A stretch of 64,000 bases of DNA. It comes from a virus (lineage: Duplodnaviria > Heunggongvirae > Uroviricota > Caudoviricetes). The notes below the pieces were generated by a model that worked only from the letters and a program-made list of their open reading frames with translations, did no database searches and was not told where the DNA came from. A program made the position numbers and the translations under genes. Positions 1 through 64,000 of the stretch are shown here, piece after piece (positions within the stretch are counted from its first letter, which is position 1; each line of letters begins with the position of its first letter). The stretch lies in IMG/VR virus record IMGVR_UViG_3300026549_000060, positions 1-64,000 of that record; one strand, written 5' to 3'.

Positions 1-1926
1 TCCAATTACCCCAAAGAACATCTCCGCCATTGGTAAATCTAACAATAGGATTCAGCTCATCATCTTTAAATTGGTCTCTATAACCACCCTGTAAGAGATA
101 TCTATACTGCTGAATACTTGTAGACACTGCGCCTCTACGTAAACCAGCAAATGCCCAGAATATATCATAATCTCTGGCTGTTCTGACCATTAAATCAGTA
201 ACATGATATATAGGAGTCATCCAAATATTCTTACCAGTATAGGCATCGTAGATCTTAGTATAAGGCTCATATAATGCAGCTCTATAATTACTCCAGTTAT
301 GATCAGTTAATCTCTTAGTAATAGCGTCCTTAGCATTTTTATTACCACTTTCAGTATAGATACCATTATCAAGAATACCAAAGCAGGTATCTCTCTTATT
401 GCACAATTCTATAATAGCATCTTTAACTGCAGTTGGATAACCTGCATCAAACACTACGCTGATATCAAAGTCCTCAGTATCAGTAATGAATCCATTTGAT
501 AAAGCTTCCTCAGAACTTACATCTACTTCAGGATTAGTAAGCACACCTGTGTAAGCCTTAATCATAGGACCCGTCATTTTATTCCAGTCTAAAGCACCTG
601 ATTTAGTATAGATAGCACCATCAGAACCACCAGATAAATATTCAATATCAGCCATAGCTAATTCATCATAGCTATTAGAAACTACTGTAATATTACCATC
701 AGCATCCTCTTCTTCTGTATCTTCACTAATCATTATATTATCATTAACTTTGCATCTAAGATACTCAGAATATCTATCAAGAACATCTTCAATAAATAAA
801 GAAGCACCAGAAGAATCTGTGGCATTTCTATCAAAAGAAACAATAAATGATTCAACTAATGAAGGATAAGCTGAATCTTTACTCTTAGTATAGATATCAA
901 GAACAAAAGCGCCATCATAAGACTTTCTAGCCTTAGTAATCTTATAACCAATATTATTATAGTATTCTCCTCTACCATAAGGATAAAGAACCATATCAAC
1001 AGTCCCATTACTAAGTGGATAGTCCATTTCGGCAACTGAATGGAACTCACTTAACTCTGAATCAACAAAGCTATAATTATTAGTAGTTTCTGTAGTTTCA
1101 ACAATAGTTATAGCTTTAGCTTCAGAATCATCAATAGAAGTTTCAGGATCAGTTGAATCATATTCAATTACATCAAAATTAGCTGTAGATGAATATGCCT
1201 GAGAAAGATCTTCAAAAACTGAATTACTAACCTGAATAACCTCAGTATTAACAAAATTACCAGCAAAGGATTTACCAGTAAATTTAAATCCAACCATTTC
1301 AACACTGGATGAAGAAGGATTCATTGAAGTTACAACAGTTTCTCCGCCAGCTCTATCAGAACCAGTTGATTTTTCAGATTCAGATCTAGCTCCATATAAC
1401 TTAACTGTAGGATCAATAGTATAATTGATACTAACAGCTTCAGGAATAATTAATGAGCTACCTTCATTTTCAGAAATAATTTCATCTAAACTCTTTGAAG
1501 CTAAATCTTCCTGAGAAACTAACACACCCTTAGTAGTATCAACTTCCTTAATTTCAGTTTTATTACCAGCTTCATCAACTTCATATCTGGTAACAACTGT
1601 AGTAGGATTAGCTGAAAGCTTTAAAGCCTTAAATGCATAAGTTGCATCATCAGGAAGAACTCTCATAACATAAAGATTACTAAGAGTCTTTAAATACTGA
1701 AGGGCAACATATCCGCCTTGGCCAAATCTGGAGCTATCAGGGCTACCATAAGTTCTGATAAAATCAGATGCTGAAGTTGTTAATCTGGGGGTGTTATCAG
1801 GACCCTTTTCACTATTAATGCAAATAAAACCAATAAGATTACTTGATAATGCCTCTACATACTGAGAATTATCAACTATCTTAACTCTAACACCAGGCCA
1901 GCCACTACTTATACTAGAAGCCATGG
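1..1926 (-). CDS. Phage contractile tail sheath protein, partial. The C-terminus runs off the window start; the start codon is at 1926.
   Basis: Manual translation of the minus strand from the ATG at 1924-1926 gives MASSISSGWPGVRVKIVDNSQ..., at least 640 aa with no stop. The N-terminal PGV(Y/R)V..D motif and Ser/Thr/Asp-rich composition are typical of sheath proteins. An RBS (aaggagatgg) precedes the ATG. Confidence 0.55.
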
Positions 1927-1970
1927 TCTATACCATCTCCTTGTAAATAAATGTTTGCTGCTAAATATAA

Positions 1971-2016
1971 AAAAGTCTCTTCCACAACATGTAAAATATT
2001 AATGGAAGAGACTTTT
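1971..2016 (-). terminator. Rho-independent terminator for the upstream minus-strand gene: a 14-bp perfect inverted repeat with an 18-nt loop.
   Basis: aaaagtctcttcca...tggaagagactttt, followed on the minus strand by a T-rich tract. Confidence 0.5.
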
Positions 2017-2021
2017 TAAAC

Positions 2022-3050
2022 TTAAGTTAATAAAGCAATACCCCTTGCAGCTAACATTTGTAAATCTTCTACAGATTTCAACTTTTTATATTCATAAACA
2101 CCACATCCAAGAGTTACTGCTAATACTTCAGAGGTATTATATAATTCTGAAAAAGGAGGACATGGGTATTTATGTTTAACTCCTTCATCACTATCATCAA
2201 CCATTATACCCATATAAGGCGCAGTATGATAATATGCACTAGTTAAACTTCTTAAATTTAAACAATTAAAATCTTGAATATCCATAAAATGAGAATCATG
2301 TCTCAATACTAAAGTAGTATTATTTCTAAAGCATCTGTTAAAATCTTGTAAGAATTTGATATAGAATTTATCATAATATTCTAGCTCAAATTGGGATAAT
2401 CCTGATTCTGATAGTTTCATTTTAATTTGATCTTTCAATTGATTAAACATAAAGTCTAATTTCTTTTCTTGATCTTCACTAAAATGTAAACCTTTATTAG
2501 CTACTGCTTCATAGTATTGAAGTATGATTTGAAGATATGGCCTATAAAAAAGTTCTGCAAATTGTTTAGCTGTAACGGTATTAACTCTATTAGAAAAAAT
2601 ATTTTTATCTTTTGGATCTTTAAAAGTATAAAATAACATATAAAAGAATTGTTTATACCAATTTAAAGTAATTGGATTTTTAGCTAAGATACCTCTATTA
2701 TGAATATTATAAGAATGAATAGCATAATATAATAAGCCAGATAATATATCTGCATATTCTTTCTTAAATATAGATTTAAAGTTATCTTTTTCAGTATTAA
2801 AGATATTCATCTTTTTAACTATAGGAGTAGTTATGTCTATAAAACTATAATTAATATATATTTTATTATTCTCTTTATCATAAACTACCGGTAAGTTTCT
2901 TTTCATAAAGTTAAAATGCTTAACTTGAATACCTTTATCTAATTGAGCATTTATAGACTCACACAATACTGGTACTAAAAAATCAAATTCTCCAAACTTA
3001 GTAACTATATCTTCTATATGCTTATACGCATCAAATAAAAACTTGATCAT
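2022..3050 (-). CDS. hypothetical protein (342 aa)
   Basis: Long ORF in the AT-rich coding context. No recognisable motifs. Confidence 0.5.
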   Translation of the reverse strand: MIKFLFDAYKHIEDIVTKFGEFDFLVPVLCESINAQLDKGIQVKHFNFMKRNLPVVYDKENNKIYINYSFIDITTPIVKKMNIFNTEKDNFKSIFKKEYADILSGLLYYAIHSYNIHNRGILAKNPITLNWYKQFFYMLFYTFKDPKDKNIFSNRVNTVTAKQFAELFYRPYLQIILQYYEAVANKGLHFSEDQEKKLDFMFNQLKDQIKMKLSESGLSQFELEYYDKFYIKFLQDFNRCFRNNTTLVLRHDSHFMDIQDFNCLNLRSLTSAYYHTAPYMGIMVDDSDEGVKHKYPCPPFSELYNTSEVLAVTLGCGVYEYKKLKSVEDLQMLAARGIALLT

Positions 3051-3327
3051 TAGTATATAATCTCCTCTCTATAATGTATAATATAGGGAGACTACTTTCT
3101 GTGTTAGTATACCCTAAGATTTGTTCAAAATTTTTTAAGAATTAGTTTTGTACCAAATACTAAAAATAATCCAGTCACTAGAATTAACTGTATTTATCTA
3201 ATAGGTTAAAATTTGTATGTATATAATACTATTCGGGAACAGATGGGTCTCAATTCACTATAAAGTGAATCTCCCACAGGAATTCCCAGGCCAAGTCCAT
3301 GGGGCCAGAAACATATCACTGGAGGTG

Positions 3328-3789
3328 ATGACCATGGAAGTGGAACGCAAGTTCCTCATTGAGGGAGCAGTGCCCTTCTCCCTCAATGTGATTAAGGAGT
3401 ACGAAATCCTACAGGGTTACGTGCTCCTAGAGGGCAAAAACGAAGCGCGGGTTCGCCGCCGCACTTCGAATGATGGTGAGGAATTCTTCCTTACCATCAA
3501 GGCTGGCACCGGCCTGTGTCGAGCGGAAGTCGAGGTGCCAATCACCTCCGCGCAATTTAAGGAGCTAATTAGTGTGGCTGGCGACCGCACCATCAGCAAA
3601 ACTCGCTACCTGACTGCCGAAGGGTATGAGGTAGACCTGTACCATGGTCGCCTCAACCACCTCAAAGTGGTCGAGGTAGAATTCGGCTCTGAGGCCGAGG
3701 CACAGAAGTTCGTGCCTCCGGCCTGGTTCGGGGCCGAGGTGACTGAGGACAAGCGGTATAAAAACCGAGCCCTGGCAATCCAGGGCTAA
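3328..3789 (+). CDS. CYTH-domain protein (triphosphate tunnel metalloenzyme, CyaB/ThTPase-like), in a GC-rich islet
   Basis: The N-terminal EVERKFLIEG matches the CYTH ExExK signature. An RBS (ggaggtg) sits directly upstream of the ATG at 3328. Local GC is about 55%, versus about 30% in the surrounding genome. Confidence 0.65.
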   Translation: MTMEVERKFLIEGAVPFSLNVIKEYEILQGYVLLEGKNEARVRRRTSNDGEEFFLTIKAGTGLCRAEVEVPITSAQFKELISVAGDRTISKTRYLTAEGYEVDLYHGRLNHLKVVEVEFGSEAEAQKFVPPAWFGAEVTEDKRYKNRALAIQG

Positions 3790-3871
3790 CTCAGTCTAGT
3801 TTAATTCCCCTTCCTATGCTCGGGGAGGGGGATTGTTTTTACCCCCACTTAGGGGGAGAAAGGAGGCCATC

Positions 3872-4450
3872 ATGAAGATGGTCAAAATCGCCCTCACAGG
3901 TGGTCCTTGTGGGGGAAAGAGCAGTGCCATGGAGTACCTTCGGGATAGACTCCATGGCTGGACCGTAGTTGTCGCACCAGAGGCAGCCACGGAGGTTATC
4001 CTGGAAGGGAACTCTCCTGGAACGTTCTCATTCCAGAAGAAGGTGTTCCAGCGCCAGCTTCTGCTTGAGCACCGTGCAATAGAGGAGGCCGCACAGTATG
4101 ACCGTTCGGTTGTGCTGTGCGACCGCTCCCTCCTGGACCAGATGGCGTATGTTACGTCAGATGAGTTCCGGGAACTCCTTACGATGAGCAACCTTTCGAT
4201 GGATGAGGTTGTTCGTCGTTATAACGGTTTCATCCATCTAGTATCCGCAGCGGTTGGCACTAACTGTTACACTACCGCTAACAACCCTGCTAGGAAGGGT
4301 AATGCGGAAAATGCCATTCGACTGGAACACAAGACTCGAATGGCTTACCACGATGTGCCCGGTGTCATCGTGGTGGATAATTCCACCGGGTTTGAGGGCA
4401 AGCTGGCGCGAGTCCTCAAAGCTGTACAGGAGATTATCTCCCGCTCCTAG
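3872..4450 (+). CDS. P-loop nucleotide kinase/ATPase (AAA_28 / NadR-RNK-like), in the same GC-rich islet
   Basis: Walker A motif IALTGGPCGGKSS. An RBS (aaaggagg) precedes the MKMVK start. GC-rich. Confidence 0.55.
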   Translation: MKMVKIALTGGPCGGKSSAMEYLRDRLHGWTVVVAPEAATEVILEGNSPGTFSFQKKVFQRQLLLEHRAIEEAAQYDRSVVLCDRSLLDQMAYVTSDEFRELLTMSNLSMDEVVRRYNGFIHLVSAAVGTNCYTTANNPARKGNAENAIRLEHKTRMAYHDVPGVIVVDNSTGFEGKLARVLKAVQEIISRS

Positions 4451-4463
4451 TACAGCAAAGAAA

Positions 4464-4502
4464 AAAGAGTAACCCTCCATTATGGTTGCTCTTTTTCTTT
4501 TT
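4464..4502 (+). terminator. Rho-independent terminator ending the GC-rich islet
   Basis: Hairpin gagtaacc/ggttgctc followed by tttttcttttt. Confidence 0.55.
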
Positions 4503-4507
4503 GGTTC

Positions 4508-4535
4508 TTGACAGCATAAATCCCTATGCTATAAT
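4508..4535 (+). promoter_or_regulatory. Consensus sigma70-type promoter, TTGACA-N16-TATAAT
   Basis: ttgaca at 4508-4513 and tataat at 4530-4535. It precedes the small plus-strand genes. Confidence 0.55.
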
Positions 4536-4557
4536 CATTTCATACCTTAGGGAGGTG

Positions 4558-4764
4558 ATGCAAATGTTTTATGAACTTTGGTGTAATGATGGTGATTATT
4601 ATCATCTTACTGAAAAGGCTAAACGTGAGCTTGATCAGTATTTAAAAGAAAATAATGTTGCATATAAAAATATCGGTATTGATGTATCTCCAGTTAAACT
4701 TTTCGATCACATTCCAAACATTATCGATTTCTATATTGAGGAATATAAAAATGCGAGAAGATGA
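4558..4764 (+). CDS. hypothetical small protein (68 aa)
   Basis: RBS gggaggtg followed by an ATG at 4558. Confidence 0.4.
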   Translation: MQMFYELWCNDGDYYHLTEKAKRELDQYLKENNVAYKNIGIDVSPVKLFDHIPNIIDFYIEEYKNARR

Positions 4765-4948
4765 CTACATAGAAAAAGGAGTTCAGGTTAAATTTTTATG
4801 GTACGATGGTACTAAATATATACCAATGAAAGATCTTGCATGGATGCATTTCAGCAAGGATCTAAATTGTAATGTATACCATACCATGGCATTCGGATGG
4901 CTTACCGAAAATGAAGTTATTTCTTGGAAAGAAATAGAAACCTCTTGA
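4750..4948 (+). CDS. hypothetical small protein
   Basis: ORF overlapping the stop of the previous gene. Starts MREDDY. Confidence 0.35.
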
Positions 4949-5005
4949 CCAACTGAAAATGACGTGGTAAAATATTAGCTAATGATGGAAGGAGGTAGAC
5001 TTCGT

Positions 5006-5368
5006 ATGAAAACTACTAAAACAGTATCTGTAGTTACTACTATTGAAGATGAATACAAATTTTCTCTTTGTAATTTAGCCGTTGGATTTAAGCAATTGTT
5101 TTTTATTGATACCACCGGTTATATTGCAGACAAAGAATATTTTAATTCAATGTATGAGCAACTTAATGAGACTAATAAAGATGTTCTAATATCTACAATT
5201 TGTACAATTTTTGATAACTTCTACCATAAGGTAGATATTGACAATTATACTGCTCAAACAGATTATATAGTAGGCCAAGCAATCAAGATTGTGTGTATTT
5301 CTCCAGATATGGTATCTATGCCTGTTATTCACATAACTATAAAAACATATACTACTGAGGAAAAATAG
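5006..5368 (+). CDS. hypothetical protein
   Basis: RBS ggaggtag 8 nt upstream of an ATG. Confidence 0.4.
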   Translation: MKTTKTVSVVTTIEDEYKFSLCNLAVGFKQLFFIDTTGYIADKEYFNSMYEQLNETNKDVLISTICTIFDNFYHKVDIDNYTAQTDYIVGQAIKIVCISPDMVSMPVIHITIKTYTTEEK

Positions 5369-5512
5369 ATGGACTATTTAAGTATGTTTTTAAAGTTTTT
5401 TATTAGCTCTTTTGGGATAGTATTAGGTGGTTTATGCGCAACTATCCTAGTTTTAAAATGCGTAGATTGGTTTTGTCTATATTTAAACTATCGGGATAAG
5501 AGGTAAGCTACA

Positions 5513-5818
5513 ATGAAATCTAATCAGATGAATTTCTTTTTATTCACTCTATTGGAAGATATTGACGGTATCAATCCTATGCCAGAATATTATAAAAATA
5601 TGTGGAATGAGTTCAAACAGCTTTTAACTCAAGAAGAACTGGAAAAGGTATATCTATTTATAAGTACTGCTCCTCTGCATGATTTTCATAATTTTGATTT
5701 TAGTAAAATGACTTTACAAGTAAAACTTTATACTGTAAGAGTATCTACATATGATGTTTTGGAACACGTAACTTTTAGTTATATTCTTCATGAAGAAGAA
5801 TCAGAACAATATGCTTAA
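5513..5818 (+). CDS. hypothetical protein
   Basis: ORF in a co-directional cassette. Confidence 0.4.
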   Translation: MKSNQMNFFLFTLLEDIDGINPMPEYYKNMWNEFKQLLTQEELEKVYLFISTAPLHDFHNFDFSKMTLQVKLYTVRVSTYDVLEHVTFSYILHEEESEQYA

Positions 5819-5829
5819 GGAGGAAAAAA

Positions 5830-6119
5830 TGATGTCATGGTTTATTAATGGATTTGGACTAGTGTTTGGTATATGCCTTGCAGTATTTGTGTTTTTATGG
5901 TTGATGTGTTTTATCAAGTATTTTAGTGAAAAGAAAGCTGAAAAGGAAAATAAAGATTCTAATGTGATTATTAGTGATGATGTGTTTGTTACAAAAGTTA
6001 ATGATTGCAGTATCATTAACGTTGGGAAGAATACTATTGTAATAGATCGCACTGGCGGTATAACTATTAATAACAAACCGTTTAAGCCTGAGGAAGAAAA
6101 ACATGACCTGGTTTGTTAA
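5830..6119 (+). CDS. small single-pass membrane protein, paralogue A
   Basis: N-terminal TM (SWFINGFGLVFGICLAVFVFLWLM) and a C-terminal ...IDRTGGITINNKPFKPEEEK. RBS aaggagg. Confidence 0.5.
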
Positions 6120-6393
6120 TGGCCTTGAGTTAGTGCTTGGGATTGGTTTTGGCATATTTATAATATTATTTTTAATGGCAGTTATTGTTCAATTTGGAGA
6201 AGAACGAGAATTAAAAAAGTTAGGAACTAAAGTGTATAGTGATGACCATAGTATTTACATTAATCAAGATGTTTGTGTAAAGAATTTAAAAGGTTGTACA
6301 TTTATTAAAGTTAAAAATAACTCTATTGTAGTTGATTCAAATGGTAATATTAGTATTAACAATAAACCTATTAATATTGAGGAGGAAAAGTAA
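6103..6393 (+). CDS. small single-pass membrane protein, paralogue B. A tandem duplicate of 5830..6119.
   Basis: TWFVNGLELVLGIGFGIFIILFLM ... VDSNGNISINNKPINIEEEK. Same architecture as its neighbour. Confidence 0.5.
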   Translation: MTWFVNGLELVLGIGFGIFIILFLMAVIVQFGEERELKKLGTKVYSDDHSIYINQDVCVKNLKGCTFIKVKNNSIVVDSNGNISINNKPINIEEEK

Positions 6394-6394
6394 T

Positions 6395-6742
6395 ATGTTT
6401 AACTATGATCCTGAGTCGATGAAGATTAAGATTTGCAAGGAGTGTAAGGGTACTGGTAAGAGTGAAGGTGGAGAAGTTTGTGCTAACTGCAAAGGTACTG
6501 GTAGAATTGTAGTTAGAACTAATGCTTCTGAATATCAGATTAGTGATATTGTAAATAATGTTGTTGATTTTGATAAAGATATTATGAAAGTTAAACTGTG
6601 TAAGAGTTGTAAGGGACTTGGATTTATGTTTGATAATACTGGTAATAAAATCCCTTGTATTGATTGTGAAGGTACTGGTAGAATCATTAAGTGTGATCCT
6701 AAGACTGAACTACTGATGAGTGAAATTGAGGAGTTTAATTAA
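6395..6742 (+). CDS. DnaJ-type zinc-finger (CxxCxGxG repeat) protein
   Basis: Four CxxCxGxG motifs (CKECKGTGK, CANCKGTGR, CKSCKGLGF, CIDCEGTGR). RBS gaggagg. Confidence 0.55.
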   Translation: MFNYDPESMKIKICKECKGTGKSEGGEVCANCKGTGRIVVRTNASEYQISDIVNNVVDFDKDIMKVKLCKSCKGLGFMFDNTGNKIPCIDCEGTGRIIKCDPKTELLMSEIEEFN

Positions 6743-6745
6743 AAT

Positions 6746-7291
6746 ATGAATGACACTGAATCAACTGCATACTGGGTACCTCCTGCTGTAGGAGACTGTA
6801 CTTATGCAATACAAATTAATGATGAATATAAATCAGCGTTAAAAAAAGATTTTACCTGTAATGAAGAATTCAAAGCGTATAAAGAGTATGTTGATACTAG
6901 ATTAAGTAATCTAAAAGAGGCTATCAATAACCTTCGGTTTTCTAGTTCTAAAGATCATAATAAAGGAGAAATTCATATGATGAAAAAGATTAAACCTGTG
7001 TTGGTATATGGTTTTGCTATCTTTGGTCTGTTTACAGCTGTTAATAATGCAATTCTTATTCCATACAAAGATGATATTTCAAAAGCATATACTTATCTGT
7101 CTGAGTCATTTACAGTAAACTTCCTTGGTGTAAAATATCATTCTGAAAACTGGAATACGTATTCTCCTAAACTTAAGGCTAAGGTCTGGGAAAATCTTAA
7201 CACAGAGGATCGGATTAAGCTTACTGATAAACTTAATACTTATGCTCAGAAAAGCCACGAACTTAGCGATTTTGAAAAGACCTTTAAATAA
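6746..7291 (+). CDS. hypothetical membrane protein
   Basis: ORF with an internal hydrophobic segment. Confidence 0.4.
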   Translation: MNDTESTAYWVPPAVGDCTYAIQINDEYKSALKKDFTCNEEFKAYKEYVDTRLSNLKEAINNLRFSSSKDHNKGEIHMMKKIKPVLVYGFAIFGLFTAVNNAILIPYKDDISKAYTYLSESFTVNFLGVKYHSENWNTYSPKLKAKVWENLNTEDRIKLTDKLNTYAQKSHELSDFEKTFK

Positions 7292-7299
7292 CACACATT

Positions 7300-7360
7300 A
7301 AAAATAAAACTACCCTTTCCTAGATTTTATTCTAGGTTAGGGTAGTTTTATTTTATATTT
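7300..7360. terminator. Bidirectional rho-independent terminator between convergent gene blocks
   Basis: Perfect 11-bp stem aaaactaccct/agggtagtttt with an inner palindrome, flanked by A- and T-runs. Confidence 0.6.
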
Positions 7361-8381
7361 TATCAAATACAGTGTTTACATAAACATCCAAATCAACATC
7401 TTCTGAAAAACCTAAAAAGCTAGTATTAAACAAAGATCCAAGAGAAGTTTTAGCTCTATCAATATCTCTAGGGGTAGGTCTATAGTTCCATACTCTAGAT
7501 ACTGCATTTTTAGTATTAGCTAACAATGAGTCTAAAATGCCAGGTTTTTGAAGTTCTATAGTTTTTCCGTAGGCTACCTGTGTAACAGCAATACTTGTTG
7601 GATTTCTCATGCAAAAACAAACAAAAAAGCATAGTATTAGTACAAAAAATGAGAATATTGGATGCTTTTTTATACCTTTATAAACATCCTTAATTATATC
7701 ACCTACAAACTTAAATCCTTTCCTTATAGTTCTTCCAACAAATTCAAAAATACCACCAAATATACCTTCTGAAAGTAGCCCTAATTTCTGATTATATATT
7801 AAATGCTCTGTAAAATTATAAAAATCAACAACTAATTTATTCCCTCTATTTATATCTTCACTATACCTATCATAACTATCAAATTTATCTTCTTCATTAT
7901 CCCCGCCTAAAAGACCTTTAAAAACTTTATAAAATGCTATAAGAACTAATGCAGAAAGCAATCCGCAAGCAATAGCATTTCCATAGGTTATTCCAGTAAA
8001 TCCTGGTATACCACTCTCAAGTCCAGGAATTTTTCCAAGCATAGTACTTAACCACTTATATACAGATGCAATAATTCCACCAATTCCTTTTCCTATTTTA
8101 TTAAATATACCTCCCTCTTTAAATAGACTTTTAATCCATTTACAGAAGTTATCAAAAGTTAATTCTATATTTCCAAATATTCCTTCTTTAACAGCTTCTG
8201 TTGCAAATTTTGGATCTGTTTGACCCGTTTTTCCAGTAAAAGTTCCCATTATAAATCTGTATATAGGATCTATAATATTCTTAGTTAAATGAAATCCTTC
8301 TGGAGATGCAGCGCCAGAATTAGACGCTGCACTACTAAGTGCTCGAAATAATCCTACTCCTTCTTCCTTTAAATTTCTCAC
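7353..8381 (-). CDS. hypothetical Gly-rich protein with a hydrophobic segment
   Basis: 342-aa ORF. Confidence 0.45.
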   Translation of the reverse strand: MRNLKEEGVGLFRALSSAASNSGAASPEGFHLTKNIIDPIYRFIMGTFTGKTGQTDPKFATEAVKEGIFGNIELTFDNFCKWIKSLFKEGGIFNKIGKGIGGIIASVYKWLSTMLGKIPGLESGIPGFTGITYGNAIACGLLSALVLIAFYKVFKGLLGGDNEEDKFDSYDRYSEDINRGNKLVVDFYNFTEHLIYNQKLGLLSEGIFGGIFEFVGRTIRKGFKFVGDIIKDVYKGIKKHPIFSFFVLILCFFVCFCMRNPTSIAVTQVAYGKTIELQKPGILDSLLANTKNAVSRVWNYRPTPRDIDRAKTSLGSLFNTSFLGFSEDVDLDVYVNTVFDKI

Positions 8382-9763
8382 TTTATAATCACATCCACTC
8401 TATTAGGTTTATCACCATAAGTAGGATAAATACTGTTCATAGTTTTTCCTATAACAGAACCATTAACATTCATAGGATCAAACTGAGATATTACTTTAAA
8501 CATACCATCTTTACCAGCAATTAATAACCCACCATGCTCCAAATTATAACTAGAGTAATAAGGAACATTTTTAATCTGGCCTATAACTGCAACAGGAATC
8601 TTATGCTTTTCTTTAAACTCTTTTTCAAAATCAGTACTACCGCCTAATATATGAGCAGGATGATAAGATACACATCCTATGACTGAGGGGTCTCCTTCAT
8701 CTGAAGAAAACACTGCATTACCATTATGAATACAGATACACGTACCTTCTTCAGGCATTTCTTCAATAGAACTATCAGCTGTGAAGTATTCAGCAACATC
8801 AGCACACCAGAGAGCTCCAGTAATACCTCTGCTATTAATTTCTACTTTAGTACCAGATTGAGCTTCACTATTATAGGATTTAGAAGGATCCTGGCCGCCA
8901 ATAGAAATTCTAAATACATCTTTACTAACATCGATATATGCATAATTACTAGTAGCAGCCATAGTTAATCCACCCTTATTCTCAACTGAACCATCATCAT
9001 CAACAGTACAATCAGTTAATTTAAGATATGGATCTCCTTTTGCAATATCAATGTTCTCAATAACAGTTCCAAATAAAGAAGAATCGTTATTAGCATTCTT
9101 TCTGACAAAGTAATCATTATGTGCATCATGATGTTTATTATAAACAAGATCATCCACATAACCTTTATTAGTAATATCATTATCATCTACTGGATATGCA
9201 TCAATTTTAATATTAGAACTGGCAACATTTTTACCATCTAATCTTAAATAAGTAGTATTAGCCCAAGTAGGTGTATTTTCAACATCTCTTCTAAGATCTT
9301 CTAAATTACCATCTTCCCACCAATCATCTAATACACTTTGAGCTGGAGTTCCGGTCCAATTGTCAGTATTAAATTTATAAAGTCTTAACTGATTACTAGG
9401 AGTCCAGTTTTCAGCTCTGATTACTTTAATATAAGCAATTGGAACAGGCTGGATATTTCTATAAGTATACTCTAATACGATATAATATTCAGCAGCATTA
9501 GTAGGAGTTTCACAAAGTTCTAATACTGAATCAGCAGTCATTTCAATAACCATGTATTGAACGTATGCTGTACCAATAGATACTGTAGCTAAGATTTTAT
9601 GTAAAGATGCATCAGGTTTAATACTAATATCAAACCCATTAACATACATCTTAAAATTACCAAAAGTTTTAAGTAATTTATTATGGTTATCAGATGTAAC
9701 TGGAGAATGCGGATCTATATTACGTTCCTGGATTGCATCCCAATCAGTAGTAATTACTGCCAT
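8378..9763 (-). CDS. hypothetical protein, possibly virion structural (fibre/baseplate-like)
   Basis: 461-aa ORF with ATGA overlap to the downstream gene. No motifs recognised. Confidence 0.4.
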   Translation of the reverse strand: MAVITTDWDAIQERNIDPHSPVTSDNHNKLLKTFGNFKMYVNGFDISIKPDASLHKILATVSIGTAYVQYMVIEMTADSVLELCETPTNAAEYYIVLEYTYRNIQPVPIAYIKVIRAENWTPSNQLRLYKFNTDNWTGTPAQSVLDDWWEDGNLEDLRRDVENTPTWANTTYLRLDGKNVASSNIKIDAYPVDDNDITNKGYVDDLVYNKHHDAHNDYFVRKNANNDSSLFGTVIENIDIAKGDPYLKLTDCTVDDDGSVENKGGLTMAATSNYAYIDVSKDVFRISIGGQDPSKSYNSEAQSGTKVEINSRGITGALWCADVAEYFTADSSIEEMPEEGTCICIHNGNAVFSSDEGDPSVIGCVSYHPAHILGGSTDFEKEFKEKHKIPVAVIGQIKNVPYYSSYNLEHGGLLIAGKDGMFKVISQFDPMNVNGSVIGKTMNSIYPTYGDKPNRVDVIIK

Positions 9764-9777
9764 TATCTCACCTCTTT

Positions 9778-10368
9778 TTAAAACTTAAAGAACCATTCTA
9801 TAGAGACTTTCTGATAGATGCTCTTATAATAAGTAGGAAATGTTACATGTGAGAACATTACGAAATTAGTATTATCATATGATGTAGTTTCTCCAATAAA
9901 CATACCTGCTTCATTAACATATTTATCAGTTAAATCTTTATAGTCTAAAGTCATAGTTAATTTAGCTGTAAGATTAGAAGGAAATGATACTGAATCAATT
10001 AACTTAAATCTATTATCTACTGAGCAATACTGTCCGCCAGTATTACCAAATACTTCTGGATTAAATAAGTTATCATCAGTATCAGTAGGCCATATAGGAA
10101 TAAATGGTGCATCAACAGCACATCCCCCACTACCCATACTAAACCATCCTGGGGTCCAAGTATAAGAATTAATATCTTGAGTTAAAGGCATTCCAAACAT
10201 CTTCTGCATTAACCAAGATCTTCCATTAATAACTATATGATTATCTTTATCAACTATAACTTTTCCGGTATCTACTTCTTTCATAGTAAAATGTCCTTTT
10301 ATACCAAAAGAATCATTTACTTTAACATTATCTGTAAAAGATAATAGTTTCTTTTTATTAAAATTCAA
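9778..10368 (-). CDS. hypothetical protein
   Basis: ORF. Confidence 0.45.
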   Translation of the reverse strand: MNFNKKKLLSFTDNVKVNDSFGIKGHFTMKEVDTGKVIVDKDNHIVINGRSWLMQKMFGMPLTQDINSYTWTPGWFSMGSGGCAVDAPFIPIWPTDTDDNLFNPEVFGNTGGQYCSVDNRFKLIDSVSFPSNLTAKLTMTLDYKDLTDKYVNEAGMFIGETTSYDNTNFVMFSHVTFPTYYKSIYQKVSIEWFFKF

Positions 10369-10397
10369 AGGAAGCTTTCCCTCCTCTTTCTATTATA

Positions 10398-12179
10398 TTA
10401 TGTATAATGTTTTATCCTGCACTCATATGTAAATTTTGGCAAAACTGCTTTACAATGTGCAGGTAAGTATATTAATACTCTAATAAAATTATGGTATCCA
10501 TCTATTAAAGGTATTTCTTCTCTCGTAAGGTCCTGATTAGAATTTAACTTCTTCCAAATTGGATTCTGTGACATATCATTAACTGGAGGTTTATTCCCTC
10601 TAAATATATCATTAACCTTAGGTATCTTCATTCTAGTATATTTAATTACAGATACTTCTTCTGGATTAATAACATACTCACCTTCAAATCTTTCTCCAAT
10701 AACAGTATAGGTAAATTCTGAAGTAAATCCATGGTATATATCATCTAATAAAACTAACATCTTAGTTCTACTGATATTTTCATCAATATCCTGTTTAACA
10801 GTTTTAATATTAGTTAGTCTATACTGATCTTTAGAATTATATTGTTTAGTAATTAAAACTAAATCTCTATCTAATAGATTTTCTATAGTACCAGTTACAA
10901 AGTCATATGCTAAAGAATCATACTTGCTTAAAGTAGTATATAATATAGATGGATAAATTTCTACAGGAATATCATCCGTATTAATACCAACTTCTTGTTC
11001 TTGACTATCAACTATTACATTAAAATCTTCAAAGATATCTTTATCAAACTTATCAGTATACCAAAGTTTTTCATCAATTCTATGATTATATCTCCACTCA
11101 TCAATTAACTGATATGTAATTCCAGGATTGTCTTCATCATCTGGACTACCACCAAAATAAAAATCTTCAGTAATCTTTTTCATTTGGTCATAGTTATTAG
11201 GTCTATAATCATAGGGATTATCAAAATTCCATTCATATACATCTGTATAGATTTGTTGAGTTAAATTATAGGTTAACTGATCTCCTACAGACATTGTATC
11301 AGATATATCAGAACCAAATCTAATAATTGGTGCCAAATCAATCATTCTAGCATGATATGGTTTAAGATAGTTTACTATTAACTTAGTATAACTACTGTAT
11401 AAATTAGTTAAAGTACCTAATAACTTTAATGGAAAGGTTTGCCTGGTATACTGATATAAAATTTGTTCAAATGATGTTAAGAAAGTTAAATAAAATTGAT
11501 TTGCCTGTATTATAACTGAATTTATATTTAATAATCCATCTTTATATGATTCATCCGCAGGTTCAGCATCATACATAGTAGCAACTGGTTTAGAATCAAA
11601 CAAATACTTTAACTTAGTTGGAACAGAAACATTCTTAGCTTCATTAGCAGCTAATTTAGCAAAGTTATCTATTTTACTTTTACAATAATTATAAAAATCT
11701 TGGTTTTCATTATATAAAAGTATACCTGATGATAAGTATTGGCCAAATGAATTAAGAGCATCCGTACCATCTAAGAAATAGTTATGATATTTTGTACCAT
11801 TTCTATAGAACATTTTCTTAAATACTTCAAATCTAGCATACTTATCTTTATAAGAAGCTGCTGTAGCACTTAAATGATCATATATTTTTAATGCTTTAGG
11901 AATATCTATGACAGGATTGGTGACAACTCTATTCCATCCAATAATACCATCGCCATATAAGATGTTCAAAGTGTAATTAAGATATTTAGGATATCCATAC
12001 CATGAACCAGCCTCTCCATAGATATTACAAAATGCATAAAGATACCCTAGTACCAAATCTCTGAAACTAACTCTCTCACCATATCCATCAATTGTGTATA
12101 ACTTCGTTTCTTCACCAAAAGCATTAAGCCTTTCAGAATATTGTCTTACTATGTCCATAGCTATAGCTATTTTGTTCAT
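10398..12179 (-). CDS. hypothetical protein (593 aa), possibly structural
   Basis: Long ORF. Confidence 0.45.
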   Translation of the reverse strand: MNKIAIAMDIVRQYSERLNAFGEETKLYTIDGYGERVSFRDLVLGYLYAFCNIYGEAGSWYGYPKYLNYTLNILYGDGIIGWNRVVTNPVIDIPKALKIYDHLSATAASYKDKYARFEVFKKMFYRNGTKYHNYFLDGTDALNSFGQYLSSGILLYNENQDFYNYCKSKIDNFAKLAANEAKNVSVPTKLKYLFDSKPVATMYDAEPADESYKDGLLNINSVIIQANQFYLTFLTSFEQILYQYTRQTFPLKLLGTLTNLYSSYTKLIVNYLKPYHARMIDLAPIIRFGSDISDTMSVGDQLTYNLTQQIYTDVYEWNFDNPYDYRPNNYDQMKKITEDFYFGGSPDDEDNPGITYQLIDEWRYNHRIDEKLWYTDKFDKDIFEDFNVIVDSQEQEVGINTDDIPVEIYPSILYTTLSKYDSLAYDFVTGTIENLLDRDLVLITKQYNSKDQYRLTNIKTVKQDIDENISRTKMLVLLDDIYHGFTSEFTYTVIGERFEGEYVINPEEVSVIKYTRMKIPKVNDIFRGNKPPVNDMSQNPIWKKLNSNQDLTREEIPLIDGYHNFIRVLIYLPAHCKAVLPKFTYECRIKHYT

Positions 12180-12515
12180 AGTATGCTTATCAGATAAAGA
12201 ACTTATTGTAAAATAAGATGTCTGTACTGGAAGTGAATTAAATATATTCTGTCACCTCCCCCTTTCAAAAGTCTATATTATTCTATAAATAAATGTGTAA
12301 ATACTGTGAGATCTGTTTAAACTTCTTATCTCCTAACTCTTTAAACTTCTCATTACACCATTTAATAGCATCTTTTGGCCCAGTAAATTCTTCTGGATCA
12401 GCATCAAATATTGCTTCATCAAGTCTTTTATTTTTTTGGATACTAGATGCCTGTGGAGTTATGTATGCAGAGGTTTCAGAATACTTTTTATTCTTAGGTA
12501 TAAGTTTATAGGTTC

Positions 12516-13271
12516 TCAAGGATTCTCATCCTCCTCAGGTGTAGTATCTTCTTCTTGAACTAAAGTTAATAATGACCTATTAAATATCCTTCTCAATTCT
12601 TCATCAGTAACTGTCCACAGAATATCATCTAAATCTTCTACTTTGATTGGGTATACATCTACAGTTTGACCAGATATTCCATGACTTCTATATGTTGTAT
12701 GTGGAGCTAATACAAATTCTCCATCCAAAGAGTTTAACTCATATTCATCTATCTGATATGAATTAAAGCCTATGTGTGATAATAGAATAGTAAGAAGTTC
12801 TGTAGTACCTTTTAATCTAATATTTCTATAGATATGTTGTGCTAATTCTATCTTAATTGGTGTTTCAAATATTCTATGAATTAAGAAACCATATGAATCT
12901 AAGAAATCATTAATAACTGAAGTTTCTTGTTGTGCAATATCAGTTATATAAAGTCTACCTTCTATAATTGTATCAAATATCGAAAATAAATCTATTAATA
13001 CATTTATAAGTTCTTCATATCTAGTATTATCTTCATCATCTGAAGTATATACTGACTGATATATAACTGATCTAAAATACGGTTCTATTTTATTTCTAGA
13101 TTCGAGATATCTAGATTTAATAACTGGATCATTAACTTTAGTAAAATCTAAATCTTTAGACGCAGTTATTAGTTCTTTAAATAGTTTTATAGGAACTCTT
13201 CTGCTTAAAAGCTTCTTTTCAACATTATGTAATGTTTCTTCACAAATATTTTCTCTGATATTGACACTCAT
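12516..13271 (-). CDS. hypothetical protein
   Basis: ORF, translationally coupled to its neighbour. Confidence 0.45.
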   Translation of the reverse strand: MSVNIRENICEETLHNVEKKLLSRRVPIKLFKELITASKDLDFTKVNDPVIKSRYLESRNKIEPYFRSVIYQSVYTSDDEDNTRYEELINVLIDLFSIFDTIIEGRLYITDIAQQETSVINDFLDSYGFLIHRIFETPIKIELAQHIYRNIRLKGTTELLTILLSHIGFNSYQIDEYELNSLDGEFVLAPHTTYRSHGISGQTVDVYPIKVEDLDDILWTVTDEELRRIFNRSLLTLVQEEDTTPEEDENP

Positions 13272-14512
13272 TCTAATACCACCTTATGATTCTCAATATC
13301 TAATAATTCTTTATTGATTTGACAATACTCTACCATAGCTTCAAATAGATTAGTAGCAAACATACTATCTGGATATACCATTGGGTTACTACTATAAGTA
13401 TATTCCGCAATTTCATCAGCTAAATTACAAATAGGACTATTCGGGTATTTATTTATTAAACTTACATTATAAGTATTATTCTTTTGACAATCTAATAAAA
13501 AGTTAGTAGCTGCATTAAATTCAGCAGTTTTTTTACCATAAAACATTGACCCTAACAATGTACCTGAACTACCAACTAAAGCTTCAGAATAACCATTCCA
13601 TAAATTTACCTTAGGATTTAAAACAGAATCTTTGGAAGTAGTACTTACTCTATTTAAAAACTTATGAGTATTATCAAACTGAGTTATCATAGCCCACAAT
13701 ATAAAAATACTGTTTAATGGTATTTTAACATCAAAACCTTCATTTAATAATATCTTTATTGGTGGTGAGATCTTATCATGAGTTGCAATTATAGTTTCTA
13801 ACTGTGGAAAAGCTATATTATTATAGAAGTGATACCCGATATTATCATGATAATTATCATCATTATTAAGATAATCAATAACCTTATTAAGCCTGGTTAT
13901 ATTTCTATTATAGTTTTCAGCATTAAAAGTACTATAGATTCTTTTAGTGAATTCATCGTATTGGTATTCTTGAGTAAGAACATTTTCTTTTTCAAAATTA
14001 TAATTAAACATTTCTTGTTTTAACTGACACTGATAATATGTTATATCAAAAGTACCTGATTTAGTTATATTAGTAACCACCCAAGTAGAATAGTCATTAG
14101 ATATTTTAAAGATAACTCTATCTCCAGGATGTGGATGTAATCCACAAACAGTATCAATAACAATACTGGTTTGTTGGTCCATATAGTTTAATCCTTTTTC
14201 AGAACTATTTAAAGCATGTGGTGTAGCATTTTGGGAGAACAATACTGCTAGATTATGTATCTTAGAATACTTTAAACCTGTTAACTTACCATCAGGTCTA
14301 TATGTTGACATATAATTTTGATCATACACTGATTCATCTTTATCTAAATGGTAATACGTACAATCTATAACAACATGCTCTTTAGCATACTGTTCATAAG
14401 TTAACTTTTTATATTCTTCAACATAATCTCTTCGTCTAATAATAGTCTGGTGTAATGATGATATGGTATTGTCACCTCCGTTAAATATATAAAAATATAG
14501 AGAGCCAGTCAC
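13268..14512 (-). CDS. hypothetical protein
   Basis: ORF. Confidence 0.45.
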   Translation of the reverse strand: MTGSLYFYIFNGGDNTISSLHQTIIRRRDYVEEYKKLTYEQYAKEHVVIDCTYYHLDKDESVYDQNYMSTYRPDGKLTGLKYSKIHNLAVLFSQNATPHALNSSEKGLNYMDQQTSIVIDTVCGLHPHPGDRVIFKISNDYSTWVVTNITKSGTFDITYYQCQLKQEMFNYNFEKENVLTQEYQYDEFTKRIYSTFNAENYNRNITRLNKVIDYLNNDDNYHDNIGYHFYNNIAFPQLETIIATHDKISPPIKILLNEGFDVKIPLNSIFILWAMITQFDNTHKFLNRVSTTSKDSVLNPKVNLWNGYSEALVGSSGTLLGSMFYGKKTAEFNAATNFLLDCQKNNTYNVSLINKYPNSPICNLADEIAEYTYSSNPMVYPDSMFATNLFEAMVEYCQINKELLDIENHKVVLE

Positions 14513-14629
14513 CCTGTAATTTTAGTGTGAATGACCCTCTATATTTGTTCAAGAAAAATTACTATTCTTTACTAGATACAATAATTGAACACAATAGGAA
14601 TCCAAAAACTGCACCAGCAATAAATTTAA

Positions 14630-15556
14630 TCATTTTACTGAAAAGAATACTAGATAAATGATATAACCAATTGCACCAATAGTTGTTCCAATGAAGAAAC
14701 TCATCCAAGATTTAAACTGTTTAAGCTTATTTTCACAAGTTTTAAGTTCTTCTTTTCTGCATTCATACGCTGTTCTAAGTTCATCATAAGTAATCTTATA
14801 ATTGCAAAGCTCATTCTGAACTGTAAGATACTTAGTATTTGATTTTTCTTTTTCATATGCCTTAACTTCTTTAAGAGTTTTAAGTTCAGTTTCAAGCAGA
14901 TCATTCTTATACACAACTCGCTCATAATCATTTTTAACTGCATTAAAACAATTATATTTCCTAAATATCTCATTAAATGCAATCAATTCATCAGTACCAA
15001 TATTCTCATCAAAGGGAATTTCAAAAGTTTTAAGAACTTGTTTTATAATCTCTTTCTTATCTTCCTTAACATAATTTTTAATATCAAATTTCTTATTAAT
15101 ATAGTTTTTCAACCATTCAAAAGTACATCTATCATCAATAGTAAGCTCTTCATCTTTTACTTTAAAGATAAGTGGAAGTACTTCTCTATAAATATCTGTA
15201 GTTAATCTATCCGCATCCACATAATCATCATAATTACCTGGACTCCAATAGAAATTATTTCTTAAATAATAAAAACTATCTAAAAACTTTGAGAATACAT
15301 CTGAGACAGATAGATCCAATTTACAATTATGTACTGTAACTTCATTAGTATCCGGTATATCCGACAAATCCAACATAACCGAAAGTTCAAGTAAAGCTGA
15401 TTCAAATTTCTTAAAGTCTTCAGTTTCTATTTCTTCTTTTGGAACATCTATTTCAAAGCCACCATACTTATCAAGATACTTATAGTACTTACTAGCTACA
15501 ATAGTATGCCAATTCAGCTCAAACTCATCAATTTTTTCTTTGTCTAAAGTATTCAT
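14630..15556 (-). CDS. hypothetical coiled-coil protein with a C-terminal TM anchor
   Basis: C-terminal FFIGTTIGAIGYIIYLVFF. Confidence 0.45.
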   Translation of the reverse strand: MNTLDKEKIDEFELNWHTIVASKYYKYLDKYGGFEIDVPKEEIETEDFKKFESALLELSVMLDLSDIPDTNEVTVHNCKLDLSVSDVFSKFLDSFYYLRNNFYWSPGNYDDYVDADRLTTDIYREVLPLIFKVKDEELTIDDRCTFEWLKNYINKKFDIKNYVKEDKKEIIKQVLKTFEIPFDENIGTDELIAFNEIFRKYNCFNAVKNDYERVVYKNDLLETELKTLKEVKAYEKEKSNTKYLTVQNELCNYKITYDELRTAYECRKEELKTCENKLKQFKSWMSFFIGTTIGAIGYIIYLVFFSVK

Positions 15557-15560
15557 AATA

Positions 15561-15980
15561 TTAATCCTCCTCAGGATAATATACGTTAATATTTACTTTA
15601 AATCCATTCTTCTCAAACTCTTCTTTTGAAAAAGCACACATAATGTACTCCTCAATATCTCGAAGTTTATTAATCAATGTACACTTAATAAGCACTGATT
15701 CAGGAACATACTCGGCAAATATATCAGCGACATAATATTCAGCATCCCATAGTTTAGATATGGGTTTTTCTTCCCAATAAACTGGGATTAAAACCAATTC
15801 ATCTGAAGTTTCATCTACAATTCCTCTGTGATATAAATCCCTATCTACACAATAATCATATAAAGCATCATATTGAACATTCTCTTCTACATTACAATTA
15901 ATAGATGTGATCCCTAAGTTCTTAAGAAGATCAAAATAAAACTTCTTCTCTCTAAATATTTGAGACAATTCTAACACCAA
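15561..15980 (-). CDS. hypothetical protein
   Basis: ORF. Confidence 0.4.
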   Translation of the reverse strand: MVLELSQIFREKKFYFDLLKNLGITSINCNVEENVQYDALYDYCVDRDLYHRGIVDETSDELVLIPVYWEEKPISKLWDAEYYVADIFAEYVPESVLIKCTLINKLRDIEEYIMCAFSKEEFEKNGFKVNINVYYPEED

Positions 15981-16695
15981 GCCTTTCTAATTGATTTTTA
16001 GTAAGGGCCATTTCATATTTCAAGGTTGCTGTTGTTCCATCACCTGTTTGATCCCAGAACTTAAAGTATGCAATATTAGTATCCTTAAAATACGTAAAAG
16101 AAACCATACTAGCAAAGTCTTTAGACGCATCATAGCACATAGTTTCTAATCTAAGGTTTGCTTGCATACTCCATTCTCTAAGGTGAACATCATTACAATA
16201 ATCATGACCACCATAAAACCTATAGCCACAATTATACTTATCATTAAGCTCAATCATAGTTAAACTCGTATTTTTAATATAGATCTTAAATCTTTCTGTA
16301 TCAGTTGCATCAGGAGGGCATTTTTGTTGACCAGGAAGAGTTAAGTCCACATCTATCTTAAGATGGCTTTGACTAGGTTCAAAGTGGTTCTCAATAAATC
16401 TTTTAGTCAAAGCATATAGAAGTTTTTCTTCGGGGTCTAGATTAGTTTTACAATAGATATATACTACTTCATCTTTAAGGTCATATTCAAATCTAAGATC
16501 CTTCATATACTCATCATCAGTATCTTCTTCACCAGTCTTTGCATCAAATAACTTATCCTGAATATGATACACATCTGAAGTAACTTTATCATAGCATATT
16601 CGTGGCGGATTATATGTATTCTCAATATGAAACTTAATTGTTCTATCTGAAATACCACAATTAGTTAATACATAGTAAACTTGTTCTTTATCCAT
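15952..16695 (-). CDS. hypothetical protein
   Basis: ORF. Confidence 0.4.
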   Translation of the reverse strand: MDKEQVYYVLTNCGISDRTIKFHIENTYNPPRICYDKVTSDVYHIQDKLFDAKTGEEDTDDEYMKDLRFEYDLKDEVVYIYCKTNLDPEEKLLYALTKRFIENHFEPSQSHLKIDVDLTLPGQQKCPPDATDTERFKIYIKNTSLTMIELNDKYNCGYRFYGGHDYCNDVHLREWSMQANLRLETMCYDASKDFASMVSFTYFKDTNIAYFKFWDQTGDGTTATLKYEMALTKNQLERLGVRIVSNI

Positions 16696-16700
16696 TTTAT

Positions 16701-17153
16701 TTAGTCCTTATAAGCAAACATCACACTAACACCATGGTACTTCTCAAGATCAAATTTGTTAACACAGCCTAAGTACATATAATGATCATCATTATCATTA
16801 GTGCTAAACCATACATGAATTAGATTATAATCTTCATCGTATTTAACACCAACTTTGCCAACAAATTTGTCTTCTCTATGAAGTTTATCCCCTTTATTAA
16901 CCACTGTAAAATGCTTACAATGAATCAATGGATTATCTTTACAAGATTCCTTTACTTCATAATCTTCAATAGTATAAACATCTTCTGGGTGAAGTTTAAG
17001 ATGCTCATTATAATCAAATACCTTAGTGCTAATATTATCCATAAAAGCCTCTGACCAAGCAGACTCATCTTTGAAATGCTGTTTAAATACAATTACACCA
17101 TGAGTAGGCTGAGTAACAACTGCAAGAAGCTTAATGCATGCAAACTTATTCAT
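16701..17153 (-). CDS. hypothetical protein
   Basis: ORF. Confidence 0.4.
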   Translation of the reverse strand: MNKFACIKLLAVVTQPTHGVIVFKQHFKDESAWSEAFMDNISTKVFDYNEHLKLHPEDVYTIEDYEVKESCKDNPLIHCKHFTVVNKGDKLHREDKFVGKVGVKYDEDYNLIHVWFSTNDNDDHYMYLGCVNKFDLEKYHGVSVMFAYKD

Positions 17154-17158
17154 ATAAA

Positions 17159-17356
17159 TTAATCCCCCTTAGTTGCTTGATTCCAAAATTTAATTGCTTC
17201 TTCAATGGTATCACATCTAGGTCCGGTAGCTAAACAATAAGGATTATCACAAACTACAAAATATTTACCTTTTTCTTTAGCTACTCCTTCAGCACAACTT
17301 TTACAAAAAGGGCAAGTGTTTAGCCCTTCATTACCGTTTACAAATTCATAATCCAC
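17159..17356 (-). CDS. Lar-family-like restriction alleviation zinc-ribbon protein
   Basis: 65 aa with CPFC...C..C pairs and a C-terminal EEAIKFWNQ, resembling the Lar family motif (...CPFCGG...eaWN.R). Confidence 0.45.
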   Translation of the reverse strand: MDYEFVNGNEGLNTCPFCKSCAEGVAKEKGKYFVVCDNPYCLATGPRCDTIEEAIKFWNQATKGD

Positions 17357-17366
17357 AGTATATCAC

Positions 17367-18146
17367 CTAATAAATAAACTCATCTTGATATTTAATTAAC
17401 AGTTCCATTCCTTCTTTAATAATCTTTTTATCTTGGTTTGGCATATTATATTCATCACAAAAATACTTTTCTTTAAGTTCTAATGCTTTGATCATCTTAC
17501 CCAGAATAGTTCCCCATTCTCTTCTAGATTCTTCTTTAGGTTTTTCCTCATATCCAGTCCAGATATATGATTCACTTCCAAGACTTTCAATTTTTTTAAT
17601 AAACTCTCCATTCTCATCTTTCTTACGACTAATATCATACGGACAAGTTTTATCTAAACAAGCTGAACAGGATTTCATATGTTTAAGACCACTAATAAGA
17701 TATTGTCTAATATTATGACTAAAATCTAGTAATCCTTCAAAGCTTTTATCATCATATTCAAATCTAGCAGCTTTTCTATATCTTTCATCAACTTTCTTGA
17801 GATCTTTATTTAAACTTTCGAGTTCAGCTTCAATTTTTTGTTTATACTCTTTATGTGATTTTTTAGCTTGCCAGAGTCTCCAAGTTAAAATCTTAATCTT
17901 CTTTTCTTCAGGAGTATCTTCTGGAGTAGGTATAAGATTCTCTTTCTCATACCAGTTAAACTTATTATCTTTAAGTCTGTCCAATTCTTCTCTAAGCATC
18001 TTATTCTCATTAATTAAAGATAAACCCCATCCTAATACTGTTTTAATTACATTAATGGGCTCTTCTTTTTTTAACTCCTCAAGATTCAATTCTTTAACTG
18101 GCATCTCGTGCTTCCTCCCTGAAATTAATCTTAATAATAAACCCAT
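17367..18146 (-). CDS. hypothetical coiled-coil protein
   Basis: ORF. Confidence 0.4.
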   Translation of the reverse strand: MGLLLRLISGRKHEMPVKELNLEELKKEEPINVIKTVLGWGLSLINENKMLREELDRLKDNKFNWYEKENLIPTPEDTPEEKKIKILTWRLWQAKKSHKEYKQKIEAELESLNKDLKKVDERYRKAARFEYDDKSFEGLLDFSHNIRQYLISGLKHMKSCSACLDKTCPYDISRKKDENGEFIKKIESLGSESYIWTGYEEKPKEESRREWGTILGKMIKALELKEKYFCDEYNMPNQDKKIIKEGMELLIKYQDEFIY

Positions 18147-18585
18147 ACTTACTCAATTCATCTAACTTAAAAATAGCTAAAAGCCTATATGCGGGATAAT
18201 CGATCAAATGCTCTGTTGCATATAAATCTAATGAAGAATCTTCATTATGATATCCTAAAAATATGATAAGTAAATTATCAACATCACAGGCCGCAATCAT
18301 ATTATCTAAATACTTTTCCGTAGTATTACTATTGGTATCAAGTTTAGTTAAATCACTATATCTATAAAATGGAGCATCATCCGTTTCATAAAGATCATAA
18401 ATATCGCCACTTAAATACTTATCCCAATGATACTCATTAGCATTTAAGCTTTTATAAATATTAGGATTAAACTCTAAAGTAGTTTTACCAATTTCTTTTA
18501 AGAATCTAATTAGATCATCTTTATTCATTTCCAAACCTCTTAACACACTGATTTGGATAAATTCTCCAACAGTAGAAAGTTTCAT
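18094..18585 (-). CDS. hypothetical protein
   Basis: ORF. Confidence 0.4.
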   Translation of the reverse strand: MKLSTVGEFIQISVLRGLEMNKDDLIRFLKEIGKTTLEFNPNIYKSLNANEYHWDKYLSGDIYDLYETDDAPFYRYSDLTKLDTNSNTTEKYLDNMIAACDVDNLLIIFLGYHNEDSSLDLYATEHLIDYPAYRLLAIFKLDELSKYGFIIKINFREEARDAS

Positions 18586-18852
18586 CTCTTACTGTAATCA
18601 TCTTAGGCCCAATACTATAAACTACTGCCTTAACTAAAGTAGGCCTATATACCCCAAGCCTTTCATCATAAACTTTTTGAATAGCCATAACCTTATCACC
18701 AATAGTAAGTTCAAATCCAGAAGAATCCTTAGTATAGATCATAGTATTATTACTCCTTCCAAAAAAACTTGATTAGACAATACAAAGTCGCTACGAGCAG
18801 AATATAAAATATTATAAAGATATAATCAACATCTCCATAAGGAGTCATGATA

Positions 18853-19380
18853 TCAAATGTTTGTCTCCCCACTGTCAATGGTTTCATCTTCCTTTACCTC
18901 CTCAGTATCTTCTACATTCTCTTTGGTAGCCTCTTCATCAGTAGTAACTGTAAACACAGGTTTTTCAGTCCAAGCCATAACATACTTATCATTAATAATA
19001 TCTTCAAGCATCTTAACAAACTCATTCAGCATATTTGAAAGCTTGTCTTTAACTGCTTTACTATAATTGTCCTCATTATCAACACTAATATTACAAGCAA
19101 AATTAACTCGCCTAAACAGCTGGAAAATACCTGAAGTAATCAAAAATGAATTTACCCATTTCTTACTACAAATATAATCAATATCTTCTTCTTTATATGA
19201 AGTAACCATAAAATTAATATTAACTACTGGTACTTTTTCTTTATCCTTAAAAGTTTCTTCATCCGGAATAATAGAAACGGACATAATGTCTGTCATCTCA
19301 TCAGGATTTTCATTATTTCTACCAGTAATGCCAATCTTTACAGAAAAAATATCAATCTTCATTCTTATTTTCCTCCTCAA
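18853..19380 (-). CDS. hypothetical protein with an acidic C-terminus
   Basis: ORF. Confidence 0.4.
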   Translation of the reverse strand: MRRKIRMKIDIFSVKIGITGRNNENPDEMTDIMSVSIIPDEETFKDKEKVPVVNINFMVTSYKEEDIDYICSKKWVNSFLITSGIFQLFRRVNFACNISVDNEDNYSKAVKDKLSNMLNEFVKMLEDIINDKYVMAWTEKPVFTVTTDEEATKENVEDTEEVKEDETIDSGETNI

Positions 19381-19759
19381 TAACTTTGCCCAAAGGGTCT
19401 TTAGTGTATTCAGAATGTACTGTAAGTACTTTTATATCTGGAAATAGATTTACATTAGAGCCAAAAGCTTGGAGTAATAGATCCGGAGTTGTTTTATCTT
19501 TTAGCTCATAAGTGATTGTAATGGTTCTAAATCTACTTAAATGATTAACAGGAACTTCTTCTCTATTTTTATTATTCTTATGCCAGGAAAATATATACTT
19601 CTCTATATAGGGATAATCTAAATACGTTCTTCTAAGTTTCTTATAAGCCTTTTCATCAAATTCTTTAAGCCATTTTCTATATTCTGGAGTATCTCGATAT
19701 GCTCTCCATTCATCAGCATCAAAATCTGTTAGTTTTTTCCACTCGTGGTCAGTATCCAA
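19352..19759 (-). CDS. hypothetical protein
   Basis: ORF. Confidence 0.4.
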   Translation of the reverse strand: MDTDHEWKKLTDFDADEWRAYRDTPEYRKWLKEFDEKAYKKLRRTYLDYPYIEKYIFSWHKNNKNREEVPVNHLSRFRTITITYELKDKTTPDLLLQAFGSNVNLFPDIKVLTVHSEYTKDPLGKVIEEENKNED

Positions 19760-19760
19760 A

Positions 19761-20534
19761 TTACTTAACCTCGTCTACTGGAATATTACCTACAATAGGA
19801 ATACTACCATTAACATTAAGAATCTTTGGCATATGACCATCCCACTTATCAACTGCTTTTTCCATAAGAACAAGTGGGCTAAGTGTTTTAGTCTTAATAG
19901 CCTGAGCTTCACTTTCAAGAATATTCTTCTGCTTAATATACTGCGCAGTAAGAGCTTCTTGTTCAGCTACCTTCTTATTTTCAATAGCTTTGTTGTACTC
20001 ATCACTAAAATCATGATTAGTAATATAGAACTTCTTAACCACAATACCTGTTCCAGAAGTCTTTTCAATAATAGCAGTCAAAATCTTATGTGAAATCTCT
20101 TCTCTAGACTCAACAAATTTTTCAATAGGATAAGATGCACAAACACTATTAATAATCTCATACACTGTTGGTCTGATAACAATCTCTTCAACTTTATTCT
20201 TATATGACTTATAGATATCTCCAAGTTTATCCGGATCAAATGCAAATACTAGTGTAGATTCAATTACAATAGTCTGCATATCCTTAGAGCTAATCTCAAT
20301 CTTAGAATTAAAGTTCCTATCTCTAATACTTACTTTAGTCACTGAATCAATAAATGGGACTTTAAAGTTCAGTCCTTCGGTAATACTATACTGATACCTG
20401 CCAAATCTGAAGATCATTCCCATTTCTCCGCTATCAATAATAGTAAATCCACCCATTACAAGAAACAGAATAAACAGCCCAACCAAACCACCAATAGCAA
20501 ATGAAGATTTAAGTACAAAATTATTTTTAAACAT
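19761..20534 (-). CDS. SPFH/Band-7 (prohibitin/HflC-like) membrane protein
   Basis: N-terminal TM followed by GEMGMIFRFGRYQ...GLNFKVPFIDSV, typical of the SPFH domain. Confidence 0.6.
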   Translation of the reverse strand: MFKNNFVLKSSFAIGGLVGLFILFLVMGGFTIIDSGEMGMIFRFGRYQYSITEGLNFKVPFIDSVTKVSIRDRNFNSKIEISSKDMQTIVIESTLVFAFDPDKLGDIYKSYKNKVEEIVIRPTVYEIINSVCASYPIEKFVESREEISHKILTAIIEKTSGTGIVVKKFYITNHDFSDEYNKAIENKKVAEQEALTAQYIKQKNILESEAQAIKTKTLSPLVLMEKAVDKWDGHMPKILNVNGSIPIVGNIPVDEVK

Positions 20535-20575
20535 TGTAACTCTCCTCCTATATAGTATTTAAACTAAACATCGTT

Positions 20576-20893
20576 TTATGTAATAGATGGTCCAGGCGGA
20601 TAATCATTAGGACCTTCTGAGAATGGATAAGAATATCTTACAGGGAAACCAGGCTTATCTGGTCCTTCTGGAAACTGAGGATAATTAGACTTATTCCCAG
20701 AGTTCTTAACTGTGTTTTCTATAAATTGTAATCTAGAATCAATCCTATCAAGAACTTCACACAAATGATTTAACATTTCTGATAAGTTAAAATTGTCATA
20801 ATTACAAATTTTTCGTTCAGGAATCGGAGTTCTAAAAACCCCATCATGAATAAATACTCCATTACCTAAATCTTTAATAATTCCGTCATCCAT
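20576..20893 (-). CDS. hypothetical protein with a Pro-rich C-terminus
   Basis: ORF. Confidence 0.4.
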   Translation of the reverse strand: MDDGIIKDLGNGVFIHDGVFRTPIPERKICNYDNFNLSEMLNHLCEVLDRIDSRLQFIENTVKNSGNKSNYPQFPEGPDKPGFPVRYSYPFSEGPNDYPPGPSIT

Positions 20894-21031
20894 TACTTAA
20901 CTCACCTCCATCAATCTTCATACCATCTAGGCTTGTCAGTATTCTTCTGCAATTTATCAACAAGCTCTTCCAAAAGCCGTCTAATAGCAGTTAGTTCTCT
21001 TAAAATATCCATAGTCTGAGCATCAAACATT

Positions 21032-21583
21032 TTAAATAAACATCTCCTTCTTAATTCGATCTAAACTAATAGGATAATAATGTGTATTCTCAACGCTTAC
21101 ATTATAATACCTATTACCATCCGCCCAACTTCCACCATTACCATATCTTAGATTATGTGTATGACCGTGTATATTAAGATAAGGACATTCTGAAGGCATA
21201 TAGGTAATTGGTTCATGACTTAGCCACAATCCATTATACATAATTGGATATCTTGAAAACTCTACACCAACATACCTGCCATTACCTAATAGATAATTCC
21301 TATCATGATTCCCCTTAACCACAATCATCTCTATCCATAACTCTTCATCAATTAATCTATCGAGTATCTTATATAAATACTCTTCATTACCAAAATCACC
21401 CAATATAAAAAATTTAATAGGATTAGCTTGTGTAGGATAATAATCAGTTTTACATGTTTTAAATTTTTCAACAATATTATCTATAAGTTTCTGATTCATT
21501 TCATCTACATCTTTAAAAGGCCTATGGTAATACTTAATTATATTCTCATCATCAAAATGAAGGTCTGCAATAAAGAATTCCAT
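21032..21583 (-). CDS. calcineurin-like metallophosphoesterase
   Basis: Motifs ADLHF, GDFG, GNHD and GHTH. Confidence 0.65.
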   Translation of the reverse strand: MEFFIADLHFDDENIIKYYHRPFKDVDEMNQKLIDNIVEKFKTCKTDYYPTQANPIKFFILGDFGNEEYLYKILDRLIDEELWIEMIVVKGNHDRNYLLGNGRYVGVEFSRYPIMYNGLWLSHEPITYMPSECPYLNIHGHTHNLRYGNGGSWADGNRYYNVSVENTHYYPISLDRIKKEMFI

Positions 21584-21745
21584 CTTAATTAAACCCTACT
21601 TTCTGTTTCTTATTCGATTCAAGTTTTTGCTTCGTGATCGAACCAAAACTAACTATATCTGCTATAATACTAAACACTATATACTGTAATATCCAATATA
21701 ACCCAGTGATAACTATAAAGAAAACCAAATAATAAATAATATCAA

Positions 21746-22282
21746 TCATTGCTTATCAATTACACTAATTGTGCATCCAGTATAAACTGTTTTATATGTT
21801 GGCAACACTTCTGGAAAGCTGCTTCCCTTTTTGAATATTTGGATAAATGTATTTGGGGCTGTCCCACTAAAAATAACTATCATCGAAGGAAATGGGGCTG
21901 AGTTTTTGCTATTACCAAACTTAAGCCTACCCTTAATAAAAATGATATCTCCCTTTACACAGTACTTATGAAACCATTTAGTGTCAGTTCTAGCTGGGAG
22001 AAGAAGTACTCCTACATTATCATCATGCTTATATGCTTCATTATAAGCTTTTTCTACCCATTTACCAATATCCCTTCCATAAGGAGGGTTCATCCAAAAA
22101 ACCCCATCCCAATCTTGTTTAAGTCCATCCATTTCTTTTGTAAAATACTTTTCACATTTATGATTAGTTTCATCGGCACATACATCCAAAGTAAAATGAT
22201 AAATACTGTTAAAATAATCAAACAAATCCTGTGGAGTTGCCCATTCATCTGTTTTACTGCTAAACATAACATCTGTATTCAT
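21746..22282 (-). CDS. dam: phage Dam-family DNA N6-adenine methyltransferase
   Basis: DEWATPQDLFD...FTLDVCA...WMNPPYG (DPPY-type motif IV). Architecture matches phage T1-like Dam (PF05869). Confidence 0.75.
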   Translation of the reverse strand: MNTDVMFSSKTDEWATPQDLFDYFNSIYHFTLDVCADETNHKCEKYFTKEMDGLKQDWDGVFWMNPPYGRDIGKWVEKAYNEAYKHDDNVGVLLLPARTDTKWFHKYCVKGDIIFIKGRLKFGNSKNSAPFPSMIVIFSGTAPNTFIQIFKKGSSFPEVLPTYKTVYTGCTISVIDKQ

Positions 22283-22313
22283 TAATGAATACCTCCCTAA
22301 TCTTTATAAGAAG

Positions 22314-22342
22314 ATATTACCAGAAAGTAAAATAGTTGTCAA
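22314..22342 (-). promoter_or_regulatory. sigma70-type promoter for dam (TTGACA-N17-TAATAT on the minus strand)
   Basis: Minus-strand read: tacTTGACAactattttactttctggTAATAT. A member of the recurrent TACTTGACAA promoter family. Confidence 0.5.
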
Positions 22343-22420
22343 GTAGAAATGTGATGAACTTTGCATATATATTTTATTACTGTGTCATTCTTATTATAAA
22401 TCTTAAAGGAGCGTGTTATT

Positions 22421-22774
22421 ATGACAATTGTTAATCTCACCCCTCACGAAATCAACATCAAAACTAGTAACGGCATGATTAGTATTCCACCATCTAATCT
22501 GCCTCCTGTAAGATTGGTGGAAAAAACTGAAACAAGAAAAACTATCGAAACATCTGAAGGAGAAATTACTGTTAGTGCCAAATACTTTGGGGAAGTAAAG
22601 AATCTTCCTTCTTCAGAAGAAGGCAAAGTGTTTGTTGTATCAGCAATCGCAGGAACTGCAATATGGGAGCTTCTTCCAGAAAGAAGAAAAGATGTATTCA
22701 TTACTGGAGAAGCAATCAGAGATAGCGCTGGGAAGCACATTGGATGTAACGGCCTTTGCTGCTATCCTAAATAA
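22421..22774 (+). CDS. hypothetical protein
   Basis: Strong RBS aaaggagcg. Followed by a perfect terminator hairpin. Confidence 0.5.
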   Translation: MTIVNLTPHEINIKTSNGMISIPPSNLPPVRLVEKTETRKTIETSEGEITVSAKYFGEVKNLPSSEEGKVFVVSAIAGTAIWELLPERRKDVFITGEAIRDSAGKHIGCNGLCCYPK

Positions 22775-22810
22775 AACTAGGGGACTATTGATAGTCCCCT
22801 AGTTTTATTA
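22772..22810 (+). terminator. Rho-independent terminator
   Basis: aaactaggggact attgat agtcccctagttt, followed by a T-run. Confidence 0.6.
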
Positions 22811-22839
22811 ACATATTTTTATATGTATATTATATTAGC

Positions 22840-23122
22840 GCTGTTTCAGTTTTAGGGGCAGCGTATTACGGTAAACTCAAGCCGTAAAGTTGAGTAAGGT
22901 GAAAGTCTCTCTTACCTAAAGCAGAGAGTCTAGGTCCAACGTAACACGTAACTCAGGGACCGAAAGCACTAGCTGCAAGTGTGCCTACCAGCATGGGCAA
23001 AGCAGCGTTGGAAAGATATTCACAGCACCCTAAGGGCGACTTTCCAAACTATTTAATCTTAGGGGTCCAGACTGAAAGGAGGAAAGGGTGTAGTCTGGAT
23101 TATTCACCAAGGAGGTGAAAGA
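22840..23122 (+). ncRNA. GC-rich structured leader or cis-regulatory RNA (unclassified) upstream of a small ORF
   Basis: About 280 nt at about 50% GC in a 30% GC genome. Several local stems (actcaa/ttgagt, ccagact/agtctgg). No match to riboswitch consensus sequences I can recall. Confidence 0.3.
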
Positions 23123-23344
23123 ATGAACGAAGTGAAGTTTATCGTCATCGCGGTCATCGACCGTGAAGACGAAAGCTTCTACTGGGACGTTCGCACATCC
23201 AACCCCGCCGAAGCGGAGCTGGAGGTGCGCGTCGTTCTCGCTCAGAAGCCCAGCAGAAAATTGCAGGGCCGATGGATCGAGGACGAAACCGGTCGCGTCC
23301 TTCTGTGGTTCAATCCCAAGAGCCACAGATGGGAGCGCTGGTAG
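23123..23344 (+). CDS. hypothetical GC-rich small protein (73 aa)
   Basis: Strong RBS aaggaggtg 8 nt upstream. Followed by a hairpin and T-run terminator at about 23360-23395. Foreign base composition. Confidence 0.4.
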   Translation: MNEVKFIVIAVIDREDESFYWDVRTSNPAEAELEVRVVLAQKPSRKLQGRWIEDETGRVLLWFNPKSHRWERW

Positions 23345-23359
23345 CGTCTCCGTAGAGGC

Positions 23360-23395
23360 GAAAAGAGACCCTGACTGGAAGGGGTTTCTTTTTGC
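23360..23395 (+). terminator. Rho-independent terminator closing the GC-rich islet
   Basis: aaaagagaccc...ggggtttcttttt. Confidence 0.45.
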
Positions 23396-23406
23396 TTACT
23401 CTTGAA

Positions 23407-23850
23407 TTAGTTTTGAACAGTAATCTGTATTGATGGCAAATACTCATTACTCCATTCATCAGTAATCAAAACATTTCCACCATTATTTAGTTTTGCATAC
23501 ATATTCAATATAAATACAGACTTATCTTGGATAAATGTACAAGGTAAATTATCCCGATTATTCAATTGAGCTTTAATAAGATTTGCAATTTGACTTTTAA
23601 TATCTTCATAAACATTGATGTGGCTTTCTTCAGAATAAACGTTTAAATGAGTATCGTCCAGCACATTTATCATAAGTCTGCAATACATAGTATTTAAATC
23701 GATACTAAACTCAGTACAGATTTTTTCTGCAATCCACGGAACCACATCATATAAATTATTTGATTCAACAACATATTCATCACTTTTCCAGCGGCTAATT
23801 TCAATACTTTTATACCCACAATACCTAGTAACTGTTGCAGTAATTTTCAT
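23407..23850 (-). CDS. hypothetical protein
   Basis: ORF. Confidence 0.45.
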   Translation of the reverse strand: MKITATVTRYCGYKSIEISRWKSDEYVVESNNLYDVVPWIAEKICTEFSIDLNTMYCRLMINVLDDTHLNVYSEESHINVYEDIKSQIANLIKAQLNNRDNLPCTFIQDKSVFILNMYAKLNNGGNVLITDEWSNEYLPSIQITVQN

Positions 23851-23869
23851 AATCTACTCCTCCTATTGT

Positions 23870-25561
23870 TTAAATATCAGTATCTTCAAGTCTTTCTTCA
23901 AACTTACTAACATTTTCATACTTATCCACAGAGATATCTACATTATTAATAACTTTAGGGTTAACTACTTCGTTAGGATAGTTCAGCATTCTGTAAGTAG
24001 GATAGTCAATATATACTGGGAATTTAACATTATCCTGGCCCATTCTGTTTTTATCAATAATACAATAGACAGGTTCAATAGTATCTAAAGTGTTCTTAAA
24101 CTGATCATGTTCATCATAGAAGTCTTTATCAATTTTTTCTTCAGAGAATTCTTCTTGAACACTCAGATCAGTTTCTTCTTTAGACTTAAAGTTAAAGATA
24201 GCGAAAAAGTCAACATTTTCTCTTTTTCTAATTGACCCAGCAATATTTCCACCATTCATATTAAATTCAGAACTATTACCTTTACCCTTATTCTTATAAG
24301 TATCTCTGTTAAGCTGAGTAACCGTTACAATAGGAATATTAAGGCTAATAGATAGGGATTTAAGTTCATCTACAATATAGCCTAAATCCCTCCATTCTTG
24401 ATCTGATTTAGAAGCATTTACAGCAGACATTTTATCTGCATAATCTACAAACAGAATATCTACTTTAGTACCAGTACTTCTTTCAATATCGGTAATAATG
24501 GTTTGGATATCATAGATATCAATACTTTTAGCAGGTCTATAAGTAATATTAATTCTAGTATTATCTGGATTAAAGACTTCTTTAATCTGATAATCATACT
24601 CTTCTTTAGTAAGAACTTTATTATTAAAGTTGTTCTCAATTTCAACAATAGATTGACCTAAAGCACAACATACAAATCTATCACCAGTCTCTTTAGTACT
24701 ATTTTCAAGAGATACATAAAGTACTGTATGCTTATTAGAATCCTCTTTATATTTTTCATCAAGAAACAACTTAGCTCTATAAGCAAAATTAACTAGTACT
24801 AGAGATTTTCCTCCACCTGAAATTCCACCAAACATATAAATTCTTTGATTCTGGAATCCACCCTGAAGGATCTTATCAAACATCTTATAACCAGTACTAA
24901 TCTTAGTTACTTCATTGTTATTAGTAATAAGGTCTGTAATAGTTACTGTAGACAAATCTAATGAATTAGCGGCATCATAAGTGTAAGACTGAACATCAAG
25001 TAAAGCATTTCCTAAAATAGTATGGAGTTTAGTAACAAGTTCATTCCAAGAATTACATTCAAGATATCCATTATTAATAAATTTCTTCAATAGCTCAATT
25101 TGCCCCAAAGCATTGAACATACATTTCTTATTAGAAAAACTTGTTTGAATTTCATTAACTACATCAAGAATAAGTTCTTCTTGTTTAGCAATAGATAACG
25201 CTTTATTTTTATCTTCAATAGATAGTTCAACATCATTATCAATAAAAGCCTTATACTTCTCTAAAGCAATATCTCCATCAATTACTTTATTATTTAGTGT
25301 AAATGATTTAGAGATGTAGGTAAGCATCTTCTGTTGAAGTTTATCCAAAGAAATAAATTCAACATATTGCTGAGATTGCTTATTTTTTACCTTATCAATA
25401 AAGGTCTTAAATTCTTTACACAGATATGATGCAGATTTAATTACTAGAGGATCATTCTTTTTACCAAAAACTAATCTGGAATATACCGAAAGAAACTCTT
25501 CACCCATAAATTCCTTATCTTTATCCAAAATCTCCCTAAGTTGTACTAACATACTATCCAT
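23870..25561 (-). CDS. DnaB-like replicative DNA helicase
   Basis: ISTGYKMFDKILQGGFQNQRIYMFGGISGGGKSLVLVNFA (Walker A) followed by VLYVSLENS (the SLEM-like motif). Confidence 0.65.
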   Translation of the reverse strand: MDSMLVQLREILDKDKEFMGEEFLSVYSRLVFGKKNDPLVIKSASYLCKEFKTFIDKVKNKQSQQYVEFISLDKLQQKMLTYISKSFTLNNKVIDGDIALEKYKAFIDNDVELSIEDKNKALSIAKQEELILDVVNEIQTSFSNKKCMFNALGQIELLKKFINNGYLECNSWNELVTKLHTILGNALLDVQSYTYDAANSLDLSTVTITDLITNNNEVTKISTGYKMFDKILQGGFQNQRIYMFGGISGGGKSLVLVNFAYRAKLFLDEKYKEDSNKHTVLYVSLENSTKETGDRFVCCALGQSIVEIENNFNNKVLTKEEYDYQIKEVFNPDNTRINITYRPAKSIDIYDIQTIITDIERSTGTKVDILFVDYADKMSAVNASKSDQEWRDLGYIVDELKSLSISLNIPIVTVTQLNRDTYKNKGKGNSSEFNMNGGNIAGSIRKRENVDFFAIFNFKSKEETDLSVQEEFSEEKIDKDFYDEHDQFKNTLDTIEPVYCIIDKNRMGQDNVKFPVYIDYPTYRMLNYPNEVVNPKVINNVDISVDKYENVSKFEERLEDTDI

Positions 25562-25646
25562 TTAAACTAACCCTCCTTATATAAAAAAGAAGTGGTACAC
25601 CTCTCTATATGAGAAGTATACCACTTCGAATGTTTTATGTCAAGCC

Positions 25647-26084
25647 TTAAAGGTCAACATCCTTAATCACATCACCAACAGGTGCTTCCAGCTTATCCTC
25701 AGAAGTATATGATGTGCTAGGATTATCACGCTTAGGGGAATCCAGGAATTTGAAATCATCTGCCATAACCACTGTAATAGTGTTCTTCTTTTCAGGGTTA
25801 TTTTCATCTTCCCACATTCGAGTTTCAATATGGCCAATAATCATAACATTTCTACCCTTTTTAAGGTATTTAGCCATTCTTTCAGCATTCTTGCCCCAGC
25901 ACTGAACAAGAGGTGCATCAGTAGCTTCCTTACGTTCAAGCTCTCCACTTTCACCCTTAGTGTAATAGCTTCTATTCACAAAGAGCCTAAAAGAGGTGAA
26001 ATAACGACCTGATTCATAAACCTTATAAAAAGGATCTGCACCAAGATTTCCACAAAGAATAACCTGATTAAACTGAGCTGCCAT
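25647..26084 (-). CDS. ssb: single-stranded DNA-binding protein
   Basis: N-terminal NQVILCGNLGADP OB-fold signature. Acidic C-terminal tail. Confidence 0.75.
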   Translation of the reverse strand: MAAQFNQVILCGNLGADPFYKVYESGRYFTSFRLFVNRSYYTKGESGELERKEATDAPLVQCWGKNAERMAKYLKKGRNVMIIGHIETRMWEDENNPEKKNTITVVMADDFKFLDSPKRDNPSTSYTSEDKLEAPVGDVIKDVDL

Positions 26085-26107
26085 TATACATCAATTCCTT
26101 TCAATTA

Positions 26108-26791
26108 TTAATTATTGTCTTCAGAAGGAGCTTCTTCAGTTCCATTGTCTTCATCAATTTCAATATCAGCAGCTTCAAGATCATTCCAATCCTGAGCATC
26201 AAGATACTGAGAAATATCACTGTCGGGGTCAGTTGGATCATAACCCATATTCACCGCATAAACAATTTCATTATTGATAGTCATCTTCTCTGTAGCTACT
26301 GAGAAACCTTCATTAAGTCTGCTAAGAATTCCAGTTCTAAAATCATTCATCATCATACTAATGTCTGAGAAGATTTCTCCAATAAATCTAGCCCTAACTC
26401 TATAATACTTAGCAAGAAGTTTTGCTTTAGCTACTTCTTTACCAAACTCTTCATTCCAAGTATCATTAGTTTCTGGATTACACTTTGCTACTGCAAAAAA
26501 CTTATCTGGAAACTCTTCAAGGAGTTTCTTATCGATAAGGTCAGCAACAAAATTACAATCACCATTCCTATGAACTGCTGTGCAATTATAAACAAAATTA
26601 ACAAAATCACGATTGCAATTTGTCATAAATGCACACACTACACCTTTGTCCTTATTAATACGATACTCAATCATAGTTTCTGCTCCTTCTTTGTCTGTTA
26701 TTTTTGCCCTTATTAGGGTCTGCTCGTTTTGACGTATTCTTGTGATAACCCTTATCCTTTTTCTTTTTGGTGTAATCCCAAGAATCCTCAT
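26108..26791 (-). CDS. hypothetical protein with an acidic C-terminal tail
   Basis: ORF adjacent to ssb. Acidic DIEIDEDNGTEEAPSEDNN tail. Confidence 0.4.
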   Translation of the reverse strand: MRILGITPKRKRIRVITRIRQNEQTLIRAKITDKEGAETMIEYRINKDKGVVCAFMTNCNRDFVNFVYNCTAVHRNGDCNFVADLIDKKLLEEFPDKFFAVAKCNPETNDTWNEEFGKEVAKAKLLAKYYRVRARFIGEIFSDISMMMNDFRTGILSRLNEGFSVATEKMTINNEIVYAVNMGYDPTDPDSDISQYLDAQDWNDLEAADIEIDEDNGTEEAPSEDNN

Positions 26792-26864
26792 CCAGCTTAA
26801 ACTTCTTAAGTTCTTTTCCCATACCTAATTGAATCTACTTCGCTCCTTTTTATAAGATTATTTA

Positions 26865-27860
26865 CTACCAACCTATATCATTAGGATCATCAACTTTAAT
26901 CCCAAAGATATCACAAAAATTAGAAATACGATCATCAACTGCAAATTCTTGCATTTTATTATAATTAATTCTAAACTTAGTTAAATCTAATGTACCATTA
27001 GTAGGAATAGTAATACAATCTAACTTACCTTCTTTACCCATTGTACCAGATCGAACTAAATCTGTCAAGCGTCTTTGTGTATCTGAATCAAATTGACCTA
27101 TATCAATTTCTTCCAAGTCAAATCTATAGCCTCTATCCATTACTCTAAAGGTACTTCCATAAATTGCATTATATACCAACATAGATTTAACTGATCTTGG
27201 CAGTCTATCTTGGGCATAGTTTTCTTTATTCCAAGAACTTGGAATAGCACAATAAACTGTACCTGTTTTTAACTGCTCAACATATCTACCTCTATAATCA
27301 TCAATCTTAGTGGTAAGCTCTTCTTTACTGATTCCTTTCTTAAGGATATGCTCAATAAAATCATTTAACATATCTCTGCTAAATTGAGGATAATCAGATC
27401 TTACAACTTCTATACCACTAATACTGATTTTATCCAAAGGCTTTCCTTCTTTGGAAACTAACCAAATAGCATACTTCTTTTTGATTTCCAGAAACAAAGC
27501 TCTTCTAATAACAAGTTCCTGTTTAAAATTAAAGTTAAACTTTTTAGCCGAAGATTCTGTAGGAGATGTATTATGCATATTAAGAAGTTCATGAATCATT
27601 ACATTATTAATATACTGTGCTACAGATTCATTCAATTCAATAACTTTATCTATCTTTTCCTTGTCAGAAATTTCATCATAATCTTTTCCATAAATTGCTT
27701 TCAATGCATCGCCATATTTAGTAAAAATTGAATCTGTATTATGAACTAATATGTCATTTGCAAAAAAACAATGATCATCATCTGGCATTTCAATATCATA
27801 TACATCAATAGGTTCTTCTGGAGTAATCACTTCTATTGATTTAACACTCTCTATCTTCAT
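26865..27860 (-). CDS. Family-B DNA polymerase C-terminal fragment, beginning with a C-terminal split-intein half (IntC about 41 aa; 27738..27860)
   Basis: MKIESVKSIEVITPEEPIDVYDIEMPDDDHCFFANDILVHN is an intein block F/G ending in HN. It is followed by TDSIFTKYGD..., the C-extein that continues pol motif C (YGD|TDS). Confidence 0.8.
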   Translation of the reverse strand: MKIESVKSIEVITPEEPIDVYDIEMPDDDHCFFANDILVHNTDSIFTKYGDALKAIYGKDYDEISDKEKIDKVIELNESVAQYINNVMIHELLNMHNTSPTESSAKKFNFNFKQELVIRRALFLEIKKKYAIWLVSKEGKPLDKISISGIEVVRSDYPQFSRDMLNDFIEHILKKGISKEELTTKIDDYRGRYVEQLKTGTVYCAIPSSWNKENYAQDRLPRSVKSMLVYNAIYGSTFRVMDRGYRFDLEEIDIGQFDSDTQRRLTDLVRSGTMGKEGKLDCITIPTNGTLDLTKFRINYNKMQEFAVDDRISNFCDIFGIKVDDPNDIGW

Positions 27861-27914
27861 TTTCCTTCACCACCCATATAATGATTCTATCAGACTCGGC
27901 ATACTTTGTCAATA

Positions 27915-28540
27915 ATTACACAATATTCTTATTTGTAGGTCCTGTATAGTATGGGCAATACAATACTAATCAGGTATCAATTATACGATATTCTTATTTG
28001 TAAGTCCACATGGTAAAACAATTCCACTACTCCAAAAGCTCATAGTTATACGATACCCTTATTTATAAGTAACGTATAGTGAGTATACCAGAACTGAAAG
28101 AGCACGTCAAGTTATACGATACTCTTTATTTGTAAGTGTCGTATAGTGCTAAAATACTCATGTTTAAAATGTCTGTTATACGATACCCTTATTTGTAAGT
28201 ACCGTATAGTAACATCATTAAATTTCATTTTTACATCACTGTTATACGATACCCTTATTTGTAAGTACCGTATAGTATGTGATGGACCATGCAGGAAGAA
28301 GATAGCGTTATACGATACCCTTATTTGTAAGTACCGTATAGTGATGATGAGGTAATAGCAGTAATAGTTAGAGTTATACGATACCCTTATTTGTAAGTAC
28401 CGTATAGTCACCCAAATCAGCATACTCTTTAATATCATGTTATACGATACCCTTATTTGTAAGTACCGTATAGTTCTTTTTTATCGTCTGTTGTATCTTC
28501 TTTTGTTATACGATACCCTTATTTGTAAGTACCGTATAGT
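27915..28540 (-). CRISPR. CRISPR array with eight conserved 36-bp repeats plus two degenerate terminal repeats
   Basis: Repeat gttatacgatacccttatttgtaagtaccgtatagt at 28045, 28111, 28175, 28241, 28307, 28373, 28439 and 28505. Spacers are 27-30 bp. Degenerate copies lie at 27915-27950 and 27980-28015. The degenerate repeats are distal to the nuclease gene, so I infer transcription on the minus strand from 28541-28750. Confidence 0.85.
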
Positions 28541-28543
28541 ATC

Positions 28544-28640
28544 CTATACGCAAACTCTTACAAATACTGAGTTTATTCAATATTCAGTTGTAAAAAACAG
28601 CATTTTCCATACGTAAAAACAAATAAAAAGTATCGTATCC
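28544..28640 (-). ncRNA. putative tracrRNA-like / leader region carrying two anti-repeat segments
   Basis: ctatacg-caaactc-ttacaaata (28544-28566) is the reverse complement of the repeat's 3' half (tatttgtaag..cgtatag). gtatcgtat (28630-28638) is the reverse complement of the repeat's 5' part (atacgatac). The region lies between the nuclease gene and the array. Confidence 0.35.
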
Positions 28641-28751
28641 GAATAAATCCGGAGGCAGTTAATTTTCATTAACTTTATTTAAATTCACATCGCTGATTCT
28701 GATGATCTTATTTAAATGGGTTTGCCAAACTTACCCAAATACATCCCCTGT

Positions 28752-30236
28752 TTATTTAGGGAATTTAGAATACTTTAGACCTTCAATTACGTCTTTAACT
28801 CTCATCCTAACTGGATGAAATGGATGGTATCCAACCCAACTAAAATCTGGAATTGCTTTTCTCATAATACCCATAGCGCCATTTACATCAGCATTCACCA
28901 ACTTTCCAACCCCAGAAGAAAACAATCCTCTGTGAATTCTTTTACCAAAGTTAGCCTCATCTCTAGTTTCAGGGTCTTCTTTAGTAGCCAAGGGAGCATT
29001 TCTAAGATGATCTGTTTTACTAGTATAAGACTCTTCAACAATCTCGAAGCTTATGCCCCTCATTTTACACTTATATTCGAGTTTGTCAAGTAGTTTTTTA
29101 AAAGGAAAGTTAACAATAATTTGATTATTTTTATGCCCAGTATTGATCTTCTGCTTCATATCTTTATTCCAACCGCAAATAACTCTACAAATATTATAAT
29201 GGAGGCAATATCTAACAATATACTTAGTATATGCATCAACGATATAATTTATACGATTAATATGATTCTTTGTCATTGCTTCAATTCTCTTAGTAGTATA
29301 CTGCTTAGGTCTTTTCTTCCCATTTTCATCAGTAATAACTTCAATCTTATGTTTAAGTTTATCTACCATTAAATGATAAAATCTAATTTTAGATTTCAAA
29401 GCATTACCATCAAGGATAACTGGATTAAGTTTATCATCACTAGTAATTATAGTACAAAAATTTCTAATACCCAAATCAATACTAAGATATCGTTTATTAT
29501 CAAGTTTAGGAACCGATTCATTATACGTATAAATTATTTCAATCTTAAAATATCCTTTTTTAGGAATTATCCTAACTTGGTCAATTCTTTTTCCTTTTAC
29601 ATACTCCGAATTATGTGGCAATTTTTGAAGTGGGATATAAATGCTTTTATTATATCCATCCGTTCCCCTCGGCTTAGGAAACACAAGACTTCTAGTTTTT
29701 GAGTTAATTTTAATAGAAGTACCAGAAAAGTATAATGGGCACAGATCTCCTTTTTTATAAAAACCGGGCTTTCTTGGCATTCCTTTATATTTTTCCGGGT
29801 GCCTACTCCAATCCCCAAGGGATCTTCCATATGATTTTAAATTTTTAGATAGTAATGTTCTAATTACCTCTGTAGTTGCATCTCTACCTACAAGATTTTT
29901 AAGTAGTTCCCAATTACTTTTACCCTCAAGATTTTTAGTATAATACTCACCGTTCTCATCTTGTTCACTGGCATATCTCCTCAAACTCATTACTTTAAAA
30001 AAATCATCGACAGGTTTTTCAAAACCAACGTATTCGTCTGGAAACCAAGGAAAAGACTTACCAGTTTCTTTTTTATATTGTTCTCTAACCGGGTCATAAG
30101 CTTCTTTAAACTCATAAGCATAGTACAGTGTCTGATTATACAAATTCTTAGCAACAGTACATGCTTCTACAAGCCAATCATATACTTCTTCATTTCCAGG
30201 TCTTCTATAAAAGTTAAAACTAGCAGTAAGTTGCAT
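28752..30236 (-). CDS. TnpB/Cas12-like RuvC nuclease (494 aa), the CRISPR-associated effector candidate
   Basis: RuvC-I LSIDLGIRNFCTI, RuvC-II ISFEIVEESYTSKT and RuvC-III NADVNGAMGIMRKA, with a TnpB-like WED region (KGKRIDQVRIIPKKGYFKIEI). No cysteines between RuvC-II and RuvC-III. RBS gaggggg. Confidence 0.8.
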   Translation of the reverse strand: MQLTASFNFYRRPGNEEVYDWLVEACTVAKNLYNQTLYYAYEFKEAYDPVREQYKKETGKSFPWFPDEYVGFEKPVDDFFKVMSLRRYASEQDENGEYYTKNLEGKSNWELLKNLVGRDATTEVIRTLLSKNLKSYGRSLGDWSRHPEKYKGMPRKPGFYKKGDLCPLYFSGTSIKINSKTRSLVFPKPRGTDGYNKSIYIPLQKLPHNSEYVKGKRIDQVRIIPKKGYFKIEIIYTYNESVPKLDNKRYLSIDLGIRNFCTIITSDDKLNPVILDGNALKSKIRFYHLMVDKLKHKIEVITDENGKKRPKQYTTKRIEAMTKNHINRINYIVDAYTKYIVRYCLHYNICRVICGWNKDMKQKINTGHKNNQIIVNFPFKKLLDKLEYKCKMRGISFEIVEESYTSKTDHLRNAPLATKEDPETRDEANFGKRIHRGLFSSGVGKLVNADVNGAMGIMRKAIPDFSWVGYHPFHPVRMRVKDVIEGLKYSKFPK

Positions 30237-30298
30237 TGCCTTGGTTTCCCCCTCAATTGTCTTTTGTTATAACATAACTATACTATATAAAACATTTA

Positions 30299-31408
30299 TC
30301 AAGAGGCTTTATTAAAAACCTTATATCCATTACGAGCTGTCTTATCTTCACATAAGATAATAAATTTAGGATAGCTATTACTATTAAAATAAGTTGCTCT
30401 CTTACAGTGCTTACACGATAAGCACTGAATCATCACTGGTGCCTTTTTCCTTATATGGTAGTCCTGAAATTGTGGGCAAAAATTAACGTTTGATGTAACA
30501 ATCGACCTTGGAAATTCGTTTCTAAAAAATGTCCACTGTCTTGTTAGATCTAATCCATTAAAATTTTTATTTTCTAATATATTCTTAAACTTCTTTTGTT
30601 CCATATATTCTATAATGTCAGTCTCTTTTAAAGCATCTAATCCCTCATCAGTTAGATTGTCATAAAACCTATCTACATACCATTTAACTCCGTTTGTAAC
30701 TCGAAAAGCGTATTCATAAGATCTATCACAAACTAGGTCGCTCTCACCACTTCTATGAATCCAATTGCATGGAATACTGCCGCTTAAGTATGCCTGTTTT
30801 AATTCGTCATATGTAGATTCTCTATTTACTTTAGATAAGTCATACTCTACAACATAAAAATTATTAGTATCTATAGATTTAATTAAATCTAGTTTTACAT
30901 CATCTACTCCATGGGTTACTGTTACTTCAAGATACACGCTACATGGAGAGCTATTAAATCCAAACATTTCCTCATAACTAACATCATAGCATGTCAAATC
31001 GGGTCTAATATATTTCCCATTAGCACAATTTAAATTTTTTTCAAGATAACCCTTATTAAATTTATAAAAATTTGATTCTTTAATCCTAATATATGATGTG
31101 CCCATACTAAGCGTATTAGGATTTATAATATTACCATTCCAATCAATATCTAATTCAGGCATCCTACATAGGCCTGTTTCCATAATAATCTTTTTCATGC
31201 CTAAATGTAAATTAGTCTCTCCATGAACATAAACTGAAGCTGGACATTTACTATTCGGTAAATGTGAAAAATGATGACCAACAATATTACCTTTTTTAGC
31301 TACTAAAGGCTCCCCGCATATAGGGCAGATATAATTATGCAACCCAGACACTACTTCAGAAATATTCTTAATGCTACCGTCTATCAAACAATATTCTAAC
31401 TGAGCCAC
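30299..31408 (-). CDS. CoiA-like protein (competence-protein-CoiA family; nuclease-related)
   Basis: N-terminal YICPICGEPLVAKKGNIVGHHFSH matches the CoiA CPxCx..GxxxxxHFAH motif. Confidence 0.45.
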   Translation of the reverse strand: MAQLEYCLIDGSIKNISEVVSGLHNYICPICGEPLVAKKGNIVGHHFSHLPNSKCPASVYVHGETNLHLGMKKIIMETGLCRMPELDIDWNGNIINPNTLSMGTSYIRIKESNFYKFNKGYLEKNLNCANGKYIRPDLTCYDVSYEEMFGFNSSPCSVYLEVTVTHGVDDVKLDLIKSIDTNNFYVVEYDLSKVNRESTYDELKQAYLSGSIPCNWIHRSGESDLVCDRSYEYAFRVTNGVKWYVDRFYDNLTDEGLDALKETDIIEYMEQKKFKNILENKNFNGLDLTRQWTFFRNEFPRSIVTSNVNFCPQFQDYHIRKKAPVMIQCLSCKHCKRATYFNSNSYPKFIILCEDKTARNGYKVFNKAS

Positions 31409-31460
31409 AGCATATACCCTCTTTTCATTTATAAACTCTAGTTTATAATATATCTAATTA

Positions 31461-32171
31461 TTAAATTTTCTCCTTAGGGCAATCCTTAGTCCTATGCTTT
31501 TCAGTGCATTTTCCAAACCAGCACTTAGGACCACAACCAATAATCAACAAAGGAAACTGATTCTGGAAGATAATATAGATCCTATCAGCCAATTCTCTAA
31601 TACCACTTTGAGCTCTCATACACATTCGCAATTCCATAAAGTGCCTAAGCTCTCTTAGATTCATAGTCATAACCAAAGAAGTCTGAGTAGCATTAGGAAG
31701 AATCTCTCTAGCATCTTCTTTAGGAATTCCATCTTCAATATATGCATTATACAAATCAAATGTATCCTTAAGATGCTGTTCAAACAAAGCCTGTGCATGA
31801 GGATTATTTTTAATTGATTCTGGGATAGTAAACTCTTCAGGTCGCATCGTAGTATATCTTTGACTTCTCTGAGAATAAGAAGCAATCCTATGACGAACAA
31901 GCTGATGGCTAACACTTCTACTAATACCTTCAATAAAAAAGGTAAAATTAGCATGTTCAAGTGGAGATTCATGACCATTTTCCAGAAGCATTTTTACCAT
32001 CTTGTCTTGATACTCTTTATTTAAACACTTCTCTTTCAATTTGTCAAGAGTCAAATCTGAATAACATGTGGCAGCAGCTAAAGTAATTACAAATTCAGGA
32101 TCCTCAGTATTACTAATCAAAGTTACATTCATAATCGTCATCATCCCTTCTGATATCATATTTAAAGTCAT
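31461..32171 (-). CDS. thyX: flavin-dependent thymidylate synthase ThyX
   Basis: ThyX signature RHRIASYSQRS (RHR-X7-S) together with the overall ThyX-like sequence. Confidence 0.8.
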   Translation of the reverse strand: MTLNMISEGMMTIMNVTLISNTEDPEFVITLAAATCYSDLTLDKLKEKCLNKEYQDKMVKMLLENGHESPLEHANFTFFIEGISRSVSHQLVRHRIASYSQRSQRYTTMRPEEFTIPESIKNNPHAQALFEQHLKDTFDLYNAYIEDGIPKEDAREILPNATQTSLVMTMNLRELRHFMELRMCMRAQSGIRELADRIYIIFQNQFPLLIIGCGPKCWFGKCTEKHRTKDCPKEKI

Positions 32172-32544
32172 TACCTAGGTAATCACCATAACTATCATCA
32201 AATTCATCAGTTTCTAGCAAAAACTTATCTGATCTAAAATAAACTTCATCTTTAATGCGTTCTTGTTTATCTTCAATAAAAGAGCACAAATATGGGTCAT
32301 CATCATTAAAATGTCTTACAATTGATTCTAGGATATAATATTGTTTTCTTTGTGAATCATTCATACAATCAATACAAACATCTTCTTCAAAATCTTTTCC
32401 AATATCAGATTCATATAATTTAGTAGCCAGTTCAGCAATACTTTCTACAGTTTTCTTATTAAGATCTGTATGTTTTTGAAGTGCATTATCATCAAACTTA
32501 GCATATTCATTAAGAACATCTTTTTTAGAAATCATCATTATCAC
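32113..32544 (-). CDS. hypothetical acidic protein
   Basis: ORF. Confidence 0.4.
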   Translation of the reverse strand: MIMMISKKDVLNEYAKFDDNALQKHTDLNKKTVESIAELATKLYESDIGKDFEEDVCIDCMNDSQRKQYYILESIVRHFNDDDPYLCSFIEDKQERIKDEVYFRSDKFLLETDEFDDSYGDYLGNDFKYDIRRDDDDYECNFD

Positions 32545-33205
32545 CTCTGCTCATTTGTGAAAAAACATCAGCCATCCCATCATCATAATGACCTTCCAAA
32601 AGGTCAATAGCTCTATCAACAGCTTTTTGATCTTTAATATCTCTACTAACTTCAGTTAATACTGCACAAGCTTTTTGAATTATTTCATCATCATATTGAT
32701 GAGAAGTTATTTCGTGGAAATATTTATTTGATCTACTAACAAATTTAATCAGTGTATTCTCATTAAACTTTTTAGATTTAATTTTAGTAACTGGATCAAT
32801 AAGGCTTTTATAAACTTTAATAAAAAATTCTTTATCAATAGGGCCTTCTACAATAGGTTCTATAGGTTTATTAAAAGTACCATCTTTCTTTTTCTGCTCA
32901 ATAATCTGCTCTTCAGTATGATTCTCTAGAATATACTGAATTCTAGCTTCAAGTCTTTTTCTAAGAGTAGGATCTTTAGGAACATTTTCCTGAATAGCTC
33001 TAAGAATACAAATCTCTTTAATTTGCTTAGGTAAGTACTTTTTATCTTCAGGCATATTTGGAAGTGTTTCTGGATTCTGAAGATATTCATTTCCTTTAGC
33101 AGTCATAGCTCTAATAACTGGTCCTTGGAGTTTAGTAGAGGTTACCTGGGCAATCTGATTAAATTTTCTATAGTGTGACAATACATTACCTTGTGTTACT
33201 TGCAT
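32525..33205 (-). CDS. hypothetical protein
   Basis: ORF. Confidence 0.4.
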   Translation of the reverse strand: MQVTQGNVLSHYRKFNQIAQVTSTKLQGPVIRAMTAKGNEYLQNPETLPNMPEDKKYLPKQIKEICILRAIQENVPKDPTLRKRLEARIQYILENHTEEQIIEQKKKDGTFNKPIEPIVEGPIDKEFFIKVYKSLIDPVTKIKSKKFNENTLIKFVSRSNKYFHEITSHQYDDEIIQKACAVLTEVSRDIKDQKAVDRAIDLLEGHYDDGMADVFSQMSRGDNDDF

Positions 33206-33531
33206 TCACATTCCCTGCCTTTTAAAATGATAGACATATTGTCATAAGCAGAATCCAGAATTAATCCCAAATCATGTATATATGCAGCTATACATTCTTC
33301 AAAAGCTTTATAGATACTAACTTCTTTTTTACGTTGATCAGATAATTTAAAAAAATTATCCAGTTCAGTTTGATCAAGATTTTTAGGATTCTCAAGAAAT
33401 CTATTAGCATAATCCACAATATCTTGTATCAATTCTTTTGGGAGATGATCTCTAGTAGTTATAGAAGATTCATTATCTGAATCATAATTACAATATACCC
33501 ATTCATCAATAACGTCATCTCTGGTTATCAA
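33196..33531 (-). CDS. hypothetical protein
   Basis: ORF. Confidence 0.4.
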   Translation of the reverse strand: MITRDDVIDEWVYCNYDSDNESSITTRDHLPKELIQDIVDYANRFLENPKNLDQTELDNFFKLSDQRKKEVSIYKAFEECIAAYIHDLGLILDSAYDNMSIILKGRECECK

Positions 33532-33694
33532 TATAAGTATCTCCTTCTAATATCCTCATTTACCCAATTCTTTCTAAACCAAGTATCATCATCTAAATGA
33601 ACCTTATCATATTCACACAGCTTATTCCAAATAGATTGGATAATCAACAGCTCTTTCTCAGTCTTACATGGCATAAAATCAAATAGTAATTGTG

Positions 33695-34075
33695 TCATCG
33701 TTCTGTAAGGGGTCGTTCTGTATAAAAGTTAGAAGTATTTTCTGATTTAATAACTCTAACTGCATCATCATAAGTTTTATCTTTAAAGTATTTCTTATAT
33801 TTTTCCATTTTCTGTTCAAGTTCACCAGGTCTAAGTCTAACTTCTTTTTGATTAACAAATACCTTAGGCTTAAGAGTAGCTCTATCAACTACAATAATAT
33901 ATGATGGAATTTTATCGCTAGGAAGTTTCTGAATAGCTTCTTTCAAAGCTTCATAATGTGCTTTTACTCCAAATTCAGAATATGGTTTATAGATATCCTC
34001 AGCAATTCTGCTGTCCATTCCAAAATACATAACATCAAAATGACCTGCACCAGTAACTACTTTTGTTTCAGACAT
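33695..34075 (-). CDS. hypothetical protein
   Basis: ORF. Confidence 0.4.
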   Translation of the reverse strand: MSETKVVTGAGHFDVMYFGMDSRIAEDIYKPYSEFGVKAHYEALKEAIQKLPSDKIPSYIIVVDRATLKPKVFVNQKEVRLRPGELEQKMEKYKKYFKDKTYDDAVRVIKSENTSNFYTERPLTER

Positions 34076-34154
34076 TTAATCATTGCTCCTTTCAATTTTA
34101 TATAAGGAGTATATCAGAAAATCAAAGCCATGTCAATATAAAAAATCTCTGAGA

Positions 34155-34781
34155 TCAAGAGACCTCAGAGATTTGTTTATTTTCATTAGCATCTTCTTTT
34201 TTAGTGGTTGCTTTTTTTCTTTTAGCCTTTGTTACAGGAGCTGCTAATGGTTCTGGTGCTGATTTCATTTTCATTGCTAATTCTTCCATAGTAGGTAATG
34301 GCTTTTTAGGCATCTTAGGCTTCTTAGGAGCTTGTCTATCTAAGGCAGCCATTTCAGCTTCCAATTGTTTAACTTGTTCGTCAATACCTACTACCTCAGG
34401 AAACATTTCTTCACTAGATTTAGTTCTAGAGATTCCCTTTGGAAGTTTTTCTTCTTCTTTTTTAATAGCATCTTTTTGAGATGTCCAGGTAGGATCGAAA
34501 GGATTACTATTCTTAGAAGTAATAGCTCTGACACCAGAAGTAAGTTTTTCTACTGGCTTAGGTGACTCCTCCTCAATACTAAATGATGAGAAATCTTCTA
34601 CTGGTTCATCCTTAACACTAAGTGTATTAAAATCTAATGGAGATGTAGTAGTAGCTTCAGCTAAAAACTGTTTAAACCTTTTATTCATCAGATCAACTTT
34701 TTTAGCCAATTTCATCTGATTAGTAGCTATTACTTTCATAAGCTCCATTATATTTTTTGACACTGAGTTCATCAAAATCAC
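34155..34781 (-). CDS. hypothetical Lys-rich protein
   Basis: ORF. Confidence 0.4.
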   Translation of the reverse strand: MILMNSVSKNIMELMKVIATNQMKLAKKVDLMNKRFKQFLAEATTTSPLDFNTLSVKDEPVEDFSSFSIEEESPKPVEKLTSGVRAITSKNSNPFDPTWTSQKDAIKKEEEKLPKGISRTKSSEEMFPEVVGIDEQVKQLEAEMAALDRQAPKKPKMPKKPLPTMEELAMKMKSAPEPLAAPVTKAKRKKATTKKEDANENKQISEVS

Positions 34782-35113
34782 TCAGCTTTCTTTTTCTTAG
34801 GAGGTCTACCTCTTTTTCTCTTAACTGGAGCAGGAGGAGTAACCTCTTCCTTAACTTCTTCAACAACAGGTTTTTCAACAGGTTTTTCAACAGGCTTTTC
34901 AGCAGGTTGTTCTTTGACCTCTTCAGTCTTAGTCTGCTTACTAGCAGCCTCTGCTTCAAAATCCTCTTTTGTTTTAATTGGAAACTTGTAAATATGTCCT
35001 TTATCATTAGTTCCAATCAAAACACTATCATTACTAAGCGGAGCTTCAGCCAAACCCATTCTTCTGCAAATTTCCAAAGCTTCAGCTCTGGTATATTTTT
35101 TCAAATTAGCCAA
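34778..35113 (-). CDS. AT-hook DNA-binding protein with PVEK tandem repeats
   Basis: C-terminal KRKRGRPPKKKK (GRP AT-hook core). PVEKPVEKPVEKP is encoded by a 15-bp triple repeat at about 34864-34905. Confidence 0.45.
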   Translation of the reverse strand: MANLKKYTRAEALEICRRMGLAEAPLSNDSVLIGTNDKGHIYKFPIKTKEDFEAEAASKQTKTEEVKEQPAEKPVEKPVEKPVVEEVKEEVTPPAPVKRKRGRPPKKKKAE

Positions 35114-35143
35114 TTAGATCTTCCTTTCTATTATAGTTTATTT

Positions 35144-35683
35144 TTATAAAGTCCAACTCTTTAAAGTATTGGCAAACCAAACTTCACCATTTGGAGTAAA
35201 CATGTCCACGATATCAACACTATTATTACCAGAAGTACCTGGCTCAATACCATTCATCCAAACAACTGAATCAGGCCAAGTAATCCCTTTAGAAGGATTC
35301 TTAATAATCACTTTGATATGCCTTGCTAAAGTACTTCTGTTATTAGTAATTGATGCATCTGTAGGCACATCCAAAATAGATATTGTAACCGAACCAGCTA
35401 ATACTAAATAAAACATATCATAATTGTTAGTATTCAACTGGATAGAACCCATAGCGTTCTCATCTATAGAACACATTCTAAAGCCAGCAAGTCTATTAAT
35501 ATCTGCTAAGGTAGTAGGTCTGGCATCATTACTAACAGTTAAATTAGCCAATTCATGTGTATGATTTCTAAACTGACTAGCAGACACTTTCTCATTAAGT
35601 TCCTGAGTAATCTTTGTCTCCAATTGATTATGGTATCTCTGTAGGTTTTCAAAAGTTACTAAATTATCACTCATAATAATCAT
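35144..35683 (-). CDS. hypothetical protein
   Basis: ORF. Confidence 0.4.
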   Translation of the reverse strand: MIIMSDNLVTFENLQRYHNQLETKITQELNEKVSASQFRNHTHELANLTVSNDARPTTLADINRLAGFRMCSIDENAMGSIQLNTNNYDMFYLVLAGSVTISILDVPTDASITNNRSTLARHIKVIIKNPSKGITWPDSVVWMNGIEPGTSGNNSVDIVDMFTPNGEVWFANTLKSWTL

Positions 35684-35693
35684 TCTCCTTTCC

Positions 35694-38273
35694 TTATAAG
35701 GTGATTAGTTGGTCTGTTACAACTAATTCTGTTGGTTTAATTATAGTTTTAACATTATTTCTCATTACTACCAAACTATGATCTTCAGTTACAGTGACTG
35801 TTTTTCCAGATTCAGTAGTAATCTTATACAGTTTCTTATTAGTTTTATGCTTCATCAGATACCTTGGGAAATAAAGTCTGTCATCATATCCAAGTACGCA
35901 TTTATTAGGATTCTGAATATAATTTTTTCCGAGATAATGCCACACTTTATTATCCGAAGCACACATATCCCAAAGTTCTTTAATAGTTATATTACCTTTA
36001 CCAGTTCTGATTAAAGAATCTCCAGTAACTGAATCTCCATAAATTACATTTGGTAGAGCTTGTTCTGATTGGTAATCCCAATCAAAAGGAATATCTACAT
36101 GGTCAAATTTATTAGATTTATTTTGAATCATTTGATTAATGCAATTATTAGCAACTACTGCGGCGATTTTAGCAATTTCTCTACCAGTAGAAGTAATACT
36201 TCTGGCAACCTCATAATCATACAATCTGAATCTAATATTGGACTGACCACCATAAAGAGAATTAGTAATGATCTTAACTGTTTTCTGCATAGTATCATAT
36301 CTGTCAACTAGCATTTGGTCTTTACCAATATTATCCTTCATAAGATCTTTATACTCTTTTCTCTTTTTAATGAGCATATCTACAATATCATAAAGAACTG
36401 ACTGCTTATCTTCATGCTTCTTAAAGATAGTGCCAATCTGGGTAATAATATACCCATTCTTAAGCATTCTTTCATGAAAACTTTTAGCAGACAATTTATA
36501 CAATCTCTCAATACCTTGAACTTTCAAATACAAACTTACATCTGTATTGGAATTAACAAATTCTTCTTTATTAAAGATATATTGTCTAGCAGTATCTGTA
36601 TCAACTTTTCCTACATAGGTATCTGCACTAATGTTATATCTTGCCATAATGTATGGATAAAGAGAAGTAAGATCCAAATCACCCAACCAATCATGTACAC
36701 CGCTAATTGGTTCTCTAACATAAGCACCCGCAAACTTTTTCTTCTCAATTCCAGCTTTAACAATTTTGGCTACTTTATCTCTATCCATAAGATACTCATA
36801 AAGAATCCCATCACAAATATGTAGAGTAGTATAAATACTATCCCATGAGATATTAGCCAACTGGACTATACTAAAATTAAGGTCAATATACTTCAACTTT
36901 TCATCCAATTTTCTTACAAGATGAACGTCGTTAATATTGTATGCAATAAACCTTTCAGGTTCTTCCCTAAAGATTTTATCCATGCCATCTTCAGTATCAA
37001 GTTTAGTAATACCCAACTCAATTTTAGAAATAGTTCCAAGCTTATAATTCTCTTTTTTACCAAGAGTTCTTTCCTTATAGCATCTTTGATAATCAAGTGC
37101 TACAGAATAACCAATATGAGGAATACAATAAGTAACTTCCTCTTCATGTTTATTCATAACTGTTTTATATTCAATTTCAAAAGTTTTATTATGAGCCAGT
37201 TTAGGATGTTCAATTCCTAAAAATTCTGCTCTATACTTAATATAAGGTAAATCAAATTCATCACTATTCCACCCAGATACTAGATCTGGATCAAATTCTT
37301 TCAATAAACTGAAGAACTTAAGGAACATATCACTTTCTTTATCAAAGATTTCTACATTGAAAATACACTCATCTTTGTAATCAAGATATTCCTTAATTTG
37401 TTCAGTATTAATTTTAGCTTTGTTTAAATTATAGACCAAAGTATAATATTTGTCAGTATAATTATCATACAAAGTAATCAAGTTAACGGGAATAACTCTA
37501 GCTGACTTCTTAATATCAGCAAAGTCAATAATACCATATCCTTCTTGATACAACTCAATATCAACATAATTTACTCTAAGTTTATAATGACCAAGATTAT
37601 CTTTGTTTTCTTTTTTCCAAAGATAATTCTTATGAATAGCCAAATTAAAATCTACATTATAAATAGCTTTATAAGAAGATTCTGACTGAATTTGTTCAAT
37701 AATGTATTTTCTTTTACCATAATGTACCAGTTCACCTTTTAATCCTGCAATATCATGAACATCTAAATAATCATCTTTACCGGTATACATCATAACCATA
37801 TCATCAGTCTGAGTAATATATCTTTTATCACCAACTCTAATAACATATGCAAATTCCTTATTCACATAGTCTGAATAGAAGTTAAACAGCATAGGCTTAG
37901 AATACCCATCAGTTGGCTTAGAATCTTCTTTCTCTTTAGAGCTATACAATTTATATTTACTCTTTTTATTAATAACTACATCAGTTTCTTTCTTTTTAGG
38001 TTTTTCTTCAATTTTGGGAAACACGGGTTTAACAGGAATATAATTAAACTTATAAATAGTGTTATACTTCTTATGTACTTTAGCAATATCTTCAATAGAA
38101 TACTTATACGCATAAGGATTATTGAAAAGCTGATTCAATACAATAGATGTTTCAAAATCTTCTTCAGCTAAACTTAAAATAGAGGAAATCTTAAGAGACT
38201 TACATTCCTCTGGAAATGGCACATTTCCTTCAGTAGCTAACCATCTTATATATGTAGTTAGTGGTGAAGCCAT
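35694..38273 (-). CDS. Family-B DNA polymerase N-terminal fragment (3'-5' exonuclease and polymerase motifs A, B and the YGD of C), ending in an N-terminal split-intein half (IntN about 112 aa; 35697..36032)
   Basis: Motifs YVDIE, YNINDVHL, GAYVREP, DLTSLYPY (motif A) and KIITNSLYG (motif B), then ...NVIYGD|SVTGDSLIRTGKG (intein block A) ... TVTEDHSLVV (block B TxxH) and a stop. Confidence 0.85.
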   Translation of the reverse strand: MASPLTTYIRWLATEGNVPFPEECKSLKISSILSLAEEDFETSIVLNQLFNNPYAYKYSIEDIAKVHKKYNTIYKFNYIPVKPVFPKIEEKPKKKETDVVINKKSKYKLYSSKEKEDSKPTDGYSKPMLFNFYSDYVNKEFAYVIRVGDKRYITQTDDMVMMYTGKDDYLDVHDIAGLKGELVHYGKRKYIIEQIQSESSYKAIYNVDFNLAIHKNYLWKKENKDNLGHYKLRVNYVDIELYQEGYGIIDFADIKKSARVIPVNLITLYDNYTDKYYTLVYNLNKAKINTEQIKEYLDYKDECIFNVEIFDKESDMFLKFFSLLKEFDPDLVSGWNSDEFDLPYIKYRAEFLGIEHPKLAHNKTFEIEYKTVMNKHEEEVTYCIPHIGYSVALDYQRCYKERTLGKKENYKLGTISKIELGITKLDTEDGMDKIFREEPERFIAYNINDVHLVRKLDEKLKYIDLNFSIVQLANISWDSIYTTLHICDGILYEYLMDRDKVAKIVKAGIEKKKFAGAYVREPISGVHDWLGDLDLTSLYPYIMARYNISADTYVGKVDTDTARQYIFNKEEFVNSNTDVSLYLKVQGIERLYKLSAKSFHERMLKNGYIITQIGTIFKKHEDKQSVLYDIVDMLIKKRKEYKDLMKDNIGKDQMLVDRYDTMQKTVKIITNSLYGGQSNIRFRLYDYEVARSITSTGREIAKIAAVVANNCINQMIQNKSNKFDHVDIPFDWDYQSEQALPNVIYGDSVTGDSLIRTGKGNITIKELWDMCASDNKVWHYLGKNYIQNPNKCVLGYDDRLYFPRYLMKHKTNKKLYKITTESGKTVTVTEDHSLVVMRNNVKTIIKPTELVVTDQLITL

Positions 38274-38293
38274 CTTAGATTTCCTCCCTTGGA

Positions 38294-39676
38294 TTATTTA
38301 TTACAAAACTTAATCAATTTATCTACATCATCAATACAGTTCAATTGAACTTGCATACACCCATCAATACTATGGTCATTAATTTCACCATAATACTTTT
38401 GTCGTATCTTTCTCATATCAACTGTTTTTTGATAAGAAGAATTCACAATATCGATAAGCATAACTTTCTTATTAGGTTCTTTATTGTAAACTCTTGCAAC
38501 TCTGCCAATAGCCTGAATAAGACCATTCTTAGCAGTCAATGGAGTAGCAAAAATTAAAGTATTAAGTCTTGGAACATCCATACCTACTTTGAACATTCCT
38601 AAAGTAGCTAGGATACATCTTTTATCATAATCTTTATTTTTAACTGTACCATGGACTATGCTAATCTCTTCAGGATATTTGGAGAATTGTGCAATGCTAT
38701 ACAATATATTGATTTGGCTTGAAAGAACTAATGGTTCTCTTCCCTGCTCTAAGCATTTATCTACTATAACCGCAATAGACCGCAAGTACTCTTCTTTTTT
38801 AGATAGAAACTTAGCATATTTAGCACTCCAAGCGGAAGCACTACCATACTCTAAATATCTACCATATCCACCCATCTTAATTGGGATATCTAAAAGACCT
38901 GCATAAATTGGAAGTACAAACCATTGCCCATCATCATAAATAGTTTTGCCCATATTCCAAATAAGGATTGGCGCTAAGCTATCCCTTCTAATTAGTGTTG
39001 CACTCAGACCATACATTCTTTTACTGAATACTGTTTTAGTAGATTCACTAAATTCAGCAGAGGATGCAGTGATATGACATTCATCATAAAAGGTGACTCC
39101 AAAGTTTCCGTCATACATCATGTTGAAGAAGTCTTGGTCATCTCTTTTAACTCTAGACAATAATGTTTGAACTGTAGTAAGATAAATAGGTTTATCAATT
39201 ACTTTTGTCTTAGAATTGAGATACCCGATATCTTCTTCTTTAAGATCAGTGTATCTCAATATGGAGTTTTTCCACTGATCCATGAGGCCGTCTTCTGTAG
39301 ATACATGAACTACAATAAGAGTACGCTTCTTAATCTTAGTAATACTATTCACAGCCACATAAGTTTTTCCAAATCCGACTCTGGCAGAAACTAATCCATG
39401 AACATTTTCTACTATAGCATTAATCGCATTCTCTTGTTGCTCATTCAAAGGTTTAAACTCAGGCTTAAGATTAATTTCAATATCCTCACCATCAGTACTG
39501 AGGTCTTCAACATCTTTGACTTGCTTGAAGTAACGTGGAATCCGATAATATTTTTTACCGGATACTTCAATCTCATCAAAACACTTGATGTCTCCTTCAT
39601 CAGTAGCTATAGTGAGTGTATTTTTATCAAACTCAGTCAAGTCTTCTACATACATACGACCTTTAATAAATGCCAT
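38294..39676 (-). CDS. SF2 DEAD/DEAH-box-like helicase
   Basis: Walker A GFGKT, DExH (YDECH) and SAT-like LSAT. Confidence 0.65.
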   Translation of the reverse strand: MAFIKGRMYVEDLTEFDKNTLTIATDEGDIKCFDEIEVSGKKYYRIPRYFKQVKDVEDLSTDGEDIEINLKPEFKPLNEQQENAINAIVENVHGLVSARVGFGKTYVAVNSITKIKKRTLIVVHVSTEDGLMDQWKNSILRYTDLKEEDIGYLNSKTKVIDKPIYLTTVQTLLSRVKRDDQDFFNMMYDGNFGVTFYDECHITASSAEFSESTKTVFSKRMYGLSATLIRRDSLAPILIWNMGKTIYDDGQWFVLPIYAGLLDIPIKMGGYGRYLEYGSASAWSAKYAKFLSKKEEYLRSIAVIVDKCLEQGREPLVLSSQINILYSIAQFSKYPEEISIVHGTVKNKDYDKRCILATLGMFKVGMDVPRLNTLIFATPLTAKNGLIQAIGRVARVYNKEPNKKVMLIDIVNSSYQKTVDMRKIRQKYYGEINDHSIDGCMQVQLNCIDDVDKLIKFCNK

Positions 39677-39709
39677 ACCACTGCCCCTCCTATCAGATCT
39701 GATATAAAG

Positions 39710-39737
39710 AGTATAGCAGACTAAAAAGAATTTGTCA
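39710..39737 (-). promoter_or_regulatory. sigma70-type promoter (TTGACA-N16-TATACT) for the helicase/pol operon
   Basis: Minus strand: aTTGACAaattctttttagtctgcTATACT. Confidence 0.5.
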
Positions 39738-39745
39738 ATATATTC

Positions 39746-40054
39746 TCATAGAATATAATAATCGTCTTTTTGAATCTCTGGGACTGTTCCATACTTCTTT
39801 AAATAGAACTCATAGGTATCCTTAGACAACCTAGTCTCAAACCCATAGAATGTTGGGGTTCTAAAAAACTTTATTCCCTTTAAAGCAGTTGCACTATCTT
39901 CCAAATATTCAGTACCAAAGGCATCATATACTTTATTTTTACTTAAAGATAACTCTTCTACTCTTTGACCTAATTCATTTACATAATTTACTAATTCAGT
40001 TAAGTCTAATTCTTGTACTTCTTGAGTAGTATCATCCATAATAGCTAAAACCAA
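39746..40054 (-). CDS. hypothetical protein
   Basis: ORF. Confidence 0.4.
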   Translation of the reverse strand: MVLAIMDDTTQEVQELDLTELVNYVNELGQRVEELSLSKNKVYDAFGTEYLEDSATALKGIKFFRTPTFYGFETRLSKDTYEFYLKKYGTVPEIQKDDYYIL

Positions 40055-40559
40055 GATAAATCAGGATACATACAAGAATAATCCCAATAGTCCACATAGT
40101 AATACTATAGATATAATCACTCAGTTTAAAATCACCGTATTCATCTTCTGAGCTACTATCAAAGGCTTCAGCATTATCCAAAATAACAGTCTTAACATAA
40201 TCATATCTTTGATCTCTTAATCTGGATTCTGCATAATCCTCCTGAATATCATTAGGATCACCATAATACTTAGACAATTTCTTCATAATAAACTGCCTAA
40301 ACTTTTTACTATAGATAGTGTTCTTTACACCAATTACAAGATCTTTATAAAGATGCTCCATATCTTCTTTAGTAAAAGTATCTTTAATCTTAGCAATTTT
40401 ACTCATAAGTGCTGTAGTAGATCTTTCTACACCAGTATAATCTTTCATTTCATTAGAAATCTCTTTCCAAGATTTCTCATCTTTAATAATATAATAGAAC
40501 TTAAGTAGAGTTACTTCTTCTTCAGTCCACAGCTGGTTCTGATTCTTTTCCATACGCAT
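40032..40559 (-). CDS. hypothetical protein with a C-terminal TM
   Basis: ORF. Confidence 0.4.
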   Translation of the reverse strand: MRMEKNQNQLWTEEEVTLLKFYYIIKDEKSWKEISNEMKDYTGVERSTTALMSKIAKIKDTFTKEDMEHLYKDLVIGVKNTIYSKKFRQFIMKKLSKYYGDPNDIQEDYAESRLRDQRYDYVKTVILDNAEAFDSSSEDEYGDFKLSDYIYSITMWTIGIILVCILIYLGFSYYG

Positions 40560-40968
40560 TCAACTCCTCCAAAAGATTTTGGTAAATCAATAATGCCGAA
40601 AAAGTAGATAATTTATCTTCTTCGCTTTCATAATCATAACTACTATCAAAGTTATTAATAGTGTTATTCCATCTAATTTTTAAATCATTATCCCAAAATC
40701 TTTCATAAAGTTCTTTCCCAAGTTCTTTAGCAATTAATAATACAAAGAACTTTTTCAGATTATTAAACTCAAGATTGTTTTCTTTAAGATATCTAGTAAA
40801 GTACGGATTGACATTTAAAGTATTTCCAACAAGTTTAATTTGGGTATTCTTCATTGGCTTAATAAATACTTTGATATAACTTAAATCCCAACCATACTCT
40901 TTTTTAGCGACTTTAACTACACTATTAAAAGAGCTATAGATTAATCCAGAAGACTTATAATTGATCAT
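40522..40968 (-). CDS. hypothetical protein
   Basis: ORF. Confidence 0.4.
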   Translation of the reverse strand: MINYKSSGLIYSSFNSVVKVAKKEYGWDLSYIKVFIKPMKNTQIKLVGNTLNVNPYFTRYLKENNLEFNNLKKFFVLLIAKELGKELYERFWDNDLKIRWNNTINNFDSSYDYESEEDKLSTFSALLIYQNLLEELNAYGKESEPAVD

Positions 40969-42490
40969 TAGATAACCATCTCGAATCTACTTTAACTTTA
41001 TCAGTAGAAGGATCATAAGTTACATCTAAGATAAATCCACCTACTGCAGGTACATACGCTCTTCTAATAGTGTATTCATTTGGTTTAACAAAACAACCTG
41101 GAGCTACAGCATATTGAACATCACCATAATCATGAAGTTCCATTGCCTGATGAAGATGACCCATAATAAAGATATGACACTTATTATAAGTAGTATCAAT
41201 TAAACCTTTAAGTTTAGTCATAGGTTCTCCAGAATAATTAGAACCATCACAGTGAACTACTCTAATAATAACACCGTGCTTATTAAAATCTGTATAGTAA
41301 TCTCCACTATACTTAATATCAAACCTAACTTTAGCCAATTCAATGATAGGATGAATATTATGTTTTTTCATAATATTAACATCATGATTACCAGCTACTA
41401 TATAAGTAGAGATACCTTCATATTTAGGGTAATTCTTTACAATCCAATTGAACTGCTCCCTATATCCAACTAGATTCTGATCTTTTTCTTGATATGAATA
41501 TGTAGTACTTCCATCAAAAAGATCTCCAGCATGAATTATTCTGGTAACACCTTCATCCCTACACTTCTTATAAAATCCTTTTAAAGCATCAGCATCAAAC
41601 CATTTACTACCAATATGTGTATCCGAAATAATACCTAACTTAAAATGAACAATTTCTGTAGTAGAATTACTTACAGGTTCTTTATCAAGAGTAGTTTCGG
41701 GGACTGCCTCTTCAATCCAATCTTTAAGCTTAGATTGATCAGGTATATTTTCTGTAGTAGGAGTATTATCTTGTTCATTCTCGTCATGCTCCTTATCATA
41801 TAAAGAGATGTACTCATCAGATACTCCTAATTTTTTCTTAATCCTTTTAATAGACTTCTTAATAGATTTCTTTCTATTTTTACTGGTCTCCGGATTATTC
41901 AATTCATATCTAAGTTCATTCAACCTATTAAATAGAATATCCTCAGATTCAGCTTTTTCTTTCTTCTCTTTTTTAGTCTTAGGAACAGGGTCAATAACTT
42001 CAATAATCTTAGGCTCAGTTGTAGTCTTATCAAGGATATTCATTTGCTCTTCAAAAAATTCTTTAGCATGAATAACCTTTACTGGTGTAGATTCAGTATT
42101 ACCTTCAACCAAATCTAAAACAGCTCTTACTGAAAAACAAGAAGTCTTTTGATCATAGAAAGAGATATGATGTTTAAATTCAATGGCTTTAACAATTTTT
42201 TCAGCAATATCTACTGGAACATTAAATAAAATAGCTATATCATTGATACTAACAACAGACCTTGGAGTACTCTTAAGATATTCCATAAATCTACTGTCAA
42301 TATCTGTATGTGTTACTGAATTCATTTTATGCCTGATAGAATCAGGGCTTCTACTTGGAAAATTTGGATAACTAATTGACCAAATAGAACTAATATACTT
42401 AGGGGTTAGTGCATCCTCTTTTGATACCAGATCATTAAAAGATGCTAATACAGAAATTACTTCTACTTCCCATTCAGACCATTTTGTCAT
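40955..42490 (-). CDS. protein with a C-terminal calcineurin-like metallophosphoesterase domain (SbcD/Mre11-like fold) and a Lys-rich linker
   Basis: GIISDTHIG, HAGDLFDG, VAGNHDV and MGHLHQ. Confidence 0.55.
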   Translation of the reverse strand: MTKWSEWEVEVISVLASFNDLVSKEDALTPKYISSIWSISYPNFPSRSPDSIRHKMNSVTHTDIDSRFMEYLKSTPRSVVSINDIAILFNVPVDIAEKIVKAIEFKHHISFYDQKTSCFSVRAVLDLVEGNTESTPVKVIHAKEFFEEQMNILDKTTTEPKIIEVIDPVPKTKKEKKEKAESEDILFNRLNELRYELNNPETSKNRKKSIKKSIKRIKKKLGVSDEYISLYDKEHDENEQDNTPTTENIPDQSKLKDWIEEAVPETTLDKEPVSNSTTEIVHFKLGIISDTHIGSKWFDADALKGFYKKCRDEGVTRIIHAGDLFDGSTTYSYQEKDQNLVGYREQFNWIVKNYPKYEGISTYIVAGNHDVNIMKKHNIHPIIELAKVRFDIKYSGDYYTDFNKHGVIIRVVHCDGSNYSGEPMTKLKGLIDTTYNKCHIFIMGHLHQAMELHDYGDVQYAVAPGCFVKPNEYTIRRAYVPAVGGFILDVTYDPSTDKVKVDSRWLSNDQL

Positions 42491-42511
42491 TAATTATCAA
42501 ACCCTTCCAAA

Positions 42512-43084
42512 TTATTTCATAAAGTAATTAATATAAATACCAATAGATATATAGCCAAGAATTACACAACTCATTACTAATGTACCAATTTTCCACAAAG
42601 TAAGACTATCTTCCAAATGTCTAATCTGATGATGAAGCTTTGCAATGGTATCTTCCAGATGATCAGTTTTTCTCTTAATCTCAACTGGTGGCTCGATATC
42701 TTTATCCTTACCATCATTCATAACCTTTCTAATAGTTTCTGCCATCCAACGAAGTTCTTTTTCTTCTTCAGGAGTAGTAACTGTAATAGGAATTTTTTCA
42801 CCCAAATGATTCATAGCAGTATCTTCAGCATCATCATTCTTTTTCCTAAAATTCTTACCCTCCACTTCATCCCAAATCCATGATTTCTTATCCTTAATTT
42901 TATCATCAAGTCTTTTAAGCTCAATAGGGCCAGTCGAAGTCGAATCTGGGTTTGCTTTAATATCCAAATGAACCTTTGTAACTGGGGGATGATTATTATC
43001 AACAATAAACCCATTAGTTACAGTAGCTGTAACTAAGCTATCATCATAAACTTCTTTATAATTATATTGTTCAATACTAGACAT
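42512..43084 (-). CDS. hypothetical protein with a C-terminal TM
   Basis: ORF. Confidence 0.4.
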   Translation of the reverse strand: MSSIEQYNYKEVYDDSLVTATVTNGFIVDNNHPPVTKVHLDIKANPDSTSTGPIELKRLDDKIKDKKSWIWDEVEGKNFRKKNDDAEDTAMNHLGEKIPITVTTPEEEKELRWMAETIRKVMNDGKDKDIEPPVEIKRKTDHLEDTIAKLHHQIRHLEDSLTLWKIGTLVMSCVILGYISIGIYINYFMK

Positions 43085-43640
43085 AAAAATCCTCCTTAGA
43101 TATTTAATCTATAGGAGGATTCTAGCACATCTGTAAGTTCTTGTCAATACTGTTTATGCAGATCTTTATATAATCTTTATAATATCTGTGGTTGTACCAC
43201 TAAATATAAAATACATAATATCTGTTCCTTCAATGTATGTTACCCCATAGCCAATTTCAACATCTCTATACCCCAGGCTATTATGCATAGCTCTCAATCT
43301 TCTTAAATCTTTAATATATACATCATATGCTTCATGAAATGTTTGATAAAATACTGGACATACCGATTCAAAATACAATTTGTCTTTGCCTGATGCAGTA
43401 AACTTAATTATATTCATTTTATACTCCTTTTATTTAGAAAATGTATTACATCAACGCTCCAACTATATCCATCACGAGTCAACTCTAAAATACATCCTTT
43501 CATAGAATCATCCTCAATAGTTAAAACGCAACTAGGATATTCCTCAAAGGAGTTAACGTATTCAATAGCCTCATAAAGAACCTTCAGACTATCACCTTGC
43601 GCATAATACTTATCTGAATTTACTACACCTTTAATTGTAA

Positions 43641-44126
43641 TCATTTCAATCCTAAGCTCCTACAAATCATATTAGCAAAATACTCACAACAAGTTTCCTC
43701 ATTAATAACACTACCTGCACTTCCATTAAGACTATCTAAATAAAGACTATGAAAAGATTTATCATTATTAGCCTTATTATAGATATTTGCCTTGTCTTTC
43801 TCTTTCCAATGATTCTTATACAATTCTTTGGCTACCTGATATCCAATAATAAAGGTAAACCATTTCTCTGGAGGCATATCTAAACCAAAGTAATTAAGTA
43901 CTTCAGTATAATTAGGATTAATATATATTATACCATTTTCCCCCCAAGAAGATGCCCATATCTGGTCCTTTTTCTGAACTGGTTTTCCATTAGTATAATG
44001 TGCATTAGAATCTACTACAGGTTTCATATAAGATACATTATACCCAAACTTATTAACTGCATTTATAACATTATTAAAACAATCATTAACTAAAGTATAT
44101 ACATCCTTCATAATATATCCCTCCAA
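43641..44126 (-). CDS. hypothetical protein
   Basis: ORF in a run of small co-directional ORFs (43166-45468). Confidence 0.35.
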   Translation of the reverse strand: MEGYIMKDVYTLVNDCFNNVINAVNKFGYNVSYMKPVVDSNAHYTNGKPVQKKDQIWASSWGENGIIYINPNYTEVLNYFGLDMPPEKWFTFIIGYQVAKELYKNHWKEKDKANIYNKANNDKSFHSLYLDSLNGSAGSVINEETCCEYFANMICRSLGLK

Positions 44127-44607
44127 ATATTTAAATTATATCGATCTTTATAGATGTTAAAAAATTTAATGTCAATTGATAATTATCATACCTATAGACA
44201 TAATCTGGCCACGGTGAAGGATAAATTTTAGATATCTTCCGTAATATAATTGATTCATAAAATTTATATTCAAAATTGTTTTGAGCTAAATGCATAGTTG
44301 CTAATTGATATGACTCGAATAAGCTGCATATAACCAAATTCACGAAAATTTGACTCCTTTTAAACAAAATTAATCTCTAATCTACTAACTAAATCAGTAG
44401 GCAATTCAAAAACATTAATCATACCGTTTTTTATATGCTGATTTAAAATCTCTTCGGTAGTATAGCCTTTACTAAAACCTATAGATTCATAACCAAACTC
44501 ATTCGATACTTTTTTATACAGTTTTTTTAATTTTAAAGGATAGGTGCTTTTTCCGGAATCATATACTTCTAAACCCGAGTCATATCTTGTAAAGGTATCC
44601 CACATGT

Positions 44608-44952
44608 TTATACCACCTTTATAAAGTCTTTTCTTACATCTTTCTTAATGACATAATCTCTTTCAATAGTCCAGCATTTTCTTTTTTTAAAATACTTATA
44701 GCATTTAAATCCTCTAATCATAATACCTATGTCTTTAGTAATGAGACCTTCTCTATGATACAAGTTTCTCCAATCAGTTATCTTCAAATTATAATCGTTA
44801 TATAATTCATAAACTGAATCAAAATTACTTATAAAGTTCTTAATGCCAAGAAATATAATACTTGTATCATACCTATTATGCCAATGAATACTACCAGGTT
44901 CTTCAGTAACATCATATAAACTAACTTTAATAACAGTGTAATTATCAATCAT
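44608..44952 (-). CDS. hypothetical protein, member of the YIKVI paralogue family
   Basis: C-terminal ...KDFIKVV, similar to the ends of 45470..45754 and 45756..46094. Confidence 0.4.
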   Translation of the reverse strand: MIDNYTVIKVSLYDVTEEPGSIHWHNRYDTSIIFLGIKNFISNFDSVYELYNDYNLKITDWRNLYHREGLITKDIGIMIRGFKCYKYFKKRKCWTIERDYVIKKDVRKDFIKVV

Positions 44953-45469
44953 ATTAATTCATCAACCCTTCTTATCATATAACAGCTATAATTTCATCAT
45001 TAGTTTGTTTTACAGCTGTAATAAATAAAATCATAGATGTTGTTTTCATTGTGCTATACATCAATGTAATACTAAATGACTTATTAATAGAGTCCTCATA
45101 TAGAAGCTGTTTAAATACATCTGAAATTACTGTATTATAAAACATATCATTCTTAAACATCCCATTATCTACTGCATTACAAATAGATTTTAGATTTTTC
45201 AATTTAGTCCTAATATATCTAGTCTTATAAATAGCATTTCTATTACTAAACTCAGATATTGTTATGTTAATAGAATACATTACTATATAACCTCTATCAT
45301 TATATTTGGAACATCTCCTACAATCATATACTCCCACAGTCCTAGCATTATTTTATTATTAAGGCTAATCCAATAATGCTTACTCTCAACTCTATCATCT
45401 GGAATCCAGGTATATGACTTATATATCACAGTTTCATTGTATTTAACCTGCCATTCATTAATAAGCATA

Positions 45470-45754
45470 TCAAATCACCTTGATATAATCCTTAGACTCT
45501 TTAAAATCAATTTTTTCAGCATATACTTTTAACTGCCATTTAGGACTTGTATTACTAACCACCTTGCTAAGTTCAATATAACTCTTTCCACGAGTCTGGT
45601 AAGCTAATGGAAAATTCTTATATATCATCATATATGGATATGTTATAGTTTCTACTGAAGAATTCTTAGTTCTTTTAAAAAATAAAGCATTATTATAATA
45701 CGGACTAATTTTTTCATAATATAAACATGTAGAAATCAAATAATACCTTTTCAT
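45470..45754 (-). CDS. hypothetical protein, paralogue family (FFKRT...YIKVI)
   Basis: Shares MKRYY, FFKRT and YIKVI with its neighbour. Confidence 0.45.
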   Translation of the reverse strand: MKRYYLISTCLYYEKISPYYNNALFFKRTKNSSVETITYPYMMIYKNFPLAYQTRGKSYIELSKVVSNTSPKWQLKVYAEKIDFKESKDYIKVI

Positions 45755-45755
45755 A

Positions 45756-46094
45756 TCAAATCACCTTAATATAAAATTTAGACCCTGATAAATCTATTTT
45801 TGCAGAATATAAAATCAGCTCTAATTTTGGAATAGCATTATTAATAATCATACAATAACTATCATACATAGTACCATGATTTTGATAAGATGATGGATAA
45901 CAGCTATAAATAGTCAAATATGGATGAGTTATATCGCCTAATGAAGAACCTCTAGTCCTTTTAAAAAAGAACTCACTGTTATAATAACTTATATTATTAT
46001 CATCTTCATATACAGTTAATACCACATTATAATACCTTTTCATATACCAATCACCACCCATACAAATATTACCATAAAAAAATAAGAGAGTCAA
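45756..46094 (-). CDS. hypothetical protein, paralogue family (FFKRT...YIKVI)
   Basis: Tandem paralogue of 45470..45754. Confidence 0.45.
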   Translation of the reverse strand: MTLLFFYGNICMGGDWYMKRYYNVVLTVYEDDNNISYYNSEFFFKRTRGSSLGDITHPYLTIYSCYPSSYQNHGTMYDSYCMIINNAIPKLELILYSAKIDLSGSKFYIKVI

Positions 46095-46157
46095 GAGGGA
46101 TTTTGCTCCACTCCTTAGACTCTCTGTTTATACTAAAATATTTACTTTAAATTCTAA

Positions 46158-46235
46158 TGGTCGGGTATGGAGGATTTGAACCTCCGACCCTCTGCTCCCA
46201 AAGCAGATACGCTAACCAGACTGCGCTAATACCCG
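46158..46235 (-). tRNA. tRNA-Pro (anticodon TGG), CCA encoded
   Basis: Manual fold: acceptor cgggtat/atacccg, anticodon stem tctgc/gcaga, loop tttggga, T-arm ggagg-ttcaaat-cctcc. Confidence 0.75.
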
Positions 46236-46240
46236 TTTAG

Positions 46241-46777
46241 TTACTCTTTAAAATACAAATCCCCAGTTTTATCTCCATCAATCTTATGCAGAAATACCCA
46301 ATCTAAAAACTCACAAGCAGTAGATCTTTCTTCTTCAGAACAATCACTACCATTAATATACTCATCAAACCATTTATAAAACAGTTTCTTTCTATTGAAA
46401 GTTGCATTAATACAACTACTAAGCATATCCAAGTCAATATCTTTAAGATCTGTTTTACCGGCGTTTTTCATTACAGCTTCAATAGTTTCCCTGATAGCCT
46501 TAACATTTTCTGGCTGATAATAACGTTCGGCATTATTAGTCACATTTTCACATTTATTTATAGTCATATTCATATTTGTTATCCCACTTTCTTTATATTG
46601 GTAATAATGATTGGGATACTTAAAGACCAAAACTCTAGCTTTATAGGGAGAGGTTTGATCTCTATCCCAATAAACTAGTTCCATTTCTAAAAGCTTTCTA
46701 GCTTCAAATGGAGTAATCTTGACACTATCTTTTTTAAACTCTGAATCAAATAACTTAATTGTTTTCTCCATACTCAT
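46241..46777 (-). CDS. hypothetical protein
   Basis: ORF. Confidence 0.45.
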   Translation of the reverse strand: MSMEKTIKLFDSEFKKDSVKITPFEARKLLEMELVYWDRDQTSPYKARVLVFKYPNHYYQYKESGITNMNMTINKCENVTNNAERYYQPENVKAIRETIEAVMKNAGKTDLKDIDLDMLSSCINATFNRKKLFYKWFDEYINGSDCSEEERSTACEFLDWVFLHKIDGDKTGDLYFKE

Positions 46778-47078
46778 TATGGGTAGTCTCCTTTATATAA
46801 GGGTGATTGTCTCTGCTTTTTTAATCAAGAAAAAACAGGTCAAAAAGAAAAGGTTTGAGGGGAATTTCACCCCTCTGAGAGGTATTAAATTTTAAACTAA
46901 AAAGCCATAGGAATATACGCAGCTTTATAAGTCTGTTGCTTAGTTGATCAGTATCTAAGCTATCTGGAAGATGCGAAGACCTATGGTTAATTCTTTAAAA
47001 GGCTATAGGAATATCAGTACTCAAATGATCAGTTTAAGTAGTCTATCTGATAGACCTATAGTCAATGCTTATCTATTA

Positions 47079-47687
47079 TTAGGGCCACTCACCAAGAGGC
47101 TGTCCAAGAAGACCCTGCTGAGGAACCCCTTCAAGAATCTCCTTGAATTCAATCTTATCGTAATTGGAATACACACTGATAAGAACAACCCTGTTAGGAT
47201 TACCCTTAGTCATAGCCTCAGGAGAAAGCACCATCTCTGTTTCACCAGCAAAGACGTACTTCACACCATTGACAACCTGTGTACCAATAAGTGCAAAAAC
47301 TGAAACATTACTACCAACAAATCCAGCAAGATTATCCTCAAGAACCTTCATGGCCTCTTCAGGAATATCAGTAGTAGGATTAATCTGAACCCCACCCATC
47401 TTACCAGAGTCAGACAGGACATTGGTAATCTCCACAATACTGAACTTATCATCCTTCTCATTAAGAACAATAAGAACCACATTATGAACATCATTTCCAG
47501 TAATCATGGTCTGTGTAGCAAGAATAGCATGATTAACTCCAGAAACAACCTTACTACCAAGGTATGCAATCACATTATACTCAGCACCAACCATATTACC
47601 AAAAATCTCTGTAAATGCGGAAGCAACCTTCTGAGGAAGCTTACCGGGAACAACATGAATCTCATAACTACCCAACATAAATATCAT
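47079..47687 (-). CDS. hypothetical protein with two internal repeats of an approximately 85-aa domain, in a GC-elevated (about 42%) region
   Basis: Repeated ...AFTEIFGNMVGAEYNVIAYLGSKVVSGVNHA... / ...EDNLAGFVGSNVSVFALIGTQVVNGVKYV... Confidence 0.45.
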   Translation of the reverse strand: MIFMLGSYEIHVVPGKLPQKVASAFTEIFGNMVGAEYNVIAYLGSKVVSGVNHAILATQTMITGNDVHNVVLIVLNEKDDKFSIVEITNVLSDSGKMGGVQINPTTDIPEEAMKVLEDNLAGFVGSNVSVFALIGTQVVNGVKYVFAGETEMVLSPEAMTKGNPNRVVLISVYSNYDKIEFKEILEGVPQQGLLGQPLGEWP

Positions 47688-48207
47688 ATCCTTTCTTATT
47701 TATTTTTATCAAAAATAAAAGCTTTTATCAACATTACAATTATAAAAATTATAACTACGTATTGTATATATGGCAATAACTTTATTGAACTATCAAATAC
47801 TCCTGATAACCAGGAAAAGAATACATCAAACATACAATGTATGCACTACCAAGTTATGTTTAGTAGTATCTACTTTCTGTGGATAAGGATCTTCATTATT
47901 CTTAAATCTCTGATACTGAAGATCTTTATACTCCTTCTTCTTCACCATTGTTCTAGTACCTGTACTGTCTTCTGTAAAATACCATTCAGTCATGTTATAC
48001 ATCAATCCTTTCTTAAGGCATATCAACTTCGTCTACATAAAGAACAATTTCCTCATTACCATAGCTATCACCAGTTGCTGAAATACTTGATTCATCATAA
48101 AGTTGCTGAACTGAATCAAAATAGCTCTCAGAAACCTCAACTCTATGCCCTTCATCAGTTTTAAGATAGTATTTAGCAGACATATTAACTACACCCTTTC
48201 TTTTCTT

Positions 48208-49044
48208 TTATGTTACTGTAAATGTTTTTGAAATATCGTATTGTTCGTTCTGCCACCACGCATCCATTCCTACTCGAAAGTCTATACGGACTGTATGTTC
48301 ACCAACATCACTTACAGAGGCAGGGTCTGGAGCTGTCCAACTTCCAGAAGCAGTTAAACTATTATAAGTCTGAGAATATACCCGATTTTCATCATAGTAT
48401 AAAGTTATAGAATTAAGTTGATATCTAGTTTGTTGAACTGTATACGGAACAAAATCCCATTCAACATATGCACTTTCACCAACCGATATATTATTAACCC
48501 TTAACACCATACCCTTGTATCTGCCTTCACCTTCTCTATACGAAATATCAACGGTCCTTACGTTATCATTGTTGTCTTCTCTAACATAGGTGTTAAACAA
48601 ATCTATTATACGATTATAACAGCTATCTGCCGGTCTACTTGATAAATAAATACTATAAAATGAATCTTCACCATAATCATAATAGGTTAAAGTTTCTCCG
48701 TCATAATTAAATGTTTGATCGATATATGGAAAATAAATAGAAAAAGAGCCTAAATGGGCTATGTCAGGATCAGAGCAATATGCTCTTAGTTCAAACCATC
48801 CCATATCGGGAGGAGTATTATAATAAGGATCGTCTCCATTGCCATATGTACCGTAAGCTGACGCAGCTGGTTTACCAATTAAACGATCATTTATAACTAA
48901 AACAATTTTAAATTTTTCAGATTTATTTTTAATAACAAACCCAACACTAATAGTCGAATCATAAGTTTGTGCTTCCGCAAAGGTCATTCTGTATATCTTA
49001 TACTCATCTTTCCCCCCATTCAACAAAAGAGGTTTTGTAAACAT
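48208..49044 (-). CDS. hypothetical protein
   Basis: ORF. Confidence 0.45.
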   Translation of the reverse strand: MFTKPLLLNGGKDEYKIYRMTFAEAQTYDSTISVGFVIKNKSEKFKIVLVINDRLIGKPAASAYGTYGNGDDPYYNTPPDMGWFELRAYCSDPDIAHLGSFSIYFPYIDQTFNYDGETLTYYDYGEDSFYSIYLSSRPADSCYNRIIDLFNTYVREDNNDNVRTVDISYREGEGRYKGMVLRVNNISVGESAYVEWDFVPYTVQQTRYQLNSITLYYDENRVYSQTYNSLTASGSWTAPDPASVSDVGEHTVRIDFRVGMDAWWQNEQYDISKTFTVT

Positions 49045-49113
49045 TGATAAACACTCCTTTTATAAGTTTTATATTTGTAAGAACTAGGTAAACTAGTTTA
49101 AAAGTCAAAGGTA

Positions 49114-49189
49114 TGGTGGACTCGCTGGGGTATGATCCCAGAACCTGGCGATTATAAGTCGCCTACTCTACCAATTGAGCTACAAGTCC
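49114..49189 (-). tRNA. tRNA-Ile (anticodon TAT), CCA encoded, with a non-canonical T-loop
   Basis: Acceptor ggacttg/cgagtcc, anticodon stem ggcga/tcgcc, loop cttataa, T-stem ctggg/cccag with loop atcatac (A54/T58 covariation). Confidence 0.65.
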
Positions 49190-49198
49190 ATGTAATAA

Positions 49199-49285
49199 TG
49201 GTGCCCAGGGGGGGACTCGAACCCCCACGCCAGAGATGGCAAGGGATTTTAAGTCCCTTGTGTCTACCTATTCCACCACCTGGGC
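49199..49285 (-). tRNA. tRNA-Leu (anticodon TAA), class II long variable arm, CCA encoded
   Basis: Anticodon stem aggga/tccct, loop cttaaaa, variable arm gccatctctggcgt, T-loop ttcgagt. Confidence 0.7.
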
Positions 49286-49307
49286 ATTTAACTATTTTTA
49301 TATTTTA

Positions 49308-49384
49308 TGGAGCCCCTAGGAAAAGAGTTGAACTTCCATCACTTCTTTACAAGAGAAGTATAATAGCCGTTATACTATAGGGGC
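49308..49384 (-). tRNA. tRNA-like gene, possibly tRNA-Thr (TGT) or a pseudo-tRNA
   Basis: Acceptor gccccta/taggggc plus tCCA. Anticodon stem cttct/agaag with loop cttgtaa. The T-arm is irregular (ggaag-ttcaact-cttttcc, with G-U pairs or extra bases). Confidence 0.4.
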
Positions 49385-49553
49385 AAATAAATCTTATTTG
49401 TAGTCTACATCACTCAAAAGATTTAGGAAAGTTCTATACTATATTTTACTTCTGATTAACAGAGAGTGCTCCATCCTTAGCTATAGTATAGATAGATGGT
49501 TAAAAGGTGTAGATCTTTCAATAACTACTTACTGAAGACCTTTATCCAGGAAA

Positions 49554-49582
49554 ATTATATCAGCAGTATAGTTATTTGTCAA
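49554..49582 (-). promoter_or_regulatory. sigma70-type promoter (TTGACA-N17-TATAAT) driving the tRNA cluster
   Basis: Minus strand: tacTTGACAaataactatactgctgaTATAAT. Confidence 0.55.
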
Positions 49583-50043
49583 GTACAAAACTGACTCACT
49601 TATTTATATGATCTACATGACCCTAAGAATAGGTCATTTGTGTAGTACTTTCGATGACTTTAATGGGCGTAATATATGTACTACAATCCTTTTCCCCTTT
49701 CAATCAAAGGATGACAGTTTCTTACCACTTGCAGTAACCTGACAACTCTCCGGAATCCTCCACTCAACACTGCTCTAGCTTCTACTAAAGGTGGCTCAAC
49801 ATTAAGTTTCATAGGATAACTACTACCTCAAGTGTAGTAGGTTCTAACAGTTTTTATAAAGTCTATCCCTTAGCCAAGGTAATTTTTATTGAGGGTTACA
49901 TTCCCTAATAGACTTCTATCCTACTTATGCCAAATGAAGACATTACAATCTTCTAAGTAGATCAGCCTTTATTTACTGTTATTTCCCAAGCACTGATTTG
50001 GGTGAAAGGATTTTAATTGTAACTCATTTTAGGTTACAATTTA

Positions 50044-50117
50044 ATTTTTAATGGCTCCTCCTGGTGGTTACGCTCCACCGTATACGGTTTAACAGACCGC
50101 CACTCTACTATTGAGTT
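50044..50117 (-). tRNA. tRNA-Asn (anticodon GTT), CCA encoded, with a non-canonical T-loop
   Basis: Acceptor tcctcct/aggagga, D-arm actc/gagt, anticodon stem gcggt/accgt with loop ctgttaa, T-stem ggtgg/ccacc with loop agcgtaa (A54/T58). Confidence 0.55.
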
Positions 50118-50133
50118 AAGGAGGAATTAGAAC

Positions 50134-50228
50134 TGGCTCTGGAGCCCCGATTCGAACGAGGATGAGAAAGGAGGTCCCTTTACTTACTGATCCAAAGTCA
50201 GCTGTTTTTCCAATTAAACTACTCCAGA
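50134..50228 (-). tRNA. tRNA-like gene with a Gln anticodon (TTG) and an unusually long (about 24-nt) variable region, CCA encoded
   Basis: Acceptor tctggag/ctccaga + g + cca. D-arm gttt/aaac. Anticodon stem gctga/tcagt with loop ctttgga. T-arm cctcg-ttcgaat-cgggg. The 95-nt length is atypical. Confidence 0.45.
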
Positions 50229-50372
50229 GTTAAATTATCAAGGGTTCACTTAAGACTCGCACTTAAGATCTTCAGCTTTCACATTTTCCTAATTATGCTC
50301 TAGAAGCATACATAGAAAACACTACTCAGTGAGATTTTGCTATTTAAACTATGAACCATGTCCAACAAAGAT

Positions 50373-50401
50373 ATTAAAGCATACTGACAAGAATTTGTCA
50401 A
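50373..50401 (-). promoter_or_regulatory. sigma70-type promoter (TTGACA-N17-TTTAAT) upstream of the Gln-like and Asn tRNAs
   Basis: Minus strand: cTTGACAaattcttgtcagtatgcTTTAAT. Confidence 0.4.
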
Positions 50402-51093
50402 GAGGTGATTTTAAAAATTTTATGGCAGGTCCACTACCGCTTGCAGATAGTTCTGAAGTTTTGGAGACTCCTGTTTTACTACATAAACTATGGACCCATC
50501 AATATTTGTTCAAAAAATTTTAGGTGTGGAGAGAAGTAATGAGGTACTCCTCCCCACTTCAAAGGAGAACGATCATGAGCGGAAAAATATATAGATACTT
50601 GATAGCTGTGAGGTATGTTCAGACTCAGACTCTGTTTAAATAGTACAGACCTTTATTCACAGATTTACATAATAATTACCAGCTACTTACTATTAGCGAA
50701 CGAGTTTACGTTATATTAAAGCTAATGTGATTTCACTAAGTAAATCTTAAGTGAGGTTCGACCAAGCCTCTTCATAGGGTCTAACTACTAAATCAACAAT
50801 ACTAACTACTCCCTACTCAGTAAAGTCTTACTCAATCCAAGATAAAATAGTCATCAATCAAAGACTATTATTTGAAATTAGATGTAAGGCTTTCTAGTCT
50901 CAGGAAAATTGAGAGAAAAGCATTGTTATTATATCGTCACATTTCAGGTGTGAAAATATAATTAGATAACTTTGCGGTCATCTAAATATTAGGAGAGTAT
51001 CTTTCTTATTTTTACATGAATAAGATACTCAGAAAATCATGAAACAGAGTATTTAGAACTTTCACCAAGTATCAAATCTTTAAGTACTAAAAC

Positions 51094-51762
51094 TTAGTAC
51101 TCAATTTCAATAGTGGTAGTTGCGTTAGAAACCTGAAGTGCTGAATCAACATTGAGTTCAAACTGATCAATCTCAATACTAAGAGCGTTAATCTTCTTAT
51201 TAATATCAATAGGATCAATAAGAACTGGCTGATTCTCCATATTGTACTTTTTCTTAAAGGCCATGATAGCATCTGTATTGATATTGGTTTTATCCTTATT
51301 ACCATACAGGGTCTCAATGGTTTTTTCAAGTCTCTGTTCAGCTTTTTTAGTATCCTCTTCAAGCTGACTCTGTGCAAACTGAAGCTGAGTCTGAAGAGTA
51401 TTAAGAAGCATTTTCTTAGTCTTAAGCCCATACTTCATCTGATAAATTGCTTCAGCAACAGTCATTTCCTTACCACCAACATTAATGATGGTTTCAGCAT
51501 TAGACTTACTGATAGCAGCTTTAATAGCATCAACTCTTCTAATCAGATCAGTAACTGCCTGATAATTACTGCTTACCTTAGAACTAAAATCCTGAATTGA
51601 CATTCCATCAATTCTAAAATTATCATTAGTAGGATTATTATTTACAGCCACATACCTATTGCTAAAACTAGTGTACTGCATAATTTTCTTATCTGCAAGT
51701 TTGACCTCACAAAGCGCCTTATGAATAGTCATCTTCTCAGTAGTCATTGCTTCAACCTCCAA
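51094..51762 (-). CDS. hypothetical coiled-coil protein
   Basis: ORF. Confidence 0.45.
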   Translation of the reverse strand: MEVEAMTTEKMTIHKALCEVKLADKKIMQYTSFSNRYVAVNNNPTNDNFRIDGMSIQDFSSKVSSNYQAVTDLIRRVDAIKAAISKSNAETIINVGGKEMTVAEAIYQMKYGLKTKKMLLNTLQTQLQFAQSQLEEDTKKAEQRLEKTIETLYGNKDKTNINTDAIMAFKKKYNMENQPVLIDPIDINKKINALSIEIDQFELNVDSALQVSNATTTIEIEY

Positions 51763-51770
51763 ATAATAGT

Positions 51771-51912
51771 TTTTACTTAACTCTCTTAAAATAAACTACA
51801 ACACCAGCAATAATAACAAGCAAAGCTACAAGAACTGCACTGGAAGTAATAGGATTAGCAGCTACAGTATTCTTAGCAGCGGTAAGCCAAGTAAACGCAT
51901 AATTCAACATGT
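51771..51912 (-). CDS. small hydrophobic (TM) protein, about 43 aa, not in the supplied ORF track
   Basis: RBS aggagg followed by an ATG. MLNYAFTWLTAAKNTVAANPITSSAVLVALLVIIAGVVVYFKRVK. Confidence 0.4.
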
Positions 51913-51971
51913 TTAAATTCCTCCTCATAATAAATACTAAGTCTATAAACTCTTACTAATACTACTTTAGT

Positions 51972-52058
51972 AAGTTTAGGACAGAGGGCAGGAGACTCGA
52001 ACTCCCAATACCTTTTCAGGTATGCCTGTTTTCAAGACAGGTTCCTTAACCAATTTGG
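51972..52058 (-). tRNA. tRNA-Ser (anticodon TGA), class II; CCA not encoded
   Basis: Acceptor agagggt/gccctct, anticodon stem cctgt/acagg with loop cttgaaa, variable arm atacc/ggtat, T-loop ttcgagt. Confidence 0.7.
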
Positions 52059-52164
52059 ATAACCCTCTATATTAGGGGGAGTAGAATGTAACCAAGACCT
52101 CCCCATTTTAGGAGATTACATTTTTAAATATTATACTTCTCCCACCAGTCACATTCTAATAATG

Positions 52165-52192
52165 ATTATACACAAGATTTATTTCTTGTCAA
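52165..52192 (-). promoter_or_regulatory. sigma70-type promoter with an extended -10 (TTGACA-N16-tgtgTATAAT) upstream of tRNA-Ser
   Basis: Minus strand: tacTTGACAagaaataaatcttgtgTATAAT. Confidence 0.55.
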
Positions 52193-52367
52193 GTACTTCT
52201 TTTTCAAAGTCTTTAAAGGTTCTCATCTTAGGATAAACTTGAATTACTGTAGGCCTCTTACTATTGATTTCAATTTTCCTAAACAACTTCTTAAAACCAT
52301 TATCCATAACCATATCCTCCTAAGTAAGATTCATTGCAATTAGTACTTTAGCATAAGCAAATTATTT

Positions 52368-52531
52368 TGTCAATGGGTTAATTTCAAACTTTTCCAAGAT
52401 CTTTTTTGCAATATCAATAGCACATTCTTTATTGGTAGAAGTGTATCCAATATCGTCTTCCCATCTAAAGATCTTATCCTCAATAATTCTAATAAGTTTA
52501 ACCTTATTCTTTAATTCAGGAGACATCATAA
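52368..52531 (-). CDS. hypothetical small protein (about 54 aa)
   Basis: RBS agaggtga. Translation MMSPELKNKVKLIRIIEDKIF... Confidence 0.35.
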
Positions 52532-52642
52532 TCACCTCTAAATATTAAAAAAGGAAGAAGTAGAAAGAGGTAAAGATCTTCTTCCTATATTTATGAAGGA
52601 GGGCTATGAAAGATCGAAAGGACTGTCCTCTTTCTAAATATG

Positions 52643-52670
52643 ATTATACACAAGTAAAATTTTTTGTCAA
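52643..52670 (-). promoter_or_regulatory. sigma70-type promoter, a near-identical duplicate of the 52165 promoter
   Basis: Minus strand: tacTTGACAaaaaattttacttgtgTATAAT. Confidence 0.55.
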
Positions 52671-52872
52671 GTACCTATCACAAGAAATTTTTCAATTTAT
52701 TGATAAGAAGATCATTAGTAGCAAGAACCACTCCAAACACACACCACCAATAAATATCATAGAAGAGATTAGTGATAAATGCATTATTGGTAATAAACGC
52801 TAAAACAAAAAGAACTGCTGGAGTGAAGATAAAGAATTCAGGGATATATGATACAACTTTTTTAAACATAGT

Positions 52873-53214
52873 CTAAGTCTCCTTTGCAATATCTAAATAA
52901 TAAGGTGAAGATCCTAATAGACAAATACTTAAATACATGTACACATCATAATTAATAGGATTCAGATCAAACCCAGATATAGCTAAAAGTAAAAGTGTTA
53001 TCAAATACATCTGAATTTGATCCATATAATCTCTTTTCTTTAGAATAAGTGATCTACCCATTTTAAAGAATAAGATTCCCATAAGAGTTGCACTAGTAAA
53101 AAGTAATGCTTCAAATATAATGCTACTAATCTTGATCACCTTCTTCTTCTTCAAATAAACCATTAGTATTTGGATTGATATATTCAAGATATCTAGAATC
53201 ACCAAATAAAACAT
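52873..53214 (-). CDS. hypothetical multi-TM membrane protein
   Basis: Hydrophobic ORF. Confidence 0.4.
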   Translation of the reverse strand: MFYLVILDILNISIQILMVYLKKKKVIKISSIIFEALLFTSATLMGILFFKMGRSLILKKRDYMDQIQMYLITLLLLAISGFDLNPINYDVYMYLSICLLGSSPYYLDIAKET

Positions 53215-53341
53215 ATGCTATTGCTAAAGCTAAAATTGGAGATAACAGTACTATAAAAAATACTGAAAATAGTCCAAAGATTACCTTATAGATATGCATA
53301 CCAATAAAGTTTTTAACGATTGTCATATGGGAAAACCTCAA
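53126..53341 (-). CDS. hypothetical small TM protein
   Basis: Hydrophobic ORF. Confidence 0.35.
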   Translation of the reverse strand: MRFSHMTIVKNFIGMHIYKVIFGLFSVFFIVLLSPILALAIAYVLFGDSRYLEYINPNTNGLFEEEEGDQD

Positions 53342-54746
53342 CTAACTTACTCCTAAGAGCTAAATATTTTTCATTATCTAATAAGGCATTATTTTTGATA
53401 CCTTTTACTTTAAGCTTATCTAATTCAGTTTGATTATTAAATCTAATAGGCATATTCTCTAATGTGAAACCTAACTTAGCAAATCTAGTATACAGCTCTT
53501 TACATTCATCACATTCACCACAAAGAGTATAATTGCCAAACGTATCTCTATGAAAGTGCTCACATTTAGATTTAAACTTCATAAAGGGTATATTCAAATA
53601 TAACCCTAATAGCAATATCTCTTCAGATTGAAGATTCTTAAATACTGGGGTATAGGTAGAACCTTTATTAAATCTGGTTAAATGAGTATATAAATCAATC
53701 TCATCTAAATCGTTAGTATAGTCAATATAGTTTACTTTAAACTGATGAAAAAGAGGGTTTAATAAGTGCTCTTTTAATAATGGTGCATTTACAATATTAA
53801 AAGTATCTATATTGAATGATTCCGTTAATAATGTAAATTCATCTTCACCTATACAATTATAGTCATTGATATTAATCTTGATCGGATGATAAAGTTCATT
53901 AACTAAATATGGTAAAATAAAAGATTCTATACTGCCATCATAATTACAAGTTAAAACATACTTATTATTAATACTAATTGGATCATCAATATAGATTTGT
54001 TTAAAAGCAAATCTACCATCGATCTTAATAGTATAAACTGTCCTGTTTTCAATATTAGAAGAGCTATTTAATTGATACTCTGTAGATGGTATATTATCGG
54101 AACTAATGAATATAGATTGGTCATCTATATGAACATAACTAGTTCTATTACTGTTAAATAGATAAATGTTATTGGCAGGTGCTTCATATAAAACTATTGA
54201 AAAGTTACCAGTAGTATTCTTCAGTACTTCTTCTAAGCCCATTAAAATATTATTTCTATGAGCTTGAATGTACATATCCAATTGATCTAATAAAGTTTTT
54301 ATATCAACTTCTTTAAATTGATCAGAATTTCTATGAGCCTGAATGTACATATCTAATTGATCTAAAGACTTTATATCAACTTCTTCAAATCGATCAGAGG
54401 CAATTTTTTGTTTAGGAATGCCACTTACTAATAGATATAAAATATTATCTTTATTAACTAAATTGGATTCGTTAGTATTATTAGCTCCAATTAAAACGGT
54501 ATTCCTAAAGAAACTGTTATTCGATGATCTGTTAATAAGATTATACATATCACCTTTAATCTTGATAATATCATTACCTAATTTGTTTAAGCTATTAACA
54601 ACCAGATTAACGTTATTACCAGTATTAACTATTGAACTAAATAAAGTTTTAAAAGTAGATTTATTAGAACTAAGATCTGTATTGAATAAATGTACTAATA
54701 AAAAACTGGATCTTTTAGTATCCATCACTGTAATCCTCCATAACAT
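53313..54746 (-). CDS. hypothetical protein (477 aa) with an in-frame 75-bp tandem duplication and a C-terminal Cys/His zinc-ribbon-like motif
   Basis: EVDIKSLDQLDMYIQAHRN repeated (DNA about 54253-54397). C-terminal CEHFHRD...CGECDECKELY. Confidence 0.45.
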   Translation of the reverse strand: MLWRITVMDTKRSSFLLVHLFNTDLSSNKSTFKTLFSSIVNTGNNVNLVVNSLNKLGNDIIKIKGDMYNLINRSSNNSFFRNTVLIGANNTNESNLVNKDNILYLLVSGIPKQKIASDRFEEVDIKSLDQLDMYIQAHRNSDQFKEVDIKTLLDQLDMYIQAHRNNILMGLEEVLKNTTGNFSIVLYEAPANNIYLFNSNRTSYVHIDDQSIFISSDNIPSTEYQLNSSSNIENRTVYTIKIDGRFAFKQIYIDDPISINNKYVLTCNYDGSIESFILPYLVNELYHPIKININDYNCIGEDEFTLLTESFNIDTFNIVNAPLLKEHLLNPLFHQFKVNYIDYTNDLDEIDLYTHLTRFNKGSTYTPVFKNLQSEEILLLGLYLNIPFMKFKSKCEHFHRDTFGNYTLCGECDECKELYTRFAKLGFTLENMPIRFNNQTELDKLKVKGIKNNALLDNEKYLALRSKLVEVFPYDNR

Positions 54747-54969
54747 CTAAATTACAGTTTTCATGTAATTCATAAATCTTATCTAAAAGATTACTTAACT
54801 TATTTATATCTGGATTATATGGGTCATATACACTGTATAAATCAATTAATGACTGTAAATTTGATTTTATCCTACAGTATAAAGTATCAGGGTCCTTTAT
54901 ATTAAGCTGACTTAAATCTGTATCAAATAAGTTTATATTATTATAAGCAGGAAGGCTTTCAATATTCAT

Positions 54970-55326
54970 TTAATGCGCAACTAATAACCCAGATTTGGTA
55001 GCTGCGGAGGATGTAGCTACTGTTAAACCTGTGGTAGCTTGGATATACTCATTTAAGATACCCTGATCAATATCTTTTTCATCTATAGACCAGCCAATTT
55101 GATTTTTATAAATTTTAACTGGTGCATCTGTACTACTCAATGCGCTGCTTAACATAAACGGGACAATTGCAGCTGCTAACCCTTGAGGTGTAGGCTGTTT
55201 CATAAATGTCTTCAGCTTTTTCATAATATAAAATTCTGAAGTTTCATCTATGACCGTGCCTAAATGCTCATCTGTCCCTTGGGCATAACCGAATAAAAGC
55301 TTGTATTCTTGCATGTGTAAATACAC
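54970..55326 (-). CDS. hypothetical protein
   Basis: ORF. The promoter family member at 55361-55389 lies upstream. Confidence 0.45.
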   Translation of the reverse strand: MYLHMQEYKLLFGYAQGTDEHLGTVIDETSEFYIMKKLKTFMKQPTPQGLAAAIVPFMLSSALSSTDAPVKIYKNQIGWSIDEKDIDQGILNEYIQATTGLTVATSSAATKSGLLVAH

Positions 55327-55588
55327 ACTCCTTATTTTTAAAATCTTAGTTTCTGGTTATATTAAAGCATAACTAAAATATTTTGTCAAGTATAAAATTA
55401 ATTTTTCGAAGAAAATTATAAGAATTAAATTTTTTCAGCTGGGTCAATTCAGTGGGTTTACCCCCAAATCAGATTTTTGACCTTTTGAATAAAATTTTAT
55501 ATTTGATTTTAAAAGTCTTTGCTGAAGCTTGTTCTTTTATCAGAATTTAATTTTGTTTTGCTTAATAAAAATTTAGCTTTCAGTAATC

Positions 55589-55616
55589 ATTTTACATAAC
55601 TCTTTCATTTTGTCAA
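55589..55616 (-). promoter_or_regulatory. sigma70-type promoter (TTGACA-N16-TAAAAT) reading leftward from the origin region
   Basis: Minus strand: cTTGACAaaatgaaagagttatgTAAAAT. Confidence 0.4.
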
Positions 55617-55784
55617 GAGGGTAAAATTTAAGTCCTTGGTAATTATTTATTAGGTTTTAACTTGAAAAAAAAAAAATAATAGTTTAACTTTCAGTAAGAG
55701 AGTAAGGAGTCGTCGTCTTGAAAAGACGACTCCTTACTCTCTATTATTATATATTTTTTTATAGTAGTAGGGAAATGGTAAAAC

Positions 55785-56175
55785 GGTGGATAACTCTCTT
55801 TTGAAAGTTATGTGCTACGATGGTTGCGTTTTTGTTACTAAACATAAACGGTGGATAACTCTGTGGATAACTCTGTGGATAACCTATTTTTAGGTTGCAT
55901 GGGTCATAAAATATAATATTTTATATCATATACTATAAAACATGGCTTAAGCCATTGAGAATACTGAGGTAGCGTAATATTGCCTGAATATTCTGTGAAT
56001 GCAGCGTTATAGTTTACATTGTGGATAACTTTTGACTGAATTGTATGCATCTGTAATTTTTAGATTAAAACTAGTTTAAAGATATTAGTATACATTAAAT
56101 AAGTTTAAATTATAGATAGTTAAATATAAAAACTGTTTGAGGCGGTTGTGGATATGTGGATAAGTATGTGGATAA
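55785..56175 (+). promoter_or_regulatory. Cluster of eight co-oriented DnaA boxes (TGTGGATAA and 1-mismatch variants): a candidate oriC-like replication origin at the strand-switch point
   Basis: Boxes at 55785, 55850, 55862, 55874, 56020, 56147, 56155 and 56167. Flanked by AT-rich DNA and by an 18-bp hairpin at 55699-55744. Gene orientation diverges on either side. Confidence 0.65.
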
Positions 56176-56303
56176 CTTGAGATGAAATTTGCATATATAT
56201 TATATAAGAGTCCTTTGTCTTTTATTAAAGACAGGGTTATTAAAATAACCTACTATTGTAGGATGATTTTATAAATATTCTTTCATACAAGGGAGTAGAT
56301 ATA

Positions 56304-56651
56304 ATGGATATGACAAAACTTAAAAAATTTTTGAAAAAAATGTTCCTTGCTTCCGATAGCATTATTCTTGACGGTGAAGAGTTCAAGGGTCATGAGCTGC
56401 TTCAGATGATGCAGCAGTTGTTTAAAATCGAAGGGTACTACGAGTTTCAGAATGGTAATTTGGGCCTCGTTGTGCTTAACGATTTTGACCGGGGGCATGG
56501 CATGCCTGTTCGAGCTATGCTTCAGTGGGCGGAGGGAGGAGTACTTCTTCCTGAGGAGGGGGAAAAGTACCTGAAAGAGTGGGAAGCGGAGAGGATTCGG
56601 AGGGCTTCGGGTGATGAGCCAATCACCTTGAAGGATTTTTTGAATAAGTAG
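56304..56651 (+). CDS. hypothetical protein (GC-elevated)
   Basis: RBS aagggag. About 45% GC. The overlapping minus-strand ORF 56283..56969 is judged spurious. Confidence 0.5.
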   Translation: MDMTKLKKFLKKMFLASDSIILDGEEFKGHELLQMMQQLFKIEGYYEFQNGNLGLVVLNDFDRGHGMPVRAMLQWAEGGVLLPEEGEKYLKEWEAERIRRASGDEPITLKDFLNK

Positions 56652-56663
56652 GAGGTAATATAC

Positions 56664-56990
56664 ATGATTAAAAGCGTGAAAGTGGTATTTGCAAATGGTA
56701 TTCGTCGTTTTGAGAAGGTTCTCTCTTTTGAGGGAACCAACGAAGTGGCGATTGCTGGATTTCGGTTTACAGTTAGTCACAATTTCGAAAGTGGTAACAC
56801 CGTTTTGAAGGTGTACAATCCGAATGGGTTGTATAAGGCCTTTCTCATTGAGTTCGATGGAAGGGAAAACACCGAACGTGATTTTTCCCTGTTGCTTGAT
56901 GAGCTCAAGCTGAATGGTGTTGAGGTTGCTATCGACACTATTCAGCTTGATAGCGGTAAGCGGTGGCATTGGCTGGATGGCTGGAATTAA
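56664..56990 (+). CDS. hypothetical protein (GC-elevated)
   Basis: RBS aggaggt. Confidence 0.5.
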   Translation: MIKSVKVVFANGIRRFEKVLSFEGTNEVAIAGFRFTVSHNFESGNTVLKVYNPNGLYKAFLIEFDGRENTERDFSLLLDELKLNGVEVAIDTIQLDSGKRWHWLDGWN

Positions 56991-57014
56991 ACAGTCCTAA
57001 AGGGAGGCATTGGT

Positions 57015-57254
57015 ATGAAGAAAATGGCAGTAGTGTATTACAAGAACGGTGAGCTGCGTCGGTTCACCGTTCTCGCGACTTCACCCCTTGAGGCTGCTCA
57101 GCGAGTTTCCTACCTGATGTTTGTGGGGAATCCGGATTGGGATCGTACTTGTAAAGTGCTTGACGGCTCTCAGGTGAAGATTTTTCAGGTATGCGGTCCG
57201 TATCCTGAGAATGTGTTTGAGGGGCTCCCGTGGTACGAGCTTGAGGACGAGTAA
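57015..57254 (+). CDS. hypothetical protein (GC-elevated)
   Basis: RBS agggagg. Confidence 0.5.
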   Translation: MKKMAVVYYKNGELRRFTVLATSPLEAAQRVSYLMFVGNPDWDRTCKVLDGSQVKIFQVCGPYPENVFEGLPWYELEDE

Positions 57255-57319
57255 AATGTAAGGCTTAAATGCCTATACCTTGTAAATTCATCAGGGTGTA
57301 GGTTTCTTTTAGTTCAGTC

Positions 57320-57348
57320 TTGACACTTTTCTTTTTGTCTGGTATACT
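57320..57348 (+). promoter_or_regulatory. Consensus sigma70-type promoter, TTGACA-N17-TATACT
   Basis: cTTGACActtttctttttgtctggTATACT upstream of the 57371 gene. Confidence 0.55.
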
Positions 57349-57370
57349 CCCACTTAAAGGAGGGATAAAA

Positions 57371-59293
57371 ATGTTTGAATGGCATGACATTGAAGAAGGA
57401 AAACTTACATTAAATTTTAGTGGAGTTACATCCAGATTAAACATACAGATAGGAATATATGCTAAGTATAATGATACTACACATTATCTTGAAGATGTGT
57501 ATCCTATGGTATCTATTTCAGATAATAAGAATTATTCGATGTCTTTAAATCCCAGTAATGCCCTTATGTTTTCAAGTATAATGTCAGTATACACAGAAGA
57601 GGGTACTATTAAGGAGTATTTCAATAAAACTGATATAAGTGATGGCTGGTATGTAACTACAAAGTACGTAGATAAGGTTATTTTTAAAAAGGTTTTAACT
57701 GATAAGATTACATTGAAGATTAAACCAGTTACAGATGAAAGAAGGATACCATTATATCAGTTTAACTTTATTAAGGATAAGAATAGTATTAGTATTGATT
57801 TAACTAAAGCAGAGATTAAGTCATTGATTCTATTTTTTTCTAATTTTGCATCAAATGCCTCAGTATATAGTTTTATGTTTAGGTCTAAGAATCAATACAA
57901 AGTTATTGAAGACACTATTGATAAGATTAGTAAGAATAATCTGTTACTTGAATCAATTTTAAGATATTTAGAAAAACCGAGTATTAAATCAGATATAGAG
58001 TATCATCCTGATGATACCATGTGTGTAGTTCCAGAGATTGATTTTAGTAATTTAAAGAAAGAAGTAAATAACAACAATATTGTTAAAAAAGTTAAAAAAG
58101 AAATTAAGAAAACAGATGTGGTTGATATTGATAGTATTGAAGTAGATAATACTAGTGAGATTGATGATAAGATTGTAGAAGTAGTTGAAAGTACTACTGG
58201 GGTTAAAGTAGGTAAGAAGGATAGTTTTGATAGCGTAGACATAAAGAAAATTTTAGCAAAGGAGGATATGGAAGTGGTAGAGCCATTGATGGAAGTTAGT
58301 AAATTTCATAATGCTGTTATAAGAAACTATAAAGAAACGTATATCAATGCAGATACTAAATTTGATCTACTTAATGTATTGGCTAAAACTGGTAAAGTTG
58401 ATAGAAGACTTAAAAATAAATCAATAGTGTATAATATTGCTAAGAAGGGAATTCTGGATCCTAAAGCAATTCCTACTCTGTTGGTTAATAAAGAAGCACT
58501 TTGTACACCAGCAACATCTTTGATTTATTCTGCATCTTTGTTTGCATCGGTATATGAGTATAATGAGAATCATCCTAATGAAGATTTTAATGATATTATT
58601 ACTATTGCTTATAAAGCATTACAGTTGAGTTCAGTAGAAGGACAAGATCTATTTGCTAATAATGTTGAACTAAAAGAGTATGGAAATACTTATATGAATA
58701 TTCTTACTAATATACTTCTGGGTAATAAGAATAAGCTAGGTATTGGAGGAATTAGGACTATTGATAAGTACCTTACTTTGAATCATACTTATGAAAAAGA
58801 TAATTCAGATGAAGTATATTTTAACTTTGCTTATTTCGATTTTTCAATATTGGATGATTTTGATCAGGATACACTTAATAAGAAAGCATCTTGCTTAGTT
58901 TCAGCACTTACTGATATTTATTTTGTACTGTGGTATGGAGAAAACAAGTATATTAAAGATGTAAAGCTGAGTAATACTACTGGGTATATGATGGAAGTTG
59001 TTAATAAGCCTATGTATGAACTAGCAAGAGCAATTCTTATTAATCTTGTAAACAGACTTCATCTGAAAGATATTATGCTTAAGGGTATCTTTGACTTTGA
59101 TAGCATGGTTAAGTATGCTGGTAGTTGGGATTACGAAACCTATAAAGATGCTCTTGTTGAGCTTATTTCATATAAGAGGGCTTCTTGTGATTATTGCCCT
59201 TATAATGAAGTACTTCCTTTGGGTTCTGTAGTTAAGAATGATATTAAGGTAGGTATGCCATGCTTCAATTACTCACAAGTTATCTCAGACTAA
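57371..59293 (+). CDS. hypothetical large protein (about 640 aa), the first gene right of the origin
   Basis: RBS aaaggaggg. No recognisable motifs. A replication-initiation role is possible from position only. Confidence 0.5.
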   Translation: MFEWHDIEEGKLTLNFSGVTSRLNIQIGIYAKYNDTTHYLEDVYPMVSISDNKNYSMSLNPSNALMFSSIMSVYTEEGTIKEYFNKTDISDGWYVTTKYVDKVIFKKVLTDKITLKIKPVTDERRIPLYQFNFIKDKNSISIDLTKAEIKSLILFFSNFASNASVYSFMFRSKNQYKVIEDTIDKISKNNLLLESILRYLEKPSIKSDIEYHPDDTMCVVPEIDFSNLKKEVNNNNIVKKVKKEIKKTDVVDIDSIEVDNTSEIDDKIVEVVESTTGVKVGKKDSFDSVDIKKILAKEDMEVVEPLMEVSKFHNAVIRNYKETYINADTKFDLLNVLAKTGKVDRRLKNKSIVYNIAKKGILDPKAIPTLLVNKEALCTPATSLIYSASLFASVYEYNENHPNEDFNDIITIAYKALQLSSVEGQDLFANNVELKEYGNTYMNILTNILLGNKNKLGIGGIRTIDKYLTLNHTYEKDNSDEVYFNFAYFDFSILDDFDQDTLNKKASCLVSALTDIYFVLWYGENKYIKDVKLSNTTGYMMEVVNKPMYELARAILINLVNRLHLKDIMLKGIFDFDSMVKYAGSWDYETYKDALVELISYKRASCDYCPYNEVLPLGSVVKNDIKVGMPCFNYSQVISD

Positions 59294-60123
59294 ATACTTT
59301 TAATGATGAGTTTACTCCAGATAGCTTAATTAAGTTCTTTGATACTGAGTTGGTGGATATGATTAAGTACCTTTATTCAGATCATAGGCTTAATTATGAT
59401 AGACTATATAAGCAAGAACAGATAAATAACATTTATAAAGTAAAGCAGGATAAAAAAGAAAACTATGAACAGCATATAATTAGCTATTGTAAAAAGAATT
59501 TTAATTTGAGTCATACACTGGTTACTTTAATTAGTAATAATGGAGATGCCTATGGTTATGGAGATATAGTTAGATACTCAAATTACATAGAGGAACATCT
59601 GAAAATTTGGAACAAATTATGGGATGAAAATATCTCTTTAGAGAATTTGAAAGAAGTATCTGAACTAAATCTGATTGTAGATAGTGTAAAGAATTACTAC
59701 TATGGAAGTATCTATGATTTGCTTTATGATCCTATATGGTCAATGATTAATTACTTTAGCGAAGAGTACTATTTGCATGAAGATGATATTAACAAAGCAT
59801 TTCAGTTTAAGTATGATTCTATTTATAACATTACTAAATTGACTAAAGTATTTAAACTAGTTATGATGGATGTCTTAAAATGCATTTATCAGTATAGTAA
59901 TAGTAGTACCTTAAGTCCAAAGATTGAGAAGATACTTAGAAAGAGTCTTAATAGTGAAGAAGAAGTATCTAAATGGATGTTTATAGTCTACGATATTATG
60001 ATTAATGGTAGATTAAAGGGAATACTGAAGAATACTGATAAAGAGATTAAAGTATTGGATACCTATTATAAACTCTATAGAGATAATGGAGTTAGGTTTA
60101 TATATGAGATTGGCGGTGTTTAA
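59260..60123 (+). CDS. hypothetical protein
   Basis: ORF. Confidence 0.45.
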   Translation: MLQLLTSYLRLNTFNDEFTPDSLIKFFDTELVDMIKYLYSDHRLNYDRLYKQEQINNIYKVKQDKKENYEQHIISYCKKNFNLSHTLVTLISNNGDAYGYGDIVRYSNYIEEHLKIWNKLWDENISLENLKEVSELNLIVDSVKNYYYGSIYDLLYDPIWSMINYFSEEYYLHEDDINKAFQFKYDSIYNITKLTKVFKLVMMDVLKCIYQYSNSSTLSPKIEKILRKSLNSEEEVSKWMFIVYDIMINGRLKGILKNTDKEIKVLDTYYKLYRDNGVRFIYEIGGV

Positions 60124-60129
60124 TATAAG

Positions 60130-60885
60130 ATGTATTTGGAAAAAGCATTTTGTGAATTTGTAAAACCAAAACAGGTAAATTATGTATTGGATGAAGTTTC
60201 TGATAAGAAAACCCTATTTGAAGCAGATGAAATAACAAAACGACTTCATAATAGTTATTTGAGATCTGAAATAGATAAAAGTACTTGGACTAAAAAGAGT
60301 ATAAGTGCTTATGACCTTACTGGTTGTATAAAGAAGCTATATTTTAGGTTAAGGGGTATTAGTCCATCTGATACTCCTAATTATCCATATTCAAATATAA
60401 TTTTTGGTATAGGCAATTCAGTACATCAAGCATTAGTGGATGCTATACAACCAGAAGAAGTTGAAGTTTCATTTAAGTCATATATTATTGGTTTTGAATT
60501 GAATATGAGATGTGATGCTATTTGCTATGGTAAGATATTGCATGAGTATAAAACTGTGGAAAAGATAGATGATGACACTGAATTAAAACCAGAGCATTTA
60601 CAACAAGCAGTTATTTATGCATACTTATTGAATAAAATACATCATAGAAATATACAGTATATTCAGATTATATATGTTTCTAGAGGTAAAGTTAGCGTTA
60701 AAGTATTTAATGTTGAAGTTAATGAAGATATAATGAATAAGGTTGGTAATAGATTGAACAAGCAATTGAGAGAACTTAAAGATTGCTTAGATCAATATAG
60801 AGTACCTTCTTTTGATAGTGAGTATTGTTCAAAAGATTGTAAGTTTTGTGAGTATGCAACTTTTTGTAGATGTTTAAGTAGTTAA
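60130..60885 (+). CDS. Cas4-like / RecB-family PD-(D/E)XK nuclease with a 4-Cys Fe-S cluster motif
   Basis: N-terminal Cys (LTGCIKK). D...EYK nuclease core (CDAICYGKILHEYK). QxxxY (QQAVIYAY). C-terminal C-x3-C-x2-C-x5-C (CSKDCKFCEYATFC). Confidence 0.6.
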   Translation: MYLEKAFCEFVKPKQVNYVLDEVSDKKTLFEADEITKRLHNSYLRSEIDKSTWTKKSISAYDLTGCIKKLYFRLRGISPSDTPNYPYSNIIFGIGNSVHQALVDAIQPEEVEVSFKSYIIGFELNMRCDAICYGKILHEYKTVEKIDDDTELKPEHLQQAVIYAYLLNKIHHRNIQYIQIIYVSRGKVSVKVFNVEVNEDIMNKVGNRLNKQLRELKDCLDQYRVPSFDSEYCSKDCKFCEYATFCRCLSS

Positions 60886-60911
60886 TATAATAAGAAGAAA
60901 GGGGTTAGTCT

Positions 60912-61529
60912 ATGTTTGGATTAACTTTTAAAGATTTAAGTAAATATTTTACAGTGTTAGATCCAGTTCAATTAGAAGATTTATATCCAATTAGAACTGA
61001 AAATGATATGACTGCTTGGAAGTTTTCATTTGATGATAATGTGATATGGCTTCCAGTTAGTAATATGCTGGATGTAACTGATTACGCAGCAGCTTTTAAA
61101 CTATTACTGAATGGTGGTCTTTATAATGTTTATAATGATTATGAAGTATACGGTGATGAGGTAGGATTAGTTAATAAGGCATTAGGTATTACAGACAGAA
61201 GTATTGTTAAAAGTGAGTATGATGAAAAGAATACTTGTATGAATTATAATTTATCTACAGTTAAATATAAGCATATAGATGATGCTGTTATTGAAAAGAA
61301 GAATCATGTTGGTATTTTCTTTAAAGATATCTTTGAAGCATTAAGAGAAGATAATCAGTATAATGAAATTGTAGTTATAGTTAAAGGTGAGATTACAGAA
61401 ATCGCGGCATATTTGTTTAGAGTTCAAATAGAACTTACTAATAAAGATAAGCAGATTTTGTGTAATCAGGTAATCCAATGTAATGATTTTGCATTACTTA
61501 AATTTAAAATTGTCCGAAAGGAGGAATAA
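60912..61529 (+). CDS. hypothetical protein
   Basis: RBS aaagggg. Confidence 0.45.
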   Translation: MFGLTFKDLSKYFTVLDPVQLEDLYPIRTENDMTAWKFSFDDNVIWLPVSNMLDVTDYAAAFKLLLNGGLYNVYNDYEVYGDEVGLVNKALGITDRSIVKSEYDEKNTCMNYNLSTVKYKHIDDAVIEKKNHVGIFFKDIFEALREDNQYNEIVVIVKGEITEIAAYLFRVQIELTNKDKQILCNQVIQCNDFALLKFKIVRKEE

Positions 61530-62094
61530 TATGTTAAAATTAGATTTAGATATGAAAGATTATAGTGATGTTGAGTTAGAAGTTTTCTTAGTTGAGCTTA
61601 CTAAAGCCTATGACCATATGATGTGTTTATCGGAGCCAACTGAAGAGTATTCTATGTTTGAACTTGATGTTACTAAGAATGCTATTTATAATGGCTATGT
61701 TGAGTCAACTAGAAAGTCTATTGAAAGACTTATGGAGACTATTAAAACTGAACAGACCTTAAGAGCTACACTTAAGGAAGAGATGATGAAGAAGTTAGAT
61801 AGTTATACTATTGCTGAACTTACCGATCTTCACTTTAATGTTCAGAATGAAATTGCACATCAGAGAGATATTCTTGAAAAGATTTCTGATTCTGATGGTA
61901 CTAATATTAAAAGAGATATTAAAGACTTTATTGAGAAACAGGAGAACTACCTTACTCTTCTTACTGATACAATCAAGAAGAGAGCTTCTGAAAGTAGCAG
62001 CCCTACTGAACCAACTACTGATGAAGGTGAAACTACAGACCCTGAACAAGGTGTGACTCCTTTAGGAATGACACTTGGTAGTTCGAGAGGTTAA
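61530..62094 (+). CDS. hypothetical protein
   Basis: RBS aaggagg. Confidence 0.45.
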
Positions 62095-62169
62095 TAATTG
62101 TTTAATTAGAGGTAAAGGTATTATATCCTTTGCCTCTTTTATTTTACCTGAAAGGAGTTCTATATATAA

Positions 62170-62819
62170 TGCCTTTTGCAGGTATTGAGGATAGATTAGT
62201 ATCATTAGAGAGTGCTAATTATGGTAAAGAATATTTCTGTTTTGTAGATCAAGATATCTTTGAAGATGATGAGAAAGCTAAAACTAAGTTTATAAGAAAT
62301 GTTGAAAAGACTGTAAGATCTTCTGCAGAATATAAGAAATGGCTAAATTTCTTGAAGAGCACTTTATCTATAGATTTACAATGTTATCATACTGGGAATC
62401 TTCCTGGGATGTGTTCTTTAGAAATACATCATCACCCGTATACCTTATTTCAATTGGTTGATATAAGTATGTATAATATGCAGGATCAATTGTATACTAT
62501 ATTTGATTTAGCAAAAAATGTGATGAAGTTACATTTTATGAATCTAGTAGGTTTTGTACCATTATGCATATCTTCACATGAAAATTATCATAACCAGATA
62601 TTGGATATCCCAATAGAAGTATGCGAGGGAAATTGGAAAGATTTGGAGTCAGTATTAAATATACCAGAATATATTGAATCAGATGTAAAAAGAAAAAGTG
62701 CTATTACCTTTGAGAATGCCAGAAGTAAAGATGAGTGGAAAGTACATGGTGGATTGTATAGGTTAGATAAAACGGTTGAACCAGAAATTAAACGTGTAGA
62801 CACTTCAGAATGGGAGTGA
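62170..62819 (+). CDS. hypothetical protein
   Basis: RBS gaaaggag. Confidence 0.45.
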
Positions 62820-62827
62820 GATAAAGA

Positions 62828-63238
62828 ATGTCTATTATTAACAAAGAAGAGCTTAAGGAAAAAGCTAAAGAAGTTGCTATTAATATTGGTAATGATTTAA
62901 AAGAAGCTAATTCTACTAGTAAGACTCTTATTATAGTTTTACTTATTTTATTTATTCTTTCATTTAGTACAGCATATAGGTTATATAGAACTGATGCTGA
63001 AATTAAGACATTGAAAACTGAGAATCTTATGATTAAAAATAGAATGAAGGATTTAGATAGAGAAGTTAAACAGAATAAAATGGAGTTTTTAGAAATAGCT
63101 AATAGAGTTGATAAGATTAATACTAATTTAGAAACTAAACTTAAGGAAGCAAAGGAGGTAGTAATTGATGAAGTTAAGACATCTAGTGACATCATTAGTG
63201 TGCTTGATGGTTTGTCTGACCTCACCACAGGCAAGTAA
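62828..63238 (+). CDS. hypothetical coiled-coil membrane protein
   Basis: TM LIIVLLILFILSF followed by a coiled coil. Confidence 0.45.
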   Translation: MSIINKEELKEKAKEVAINIGNDLKEANSTSKTLIIVLLILFILSFSTAYRLYRTDAEIKTLKTENLMIKNRMKDLDREVKQNKMEFLEIANRVDKINTNLETKLKEAKEVVIDEVKTSSDIISVLDGLSDLTTGK

Positions 63239-63644
63239 TGCAGGTATTGAAGTATTACAAGTAACCAGTGCTAAAGTTATAGCAGCTAATAAGTCTTATG
63301 ATTTTGATTCAGGGTGGTATGTAACTGATAAGAAGATGACTGCTATAGCTAATGGTGCTAAGAAATTACAGGCGCAGGTTAAGTCATTAACTATTGAAAG
63401 AGATGCTTATAAAGAAGCTTATGAAAAGTTAAGTACTGAACACGATAATCTTAAGATTACGTATAATAGACTTTATGAGACTCATGAACAGTATAAATTG
63501 GAAACTACTGCTTTAATTAAGAATTATGAAGATCAAATTAATTTTTATCAGAAGGAGAACTATAAACTCAAGAGAAATGCTACCACTTATAAATGGCTTT
63601 CAGGAGCTTTAGCAGTAGGTGGGATTATAGCATTATGCAAGTAA
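63165..63644 (+). CDS. hypothetical secreted or membrane coiled-coil protein with an N-terminal signal-like segment
   Basis: MMKLRHLVTSLVCLMVCLTSPQASNAG. RBS aaggagg. Confidence 0.45.
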   Translation: MMKLRHLVTSLVCLMVCLTSPQASNAGIEVLQVTSAKVIAANKSYDFDSGWYVTDKKMTAIANGAKKLQAQVKSLTIERDAYKEAYEKLSTEHDNLKITYNRLYETHEQYKLETTALIKNYEDQINFYQKENYKLKRNATTYKWLSGALAVGGIIALCK

Positions 63645-64000
63645 AATTATGGTATCCTGATGATGCTGTTATAGCAACAGAAGTACCTTTTTATGTTCCA
63701 GTAAAAGCTACTGTAACAGATACTGAAAGGGTGTTAAATGAAAAAGATTTAGAGTATGAATGGGAGATAAATAATAATTTATTATCAGAACCTATTCCAT
63801 ATTCAGCTTACGGTAGAAAGCATATTCTTTGTTTAGCATTTTCTTCAGTAGGATTAATTAGGGTTACTGTAACTGTTAAAGATACAGTAACTGGAGAAAC
63901 TGTTACAGATACAATTGATGTTTTCGGTCAGATTAAAGGTGCTGATGGTATTTATAGATGGGATGAAGAGCCTGTAGCAACTTATTATGATGATAGGTAT
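63635..64000 (+). CDS. hypothetical protein, partial (runs off the window end)
   Basis: Open frame from the ATG at 63635 to the window edge (MQVKLWYPDDAV...). Confidence 0.35.
   Translation, partial: MQVKLWYPDDAVIATEVPFYVPVKATVTDTERVLNEKDLEYEWEINNNLLSEPIPYSAYGRKHILCLAFSSVGLIRVTVTVKDTVTGETVTDTIDVFGQIKGADGIYRWDEEPVATYYDDRY

Follow-up and report, generated by a model that had tools for sequence, protein, structure and literature searches.

A two-gene DNA polymerase of a large uncultured phage, probably rejoined by a naturally split intein

How can a phage rely on a DNA polymerase whose catalytic motif C is divided between two genes, and is the division real? This question is raised by the virus IMGVR_UViG_3300026549_000060, a large uncultured phage with a genome of >200 kb, of which 64 kb are visible (positions 1-64000; this whole stretch is the window analysed here). 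In the window, the replicative DNA polymerase is encoded by two collinear genes, both on the minus strand. The first-pass annotation had put them about 7.8 kb apart, and computation gives 7,833 nt between the N-half stop and the start of the C half. Judged by its sequence, the polymerase is a family-B enzyme similar to T4/RB69 gp43, and the element at the break is classified as a naturally split intein of class 1, cysteine-less (Ser1/Thr+1) and inserted at the pol-c site, YGD|TDS. We consider it likely, with a probability of roughly 0.88, that the two products are rejoined into one polymerase by trans-splicing of this intein.

Anatomy of the two polymerase genes

The two genes comprise the following parts:

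36033..38273, minus strand: PolB N-extein, residues 1-747 of the N half (Pfam DNA_pol_B_exo1 and DNA_pol_B; collinear with RB69 gp43, PDB 1clq)
35694..36032, minus strand: IntN, 112 aa, residues 748-859 of the N half, with a TAA stop (NCBIfam intein_Nterm, alignment A2 and the identity of the stop codon)
27738..27860, minus strand: IntC, 41 aa, with its own ATG (NCBIfam intein_Cterm and residues invariant across 23 aligned C halves)
26865..27737, minus strand: PolB C-extein, residues 42-331 of the C half (Pfam DNA_pol_B positions 231-354 and alignment to RB69 gp43 residues 704-812)

The N half (ORF 35694..38273, minus strand) encodes 859 aa. Its extein contains the N-terminal region, a 3'-5' exonuclease domain with exonuclease motifs, and the palm, with motif A (DLTSLYP) at residue 534 and motif B (KIITNSLYG) at residue 667, and it ends in ...NVIYGD, the first half of motif C. 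IntN is coded by 35697..36032 and closed by the TAA at 35694..35696, after which several stops follow in the same frame. It starts with SVTGDSLIR and includes TVTEDHSLVV. Ser1 (Ser748 of the N half, codon 36030..36032) directly follows YGD, the Lys-His of the NX motif lies in MKHK at intein residues 60-63, and T-E-D-H of block B occupies intein residues 82-85.

The C half (ORF 26865..27860, minus strand) encodes 331 aa, of which residues 1-41 form IntC. IntC ends in ...HCFFANDILVHN and carries block F (VYDIE...DDDHCFFAN) and block G (ILVHN), the latter with the penultimate His40 and terminal Asn41. The C-extein opens with Thr+1 of TDS (TDSIFTKYGD...), the second half of motif C, and carries the KKKYA (KxY) motif and the thumb before a TAG stop. 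The first-pass annotation had described one ORF as PolB up to NVIYGD followed by an IntN of about 112 aa and a stop, and the other as an IntC of about 41 aa followed by TDSIFTKYGD. Both descriptions are exact to the residue: IntN has 112 aa and a TAA, IntC has 41 aa, and the rest of the polymerase begins at residue 42. The insertion lies exactly between YxD and TD(S/G), as VIYGD|...|TDSIF, and the break that had been placed inside motif C at pol-c matches the definition of that site, YGD|TDS, which is also the split point in Nanoarchaeum (PMC549080). Each half has a gene to itself, with a stop after IntN and a start before IntC, and the lengths of the halves fall within the ranges for naturally split inteins (~100-120 and 35-45 aa). 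The size split proposed earlier also stands, as the break between 112 and 41 aa falls at the canonical endonuclease-insertion loop (compare 120/39 aa in Aes123 PolB1; PMC11923092).

We compared both halves with curated profiles, as the first-pass annotation had proposed. The N half covers positions 39-232 of the Pfam PolB profile and the C half positions 231-354; for Pfam Intein_splicing, the corresponding positions are 8-93 and 121-155. The coverage of both profiles is divided in this way between the two halves, which are therefore complementary. The joined intein scored 53.8 bits against Intein_splicing (cut-off 35.8), and each native ORF passed its curated threshold, the N ORF with 39.5 bits for NCBIfam intein_Nterm (TIGR01445, cut-off 24.5) and the C ORF with 22.4 bits for intein_Cterm (TIGR01443, cut-off 15.6). 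Complementary coverage combined with scores above threshold appears far beyond chance. Among solved structures, the best match of the intein was the Aes123-type PolB intein (PDB 9hth, E=1.5e-15), followed by gp41-1, PolB16 and NrdJ-1, all naturally split and of phage or metagenomic origin. The product spliced in silico is collinear with RB69 gp43 on either side of motif C. An AlphaFold model of the joined intein, predicted from single-sequence input, had a pLDDT of 42, too low to be informative.

The class-1 assignment reflects the presence of Ser1, TxxH in block B, Asp in block F, the penultimate His with the terminal Asn, and Thr+1. Placement in the cysteine-less subgroup follows from Ser1, Thr+1 and the Lys/Arg-His NX motif upstream of block B, a motif reported to be specific to Ser1 inteins (PMC10189870). 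The intein pair holds three Cys residues, which are non-catalytic and not conserved; the relative L006 has none.

This anatomy suggests how the enzyme could be assembled. The product of the upstream gene would comprise the exonuclease, the palm through the first motif C Asp (YGD) and, attached to it, a basic 112-aa IntN; that of the downstream gene would be an acidic 41-aa IntC followed by the remaining enzyme from TDS. After translation, the intein fragments would associate and fold as one HINT domain. Class-1 trans-splicing would then run through oxyester intermediates, with an N-O acyl shift at Ser1 and trans-esterification to Thr+1, and would be completed by Asn41 cyclisation and an O-N shift. 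This would free the intein halves and leave a polymerase of 1,037 aa in which the catalytic motif YGDTDS is whole. Predicted masses are 99 kDa and 38 kDa for the precursors and ~119 kDa for the spliced product, which would contain the junction peptide FDHVDIPFDWDYQSEQALPNVIYGDTDSIFTK. We infer that polymerase activity requires trans-splicing, since each polypeptide carries only one of the two catalytic motif C aspartates.

Conservation of the split and competing explanations

The residues expected to carry out splicing are strongly conserved among relatives. Across 11 aligned inteins, the -1 Asp, Ser1, the NX-motif His, the Thr, Asp and Ser of block B, VYD of block F and the terminal Asn are invariant, and the His residues of block B and the penultimate position are nearly so. 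In 23 aligned C halves, Y21, D22, A34, N35, I37, L38, V39, H40 and N41 do not vary. The +1 residue is Thr in each of six clade members, and T42 is invariant in 18 clade C halves. A lack of catalytic residues, named in the first-pass annotation as grounds for rejecting its reading, is excluded, since all catalytic positions are conserved in the aligned inteins.

The position of the split is equally stable. It is the same to the residue in six N halves, with an IntN of 112-125 aa and an IntC of 40-43 aa. We found 26 C-half clusters of matching length; the 18 that were aligned all start with IntC at the same break, down to 39% identity. Rough dN/dS estimates, with dS near saturation, were 0.17-0.27 for IntN, 0.28 for IntC and 0.10-0.22 for the exteins, and both intein halves are under purifying selection. 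The net charges of IntN and IntC are complementary at +6 and -9, compared with +8/-11 in Aes123 and +8/-14 in PTm1.

The competing explanation that survives best, although we regard it as improbable, is that the two proteins assemble non-covalently into an active polymerase and the intein halves serve only as a dimerisation module. Precedents exist: PMC2677866 cites functional split PolBs that lack inteins, namely gp43A/gp43B in certain T4-like Aeromonas phages and the Methanothermobacter PolB; Aes123-type phages also split gp43 at an intein-less point. In addition, Glu replaces the block B His in one relative, L022; at least one Ser1 intein can do without this His (PMC10189870). However, the conserved set of Ser1, NX His, TxxH, penultimate His, terminal Asn and Thr+1 goes beyond what association needs, and close homologues splice (PMC11923092). 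Moreover, the break falls between the two motif C aspartates, where a retained 153-aa HINT domain would occupy the active site.

Still less probable is a decaying, non-functional polymerase gene in a phage that replicates with another polymerase. Some jumbo phages, such as SCTP-2, do have both PolB and PolA-like genes, and the window shows only 64 kb of a genome of >200 kb; among the large ORFs of these 64 kb, no second polymerase was found. Against decay, dN/dS stays at 0.10-0.22 for the exteins and 0.17-0.28 for the intein halves, all polymerase and exonuclease motifs are intact, and both genes are retained across a deep clade.

Misassembly, the other ground for rejection named at the outset, would mean that a chimeric contig or collapsed repeat had parted a contiguous intein-containing polB. 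The repeat array in the gap does break short-read assemblies: many contigs begin inside it, and L007 has five fewer repeat units. Nevertheless, the order of N half, cargo and C half is identical in two independent assemblies from different samples, Logan SRR7971122 and JGI 3300039431, and relatives of 39-81% identity are split at the same residue with differing gap contents. IntN also ends in a genuine stop, and IntC starts at an ATG preceded by a ribosome-binding site and a promoter-like site. An artefact is effectively refuted by the independent assemblies and by the same split in relatives; the split is present in the genome. Equally negligible is a recoded IntN stop read by a phage suppressor tRNA(CUA), for which a tRNA with anticodon CTA at 50242..50335 and the rarity of TAG, the rarest stop in the window, might speak, as the stop is TAA, the downstream frame is full of all three stops, and no intein or endonuclease sequence lies in frame downstream of it.

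Genes between the halves

The 7.8 kb between the halves hold 12 genes and an array. The features identified in this gap are as follows:

27884..27912, minus strand: putative sigma-70-like promoter, TTGACA-17-TAGAAT with an upstream TG (consensus match only, scanner 11/12)
27915..28540, minus strand: CRISPR-like array with the 36-nt repeat ACTATACGGTACTTACAAATAAGGGTATCGTATAAC
28541..28751, minus strand: leader between effector gene and array, with inverted partial repeat copies as candidate tracrRNA anti-repeats
28752..30236, minus strand: candidate TnpB-family, miniature Cas12-like RNA-guided nuclease, 494 aa (NCBIfam guided_TnpB)
30299..31408, minus strand: protein with a CoiA_N-like zinc-ribbon N-terminus, 369 aa (Pfam CoiA_N, E=9.6e-11)
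31461..32171, minus strand: ThyX, flavin-dependent thymidylate synthase (Pfam Thy1, E=3e-67)
32113..35683, minus strand: eight small ORFs of unassigned function, directly downstream of PolB-N

The promoter-like site lies ~50 nt before the PolB-C ATG and is followed by a GAAGGA ribosome-binding site. Equivalent sites occur at -50 in L005 (TTGACC-17-TATAAT) and L006 (TTGACA-16-TATAAT), where the upstream DNA is different. Across the region, promoter-like matches were no more frequent than in shuffled sequence. The C half is probably transcribed from its own promoter, and such a separate promoter could allow the timing of polymerase assembly.

The array consists of six identical repeat copies with 30-nt spacers, followed by ~4 decaying copies toward PolB-C. 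In the leader, one anti-repeat candidate is a 20-nt reverse match of 95% identity (28619..28638), and the L024 leader has a similar one. The TnpB-like protein scored 112.9 bits against guided_TnpB (cut-off 100) and matched Pfam Cas12f1-like_TNB, with weak PADLOC matches to Cas12u3/Cas12f. The CoiA-like protein is possibly a nuclease. Both genes are gap cargo, absent from the relatives L005 and L006. ThyX, in contrast, lies between the PolB halves in most clade members (L005, L006, L018, L020, L022, L025 and L028). The eight small ORFs encode 143, 226, 111, 56, 126, 208, 111 and 179 aa; homologues of the 179-, 111-, 208-, 126- and 56-aa products sit at the equivalent position in L005, and four of the five recur in L006. 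Turnover is fast in the slot immediately upstream of PolB-C, which may hold reverse-strand small ORFs, HNH genes or exchangeable TnpB-like/CRISPR cassettes.

We propose an origin from a contiguous pol-c intein that lost or expelled its endonuclease, the 'fractured gene' route (Dassa et al. 2009, PMC2677866). The space between the halves would then have become a cargo slot for ThyX and variable genes, and the gap would have reached 7.8 kb in the present lineage through insertion of the CoiA-like gene and the TnpB-like/CRISPR cassette. A doubtful proposition is that a protected cargo locus has formed between the parts of what would be an essential, trans-spliced polymerase gene; if true, the gap genes would be co-inherited in phage-phage recombination, because both flanks are needed for replication.

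Comparison with known split polymerases

A phage PolB with a split intein is not a new kind of system. Such genes have been annotated and biochemically characterised in Aes123, CP21, PTm1 and the PA5oct/MIJ3 group. Those of PTm1 and Aes508 are annotated as 'intein-containing split DNA polymerase precursor', and the jumbo phage MIJ3 has also been described as having one (PMC6892783). The Aes123 PolB split intein has been demonstrated to trans-splice in vitro, and splicing assays also cover CP21, LCGC14 and GOM-OPS-1, with LCGC14 being efficient (PMC11923092, PMC12707363). The rarity suggested by the first-pass annotation therefore holds only in part: a related IntN was found in 47 of 50,697 phage records, which is uncommon, but the type was already annotated and described in these phages. 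Its comparison with known trans-splicing inteins likewise stands for the pol-c site and the sizes, while the closest sequence relatives are phage inteins rather than cyanobacterial DnaE. What sets the present locus apart is an insertion two codons upstream of that in the characterised phage inteins, a gap without a Vsr-like homing endonuclease gene (HEG), and, in that gap, ThyX with a hypervariable cargo slot, occupied in this phage by the TnpB-like effector and its CRISPR-like array.

The Aes123 PolB1-type set (Aeromonas Aes123/Aes508, Campylobacter CP21, Tenacibaculum PTm1 and Pseudomonas PA5oct/MIJ3; PDB 9hth) shares with the present intein a gp43-like PolB host protein, the motif C target, Ser1, the Lys/Arg-His NX motif, a VTEDHS-like block B, ILVHN in block G, a basic IntN and an acidic IntC. 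Division at the endonuclease loop is shared as well, with halves of ~115-120 and 39-43 aa, and intein identity is 34-38%. However, those inteins insert after DTD with Ser+1 (DTD|S), whereas the present one lies two residues earlier with Thr+1 (YGD|TDS) and is not of that allele. Aes123-type loci also have a Vsr-like or 'Hef-like' HEG immediately between the halves, whereas the present locus has 12 unrelated genes and the array. No gap gene matched the mutually related HEGs of PA5oct, L016, Aes123, PTm1 and CP21, the best being the CoiA-like ORF at E=0.18.

Nanoarchaeum equitans PolB also has a naturally split intein at pol-c, with halves that are non-adjacent in the genome (PMC549080, PMC2677866). 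Neq Pol comes from an archaeal hyperthermophile and its halves lie at unrelated loci (NEQ068/NEQ528), whereas the present halves are collinear on one strand with conserved genes between them. The chemistry of Neq Pol is Ser1/Thr+1. No Neq-like chain was present among 21 PDB matches at E<=1; sequence similarity to Neq Pol is therefore not close.

The insertion point YGD|TDS is identical in contiguous pol-c inteins, namely those of Mimivirus PolB, archaeal pol-c alleles such as PI-PkoII and the mini-intein of Salicola phage SCTP-2 (PMC549080). The SCTP-2 intein (IIYGD|SVTHD...NILLKN|TDSSY) is 33% identical to the present one. Each of these inteins splices in cis within one polypeptide, and an endonuclease domain may be present or absent, whereas the present HINT domain is divided between two genes.

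In the 'fractured genes' model, a free-standing endonuclease arises and is later lost, and the halves uncouple (Dassa et al. 2009, PMC2677866). As in fractured genes, a phage-derived gene for replication or nucleotide metabolism is interrupted by a split intein at the present locus, and its halves are collinear on one strand. Fractured genes have a free-standing HEG directly between the halves, whereas the present gap has ThyX and variable cargo instead. The present locus matches the later stage predicted by the model, 'uncoupling'. At a site unexploited so far among mesophilic cysteine-less inteins, the clade supplies >20 natural Ser1/Thr+1 split inteins.

Two genes for one DNA polymerase

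The first-pass annotation had proposed a family-B DNA polymerase (PolB) broken within motif C by a naturally split intein. An ORF and residue check confirmed both genes on the minus strand, with the break and the intein blocks as described.

Parts of the split polymerase in the window
35694..38273, minus strand: PolB N half (PolB-N), 859 aa, matching Pfam DNA_pol_B_exo1 and DNA_pol_B, with a partial Intein_splicing match at its C-terminus
36033..38273, minus strand: N-extein, residues 1-747, ending ...NVIYGD
35697..36032, minus strand: N-terminal intein half (IntN), 112 residues, starting SVTGDSLIR, with TVTEDHSLVV inside, followed by TAA
26865..27860, minus strand: PolB C half (PolB-C), 331 aa
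27738..27860, minus strand: C-terminal intein half (IntC), 41 residues, ending ...DDDHCFFANDILVHN

The C-extein opens with TDSIFTKYGD... directly after IntC, and 7,833 nt separate the two genes. Pfam coverage was complementary between the halves for both the PolB profile (N half, positions 39-232; C half, positions 231-354) and Intein_splicing (positions 8-93 and 121-155, respectively). Searches with intein HMMs bore out the intein assignment, as both native ORFs and the joined intein exceeded the curated thresholds (N half, TIGR01445 intein_Nterm, 39.5 vs. cut-off 24.5; C half, TIGR01443 intein_Cterm, 22.4 vs. 15.6; joined intein, 53.8 bits vs. 35.8). Splicing in silico yielded a 1,037-aa product with YGDTDS intact and the junction peptide FDHVDIPFDWDYQSEQALPNVIYGDTDSIFTK, which aligned collinearly with RB69 gp43 on either side of the junction.

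The annotation had also allowed that the separation of the halves might be an assembly artefact. The split was, however, reproduced in independent Logan (SRR7971122) and JGI (3300039431) assemblies, with the same gene order and 100% protein identity, and in relatives with as little as 39% identity. The break lies at the same residue in the related viral loci L005, L006, L020, L022 and L018 (C-half identity 81%, 69%, 54%, 42% and 39%, respectively); their N halves carry a 112-125-aa IntN terminating ...D(Q/K)(L/I/V)I.. before the stop, and their C halves open with a 40-43-aa IntC. A database search for C halves of 308-347 aa gave 26 clusters at 39-99% identity, and all 18 of those aligned start with IntC followed by HN|TDSIF (the bar marks the junction). 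When the last 308 aa of the N half served as query in a word-index protein search, all matches were short proteins made up of a PolB fragment plus IntN; even the known 859-aa relatives were missed, so the result has no bearing on the existence of unsplit close relatives. The exact C-half protein occurred on 17 contigs, the longest being 0.2-1 Mb, and the virus is therefore a jumbo phage. Stop-codon recoding by the tRNA(CUA) at 50242..50335 was ruled out; the N half ends in TAA, with many stops in the frame beyond it, and this tRNA therefore cannot read through. Taken together, the split-intein interpretation of this PolB is supported.

The C half may have its own promoter, as suggested by a consensus match. 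Approximately 50 nt upstream of the PolB-C ATG there is a TTGACA-17-TAGAAT site, with the TG of an extended -10 element; a GAAGGA ribosome-binding site follows. L005 and L006 carry equivalent promoter-like sites at the same distance despite unrelated upstream DNA, which suggests that PolB-C is independently transcribed. Promoter-like sites were not in excess across the region as a whole.

Intein competence and known split polymerases

We aligned the inteins of six clade members with five from related phage PolBs, namely the split inteins of PA5oct, PTm1, CP21 and Aes123 and the cis intein of SCTP-2. The loss of catalytic residues, which would have argued against a working intein, was not seen: the -1 Asp, Ser1, the His of a Lys/Arg-His pair, the block B Thr/Asp/Ser, the block F VYD and the terminal Asn were invariant among the 11 inteins, and the block B and penultimate His residues were nearly so. 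The Lys/Arg-His pair, upstream of block B, corresponds to the NX motif, which is specific to Ser1 inteins and critical in them (Pasch et al., PMC10189870). A Cys in block F raised the possibility of a class 3 intein; this was ruled out, since that Cys is Asn, Thr or Met in relatives while Ser1 is invariant, and the intein is thus assigned to class 1.

The top solved-structure match of the joined intein was an Aes123-type PolB intein (9hth, E=1.5e-15), followed by gp41-1, PolB16 and NrdJ-1, all naturally split. Rough dN/dS values, obtained with dS near saturation, were 0.17-0.27 for IntN, 0.28 for IntC and 0.10-0.22 for the exteins. IntN and IntC carry charges of +6 and -9, the same polarity as in Aes123 (+8/-11) and PTm1 (+8/-14), which fits electrostatic capture, a step that split inteins are described as taking (PMC11923092). 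An AlphaFold2 model of the joined intein, built from the single sequence, could not be used (pLDDT 42). We infer with high confidence, by homology to inteins already characterised, that this pair would act by trans-splicing.

The break falls at YGD|TDS, in agreement with the pol-c insertion site named in the annotation; this position defines the pol-c allele, at which the Nanoarchaeum PolB is split and the Mimivirus PolB intein is contiguous (PMC549080). The annotation had further called a phage polymerase reassembled by a split intein rare. The split anatomy stood, but as a kind such polymerases are known: 47 phage records hold a related IntN, PTm1, PTm5, Aes508, Aes516 and AS-gz carry the annotation 'intein-containing split DNA polymerase precursor', and the MIJ3/PA5oct split PolB was described in 2019 (PMC6892783). 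Trans-splicing has been demonstrated in vitro for Aes123 PolB1; CP21 PolB1, LCGC14 PolB2 and GOM-OPS-1 PolB2 were also assayed, with LCGC14 splicing efficiently (PMC11923092, PMC12707363).

The known split phage loci compared here differ from the window in two respects. In Aes123, CP21, PTm1 and PA5oct, where junctions were read from annotated genes, and in the uncultured locus L016, the intein is inserted after DTD with Ser+1, whereas the window has YGD|TDS with Thr+1. In all five, mutually related Vsr-like homing endonuclease genes (HEGs) lie directly between the halves, whereas none of the four window gap proteins compared with them matched. Salicola phage SCTP-2 shares the YGD|TDS point, but its mini-intein is contiguous. 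Similarity of the window intein to the DTD|S inteins and to that of SCTP-2 is much the same (33-38%). At both points, two codons apart in motif C, the -1 residue is Asp and the +1 residue bears a hydroxyl; the D-T-D-S pseudo-repeat would thus offer two equivalent insertion points, with homologous inteins in both.

What is new is the pol-c/Thr+1 allele in an uncultured jumbo-phage clade, the apparent absence of a homing endonuclease, and a cargo-filled gap, usually with ThyX. This provides a well-supported natural case, indeed a whole clade, for the step that, under the fractured-gene model (Dassa et al. 2009), should follow the loss of the endonuclease: the two parts of an essential gene remain collinear yet drift apart while unrelated genes build up between them. 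Recent literature calls cysteine-less split inteins rare, with two highly efficient ones reported. They are sought for protein engineering, and the clade offers many natural Ser1/Thr+1 candidates; these may prove orthogonal to those of Aes123/CLm and LCGC14. Specialists would value the finding as a good example and for the new cysteine-less split inteins it supplies, without being surprised by it, and it leaves the understanding of how split inteins work unchanged.

The region between the halves

The gap between the halves ranges from 0.03 to 7.8 kb, the window being at the upper end. It measures approximately 30 nt, with no gene inside, in the more distant L034, 1.3 kb in L018, 1.5 kb in L026 (three reverse-strand ORFs, without ThyX) and 3.7 to 6.7 kb in other relatives. 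Every window gene between the halves lies on the polymerase strand. Of the small ORFs adjoining PolB-N, five have positional homologues in L005, and four of the five have them in L006 too. The inner gene usually present near PolB-C is:

31461..32171, minus strand: ThyX

ThyX was located between the halves in L005, L006, L018, L020, L022, L025 and L028. In L017, PolB-C and an intein-carrying ThyX were present, with no N half either in the upstream 4.9 kb, where the contig ends, or in 10 kb downstream. This ThyX (L017:2894-4480) is 528 aa long with an Intein_splicing match; that of L023 (2726-4501) is also intein-bearing, at 591 aa, with a faint LAGLIDADG_3 match and an adjacent HNH_3 gene. Both of these ThyX genes sit between the PolB halves or beside them. 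The inter-half region therefore attracts mobile elements.

The slot directly upstream of PolB-C is hypervariable. It holds five reverse-strand ORFs in L006, a 269-aa ORF in L005, a 275-aa reverse-strand ORF in L022 and, in the window, the genes for a CoiA_N-like protein of 369 aa and for a TnpB-family protein of 494 aa, the latter accompanied by a CRISPR-like array. We compared the four gap proteins without a counterpart in L005/L006 (the CoiA-like protein and those of 143, 226 and 111 aa) with the Vsr-like or 'Hef-like' HEGs of five split-PolB phages; none matched. The N-terminus of the 369-aa protein (30299-31408, minus strand) is a zinc ribbon of the CoiA_N type (E=9.6e-11), and no further domain was recognised. 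The protein may be a nuclease, and its gene was found only in the window lineage, adjoining the TnpB-like gene.

The TnpB-like cassette (27915-30236, minus strand; also L024:1432-3660 and L023:6001-7488) resembles a miniature type V-like CRISPR system and is a phage-encoded candidate for one. Its effector scored 112.9 bits against NCBIfam guided_TnpB, with weak Cas12f/Cas12u3 matches and no sequence-level homologue among solved structures (PDB). It has only five close relatives (52-99% identity, 460-495 aa), beyond which identity to ordinary ~410-aa TnpBs is approximately 36%. After the effector gene comes a 210-nt leader, which contains inverted partial repeat copies as candidate tracrRNA anti-repeats, and then the array, made up of six identical hairpin repeats of 36 nt, spacers of 30 nt and about four decayed repeats. 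No cas1, cas2 or cas4 was seen. Searches with three of the spacers gave no exact match in the viral collection, and none of the fetched loci contained a target. The same slot in L024 is taken by a 52%-identical effector whose repeat differs (period 61), and L023 carries a 77%-identical one; the flanks of these two loci are 93-95% identical, suggesting cassette swapping.

The phage lineage

By megablast, the 13-kb region had no match in a set of 50,697 phage records. The phage is without a close cultured relative. Ten large window ORFs (278-657 aa), most of the large ORFs, had no Pfam match, and eight of them, also compared with PHROGs, had none there. Relatives lie on contigs of 218-275 kb; GC content is ~31%, and the coding strand switches near 56 kb of the window. 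Jumbo phages of this lineage are poorly sampled.

The stretch 46158-52069 (minus strand) holds 7-8 clustered tRNA genes. They include a suppressor-type tRNA with anticodon CTA, reading UAG (50242-50335, minus strand), adjoining a tRNA-Gln(TTG), and these two are unusually long (~94 nt each). Of 46 large ORFs, the fewest end in TAG (4, vs. 30 in TAA and 12 in TGA). The CTA tRNA and scarce TAG may point to amber recoding in some genes, which has been reported in Lak and crAss-like phages.

The N halves of the deeper clade members (L018:983-4312, L022:772-4056 and L026:5172-8462) are ~1,100 aa, approximately 240 aa longer than that of the window. The extra N-terminal portion in L018 matches a uracil-DNA glycosylase (UDG) domain, which the 859-aa N half lacks. 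More distant viral contigs (L034:9489-11299, also L035 and L036) share the YGD|TDS split with halves ~30 nt apart; there the IntN-bearing piece is only 154 aa, and that PolB is therefore cut into more than two genes.

Follow-up and report, generated by a model that had tools for sequence, protein, structure and literature searches.

Genes whose two halves are parted at a split intein, with a gene for a free-standing homing endonuclease between them, are known as fractured genes (Dassa et al. 2009, PMC2677866). The Pseudomonas jumbo phages PA5oct and MIJ3 carry polN, a homing endonuclease and polC in that order (Imam et al. 2019, PMC6892783). Phages also encode miniature type V systems, among them Cas12f and V-U, Cas12 hacker (bioRxiv 10.1101/2025.01.20.633832) and Cas12r of Thermus phages (bioRxiv 10.64898/2026.04.20.719267), and homing endonucleases have been described at boundaries of genetic exchange as "HEG islands" (Barth et al. 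2023, PMC10448857). We examined a polymerase locus in a 64,000-nucleotide stretch (the window) from the ~288-kb genome of an uncultivated jumbo phage, and compared it with the 21 relatives found, mostly short metagenomic contigs (38-100% polN identity). The arrangement is a form of the fractured gene layout. We consider it probable that the PolB gene is fractured and that the gap between its halves is a mosaic of inherited core and hypervariable nuclease slot rather than one inserted element.

As in the genes described by Dassa et al. (PMC2677866), an essential replication gene was broken in place into two ORFs of the same orientation, the first ending with IntN and the second starting with IntC, the halves had selfish nuclease genes between them, promoter elements travelled with the cassette, and the layout was mainly phage-borne. 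Classical fractured genes contain one endonuclease gene with spacers of 27-51 nt, whereas the gap here measured 3.7-7.8 kb across the clade and contained a core of several conserved genes, ThyX among them, and apart from it a nuclease slot, filled in this genome by a CRISPR module. PA5oct and MIJ3 (PMC6892783) likewise have a jumbo-phage family-B polymerase whose motif C is split by a Ser1 split intein with similar blocks (SV.G., TEDHS, ILVHN). However, their gap is a single HNH/Hef-like endonuclease of ~1.7 kb, their insertion lies two residues downstream (YGDTD/S vs YGD/TDS here; slashes mark intein boundaries), and polN identity is only ~31%. In the summary given in PMC2677866, Nanoarchaeum equitans PolB and cyanobacterial DnaE are also replicative polymerases split by an intein into separate genes, each with its own expression signals, and the split is fixed across the clade; their halves are scattered in the genome, whereas here they share one locus in the original order.

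The family-B DNA polymerase was broken within its catalytic YGD/TDS motif into polN (35694-38273; 859 aa) and polC (26865-27860; 331 aa), the parts of which are listed in Table 1. In Pfam, polN matched DNA_pol_B_exo1, DNA_pol_B and the N-part of Intein_splicing, and polC matched the C-part of Intein_splicing together with DNA_pol_B profile positions 231-354. The YGD codons of polN end at 36033, and joining ...VIYGD/SVTGDS... to ...ILVHN/TDSIF... rebuilds YGDTDS. When fused, IntN-IntC matched the solved inteins 9hth, gp41-1, PolB16 and NrdJ-1, with a solved PolB intein among the matches. The polymerase would be made as two polypeptides, which the split mini-intein in motif C (Ser1...TEDH...HN/Thr+1) should rejoin by protein trans-splicing; the predicted spliced product of ~1,037 aa should have YGDTDS restored.

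IntN closed polN at the identical YGD/S site in all 21 relatives (38-100% identity). Ser1 was likewise kept in 21/21, and block B T-x-x-H in 19/21; the two distant relatives P0019 and P0020 carried TEDES, not TEDH, with loss of the histidine. Every polC head recovered (the window and seven relatives) contained ...ILVHN/TDS, and IntC kept blocks F and G as well as its terminal HN in all relatives. Judged from this sequence record, the polymerase split is ancient and under selection. The lost histidine would accord with intein halves that are relics, the polymerase fragments acting as a non-covalent heterodimer without splicing, as would the non-spliced split gp43 of T4-related Aeromonas phages (Petrov and Karam), which, as summarised in PMC2677866, was reported without a split intein, unlike the polymerase here. 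We regard relic inteins as very unlikely, since the clade, down to 38% identity, keeps Ser1, T-x-x-H, the terminal His-Asn and Thr+1, and an unspliced 112 + 41-aa insert inside the catalytic YGDTDS would be hard to tolerate.

Table 1. Features of the polymerase locus, in order from polN to polC (coordinates in the window)
Feature	Position	Strand	Details
PolB N-extein	36033-38273	-	aa 1-747; exonuclease domain and palm to YGD; Pfam DNA_pol_B_exo1, DNA_pol_B
IntN and TAA stop	35694-36032	-	112 aa, SVTGDS...TEDHS...LITL; Intein_splicing profile positions 8-93
g179	35144-35683	-	core gene, unknown function, always next after polN
AT-hook protein g111	34778-35113	-	core gene; EKPV repeats, KRKRGRPPKKKK; 12-nt tandem repeat
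g208	34155-34781	-	lysine-rich core gene, unknown function
Intrinsic terminator, then promoter	34108-34174	-	predicted; terminator 34174-34143, then TTGACA-17-TATACT promoter 34136-34108
g126	33695-34075	-	core gene; syntenic down to L009, 35-78% identity
g56	33528-33698	-	small core gene; 52-91% identity in L003, L007, L008
g111b	33196-33531	-	core gene; 37-58% identity in L003, L007, L008
g226	32525-33205	-	semi-variable gene; second, minor variable patch
g143	32113-32544	-	lineage-specific small gene
ThyX (flavin-dependent thymidylate synthase)	31461-32171	-	Thy1, 226 bits; left edge of variable slot
CoiA_N-domain protein	30299-31408	-	slot occupant 1; Pfam CoiA_N, 41.5 bits vs cut-off 26.3
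TnpB-derived, Cas12f-like RNA-guided nuclease	28752-30236	-	slot occupant 2; 494 aa; NCBIfam guided_TnpB 112.9 bits, cut-off 100
Leader and tracr-like region	28542-28751	-	full-length anti-repeat ~28605-28640; second, partial 28554-28572
CRISPR array	27916-28541	-	10 repeats of 36 nt and 9 unique spacers of 27-33 nt
polC promoter	27884-27912	-	TTGACA-17-(TG)TAGAAT, near-consensus, extended -10; right edge of variable slot
IntC	27738-27860	-	41 aa, ...VYDIE...HCFFANDILVHN; Intein_splicing profile positions 121-155
PolB C-extein	26865-27737	-	290 aa from Thr+1 of TDS; remaining palm and thumb; DNA_pol_B 231-354

A preliminary description of this DNA had placed a 7.8-kb gap between the polymerase halves, and its exact coordinates were confirmed (27861-35693, 7,833 bp, from the polN stop, TAA at 35694-35696, to the polC ATG at 27860). 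The gap contained 11 genes, co-directional as described, and a 10-repeat CRISPR array. All real genes within it were on the minus strand, and the gene list given earlier was borne out, including its "about seven" unknowns (n=7: g179, g208, g126, g56, g111b, g226 and g143). A 108-aa ORF at 28112-28438 was rejected as a gene, being an artefact of the CRISPR repeats.

The same description proposed, as one scenario, that an ancestral cis-intein was split in this lineage when the entire 7.8 kb inserted as a single mobile cargo island. Co-directional genes and cargo of mobile-element type (TnpB-like, CRISPR, nuclease-like protein) would suit such an event, and the contiguous intein it had envisaged in a relative was found at the identical site (IIYGD/SVTHD...NILLKN/TDS), with Ser1 and Thr+1, in Salicola phage SCTP-2. 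The polymerase of that phage is a distant relative (26% identity) with a contiguous cis-splicing mini-intein of ~163 aa and, unlike here, no intervening genes. Against the cargo island, the split was identical in 21/21 relatives, and ~4.2 kb of the gap was syntenic in relatives without the CRISPR, TnpB-like and CoiA-like genes. No target-site duplications or inverted repeats were detected at 27861 and 35693 beyond 7-8-mers common to random local pairs, the GC content of the gap was the same as that of its flanks, and Pfam, PHROG and NCBIfam searches detected no integrase, TnpA or recombinase. The cargo-island explanation is thus already largely refuted, and we give it only a minimal chance.

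The syntenic ~4.2 kb (g179, the AT-hook protein, g208, g126, g56, g111b and ThyX) kept its order to 49% polN identity. By tblastn, gene order was matched in L003, L006, L007 and L008, with a subset in L009 (49%), and relatives sharing both split and core spanned 49-85% polN identity. Homologues of g179 kept their position in all five (31-51% identity, tblastn); its PHROG matches were weak ones to tail fibres only. Syntenic homologues were also found for the AT-hook protein (33-77% identity) and for g208 (32-76%; L003, L006, L007 and L008). Outside this set, g226 was 64% identical in L003, weak in L007 and absent in L006, L008 and L009, and g143 had no homologues among the relatives except in near-identical contigs. 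ThyX, the most deeply conserved gene of the gap, lay between the halves wherever a relative's contig reached from polN to polC, including L012 (41% polN identity). The core from g179 to ThyX appears to be an old, vertically inherited part of a replication and nucleotide-metabolism module.

The terminator and promoter predicted upstream of g126 would mark where a further transcription unit begins within the gap, and L007 had a promoter at the equivalent place (11756-11784). The polC promoter was aligned and conserved in position in L003, L006 and L007, in which no array is present, and polN and polC are predicted to be separate transcription units. Read-through from the array into polC, as suggested earlier, may occur, as no terminator was predicted between the two; it is not needed, and polC expression need not depend on the array because polC has its own conserved promoter.

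The variable part of the gap was one slot, from the ThyX stop to the polC promoter, at a position resembling that of the free-standing homing endonuclease in classical fractured genes. In this genome the CoiA-like gene and the CRISPR module occupied it as two nested cassettes. When L024 and L008 were compared, both flanks were 97.6-98.5% identical, whereas the slot held the CoiA-like gene as sole occupant in L024 and an HNH_3/NUMOD4 endonuclease in L008; the divergent stretch began precisely at the ThyX 3' end and stopped at nt 15 of polC. Elsewhere the slot held unknown genes (L003, L007), five reverse-strand genes (L006) or nothing (L009). Whole cassettes appear to have been swapped at the slot between near-isogenic phages. 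The earlier idea of an insertion hotspot is supported for the slot at the IntC/polC end, with its near-isogenic swaps, and not for the junction as a whole. An identical split with unrelated or no intervening genes and no sign of insertion, previously named as the contrary pattern, was largely what the slot displayed, while the core genes were shared. Nuclease genes beside essential phage genes and sharp recombination breakpoints between near-identical phages also characterise HEG islands (PMC10448857), but here an RNA-guided nuclease accompanied by a CRISPR array is among the occupants, as is an orphan CoiA_N family.

The label of CoiA-like nuclease was correct as to the CoiA_N domain and rests solely on that N-terminal zinc ribbon. 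No nuclease domain was detected in Pfam, NCBIfam or PDB searches, and the predicted structure had a pLDDT of 35. Just two other clusters of this protein were found among 5.8 billion proteins. The protein is a candidate for a homing-type nuclease of the free-standing kind; no canonical homing-endonuclease family was detected in the window.

A TnpB-derived nuclease, a tracr-like anti-repeat and an array occupied the slot in four lineages (the window, L021, L022 and L023). The nuclease of the window matched Cas12u3 and Cas12f in PADLOC and failed the Cas12f2 model (37 bits vs cut-off 450). As a single sequence it had no significant match to solved Cas12/TnpB proteins, and its profile matched solved TnpB and Cas12f structures, with the catalytic RuvC residues (Asp, Glu, Asp) intact and D254, E401/E402 and D450 invariant. 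The array, which exceeds the tandem-repeat call at 28173-28544, runs from 28541 to 27916 with six perfect repeats followed, on the leader-distal side facing polC, by four degenerate ones. Anti-repeats were found as inverted repeats I1 and I4 relative to the CRISPR repeat (fold z-score -2.9), and conservation between the window and L022 reached ~165 nt beyond the nuclease stop. In L021, L022 and L023 the anti-repeat also lay between nuclease gene and array, and matched each lineage's own repeat. A compact CRISPR module of type V, made up of nuclease, tracr-like anti-repeat and array, looks real from these sequence features. Because no spacer target was found anywhere searched, including sampled alternative alleles of this locus, we count the function of the array as inferred.

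We also considered whether an IS200/IS605-type transposon (TnpB and guide RNA) could account for the nuclease and the repeats, the "array" being decayed transposon ends. The best family match was guided_TnpB, the nearest homologues outside the clade were ordinary TnpBs of ~410 aa (33-36% identity), and the adaptation genes cas1, cas2 and cas4 were absent from the module. A transposon nevertheless seems scarcely credible in view of 36-nt repeats that recur ten times at regular intervals with unique spacers, an anti-repeat that co-varies with the repeat in three other lineages, the absence of TnpA and of detectable terminal repeats, and a nuclease ~80 aa longer than typical TnpBs. The module resembles phage type V systems in its small TnpB-like RuvC effector, tracrRNA-type anti-repeat, array without adaptation genes and presumed role in conflict between mobile elements; unlike them, it lies in the homing-endonuclease slot of a fractured polymerase gene.

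The history of the module within the clade was assessed from its relatives. Between the window and L022, nucleotide identity of the module (80.5%) equalled that of ThyX (80.2%); for this pair, vertical descent with loss elsewhere would fit as well as horizontal gain. Together with the unvarying place of the module, immediately upstream of polC in each of the four lineages, this is in keeping with a module ancestral to the subclade, placed in the slot early and since mainly lost or overwritten rather than repeatedly gained. We think such a history rather unlikely. The deeper branches L009 and L012 are without the module, as is L007, although core genes of L021 and L022 are ~88-91% identical to those of L007. 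Moreover, L021 and L023 were 96% identical as far as the nuclease ATG, past which each had its own N-terminal nuclease half, tracr region and repeat type, a sudden exchange within the nuclease gene.

Slot turnover would proceed by recombination between co-infecting relatives, and nuclease genes may persist in the slot through the adjoining essential, highly conserved gene. This position may let them spread, or exclude rival genomes, in mixed infections, and the CRISPR module would act in conflicts that set phages or other mobile elements against one another.

The genes from approximately 7 kb to 55 kb of the window all lie on the minus strand, and this block includes a family-B DNA polymerase encoded as two halves, polN and polC, which carry the split-intein halves IntN and IntC. 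The preliminary description had reported a stretch of co-directional genes separating the two halves, and its extent proved exact, with 11 genes and a CRISPR array in 7.8 kb. The array it noted is present, with its extent corrected so that it reaches 27916; a 108-aa ORF within the array is spurious. The features discussed here are listed in the table.

Positions of the polymerase halves, intervening genes, CRISPR module, predicted signals and other features in the window
Feature	Position	Strand	Details
polN	35694-38273	minus	859 aa; family-B polymerase exonuclease and polymerase domains, N-terminal part of intein splicing domain
polC	26865-27860	minus	C-terminal polymerase half with IntC
Gap genes	27861-35693	minus	whole gap; includes g179, AT-hook protein (KRKRGRPPKKKK), g208, g126, g56, g111b, g226, g143
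g179	35144-35683	minus	after polN
Predicted terminator	34174-34143		14-bp stem
Predicted promoter, g126	34136-34108		upstream of g126
ThyX	ends 31461 (stop)	minus	Thy1, 226 bits
CoiA_N zinc-ribbon protein	30299-31408	minus	369 aa
Degraded promoter	30236-30300		TTGATA...TAGTTA
TnpB-like nuclease	28752-30236	minus	494 aa
Anti-repeat	28605-28640	minus	between nuclease gene and array
Second, partial anti-repeat	28554-28572	minus	
CRISPR array	27916-28541	minus	ten 36-nt repeats (ACTATACGGTACTTACAAATAAGGGTATCGTATAAC)
Spacer 7	28081-28110		TTGACGtgctctttcagttctggTATACTc
Predicted promoter, polC	27912-27884		upstream of polC
CYTH/AAA_28 patch	3217-4450	plus	GC 42-47%
tRNA cluster	46158-52069	minus	seven tRNA genes
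tRNA, CTA anticodon	50242-50335	minus	amber suppressor; ARAGORN label tRNA-Pyl
Tandem repeat	54254-54398		two copies of 72 bp, 87% match

The nucleophile at position 1 of the intein is a serine (YGD/S748) that is kept in 21/21 relatives, and block B follows the class 1 pattern T-x-x-H, as TEDHS in the window and 19/21 relatives. Blocks F and G end in His-Asn with a +1 Thr (VYDIE...HCFFANDILVHN/T). The N half reads ...NVIYGD/SVTGDSLIRT...TVTEDHSLVV...LITL-stop (TAA) and the C half MKIESV...VYDIEMPDDDHCFFANDILVHN/TDSIFTKYGD. Once the intein (IntN, 112 aa; IntC, 41 aa) is removed, the catalytic YGDTDS motif is rebuilt, and the predicted spliced polymerase has 747 + 290 = 1,037 aa. IntC aligned with positions 121-155 of the Intein_splicing profile at 18.4 bits, which for this half alone is below the whole-domain cut-off, and rejoined IntN and IntC matched solved inteins, namely the PolB intein 9hth (E 1.5e-15), gp41-1 (4.7e-6), PolB16 and NrdJ-1. 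From these residues and matches we infer that polN and polC would be joined by trans-splicing through the split intein.

A nucleotide search of the locus against GenBank phages returned nothing similar, and in IMG/VR neither polN nor the nuclease nor the CoiA-like protein had a close relative. Protein searches recovered an identical polN on contigs of up to 288 kb, indicating a jumbo phage, together with 20 polN relatives of 38-85% identity. In the window and all relatives, the two polymerase halves occupy a single locus and keep their original order and orientation. Each polN relative found terminates in IntN at the identical YGD/S site, and every polC head recovered (window and seven relatives) contains ...ILVHN/TDS. 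This conservation argues that the split is old and that the splicing residues are under purifying selection. Two polN relatives of 38% identity (P0019 and P0020) have TEDES in place of TEDHS in block B; as the conserved histidine is lost, the intein in this branch may be weakened or inactive.

Window proteins were compared with the contigs of relatives (designated by L numbers, with polN identity in brackets) by tblastn. The same core of genes, g179, AT-hook protein, g208, g126, g56, g111b and ThyX, was found in the same order between the polymerase halves of L003 (77%), L007 (84%) and L008 (78%). L006 (68%) retains g179, AT-hook protein, g208, g126 and ThyX, and L009 (49%) retains g179, AT-hook protein, g126 and ThyX. 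ThyX is still between the halves in L012 (41%), which belongs to a 40%-identity sister clade in which a uracil-DNA-glycosylase domain (Pfam UDG) is fused to the polN N-terminus (L012 10001-13267, P0014; also P0018 and P0021). The CoiA-like gene, nuclease, array and g143 were absent from L003, L006, L007, L008, L009 and L012 by tblastn. Gap sizes were 3.7 kb in L009 (the smallest in the clade), 4.0 kb in L008, 4.5 kb in L024, 5.0 kb in L006, 5.5 kb in L003 and L007, 6.4 kb in L012 and 7.8 kb in the window. The core gene g179 comes after polN in every close relative and has only weak PHROG "tail fibre" matches (E ~3e-4), which is odd for a replication module.

It had been proposed that a mobile cargo island split the intein in a single insertion. 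The 7.8 kb is not present or absent as a unit among relatives, as the core stays where the CRISPR, TnpB-like and CoiA-like genes are missing. The gap has a GC content of 0.29-0.35, equal to its flanks. The suggested search for target-site duplications was run, along with terminal repeats in direct and inverted orientation, at four candidate boundary pairs; it gave only 7-8-mers, the same as random pairs of local sequence. Pfam, PHROGs and NCBIfam detected no integrase, transposase or recombinase in the whole 7.8 kb, and the TnpB-like protein is a nuclease rather than a transposase. With the core kept in relatives, GC like that of the flanks and no boundary repeats beyond chance, a single insertion of a cargo island is unsupported. 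Judged from the aligned loci, the gap is a mosaic.

Differences among relatives concentrate in a slot between the ThyX stop and the polC promoter. The slot has no gene in L009 (133-bp spacer) and related genes without known function in L003 and L007. L006 has five genes there on the reverse strand, L008 an HNH_3/NUMOD4 homing endonuclease and L024 a CoiA-like gene alone. Homologues of the window's nuclease occupy the same slot in L022 (85% identity), L021 (77%) and L023 (52%). HNH_3 endonucleases are in or near the slot in L008, L021 and L023; searches of the window with Pfam and NCBIfam matched none of the recognised homing-endonuclease families and gave only the CoiA_N protein and TnpB-like nuclease. 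L021 also encodes a ThyX (2870-4645) enlarged to 591 aa by an intein (faint Pfam LAGLIDADG_3 match) at ...ELRMC/C...SGN/CRAQSG, and an HNH endonuclease gene comes immediately after this ThyX gene.

Two pairs of contigs capture the exchanges. L024 and L008 are 97.6-98.5% identical on either side of the slot and differ by the entire cassette, which starts at the 3' end of ThyX and stops at nucleotide 15 of polC. L021 and L023 share 96% identity as far as the nuclease ATG; past this codon the sequence is replaced throughout the N-terminal nuclease half, the tracr region and the repeats. In this pair (L021 6145-7632, L023 1432-2814) DNA identity is 78% over the C-terminal RuvC halves, and no alignment is possible for the N-terminal halves, tracr regions or repeat types; the effector gene itself appears to contain the break point. 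The window and L022 resemble each other as much in ThyX as in the module (80.2% and 80.5% nucleotide identity, respectively), and vertical descent with loss elsewhere is therefore possible for that pair. We infer that the slot undergoes turnover, with the direction of gains and losses left unfixed. These alignments show cassette swaps and mark the slot in this clade as a nuclease-gene hotspot beside IntC.

The CRISPR module in the window consists of the nuclease gene, a tracr-like region and the array, and contains no adaptation genes. The nuclease passed the curated TnpB model NF040570 (112.9 bits, cut-off 100) and failed Cas12f2 (37.4 bits, cut-off 450); matches to PADLOC Cas12u3 and Cas12f were weak (E 1e-9 to 1e-12), and the protein is thus not a member of any named type V subtype model. 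A single-sequence search of the PDB gave no match, and a profile of the nuclease and its homologues matched TnpB and Cas12f structures. The RuvC residues D254, E401/E402 and D450 are invariant in 20 homologues, leaving Asp, Glu and Asp intact in a single effector. No IS200/IS605 transposon context was found, with neither TnpA nor ends, and the nuclease is single copy in the window.

At the sequence level, the anti-repeat is complementary to nearly the whole repeat. The tracr-like region folds better than shuffled controls (z-score -2.9) and is conserved with L022 for ~165 nt beyond the nuclease stop codon; Rfam matched nothing across the tracr-like region and array. Independent arrays of other repeat types adjoin the nuclease homologues in L022 and L023, and the L021 contig ends inside its first repeat. 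In L023 the repeats are of a different, 28-nt type, the array runs directly up to polC and an anti-repeat of its own is present; L021 and L022 share a third repeat type with a matching anti-repeat. Across L021, L022 and L023, a change of repeat goes with a change of anti-repeat. A repeat-like stretch of 17 nt ahead of the nuclease gene has no counterpart in these three loci and was set aside as a chance resemblance.

Six of the ten repeats are perfect and four are increasingly degenerate towards polC, which places the leader on the nuclease side and implies that the array is read in the same direction as the genes. The nine spacers are unique and 27-33 nt long. All 19 spacers (window, L022 and L023) were searched against the window, every fetched locus and GenBank phages, and individual spacer cores against IMG/VR, JGI metagenome contigs and GTDB genomes; the only matches were the arrays themselves, with no targets. 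The role assigned to the array is presumptive. Spacer 7 in itself forms a promoter close to consensus, including an extended -10. It has an 11-nt core (TCTTTCAGTTC) in common with the first spacer of L022 (5895-5924), and the two may represent overlapping protospacers of one target. L014 is identical in polN, nuclease and polC and lacks five leader-proximal spacers (19500-20100, versus window 28211-28541), keeping one perfect repeat and four old spacers. This difference is either a real polarised gain or loss of spacers or an assembly collapse across identical repeats. As collapse explains it equally well, we rejected the missing spacers as proof of active acquisition.

The other occupant of the slot has a CoiA_N N-terminal zinc-ribbon domain (41.5 bits, cut-off 26.3). 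For a central nuclease domain there was no match in Pfam, NCBIfam or PDB, RPD...LEVT motifs recognised by eye are suggestive only, and a structure prediction from a 3-sequence alignment was unusable (pLDDT 35); the protein is a candidate nuclease. The family comprises only three clusters among 5.8 billion proteins, and the two with readable surroundings (window and L024) are both in the slot. In L025, a copy of the L024 protein has an ORF behind it at the same 46-bp spacing. The L024 cassette ends with a TTGACA-N17-TATAAT promoter (6890-6950) predicted to drive polC, and a degraded version precedes the nuclease gene in the window, which suggests that an older CoiA-like cassette once adjoined polC and that the CRISPR module came in between them.

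Among coding-strand promoter matches in intergenic DNA with an extended -10, the best two lie upstream of g126, just past a predicted terminator, and upstream of polC. The two best promoters of L007 are at the same two positions, and L003 and L006 have an aligned counterpart of the polC promoter. The genes polN and polC are in different predicted transcription units. L007 has a strong predicted terminator directly ahead of the polC promoter; between array and polC in the window none is predicted, so read-through from the array, as earlier suggested, is possible. Expression of polC need not depend on the array, as this gene has a predicted promoter of its own.

Other features of the window were also recorded. 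One gene in the tRNA cluster has a CTA anticodon, which raised the possibility of stop-codon recoding; this was rejected, as a TAG read-through scan of the window merged no ORFs and polN ends in TAA. Extra ORFs in a TGA scan appear mostly to be short extensions and overlapping or antisense frames. A GC-rich patch (the genome is ~30% GC) on the strand opposite the main gene block has genes for two proteins, one with a CYTH domain and one of the AAA_28 type (NadR-like kinase), and looks like a separate, recently acquired insert. The 72-bp tandem repeat is near the strand-switch region at ~55 kb, where GC skew changes sign.

Among cultured phages, a split PolB with a homing endonuclease (PA5oct) and a contiguous PolB mini-intein (SCTP-2) have both been described (PMC6892783). 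In PA5oct, polN is followed by a Hef-like homing endonuclease and then polC, and the intein lies two residues downstream of the window's site. The proposed check for a contiguous intein was answered by Salicola phage SCTP-2, whose mini-intein of ~163 aa is at the identical site (IIYGD/SVTHD...NILLKN/TDS). A fractured gene (Dassa 2009) has only an endonuclease gene and short spacers between its halves, unlike the 11 genes and array in 7.8 kb found here. The slot has the position of the free-standing endonuclease in "fractured genes" (PMC2677866), and its swaps match the pattern of homing endonucleases at boundaries of genetic exchange (PMC10448857). This locus is a fractured polymerase gene in an expanded form found across the clade; it unites an ancient split intein with an inherited gene core and, beside IntC, a hotspot for nuclease genes.

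Beyond the observed anatomy, conservation and cassette swaps, we consider it rather unlikely that a TnpB-derived CRISPR nuclease took over the homing-endonuclease niche beside IntC, working as a programmable homing or exclusion nuclease. In such a takeover, the nuclease would cut co-infecting relatives or other mobile elements in mixed infection, and repair templated by the CRISPR-bearing genome would carry the module, and with it the linked polC allele, into the rival. If true, this would be a direct evolutionary bridge from TnpB-style selfish homing to CRISPR-style defence. The 494-aa effector, predicted to be tracr-dependent and swapped in modules between near-identical phages within a homing-endonuclease slot, offers a system to test programmable selfish or competition nucleases in phages. 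Naturally split inteins of the Ser1/Thr+1 type, which is sought for protein ligation under oxidising conditions, also occur in this clade in many natural variants. Together with SCTP-2 (contiguous mini-intein) and PA5oct (homing endonuclease alone), the clade's multi-gene gap and persistent nuclease slot form a natural series for fractured genes after the break. A split-intein gap can evolve into ordinary gene space, with one edge staying a recombination hotspot.

What the first reader, a model, noticed from the sequence alone, without database searches (positions are those of the whole stretch)
27915..30236. Phage-encoded hypercompact TnpB/Cas12-like nuclease directly coupled to a CRISPR array, with no adaptation genes
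A 494-aa protein with a complete RuvC-I/II/III triad and a TnpB-like WED region lies about 210 bp upstream of a 10-repeat CRISPR array (36-bp repeats, 30-bp spacers), and both share one orientation. The degenerate repeats are at the gene-distal end, which is consistent with an operon nuclease -> leader/tracr -> array.

There is no cas1, cas2 or cas4 next to it, no TnpA, and no recognisable IS200/605 ends. It therefore looks like a minimal type-V-like effector module, or an evolutionary intermediate between a TnpB omega-RNA system and Cas12. It is carried by a phage, plausibly for inter-phage or anti-plasmid competition. At 494 aa it would be among the smallest CRISPR-associated effectors.
Basis: partly seen in the sequence, partly recalled or inferred. 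Interest (0 to 1): 0.95.

Follow-up and report, generated by a model that had tools for sequence, protein, structure and literature searches.

The report
Phage TnpB-derived mini CRISPR system
A large rumen phage carries a compact RNA-guided nuclease descended from a transposon gene (TnpB), with its own helper RNA and a CRISPR array whose spacers change between near-identical phages; this kind of system is already known, but this lineage is rare and apparently undescribed.

Summary
A 494-aa TnpB-family ORF (28752-30236, minus strand) is followed after 211 bp by 10 repeats (six perfect 36-nt copies, 30-nt spacers; 28540-27915) on the same strand, with the degenerate repeats distal.

All relatives whose downstream sequence is long enough (99-52% identity, rumen metagenomes) have a downstream array. 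The repeat sequence differs between loci. The 211-bp gap encodes a structured RNA with an anti-repeat that pairs best with its own locus's repeat, so it is a tracrRNA. Spacer sets differ completely between 99%-identical effectors, and one locus has one extra leader-proximal spacer.

The nearest non-CRISPR relatives are IS607-type TnpBs with a serine recombinase and no array.

The best reading is a phage-borne, TnpB-derived type V ("V-U"/TranC-like) tracrRNA-dependent effector.

- The RuvC triad is not canonical. The RuvC-II glutamate is relocated (E401/E402 after beta-5) and the zinc-finger cysteines are absent.
- 494 aa is average for Cas12f, not record-small.
- A Cas4-like gene lies 30 kb away.

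No spacer target was found, so the biological role is inferred. About 50 independent TnpB-to-CRISPR captures and several phage-borne examples are already published. Interest is moderate.

The parts
28752..30236 (-). Effector gene, 494 aa, TnpB-derived (WED-REC-WED-RuvC-TNB). Putative catalytic residues are D254, E401/E402 (relocated RuvC-II) and D450 (NADVN). It has an enlarged helical REC (about residues 14-147) and no zinc-finger cysteines.
   Evidence: AF2 mean pLDDT is 84.8. The best PDB fold matches are AsCas12f (E 2.8e-15, TM 0.56/0.65) and the ISFba1/ISDra2 TnpBs.
28592..28751 (-). tracrRNA-like structured RNA between the stop codon and a T-run. It has conserved stem-loops at 28736-28718, 28717-28677, 28673-28658 and 28652-28639. 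Its 5' end may lie inside the ORF.
   Evidence: RNAalifold on 4 loci gives 37 pairs, 12 of them with compensatory changes. 93% of cells are paired. 12 pairs change on both sides, against 5.5+/-1.6 in shuffles (0/500) and 0-3 when slid. There is no Rfam match.
28606..28639 (-). Anti-repeat (GATACGATACTTTTTATTTGTTTTTACGTATGGA), complementary to almost the whole 36-nt repeat.
   Evidence: Duplex dG is -28.2 kcal/mol, against -16.5+/-2.6 for shuffled repeats. An anti-repeat lies at positions 110-148 after the stop codon in L008 and L005, and at 146-185 in L007. Each pairs best with its own repeat (diagonal -27.8 to -32.2, off-diagonal -15.5 to -26.7).
28580..28597 (-). Conserved T-run plus the TTTACAAyTGAATA motif. 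It is a putative tracrRNA terminator and/or start of the array leader.
   Evidence: It is conserved in W, L004, L005, L006 and L008. Its function is inferred. The sigma-70 scan finds no promoter here.
27915..28540 (-). CRISPR array with 10 repeats (6 perfect 36-mers, then 4 degenerate) and 9 unique spacers of 27-30 nt. The leader end is next to the effector.
   Evidence: L001-3 (99% identical effector) carry entirely different spacers. L008 has one extra leader-proximal spacer relative to L004.

Best explanation
This is a minimal, phage-borne type V CRISPR-Cas module that arose by domestication of an IS607-type TnpB. In current terms it is a 'V-U' or transposon-CRISPR-intermediate (TranC-like) system.

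Proposed mechanism:
- The effector gene, a downstream tracrRNA and the array are transcribed in the same direction.
- The tracrRNA anti-repeat pairs with each 36-nt repeat of the pre-crRNA. The long duplex is probably cut by host RNase III.
- The 494-aa protein binds the tracrRNA:crRNA pair through its WED and enlarged REC domains.
- It then cleaves PAM-flanked DNA complementary to the 30-nt spacer, using a RuvC site whose second acidic residue has moved from beta-4 to beta-5 (E401/E402).
- New spacers enter at the effector-proximal end. No adaptation genes are in the locus, so acquisition would depend on Cas1-Cas2 supplied in trans, either by the host or by a part of the phage genome not in the window.
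- In the phage, the system most likely attacks competing mobile elements (co-infecting phages, prophages, integrative elements).

Shown here: the protein family, conserved synteny with arrays, covarying repeat and anti-repeat, the structured RNA, spacer turnover, absence of a transposase, and the fixed genomic site.

Inferred: transcription, RNase III processing, DNA cleavage, the PAM, the source of adaptation, and the identity of the targets.
For: 1. Family and fold. TnpB family match is above cut-off. The fold matches Cas12f and TnpB.

2. Association with arrays.
- The close family is one small group: five 90%-identity protein clusters (99, 85, 80, 77 and 52% identical), then a drop to 36%.
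- In the 1.84-billion representative library it is a single 50% cluster, and the next hit scores 217 bits.
- Seven of the eight related loci show repeats downstream in the same orientation. The eighth (L006) ends within its first repeat copy. The repeat sequence changes with protein divergence.

3. tracrRNA. An anti-repeat lies in the gap at every locus examined and pairs best with its own repeat. The stem-loops covary.

4. Active array. There are no shared spacers between the window and L001-3 despite 99% identical effectors and a near-identical leader. L008 equals L004 plus one extra unit at the leader end. Terminal repeats are degenerate.

5. Domestication.
- The nearest non-CRISPR relatives (34-36% identity, 413-424 aa) sit directly behind an overlapping serine-recombinase TnpA. 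Only 40-65 bp separate them from the next gene, and they have no array.
- The CRISPR-linked family has no TnpA. It always sits at the same site, immediately upstream of the intein-C/PolB-C gene, wherever the sequence past the array is available (window, L005, L007, L008).

6. Catalysis. D254, E401, E402 and D450 are invariant in 64 homologues, including the mobile IS607 TnpBs. E401/E402 directly follow strand 396-400 in the model. This matches the beta-5 relocation described for RuvC-II-rearranged TnpBs, which are predicted to be active.

7. The repeat occurs in no bacterial CRISPR locus among 185,579 species genomes. The only hit is another copy of this same phage locus, in a rumen MAG.
Against: - No protospacer was found for any of about 35 spacers. 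Searches covered the window and loci, 50,697 phage records, 72,556 plasmids, and six spacer seeds against IMG/VR. Targets, PAM and biological role are therefore unknown.
- No expression or cleavage data exist.
- The canonical RuvC-II glutamate and the zinc-finger cysteines are missing, so nuclease activity rests on analogy.
- No Cas1/Cas2 was found, which leaves the observed spacer turnover mechanistically unexplained.
- The one-unit difference between L008 and L004 could be a deletion rather than an acquisition.
- No sigma-70-like promoter was found in front of the array.
Confidence: 0.75

Rival explanations
1. The module is an RNA-guided DNA binder rather than a cutter. Like Cas12m, Cas12c or TldR proteins, the effector would bind spacer-matched DNA and block transcription or replication of targets without cleaving them.
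For: The canonical RuvC-II glutamate position is G355-W356-N357. The TNB domain has lost its zinc-binding cysteines. Nuclease-inactive type V variants are common.
Against: D254, E401, E402 and D450 are invariant across 64 homologues, including IS607-linked TnpBs that need cleavage for transposon retention. The relocated glutamate lies right after beta-5, the arrangement interpreted in the literature as an active rearranged site.
Confidence: 0.12
2. The module is an RNA-guided homing or marker-exclusion device. It would keep the ancestral TnpB role: spacers direct cuts in related co-infecting phage genomes that lack the cassette, or carry other alleles. Recombinational repair would then spread the cassette and neighbouring markers, as homing endonucleases do in T4-like phages.
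For: The cassette lies in a region crowded with selfish elements. These include a split intein in PolB, HNH endonuclease genes, and a LAGLIDADG intein in ThyX of L006. Many spacers have the low GC content of the phage itself. TnpB's known role is homing (discussion).
Against: No spacer matches any of the eight related loci or the 64-kb window. Some spacers have 50-61% GC, unlike this 31% GC phage lineage.
Confidence: 0.08
3. The array is a hijacked host-type CRISPR array that works with host Cas proteins (the viral mini-array model), and the TnpB gene is only a neighbour.
For: Viral arrays that use host Cas machinery are well documented. No adaptation genes are present here.
Against: The repeat pattern is absent from the species-representative genome set apart from this phage locus itself. 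The anti-repeat directly behind the TnpB gene covaries with the repeat in four repeat variants. The gene-RNA-array order is conserved from 99% down to 52% protein identity.
Confidence: 0.03
4. It is an ordinary mobile IS605/IS607 TnpB with an omega RNA, and the repeats are an unrelated repeat element or MITE.
For: The protein scores better against TnpB than against any Cas12 model.
Against: There is no TnpA. The locus sits at one fixed site in all related phages. Spacers are unique between regular 36-nt repeats. The anti-repeat and repeat covary. Spacers turn over.
Confidence: 0.02

Closest known systems
TranC (transposon-CRISPR intermediates; Jin et al., Cell 2025, known here through PMC13565253 and bioRxiv 10.64898/2026.03.27.714800), including the phage-borne CauTranC9 and clade 20
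   Same: - The effector is TnpB-like and closer to TnpB than to established Cas12 subtypes.
- The array lies downstream.
- The guide is split into a tracrRNA with an anti-repeat plus a crRNA.
- There are no adaptation genes.
- It originates from IS605 or IS607 TnpBs.
- Repeats of 36 bp and a length near 500 aa resemble clade 20 (513 aa, 36-38 bp).
- A phage host is known for CauTranC9.

   Different: - I could not compare sequences with any published clade.
- The solved LaTranC structure is only rank 44 in the fold search.
- This lineage has a relocated RuvC-II glutamate and no zinc-finger cysteines.
- Use of both the ancestral transposon RNA and crRNA, shown for LaTranC, is untested here.
Cas12f (subtype V-F), e.g. 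AsCas12f (PDB 8dzj, 7wju, 8j12)
   Same: These are the best structural matches (E 2.8e-15, TM 0.56/0.65). The size is similar, guidance is tracrRNA-dependent, and the array lies downstream of the gene.
   Different: - Identity in the structural alignment is only 14-15%.
- NCBIfam Cas12f2 scores 37 bits against a cut-off of 450.
- PADLOC Cas12f hits are partial (1e-9 to 1e-11).
- AsCas12f has the canonical RuvC-II glutamate; this protein lacks it and has no TNB zinc-finger cysteines.
- Dimerisation is unknown.
IS607-type TnpB with a rearranged RuvC-II site ('derived' NADxN TnpBs, RIIr branches of Altae-Tran et al. 2023, PMC10691335)
   Same: These are the nearest sequence relatives (34-42% identity). 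They share the GxN replacement of the canonical glutamate, the EESYTS motif, the NADVN motif and the lack of zinc-finger cysteines.
   Different: Those proteins are 410-425 aa, sit behind a serine-recombinase TnpA, and have no array. This one has about 50 extra residues in REC, a separate tracrRNA, an array, no transposase and a fixed locus.
Other phage-borne type V effectors: Cas12p 'hacker', Cas-lambda, Cas-phi (Cas12j), Cas12r
   Same: They are carried by phages, have arrays without adaptation genes, and are presumed or shown to act in conflicts between mobile elements.
   Different: They are larger and not specifically related. Cas12p is described as 500-700 aa and its solved chains rank 22 and 24 in the fold search. 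Cas-lambda2 chains (628 and 738 residues) rank 48-49.

Membership tests
Type V CRISPR-Cas (generic) | Single effector with a TnpB-like RuvC domain | tested here: met
   NCBIfam guided_TnpB 2e-32. Pfam OrfB_IS605 + Cas12f1-like_TNB. Fold matches to Cas12f and TnpB.
Type V CRISPR-Cas (generic) | Evolutionarily conserved linkage of the effector to a CRISPR array | tested here: met
   Repeats lie downstream in the same orientation in seven of eight related loci. The eighth ends within its first repeat. Linkage holds at 99-52% protein identity, and the repeat co-varies.
Type V CRISPR-Cas (generic) | crRNA-guided interference with nucleic acid targets | not testable with these tools
   No protospacer was found. 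No expression or cleavage data exist.
Type V CRISPR-Cas (generic) | Canonical D-E-D RuvC triad | tested here: not met
   D254 and D450 are present. The canonical RuvC-II position is G355-W356-N357. An alternative invariant E401/E402 follows beta-5. The literature interprets this as a rearranged, probably active site.
TranC / subtype V-U (TnpB-like CRISPR-associated nucleases) | Protein nested among TnpBs, closer to TnpB than to named Cas12 subtypes | tested here: met
   guided_TnpB scores 112.9 bits (above cut-off), against Cas12f2 at 37 bits and Cas12u3 at 44.5 bits. The nearest relatives are IS607 TnpBs. No tree was built.
TranC / subtype V-U (TnpB-like CRISPR-associated nucleases) | Guide split into a tracrRNA (with anti-repeat) and a crRNA from an array downstream of the gene | tested here: met
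   A covarying anti-repeat and a structured RNA are present. This is computational only.
TranC / subtype V-U (TnpB-like CRISPR-associated nucleases) | Assignment to a published clade or V-U group | not tested
   Sequences of the published clades were not available in the tools.
Cas12f (V-F) | Match to curated Cas12f family models | tested here: not met
   NCBIfam CRISPR_Cas12f2 scores 37.4 bits against a cut-off of 450. PADLOC Cas12f models give partial matches only.
Cas12f (V-F) | Zinc-finger cysteines in the TNB domain | tested here: not met
   There is no cysteine between E402 and D450 in any family member.
Cas12f (V-F) | Asymmetric homodimer on one guide RNA | not testable with these tools
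   No complex prediction was available.
Mobile IS200/IS605/IS607 TnpB (OMEGA) | Linked TnpA and/or transposon ends, with multiple or variable genomic sites | tested here: not met
   No transposase Pfam hit is recorded for any gene in the related loci or for the window ORFs that were scanned. The insertion site is always the same, upstream of IntC-PolB-C.
Mobile IS200/IS605/IS607 TnpB (OMEGA) | Single omega/right-end RNA with one guide | tested here: not met
   It is replaced by a tracrRNA plus an array of up to 10 repeats.

The most novel reading that the evidence does not exclude
Spacers in this phage lineage turn over rapidly. The sets are completely different at 99% effector identity, and one locus shows a polarised one-unit difference. 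Yet no Cas1-Cas2 is found in the locus, in 64 kb of phage genome, or linked to the same repeat in any of 185,579 species genomes.

The most novel reading not excluded is that acquisition here does not use a canonical Cas1-Cas2 integrase. It could instead use a phage-encoded route involving the Cas4-like nuclease or the variable nuclease genes just upstream, or recombinational exchange of array units.

In addition, the guide-binding half of the effector (WED/REC) and its tracrRNA and repeat are diversifying together far faster than the phage backbone. That would be consistent with an arms race between competing phages.
Probability: 0.1. Interest if true: 0.85.

Novelty: new variant of a known kind. 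Interest (0 to 1): 0.5.

Why it matters
This locus gives a clean natural example of the TnpB-to-Cas12 transition caught inside a virus.

- The ancestor type is identifiable: IS607-linked, with a relocated RuvC-II glutamate and no zinc finger.
- The derived state is visible: about 50 extra REC residues, a separate tracrRNA, an array, loss of the transposase and a fixed site.
- Sister loci show the guide RNA and the RNA-binding half of the protein changing together.

It also adds a compact (494 aa, or 460 aa in the sister clade) candidate genome-editing nuclease with a non-canonical active site.

It poses a concrete question: how does an array without adaptation genes renew its spacers in a lytic-type phage?

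It does not change the current picture. Repeated capture of TnpB by CRISPR arrays, and phage carriage of such systems, are already established.

Tried and rejected
**Spacer targets. All searches were negative.**
- Window array against INPHARED phages: only chance-level hits.
- 31 pooled spacers against phages, and 35 against PLSDB plasmids.
- All spacers against the window and all loci: only self-matches.
- Six 24-nt spacer seeds against IMG/VR.
- PAM and target class therefore could not be inferred.

**Related loci.**
- A protein-pattern scan of IMG/VR found no relative.
- The repeat pattern found nothing in IMG/VR.
- In JGI metagenomes it gave two single chance hits, L009 and L010, with no array.
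- Near-identity DNA search against phage records found nothing.

**RNA and regulatory signals.**
- Rfam has no family for the intergenic RNA.
- A single-sequence fold of the tracr region is not better than shuffles (z = -1.2). Only the comparative evidence counts.
- The sigma-70 promoter scan found nothing specific in front of the array.

**Stop-codon recoding.** I tested for it because of the suppressor tRNA. There is no clear signal in this window.

**Literature.** The TranC primary paper and the supplementary sequence tables were not available, so clade assignment was not possible.

**Readings considered and rejected.**
- A crAss-like phage: PolB relatives are T4-like and jumbo phages at 26-31% identity.
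- Cas12p, Cas-lambda or Cas-phi membership: low fold ranks.
Full report
**1. What is in the sequence**

The minus strand of 28752-30236 holds a 494-aa ORF ending in TAA. After 211 bp comes a repeat array, also read on the minus strand:
- Six identical 36-mers (ACTATACGGTACTTACAAATAAGGGTATCGTATAAC) at an exact 66-nt period (28540-28175).
- Four progressively degenerate copies, ending at 27915.
- Nine unique spacers of 27-30 nt.

The 108-aa 'ORF' at 28112-28438 is an artefact of translating the repeats.

The protein matches NCBIfam guided_TnpB above its cut-off (2e-32, 112.9 vs 100 bits) and Pfam Cas12f1-like_TNB (1.3e-09, above its cut-off). OrfB_IS605 matches just below its cut-off (27.1 vs 30.5 bits).

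**2. The carrier is a phage from the rumen**

The window encodes the following:
- a family-B DNA polymerase;
- a DnaB-like helicase;
- SSB;
- ThyX;
- a DEAD/ResIII helicase;
- a phosphoesterase;
- a DNA methyltransferase;
- tail-fibre and virion proteins;
- seven tRNAs.

The polymerase is only 26-31% identical to T4-like and jumbo-phage polymerases. No DNA-level relative exists among 50,697 phage records. Related contigs come from rumen assemblies: STEW19, and the rumen MAG RUG11211.

**3. The link between effector and array is conserved and co-evolving**

The large protein database holds only five close clusters (99, 85, 80, 77 and 52% identity). After those comes a drop to about 36%, to ordinary TnpBs of about 410 aa. 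An exhaustive search of 1.84 billion representatives finds one 50% cluster for the whole family plus one fragment. The next hit scores 217 bits.

Eight related loci were recovered (L001-L008). Seven show repeats downstream in the same orientation. The eighth, L006, ends within its first repeat copy. The repeat changes with protein divergence:

| Locus | Repeat |
|---|---|
| Window, L001-3 | ACTATACGGTAC...GTATCGTATAAC |
| L004, L006, L008 | CCTATACGATACCCTAAAATACAGGTATCGTAGGAC |
| L005 | CCTATACGATACCTTTAAATAAGAGGTACGTATAGC |
| L007 (460-aa protein) | unrelated repeat of about 29 nt, 61-nt period |

**4. A tracrRNA lies in the gap**

On the same strand, 113-146 nt after the stop codon (window 28639-28606), lies a sequence complementary to nearly the whole repeat. 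Its duplex energy is -28.2 kcal/mol, against -16.5+/-2.6 for shuffled repeats.

An equivalent anti-repeat lies at positions 110-148 in L008 and L005, and at 146-185 in L007. In a 4x4 cross-comparison each leader pairs best with its own repeat (diagonal -27.8 to -32.2; off-diagonal -15.5 to -26.7).

Upstream of the anti-repeat, four divergent loci share stem-loops:
- 37 consensus pairs, 93% of cells paired.
- 12 pairs with changes on both sides, against 5.5+/-1.6 in shuffles (0 of 500) and 0-3 when the partners are slid.

Rfam has no matching family. A T-run and a conserved TTTACAAyTGAATA motif follow (28597-28580). Their roles as terminator or leader are inferred.

**5. The array is dynamic**

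The window and L001-3 have 99% identical effectors, and their 211-bp gaps differ at one base. They share no spacer.

L004 and L008 share leader, repeat variants and a spacer (TTCTTTCAGTTCGGGCTCGGTCATATCGAG). L008 has one additional repeat-spacer unit at the effector-proximal end. This fits polarised acquisition, although a unit deletion in L004 cannot be excluded. Degenerate repeats sit at the distal end.

No Cas1 or Cas2 was detected among 68 window ORFs of at least 100 aa, or in the Pfam hits on record for the related contigs. A Cas4-family PD-(D/E)XK nuclease lies 30 kb away (60130-60885). Such genes are common in phages, and its involvement is unproven.

A degenerate repeat pattern finds no bacterial CRISPR locus in 185,579 species genomes. 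The only hit is another copy of this phage locus.

**6. Origin**

The nearest relatives without arrays (P0006 and P0019; 34-36% identity; 424 and 413 aa) each directly follow an overlapping serine-recombinase gene, the IS607 arrangement. The next gene starts 40-65 bp after the stop codon.

The CRISPR-linked family has no transposase. It always sits at one site, immediately upstream of a gene encoding an intein C-half fused to the C-terminal part of PolB (window, L005, L007, L008). Relative to the TnpB relatives of about 410 aa, most of the extra length lies in the helical REC region (about residues 43-100).

**7. Active site**

Profile alignments put the canonical RuvC-II glutamate (ISDra2 'GTEHL') opposite G355-W356-N357. 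Instead, E401 and E402 (EESYTSK) are invariant in 64 homologues, as are D254 and D450 (NADVN). In the AF2 model (mean pLDDT 84.8) E401/E402 directly follow strand 396-400.

This matches the published description of RuvC-II-rearranged 'derived' TnpBs. In those, the glutamate has moved from beta-4 to beta-5, and the site is thought to remain active. The TNB region has no cysteines.

Activity is likely but not shown.

**8. Structure and family placement**

Foldseek against the PDB ranks the hits as follows:

| Rank | Structure | Notes |
|---|---|---|
| 1-5 | AsCas12f | E 2.8e-15, TM 0.56/0.65, 14-15% identity |
| 6 | CnCas12f1 | |
| 7, 9 | ISFba1 and ISDra2 TnpB | |
| 22 | Cas12p | |
| 44 | LaTranC | |
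| 48-49 | Cas-lambda2 | |

Curated Cas12f models are not met: 37 bits against a cut-off of 450. PADLOC's best hits are Cas12u3 (3e-12) and partial Cas12f matches.

The protein is therefore a TnpB-like CRISPR-associated nuclease outside the named subtypes. This corresponds to what the literature calls V-U variants or TranC.

**9. Uneven divergence**

Between the window and L007:

| Region | Nucleotide identity |
|---|---|
| Phage backbone | 80-90% |
| Last 450 nt of the effector gene | 83% |
| First 1 kb of the gene (WED/REC) | 63% |
| tracrRNA/array region | not alignable |

The RNA-binding half and its RNA partner thus diverge together, much faster than the rest. This could reflect diversifying selection or replacement by recombination. 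I could not distinguish the two.

**10. Targets**

No protospacer was found in any accessible collection. Spacer GC ranges from 15 to 61% in a 31% GC phage, which suggests mixed targets. The proposed role in conflicts between mobile elements rests on analogy with Cas12r, CauTranC9 and viral mini-arrays.

**11. Comparison with what is known, and verdict**

- About 50 independent recruitments of TnpB to CRISPR arrays have been inferred. Typically the array lies downstream and there are no adaptation genes.
- The split of the transposon RNA into tracrRNA and crRNA defines the TranC intermediates, which arise from IS605 or IS607 TnpBs.
- A TranC from a Caudoviricetes genome, and other phage type V systems, are described.
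- Published mean lengths are 481 aa for Cas12f, 414 aa for TranC clade 9 and 513 aa for clade 20. 494 aa is therefore ordinary for this class.

The finding is a genuine, well-supported and rare lineage of a known kind. Its added points of interest are the relocated catalytic glutamate, spacer renewal without visible adaptation genes, co-diversification of the REC/WED half with the guide RNA, and its position inside a split-intein polymerase region.

Interest: 0.5.

Noticed in passing
window 35694-38273 (-) and 26865-27860 (-): The family-B DNA polymerase is split into two genes 7.8 kb apart. The N part ends in an intein N-half (residues 760-857). The C part begins with an intein C-half (...VHN|TDSIF, at the conserved DTDS motif). 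This implies protein trans-splicing. About 11 genes lie between the halves, including ThyX, a CoiA-like protein and the TnpB-CRISPR module. The same IntC-PolB-C gene follows the array in L005, L007 and L008.
   Followed up: partly
window 30299-31408 (-); L001 6306-7723; L004 3396-4139; L006 2870-6059: The stretch between thyX and the effector varies between otherwise similar phages. The window has a 369-aa CoiA-like zinc-ribbon protein. L001-3, L006 and L007 have small ORFs of 102-113 and 150 aa, preceded by an HNH_3 endonuclease in L001-3 and L006. L004 has a 247-aa ORF. In L006 the ThyX gene carries a LAGLIDADG intein. The region looks like a hot spot for selfish elements.
   Followed up: partly
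window 60130-60885 (+): A Cas4-family PD-(D/E)XK nuclease (Pfam Cas_Cas4 2.1e-05; PADLOC Cas4 2.3e-10; PHROG 1706 2e-25) lies 30 kb from the array. It may be an ordinary phage recombination nuclease. Any link to spacer acquisition is unknown.
   Followed up: partly
window 46158-52069 (-), especially 50242-50335: A cluster of seven tRNA genes includes a suppressor-type tRNA with anticodon CTA (reads UAG; ARAGORN labels it Pyl) and a tRNA-Ile with anticodon TAT. A test for TAG recoding showed no clear gain in long reading frames in this window.
   Followed up: partly
effector gene 28752-30236 compared with L007 1432-2814: The last 450 nt of the gene are 83% identical, at the level of the phage backbone. 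The first 1 kb is 63% identical, and the downstream RNA and array cannot be aligned. Third-codon positions are also more conserved in the 3' part (0.68-0.83, against 0.40-0.53 over the first 160 alignment columns). The cause could be recombination, diversifying selection, or an RNA embedded in the ORF end. It is unresolved.
   Followed up: partly
window 27912-27884 (-): A strong sigma-70-like promoter match (TTGACA, 17 nt, TG-TAGAAT; 11 of 12) lies directly after the last degenerate repeat. It sits just upstream of the PolB-C gene start at 27860.
   Followed up: no
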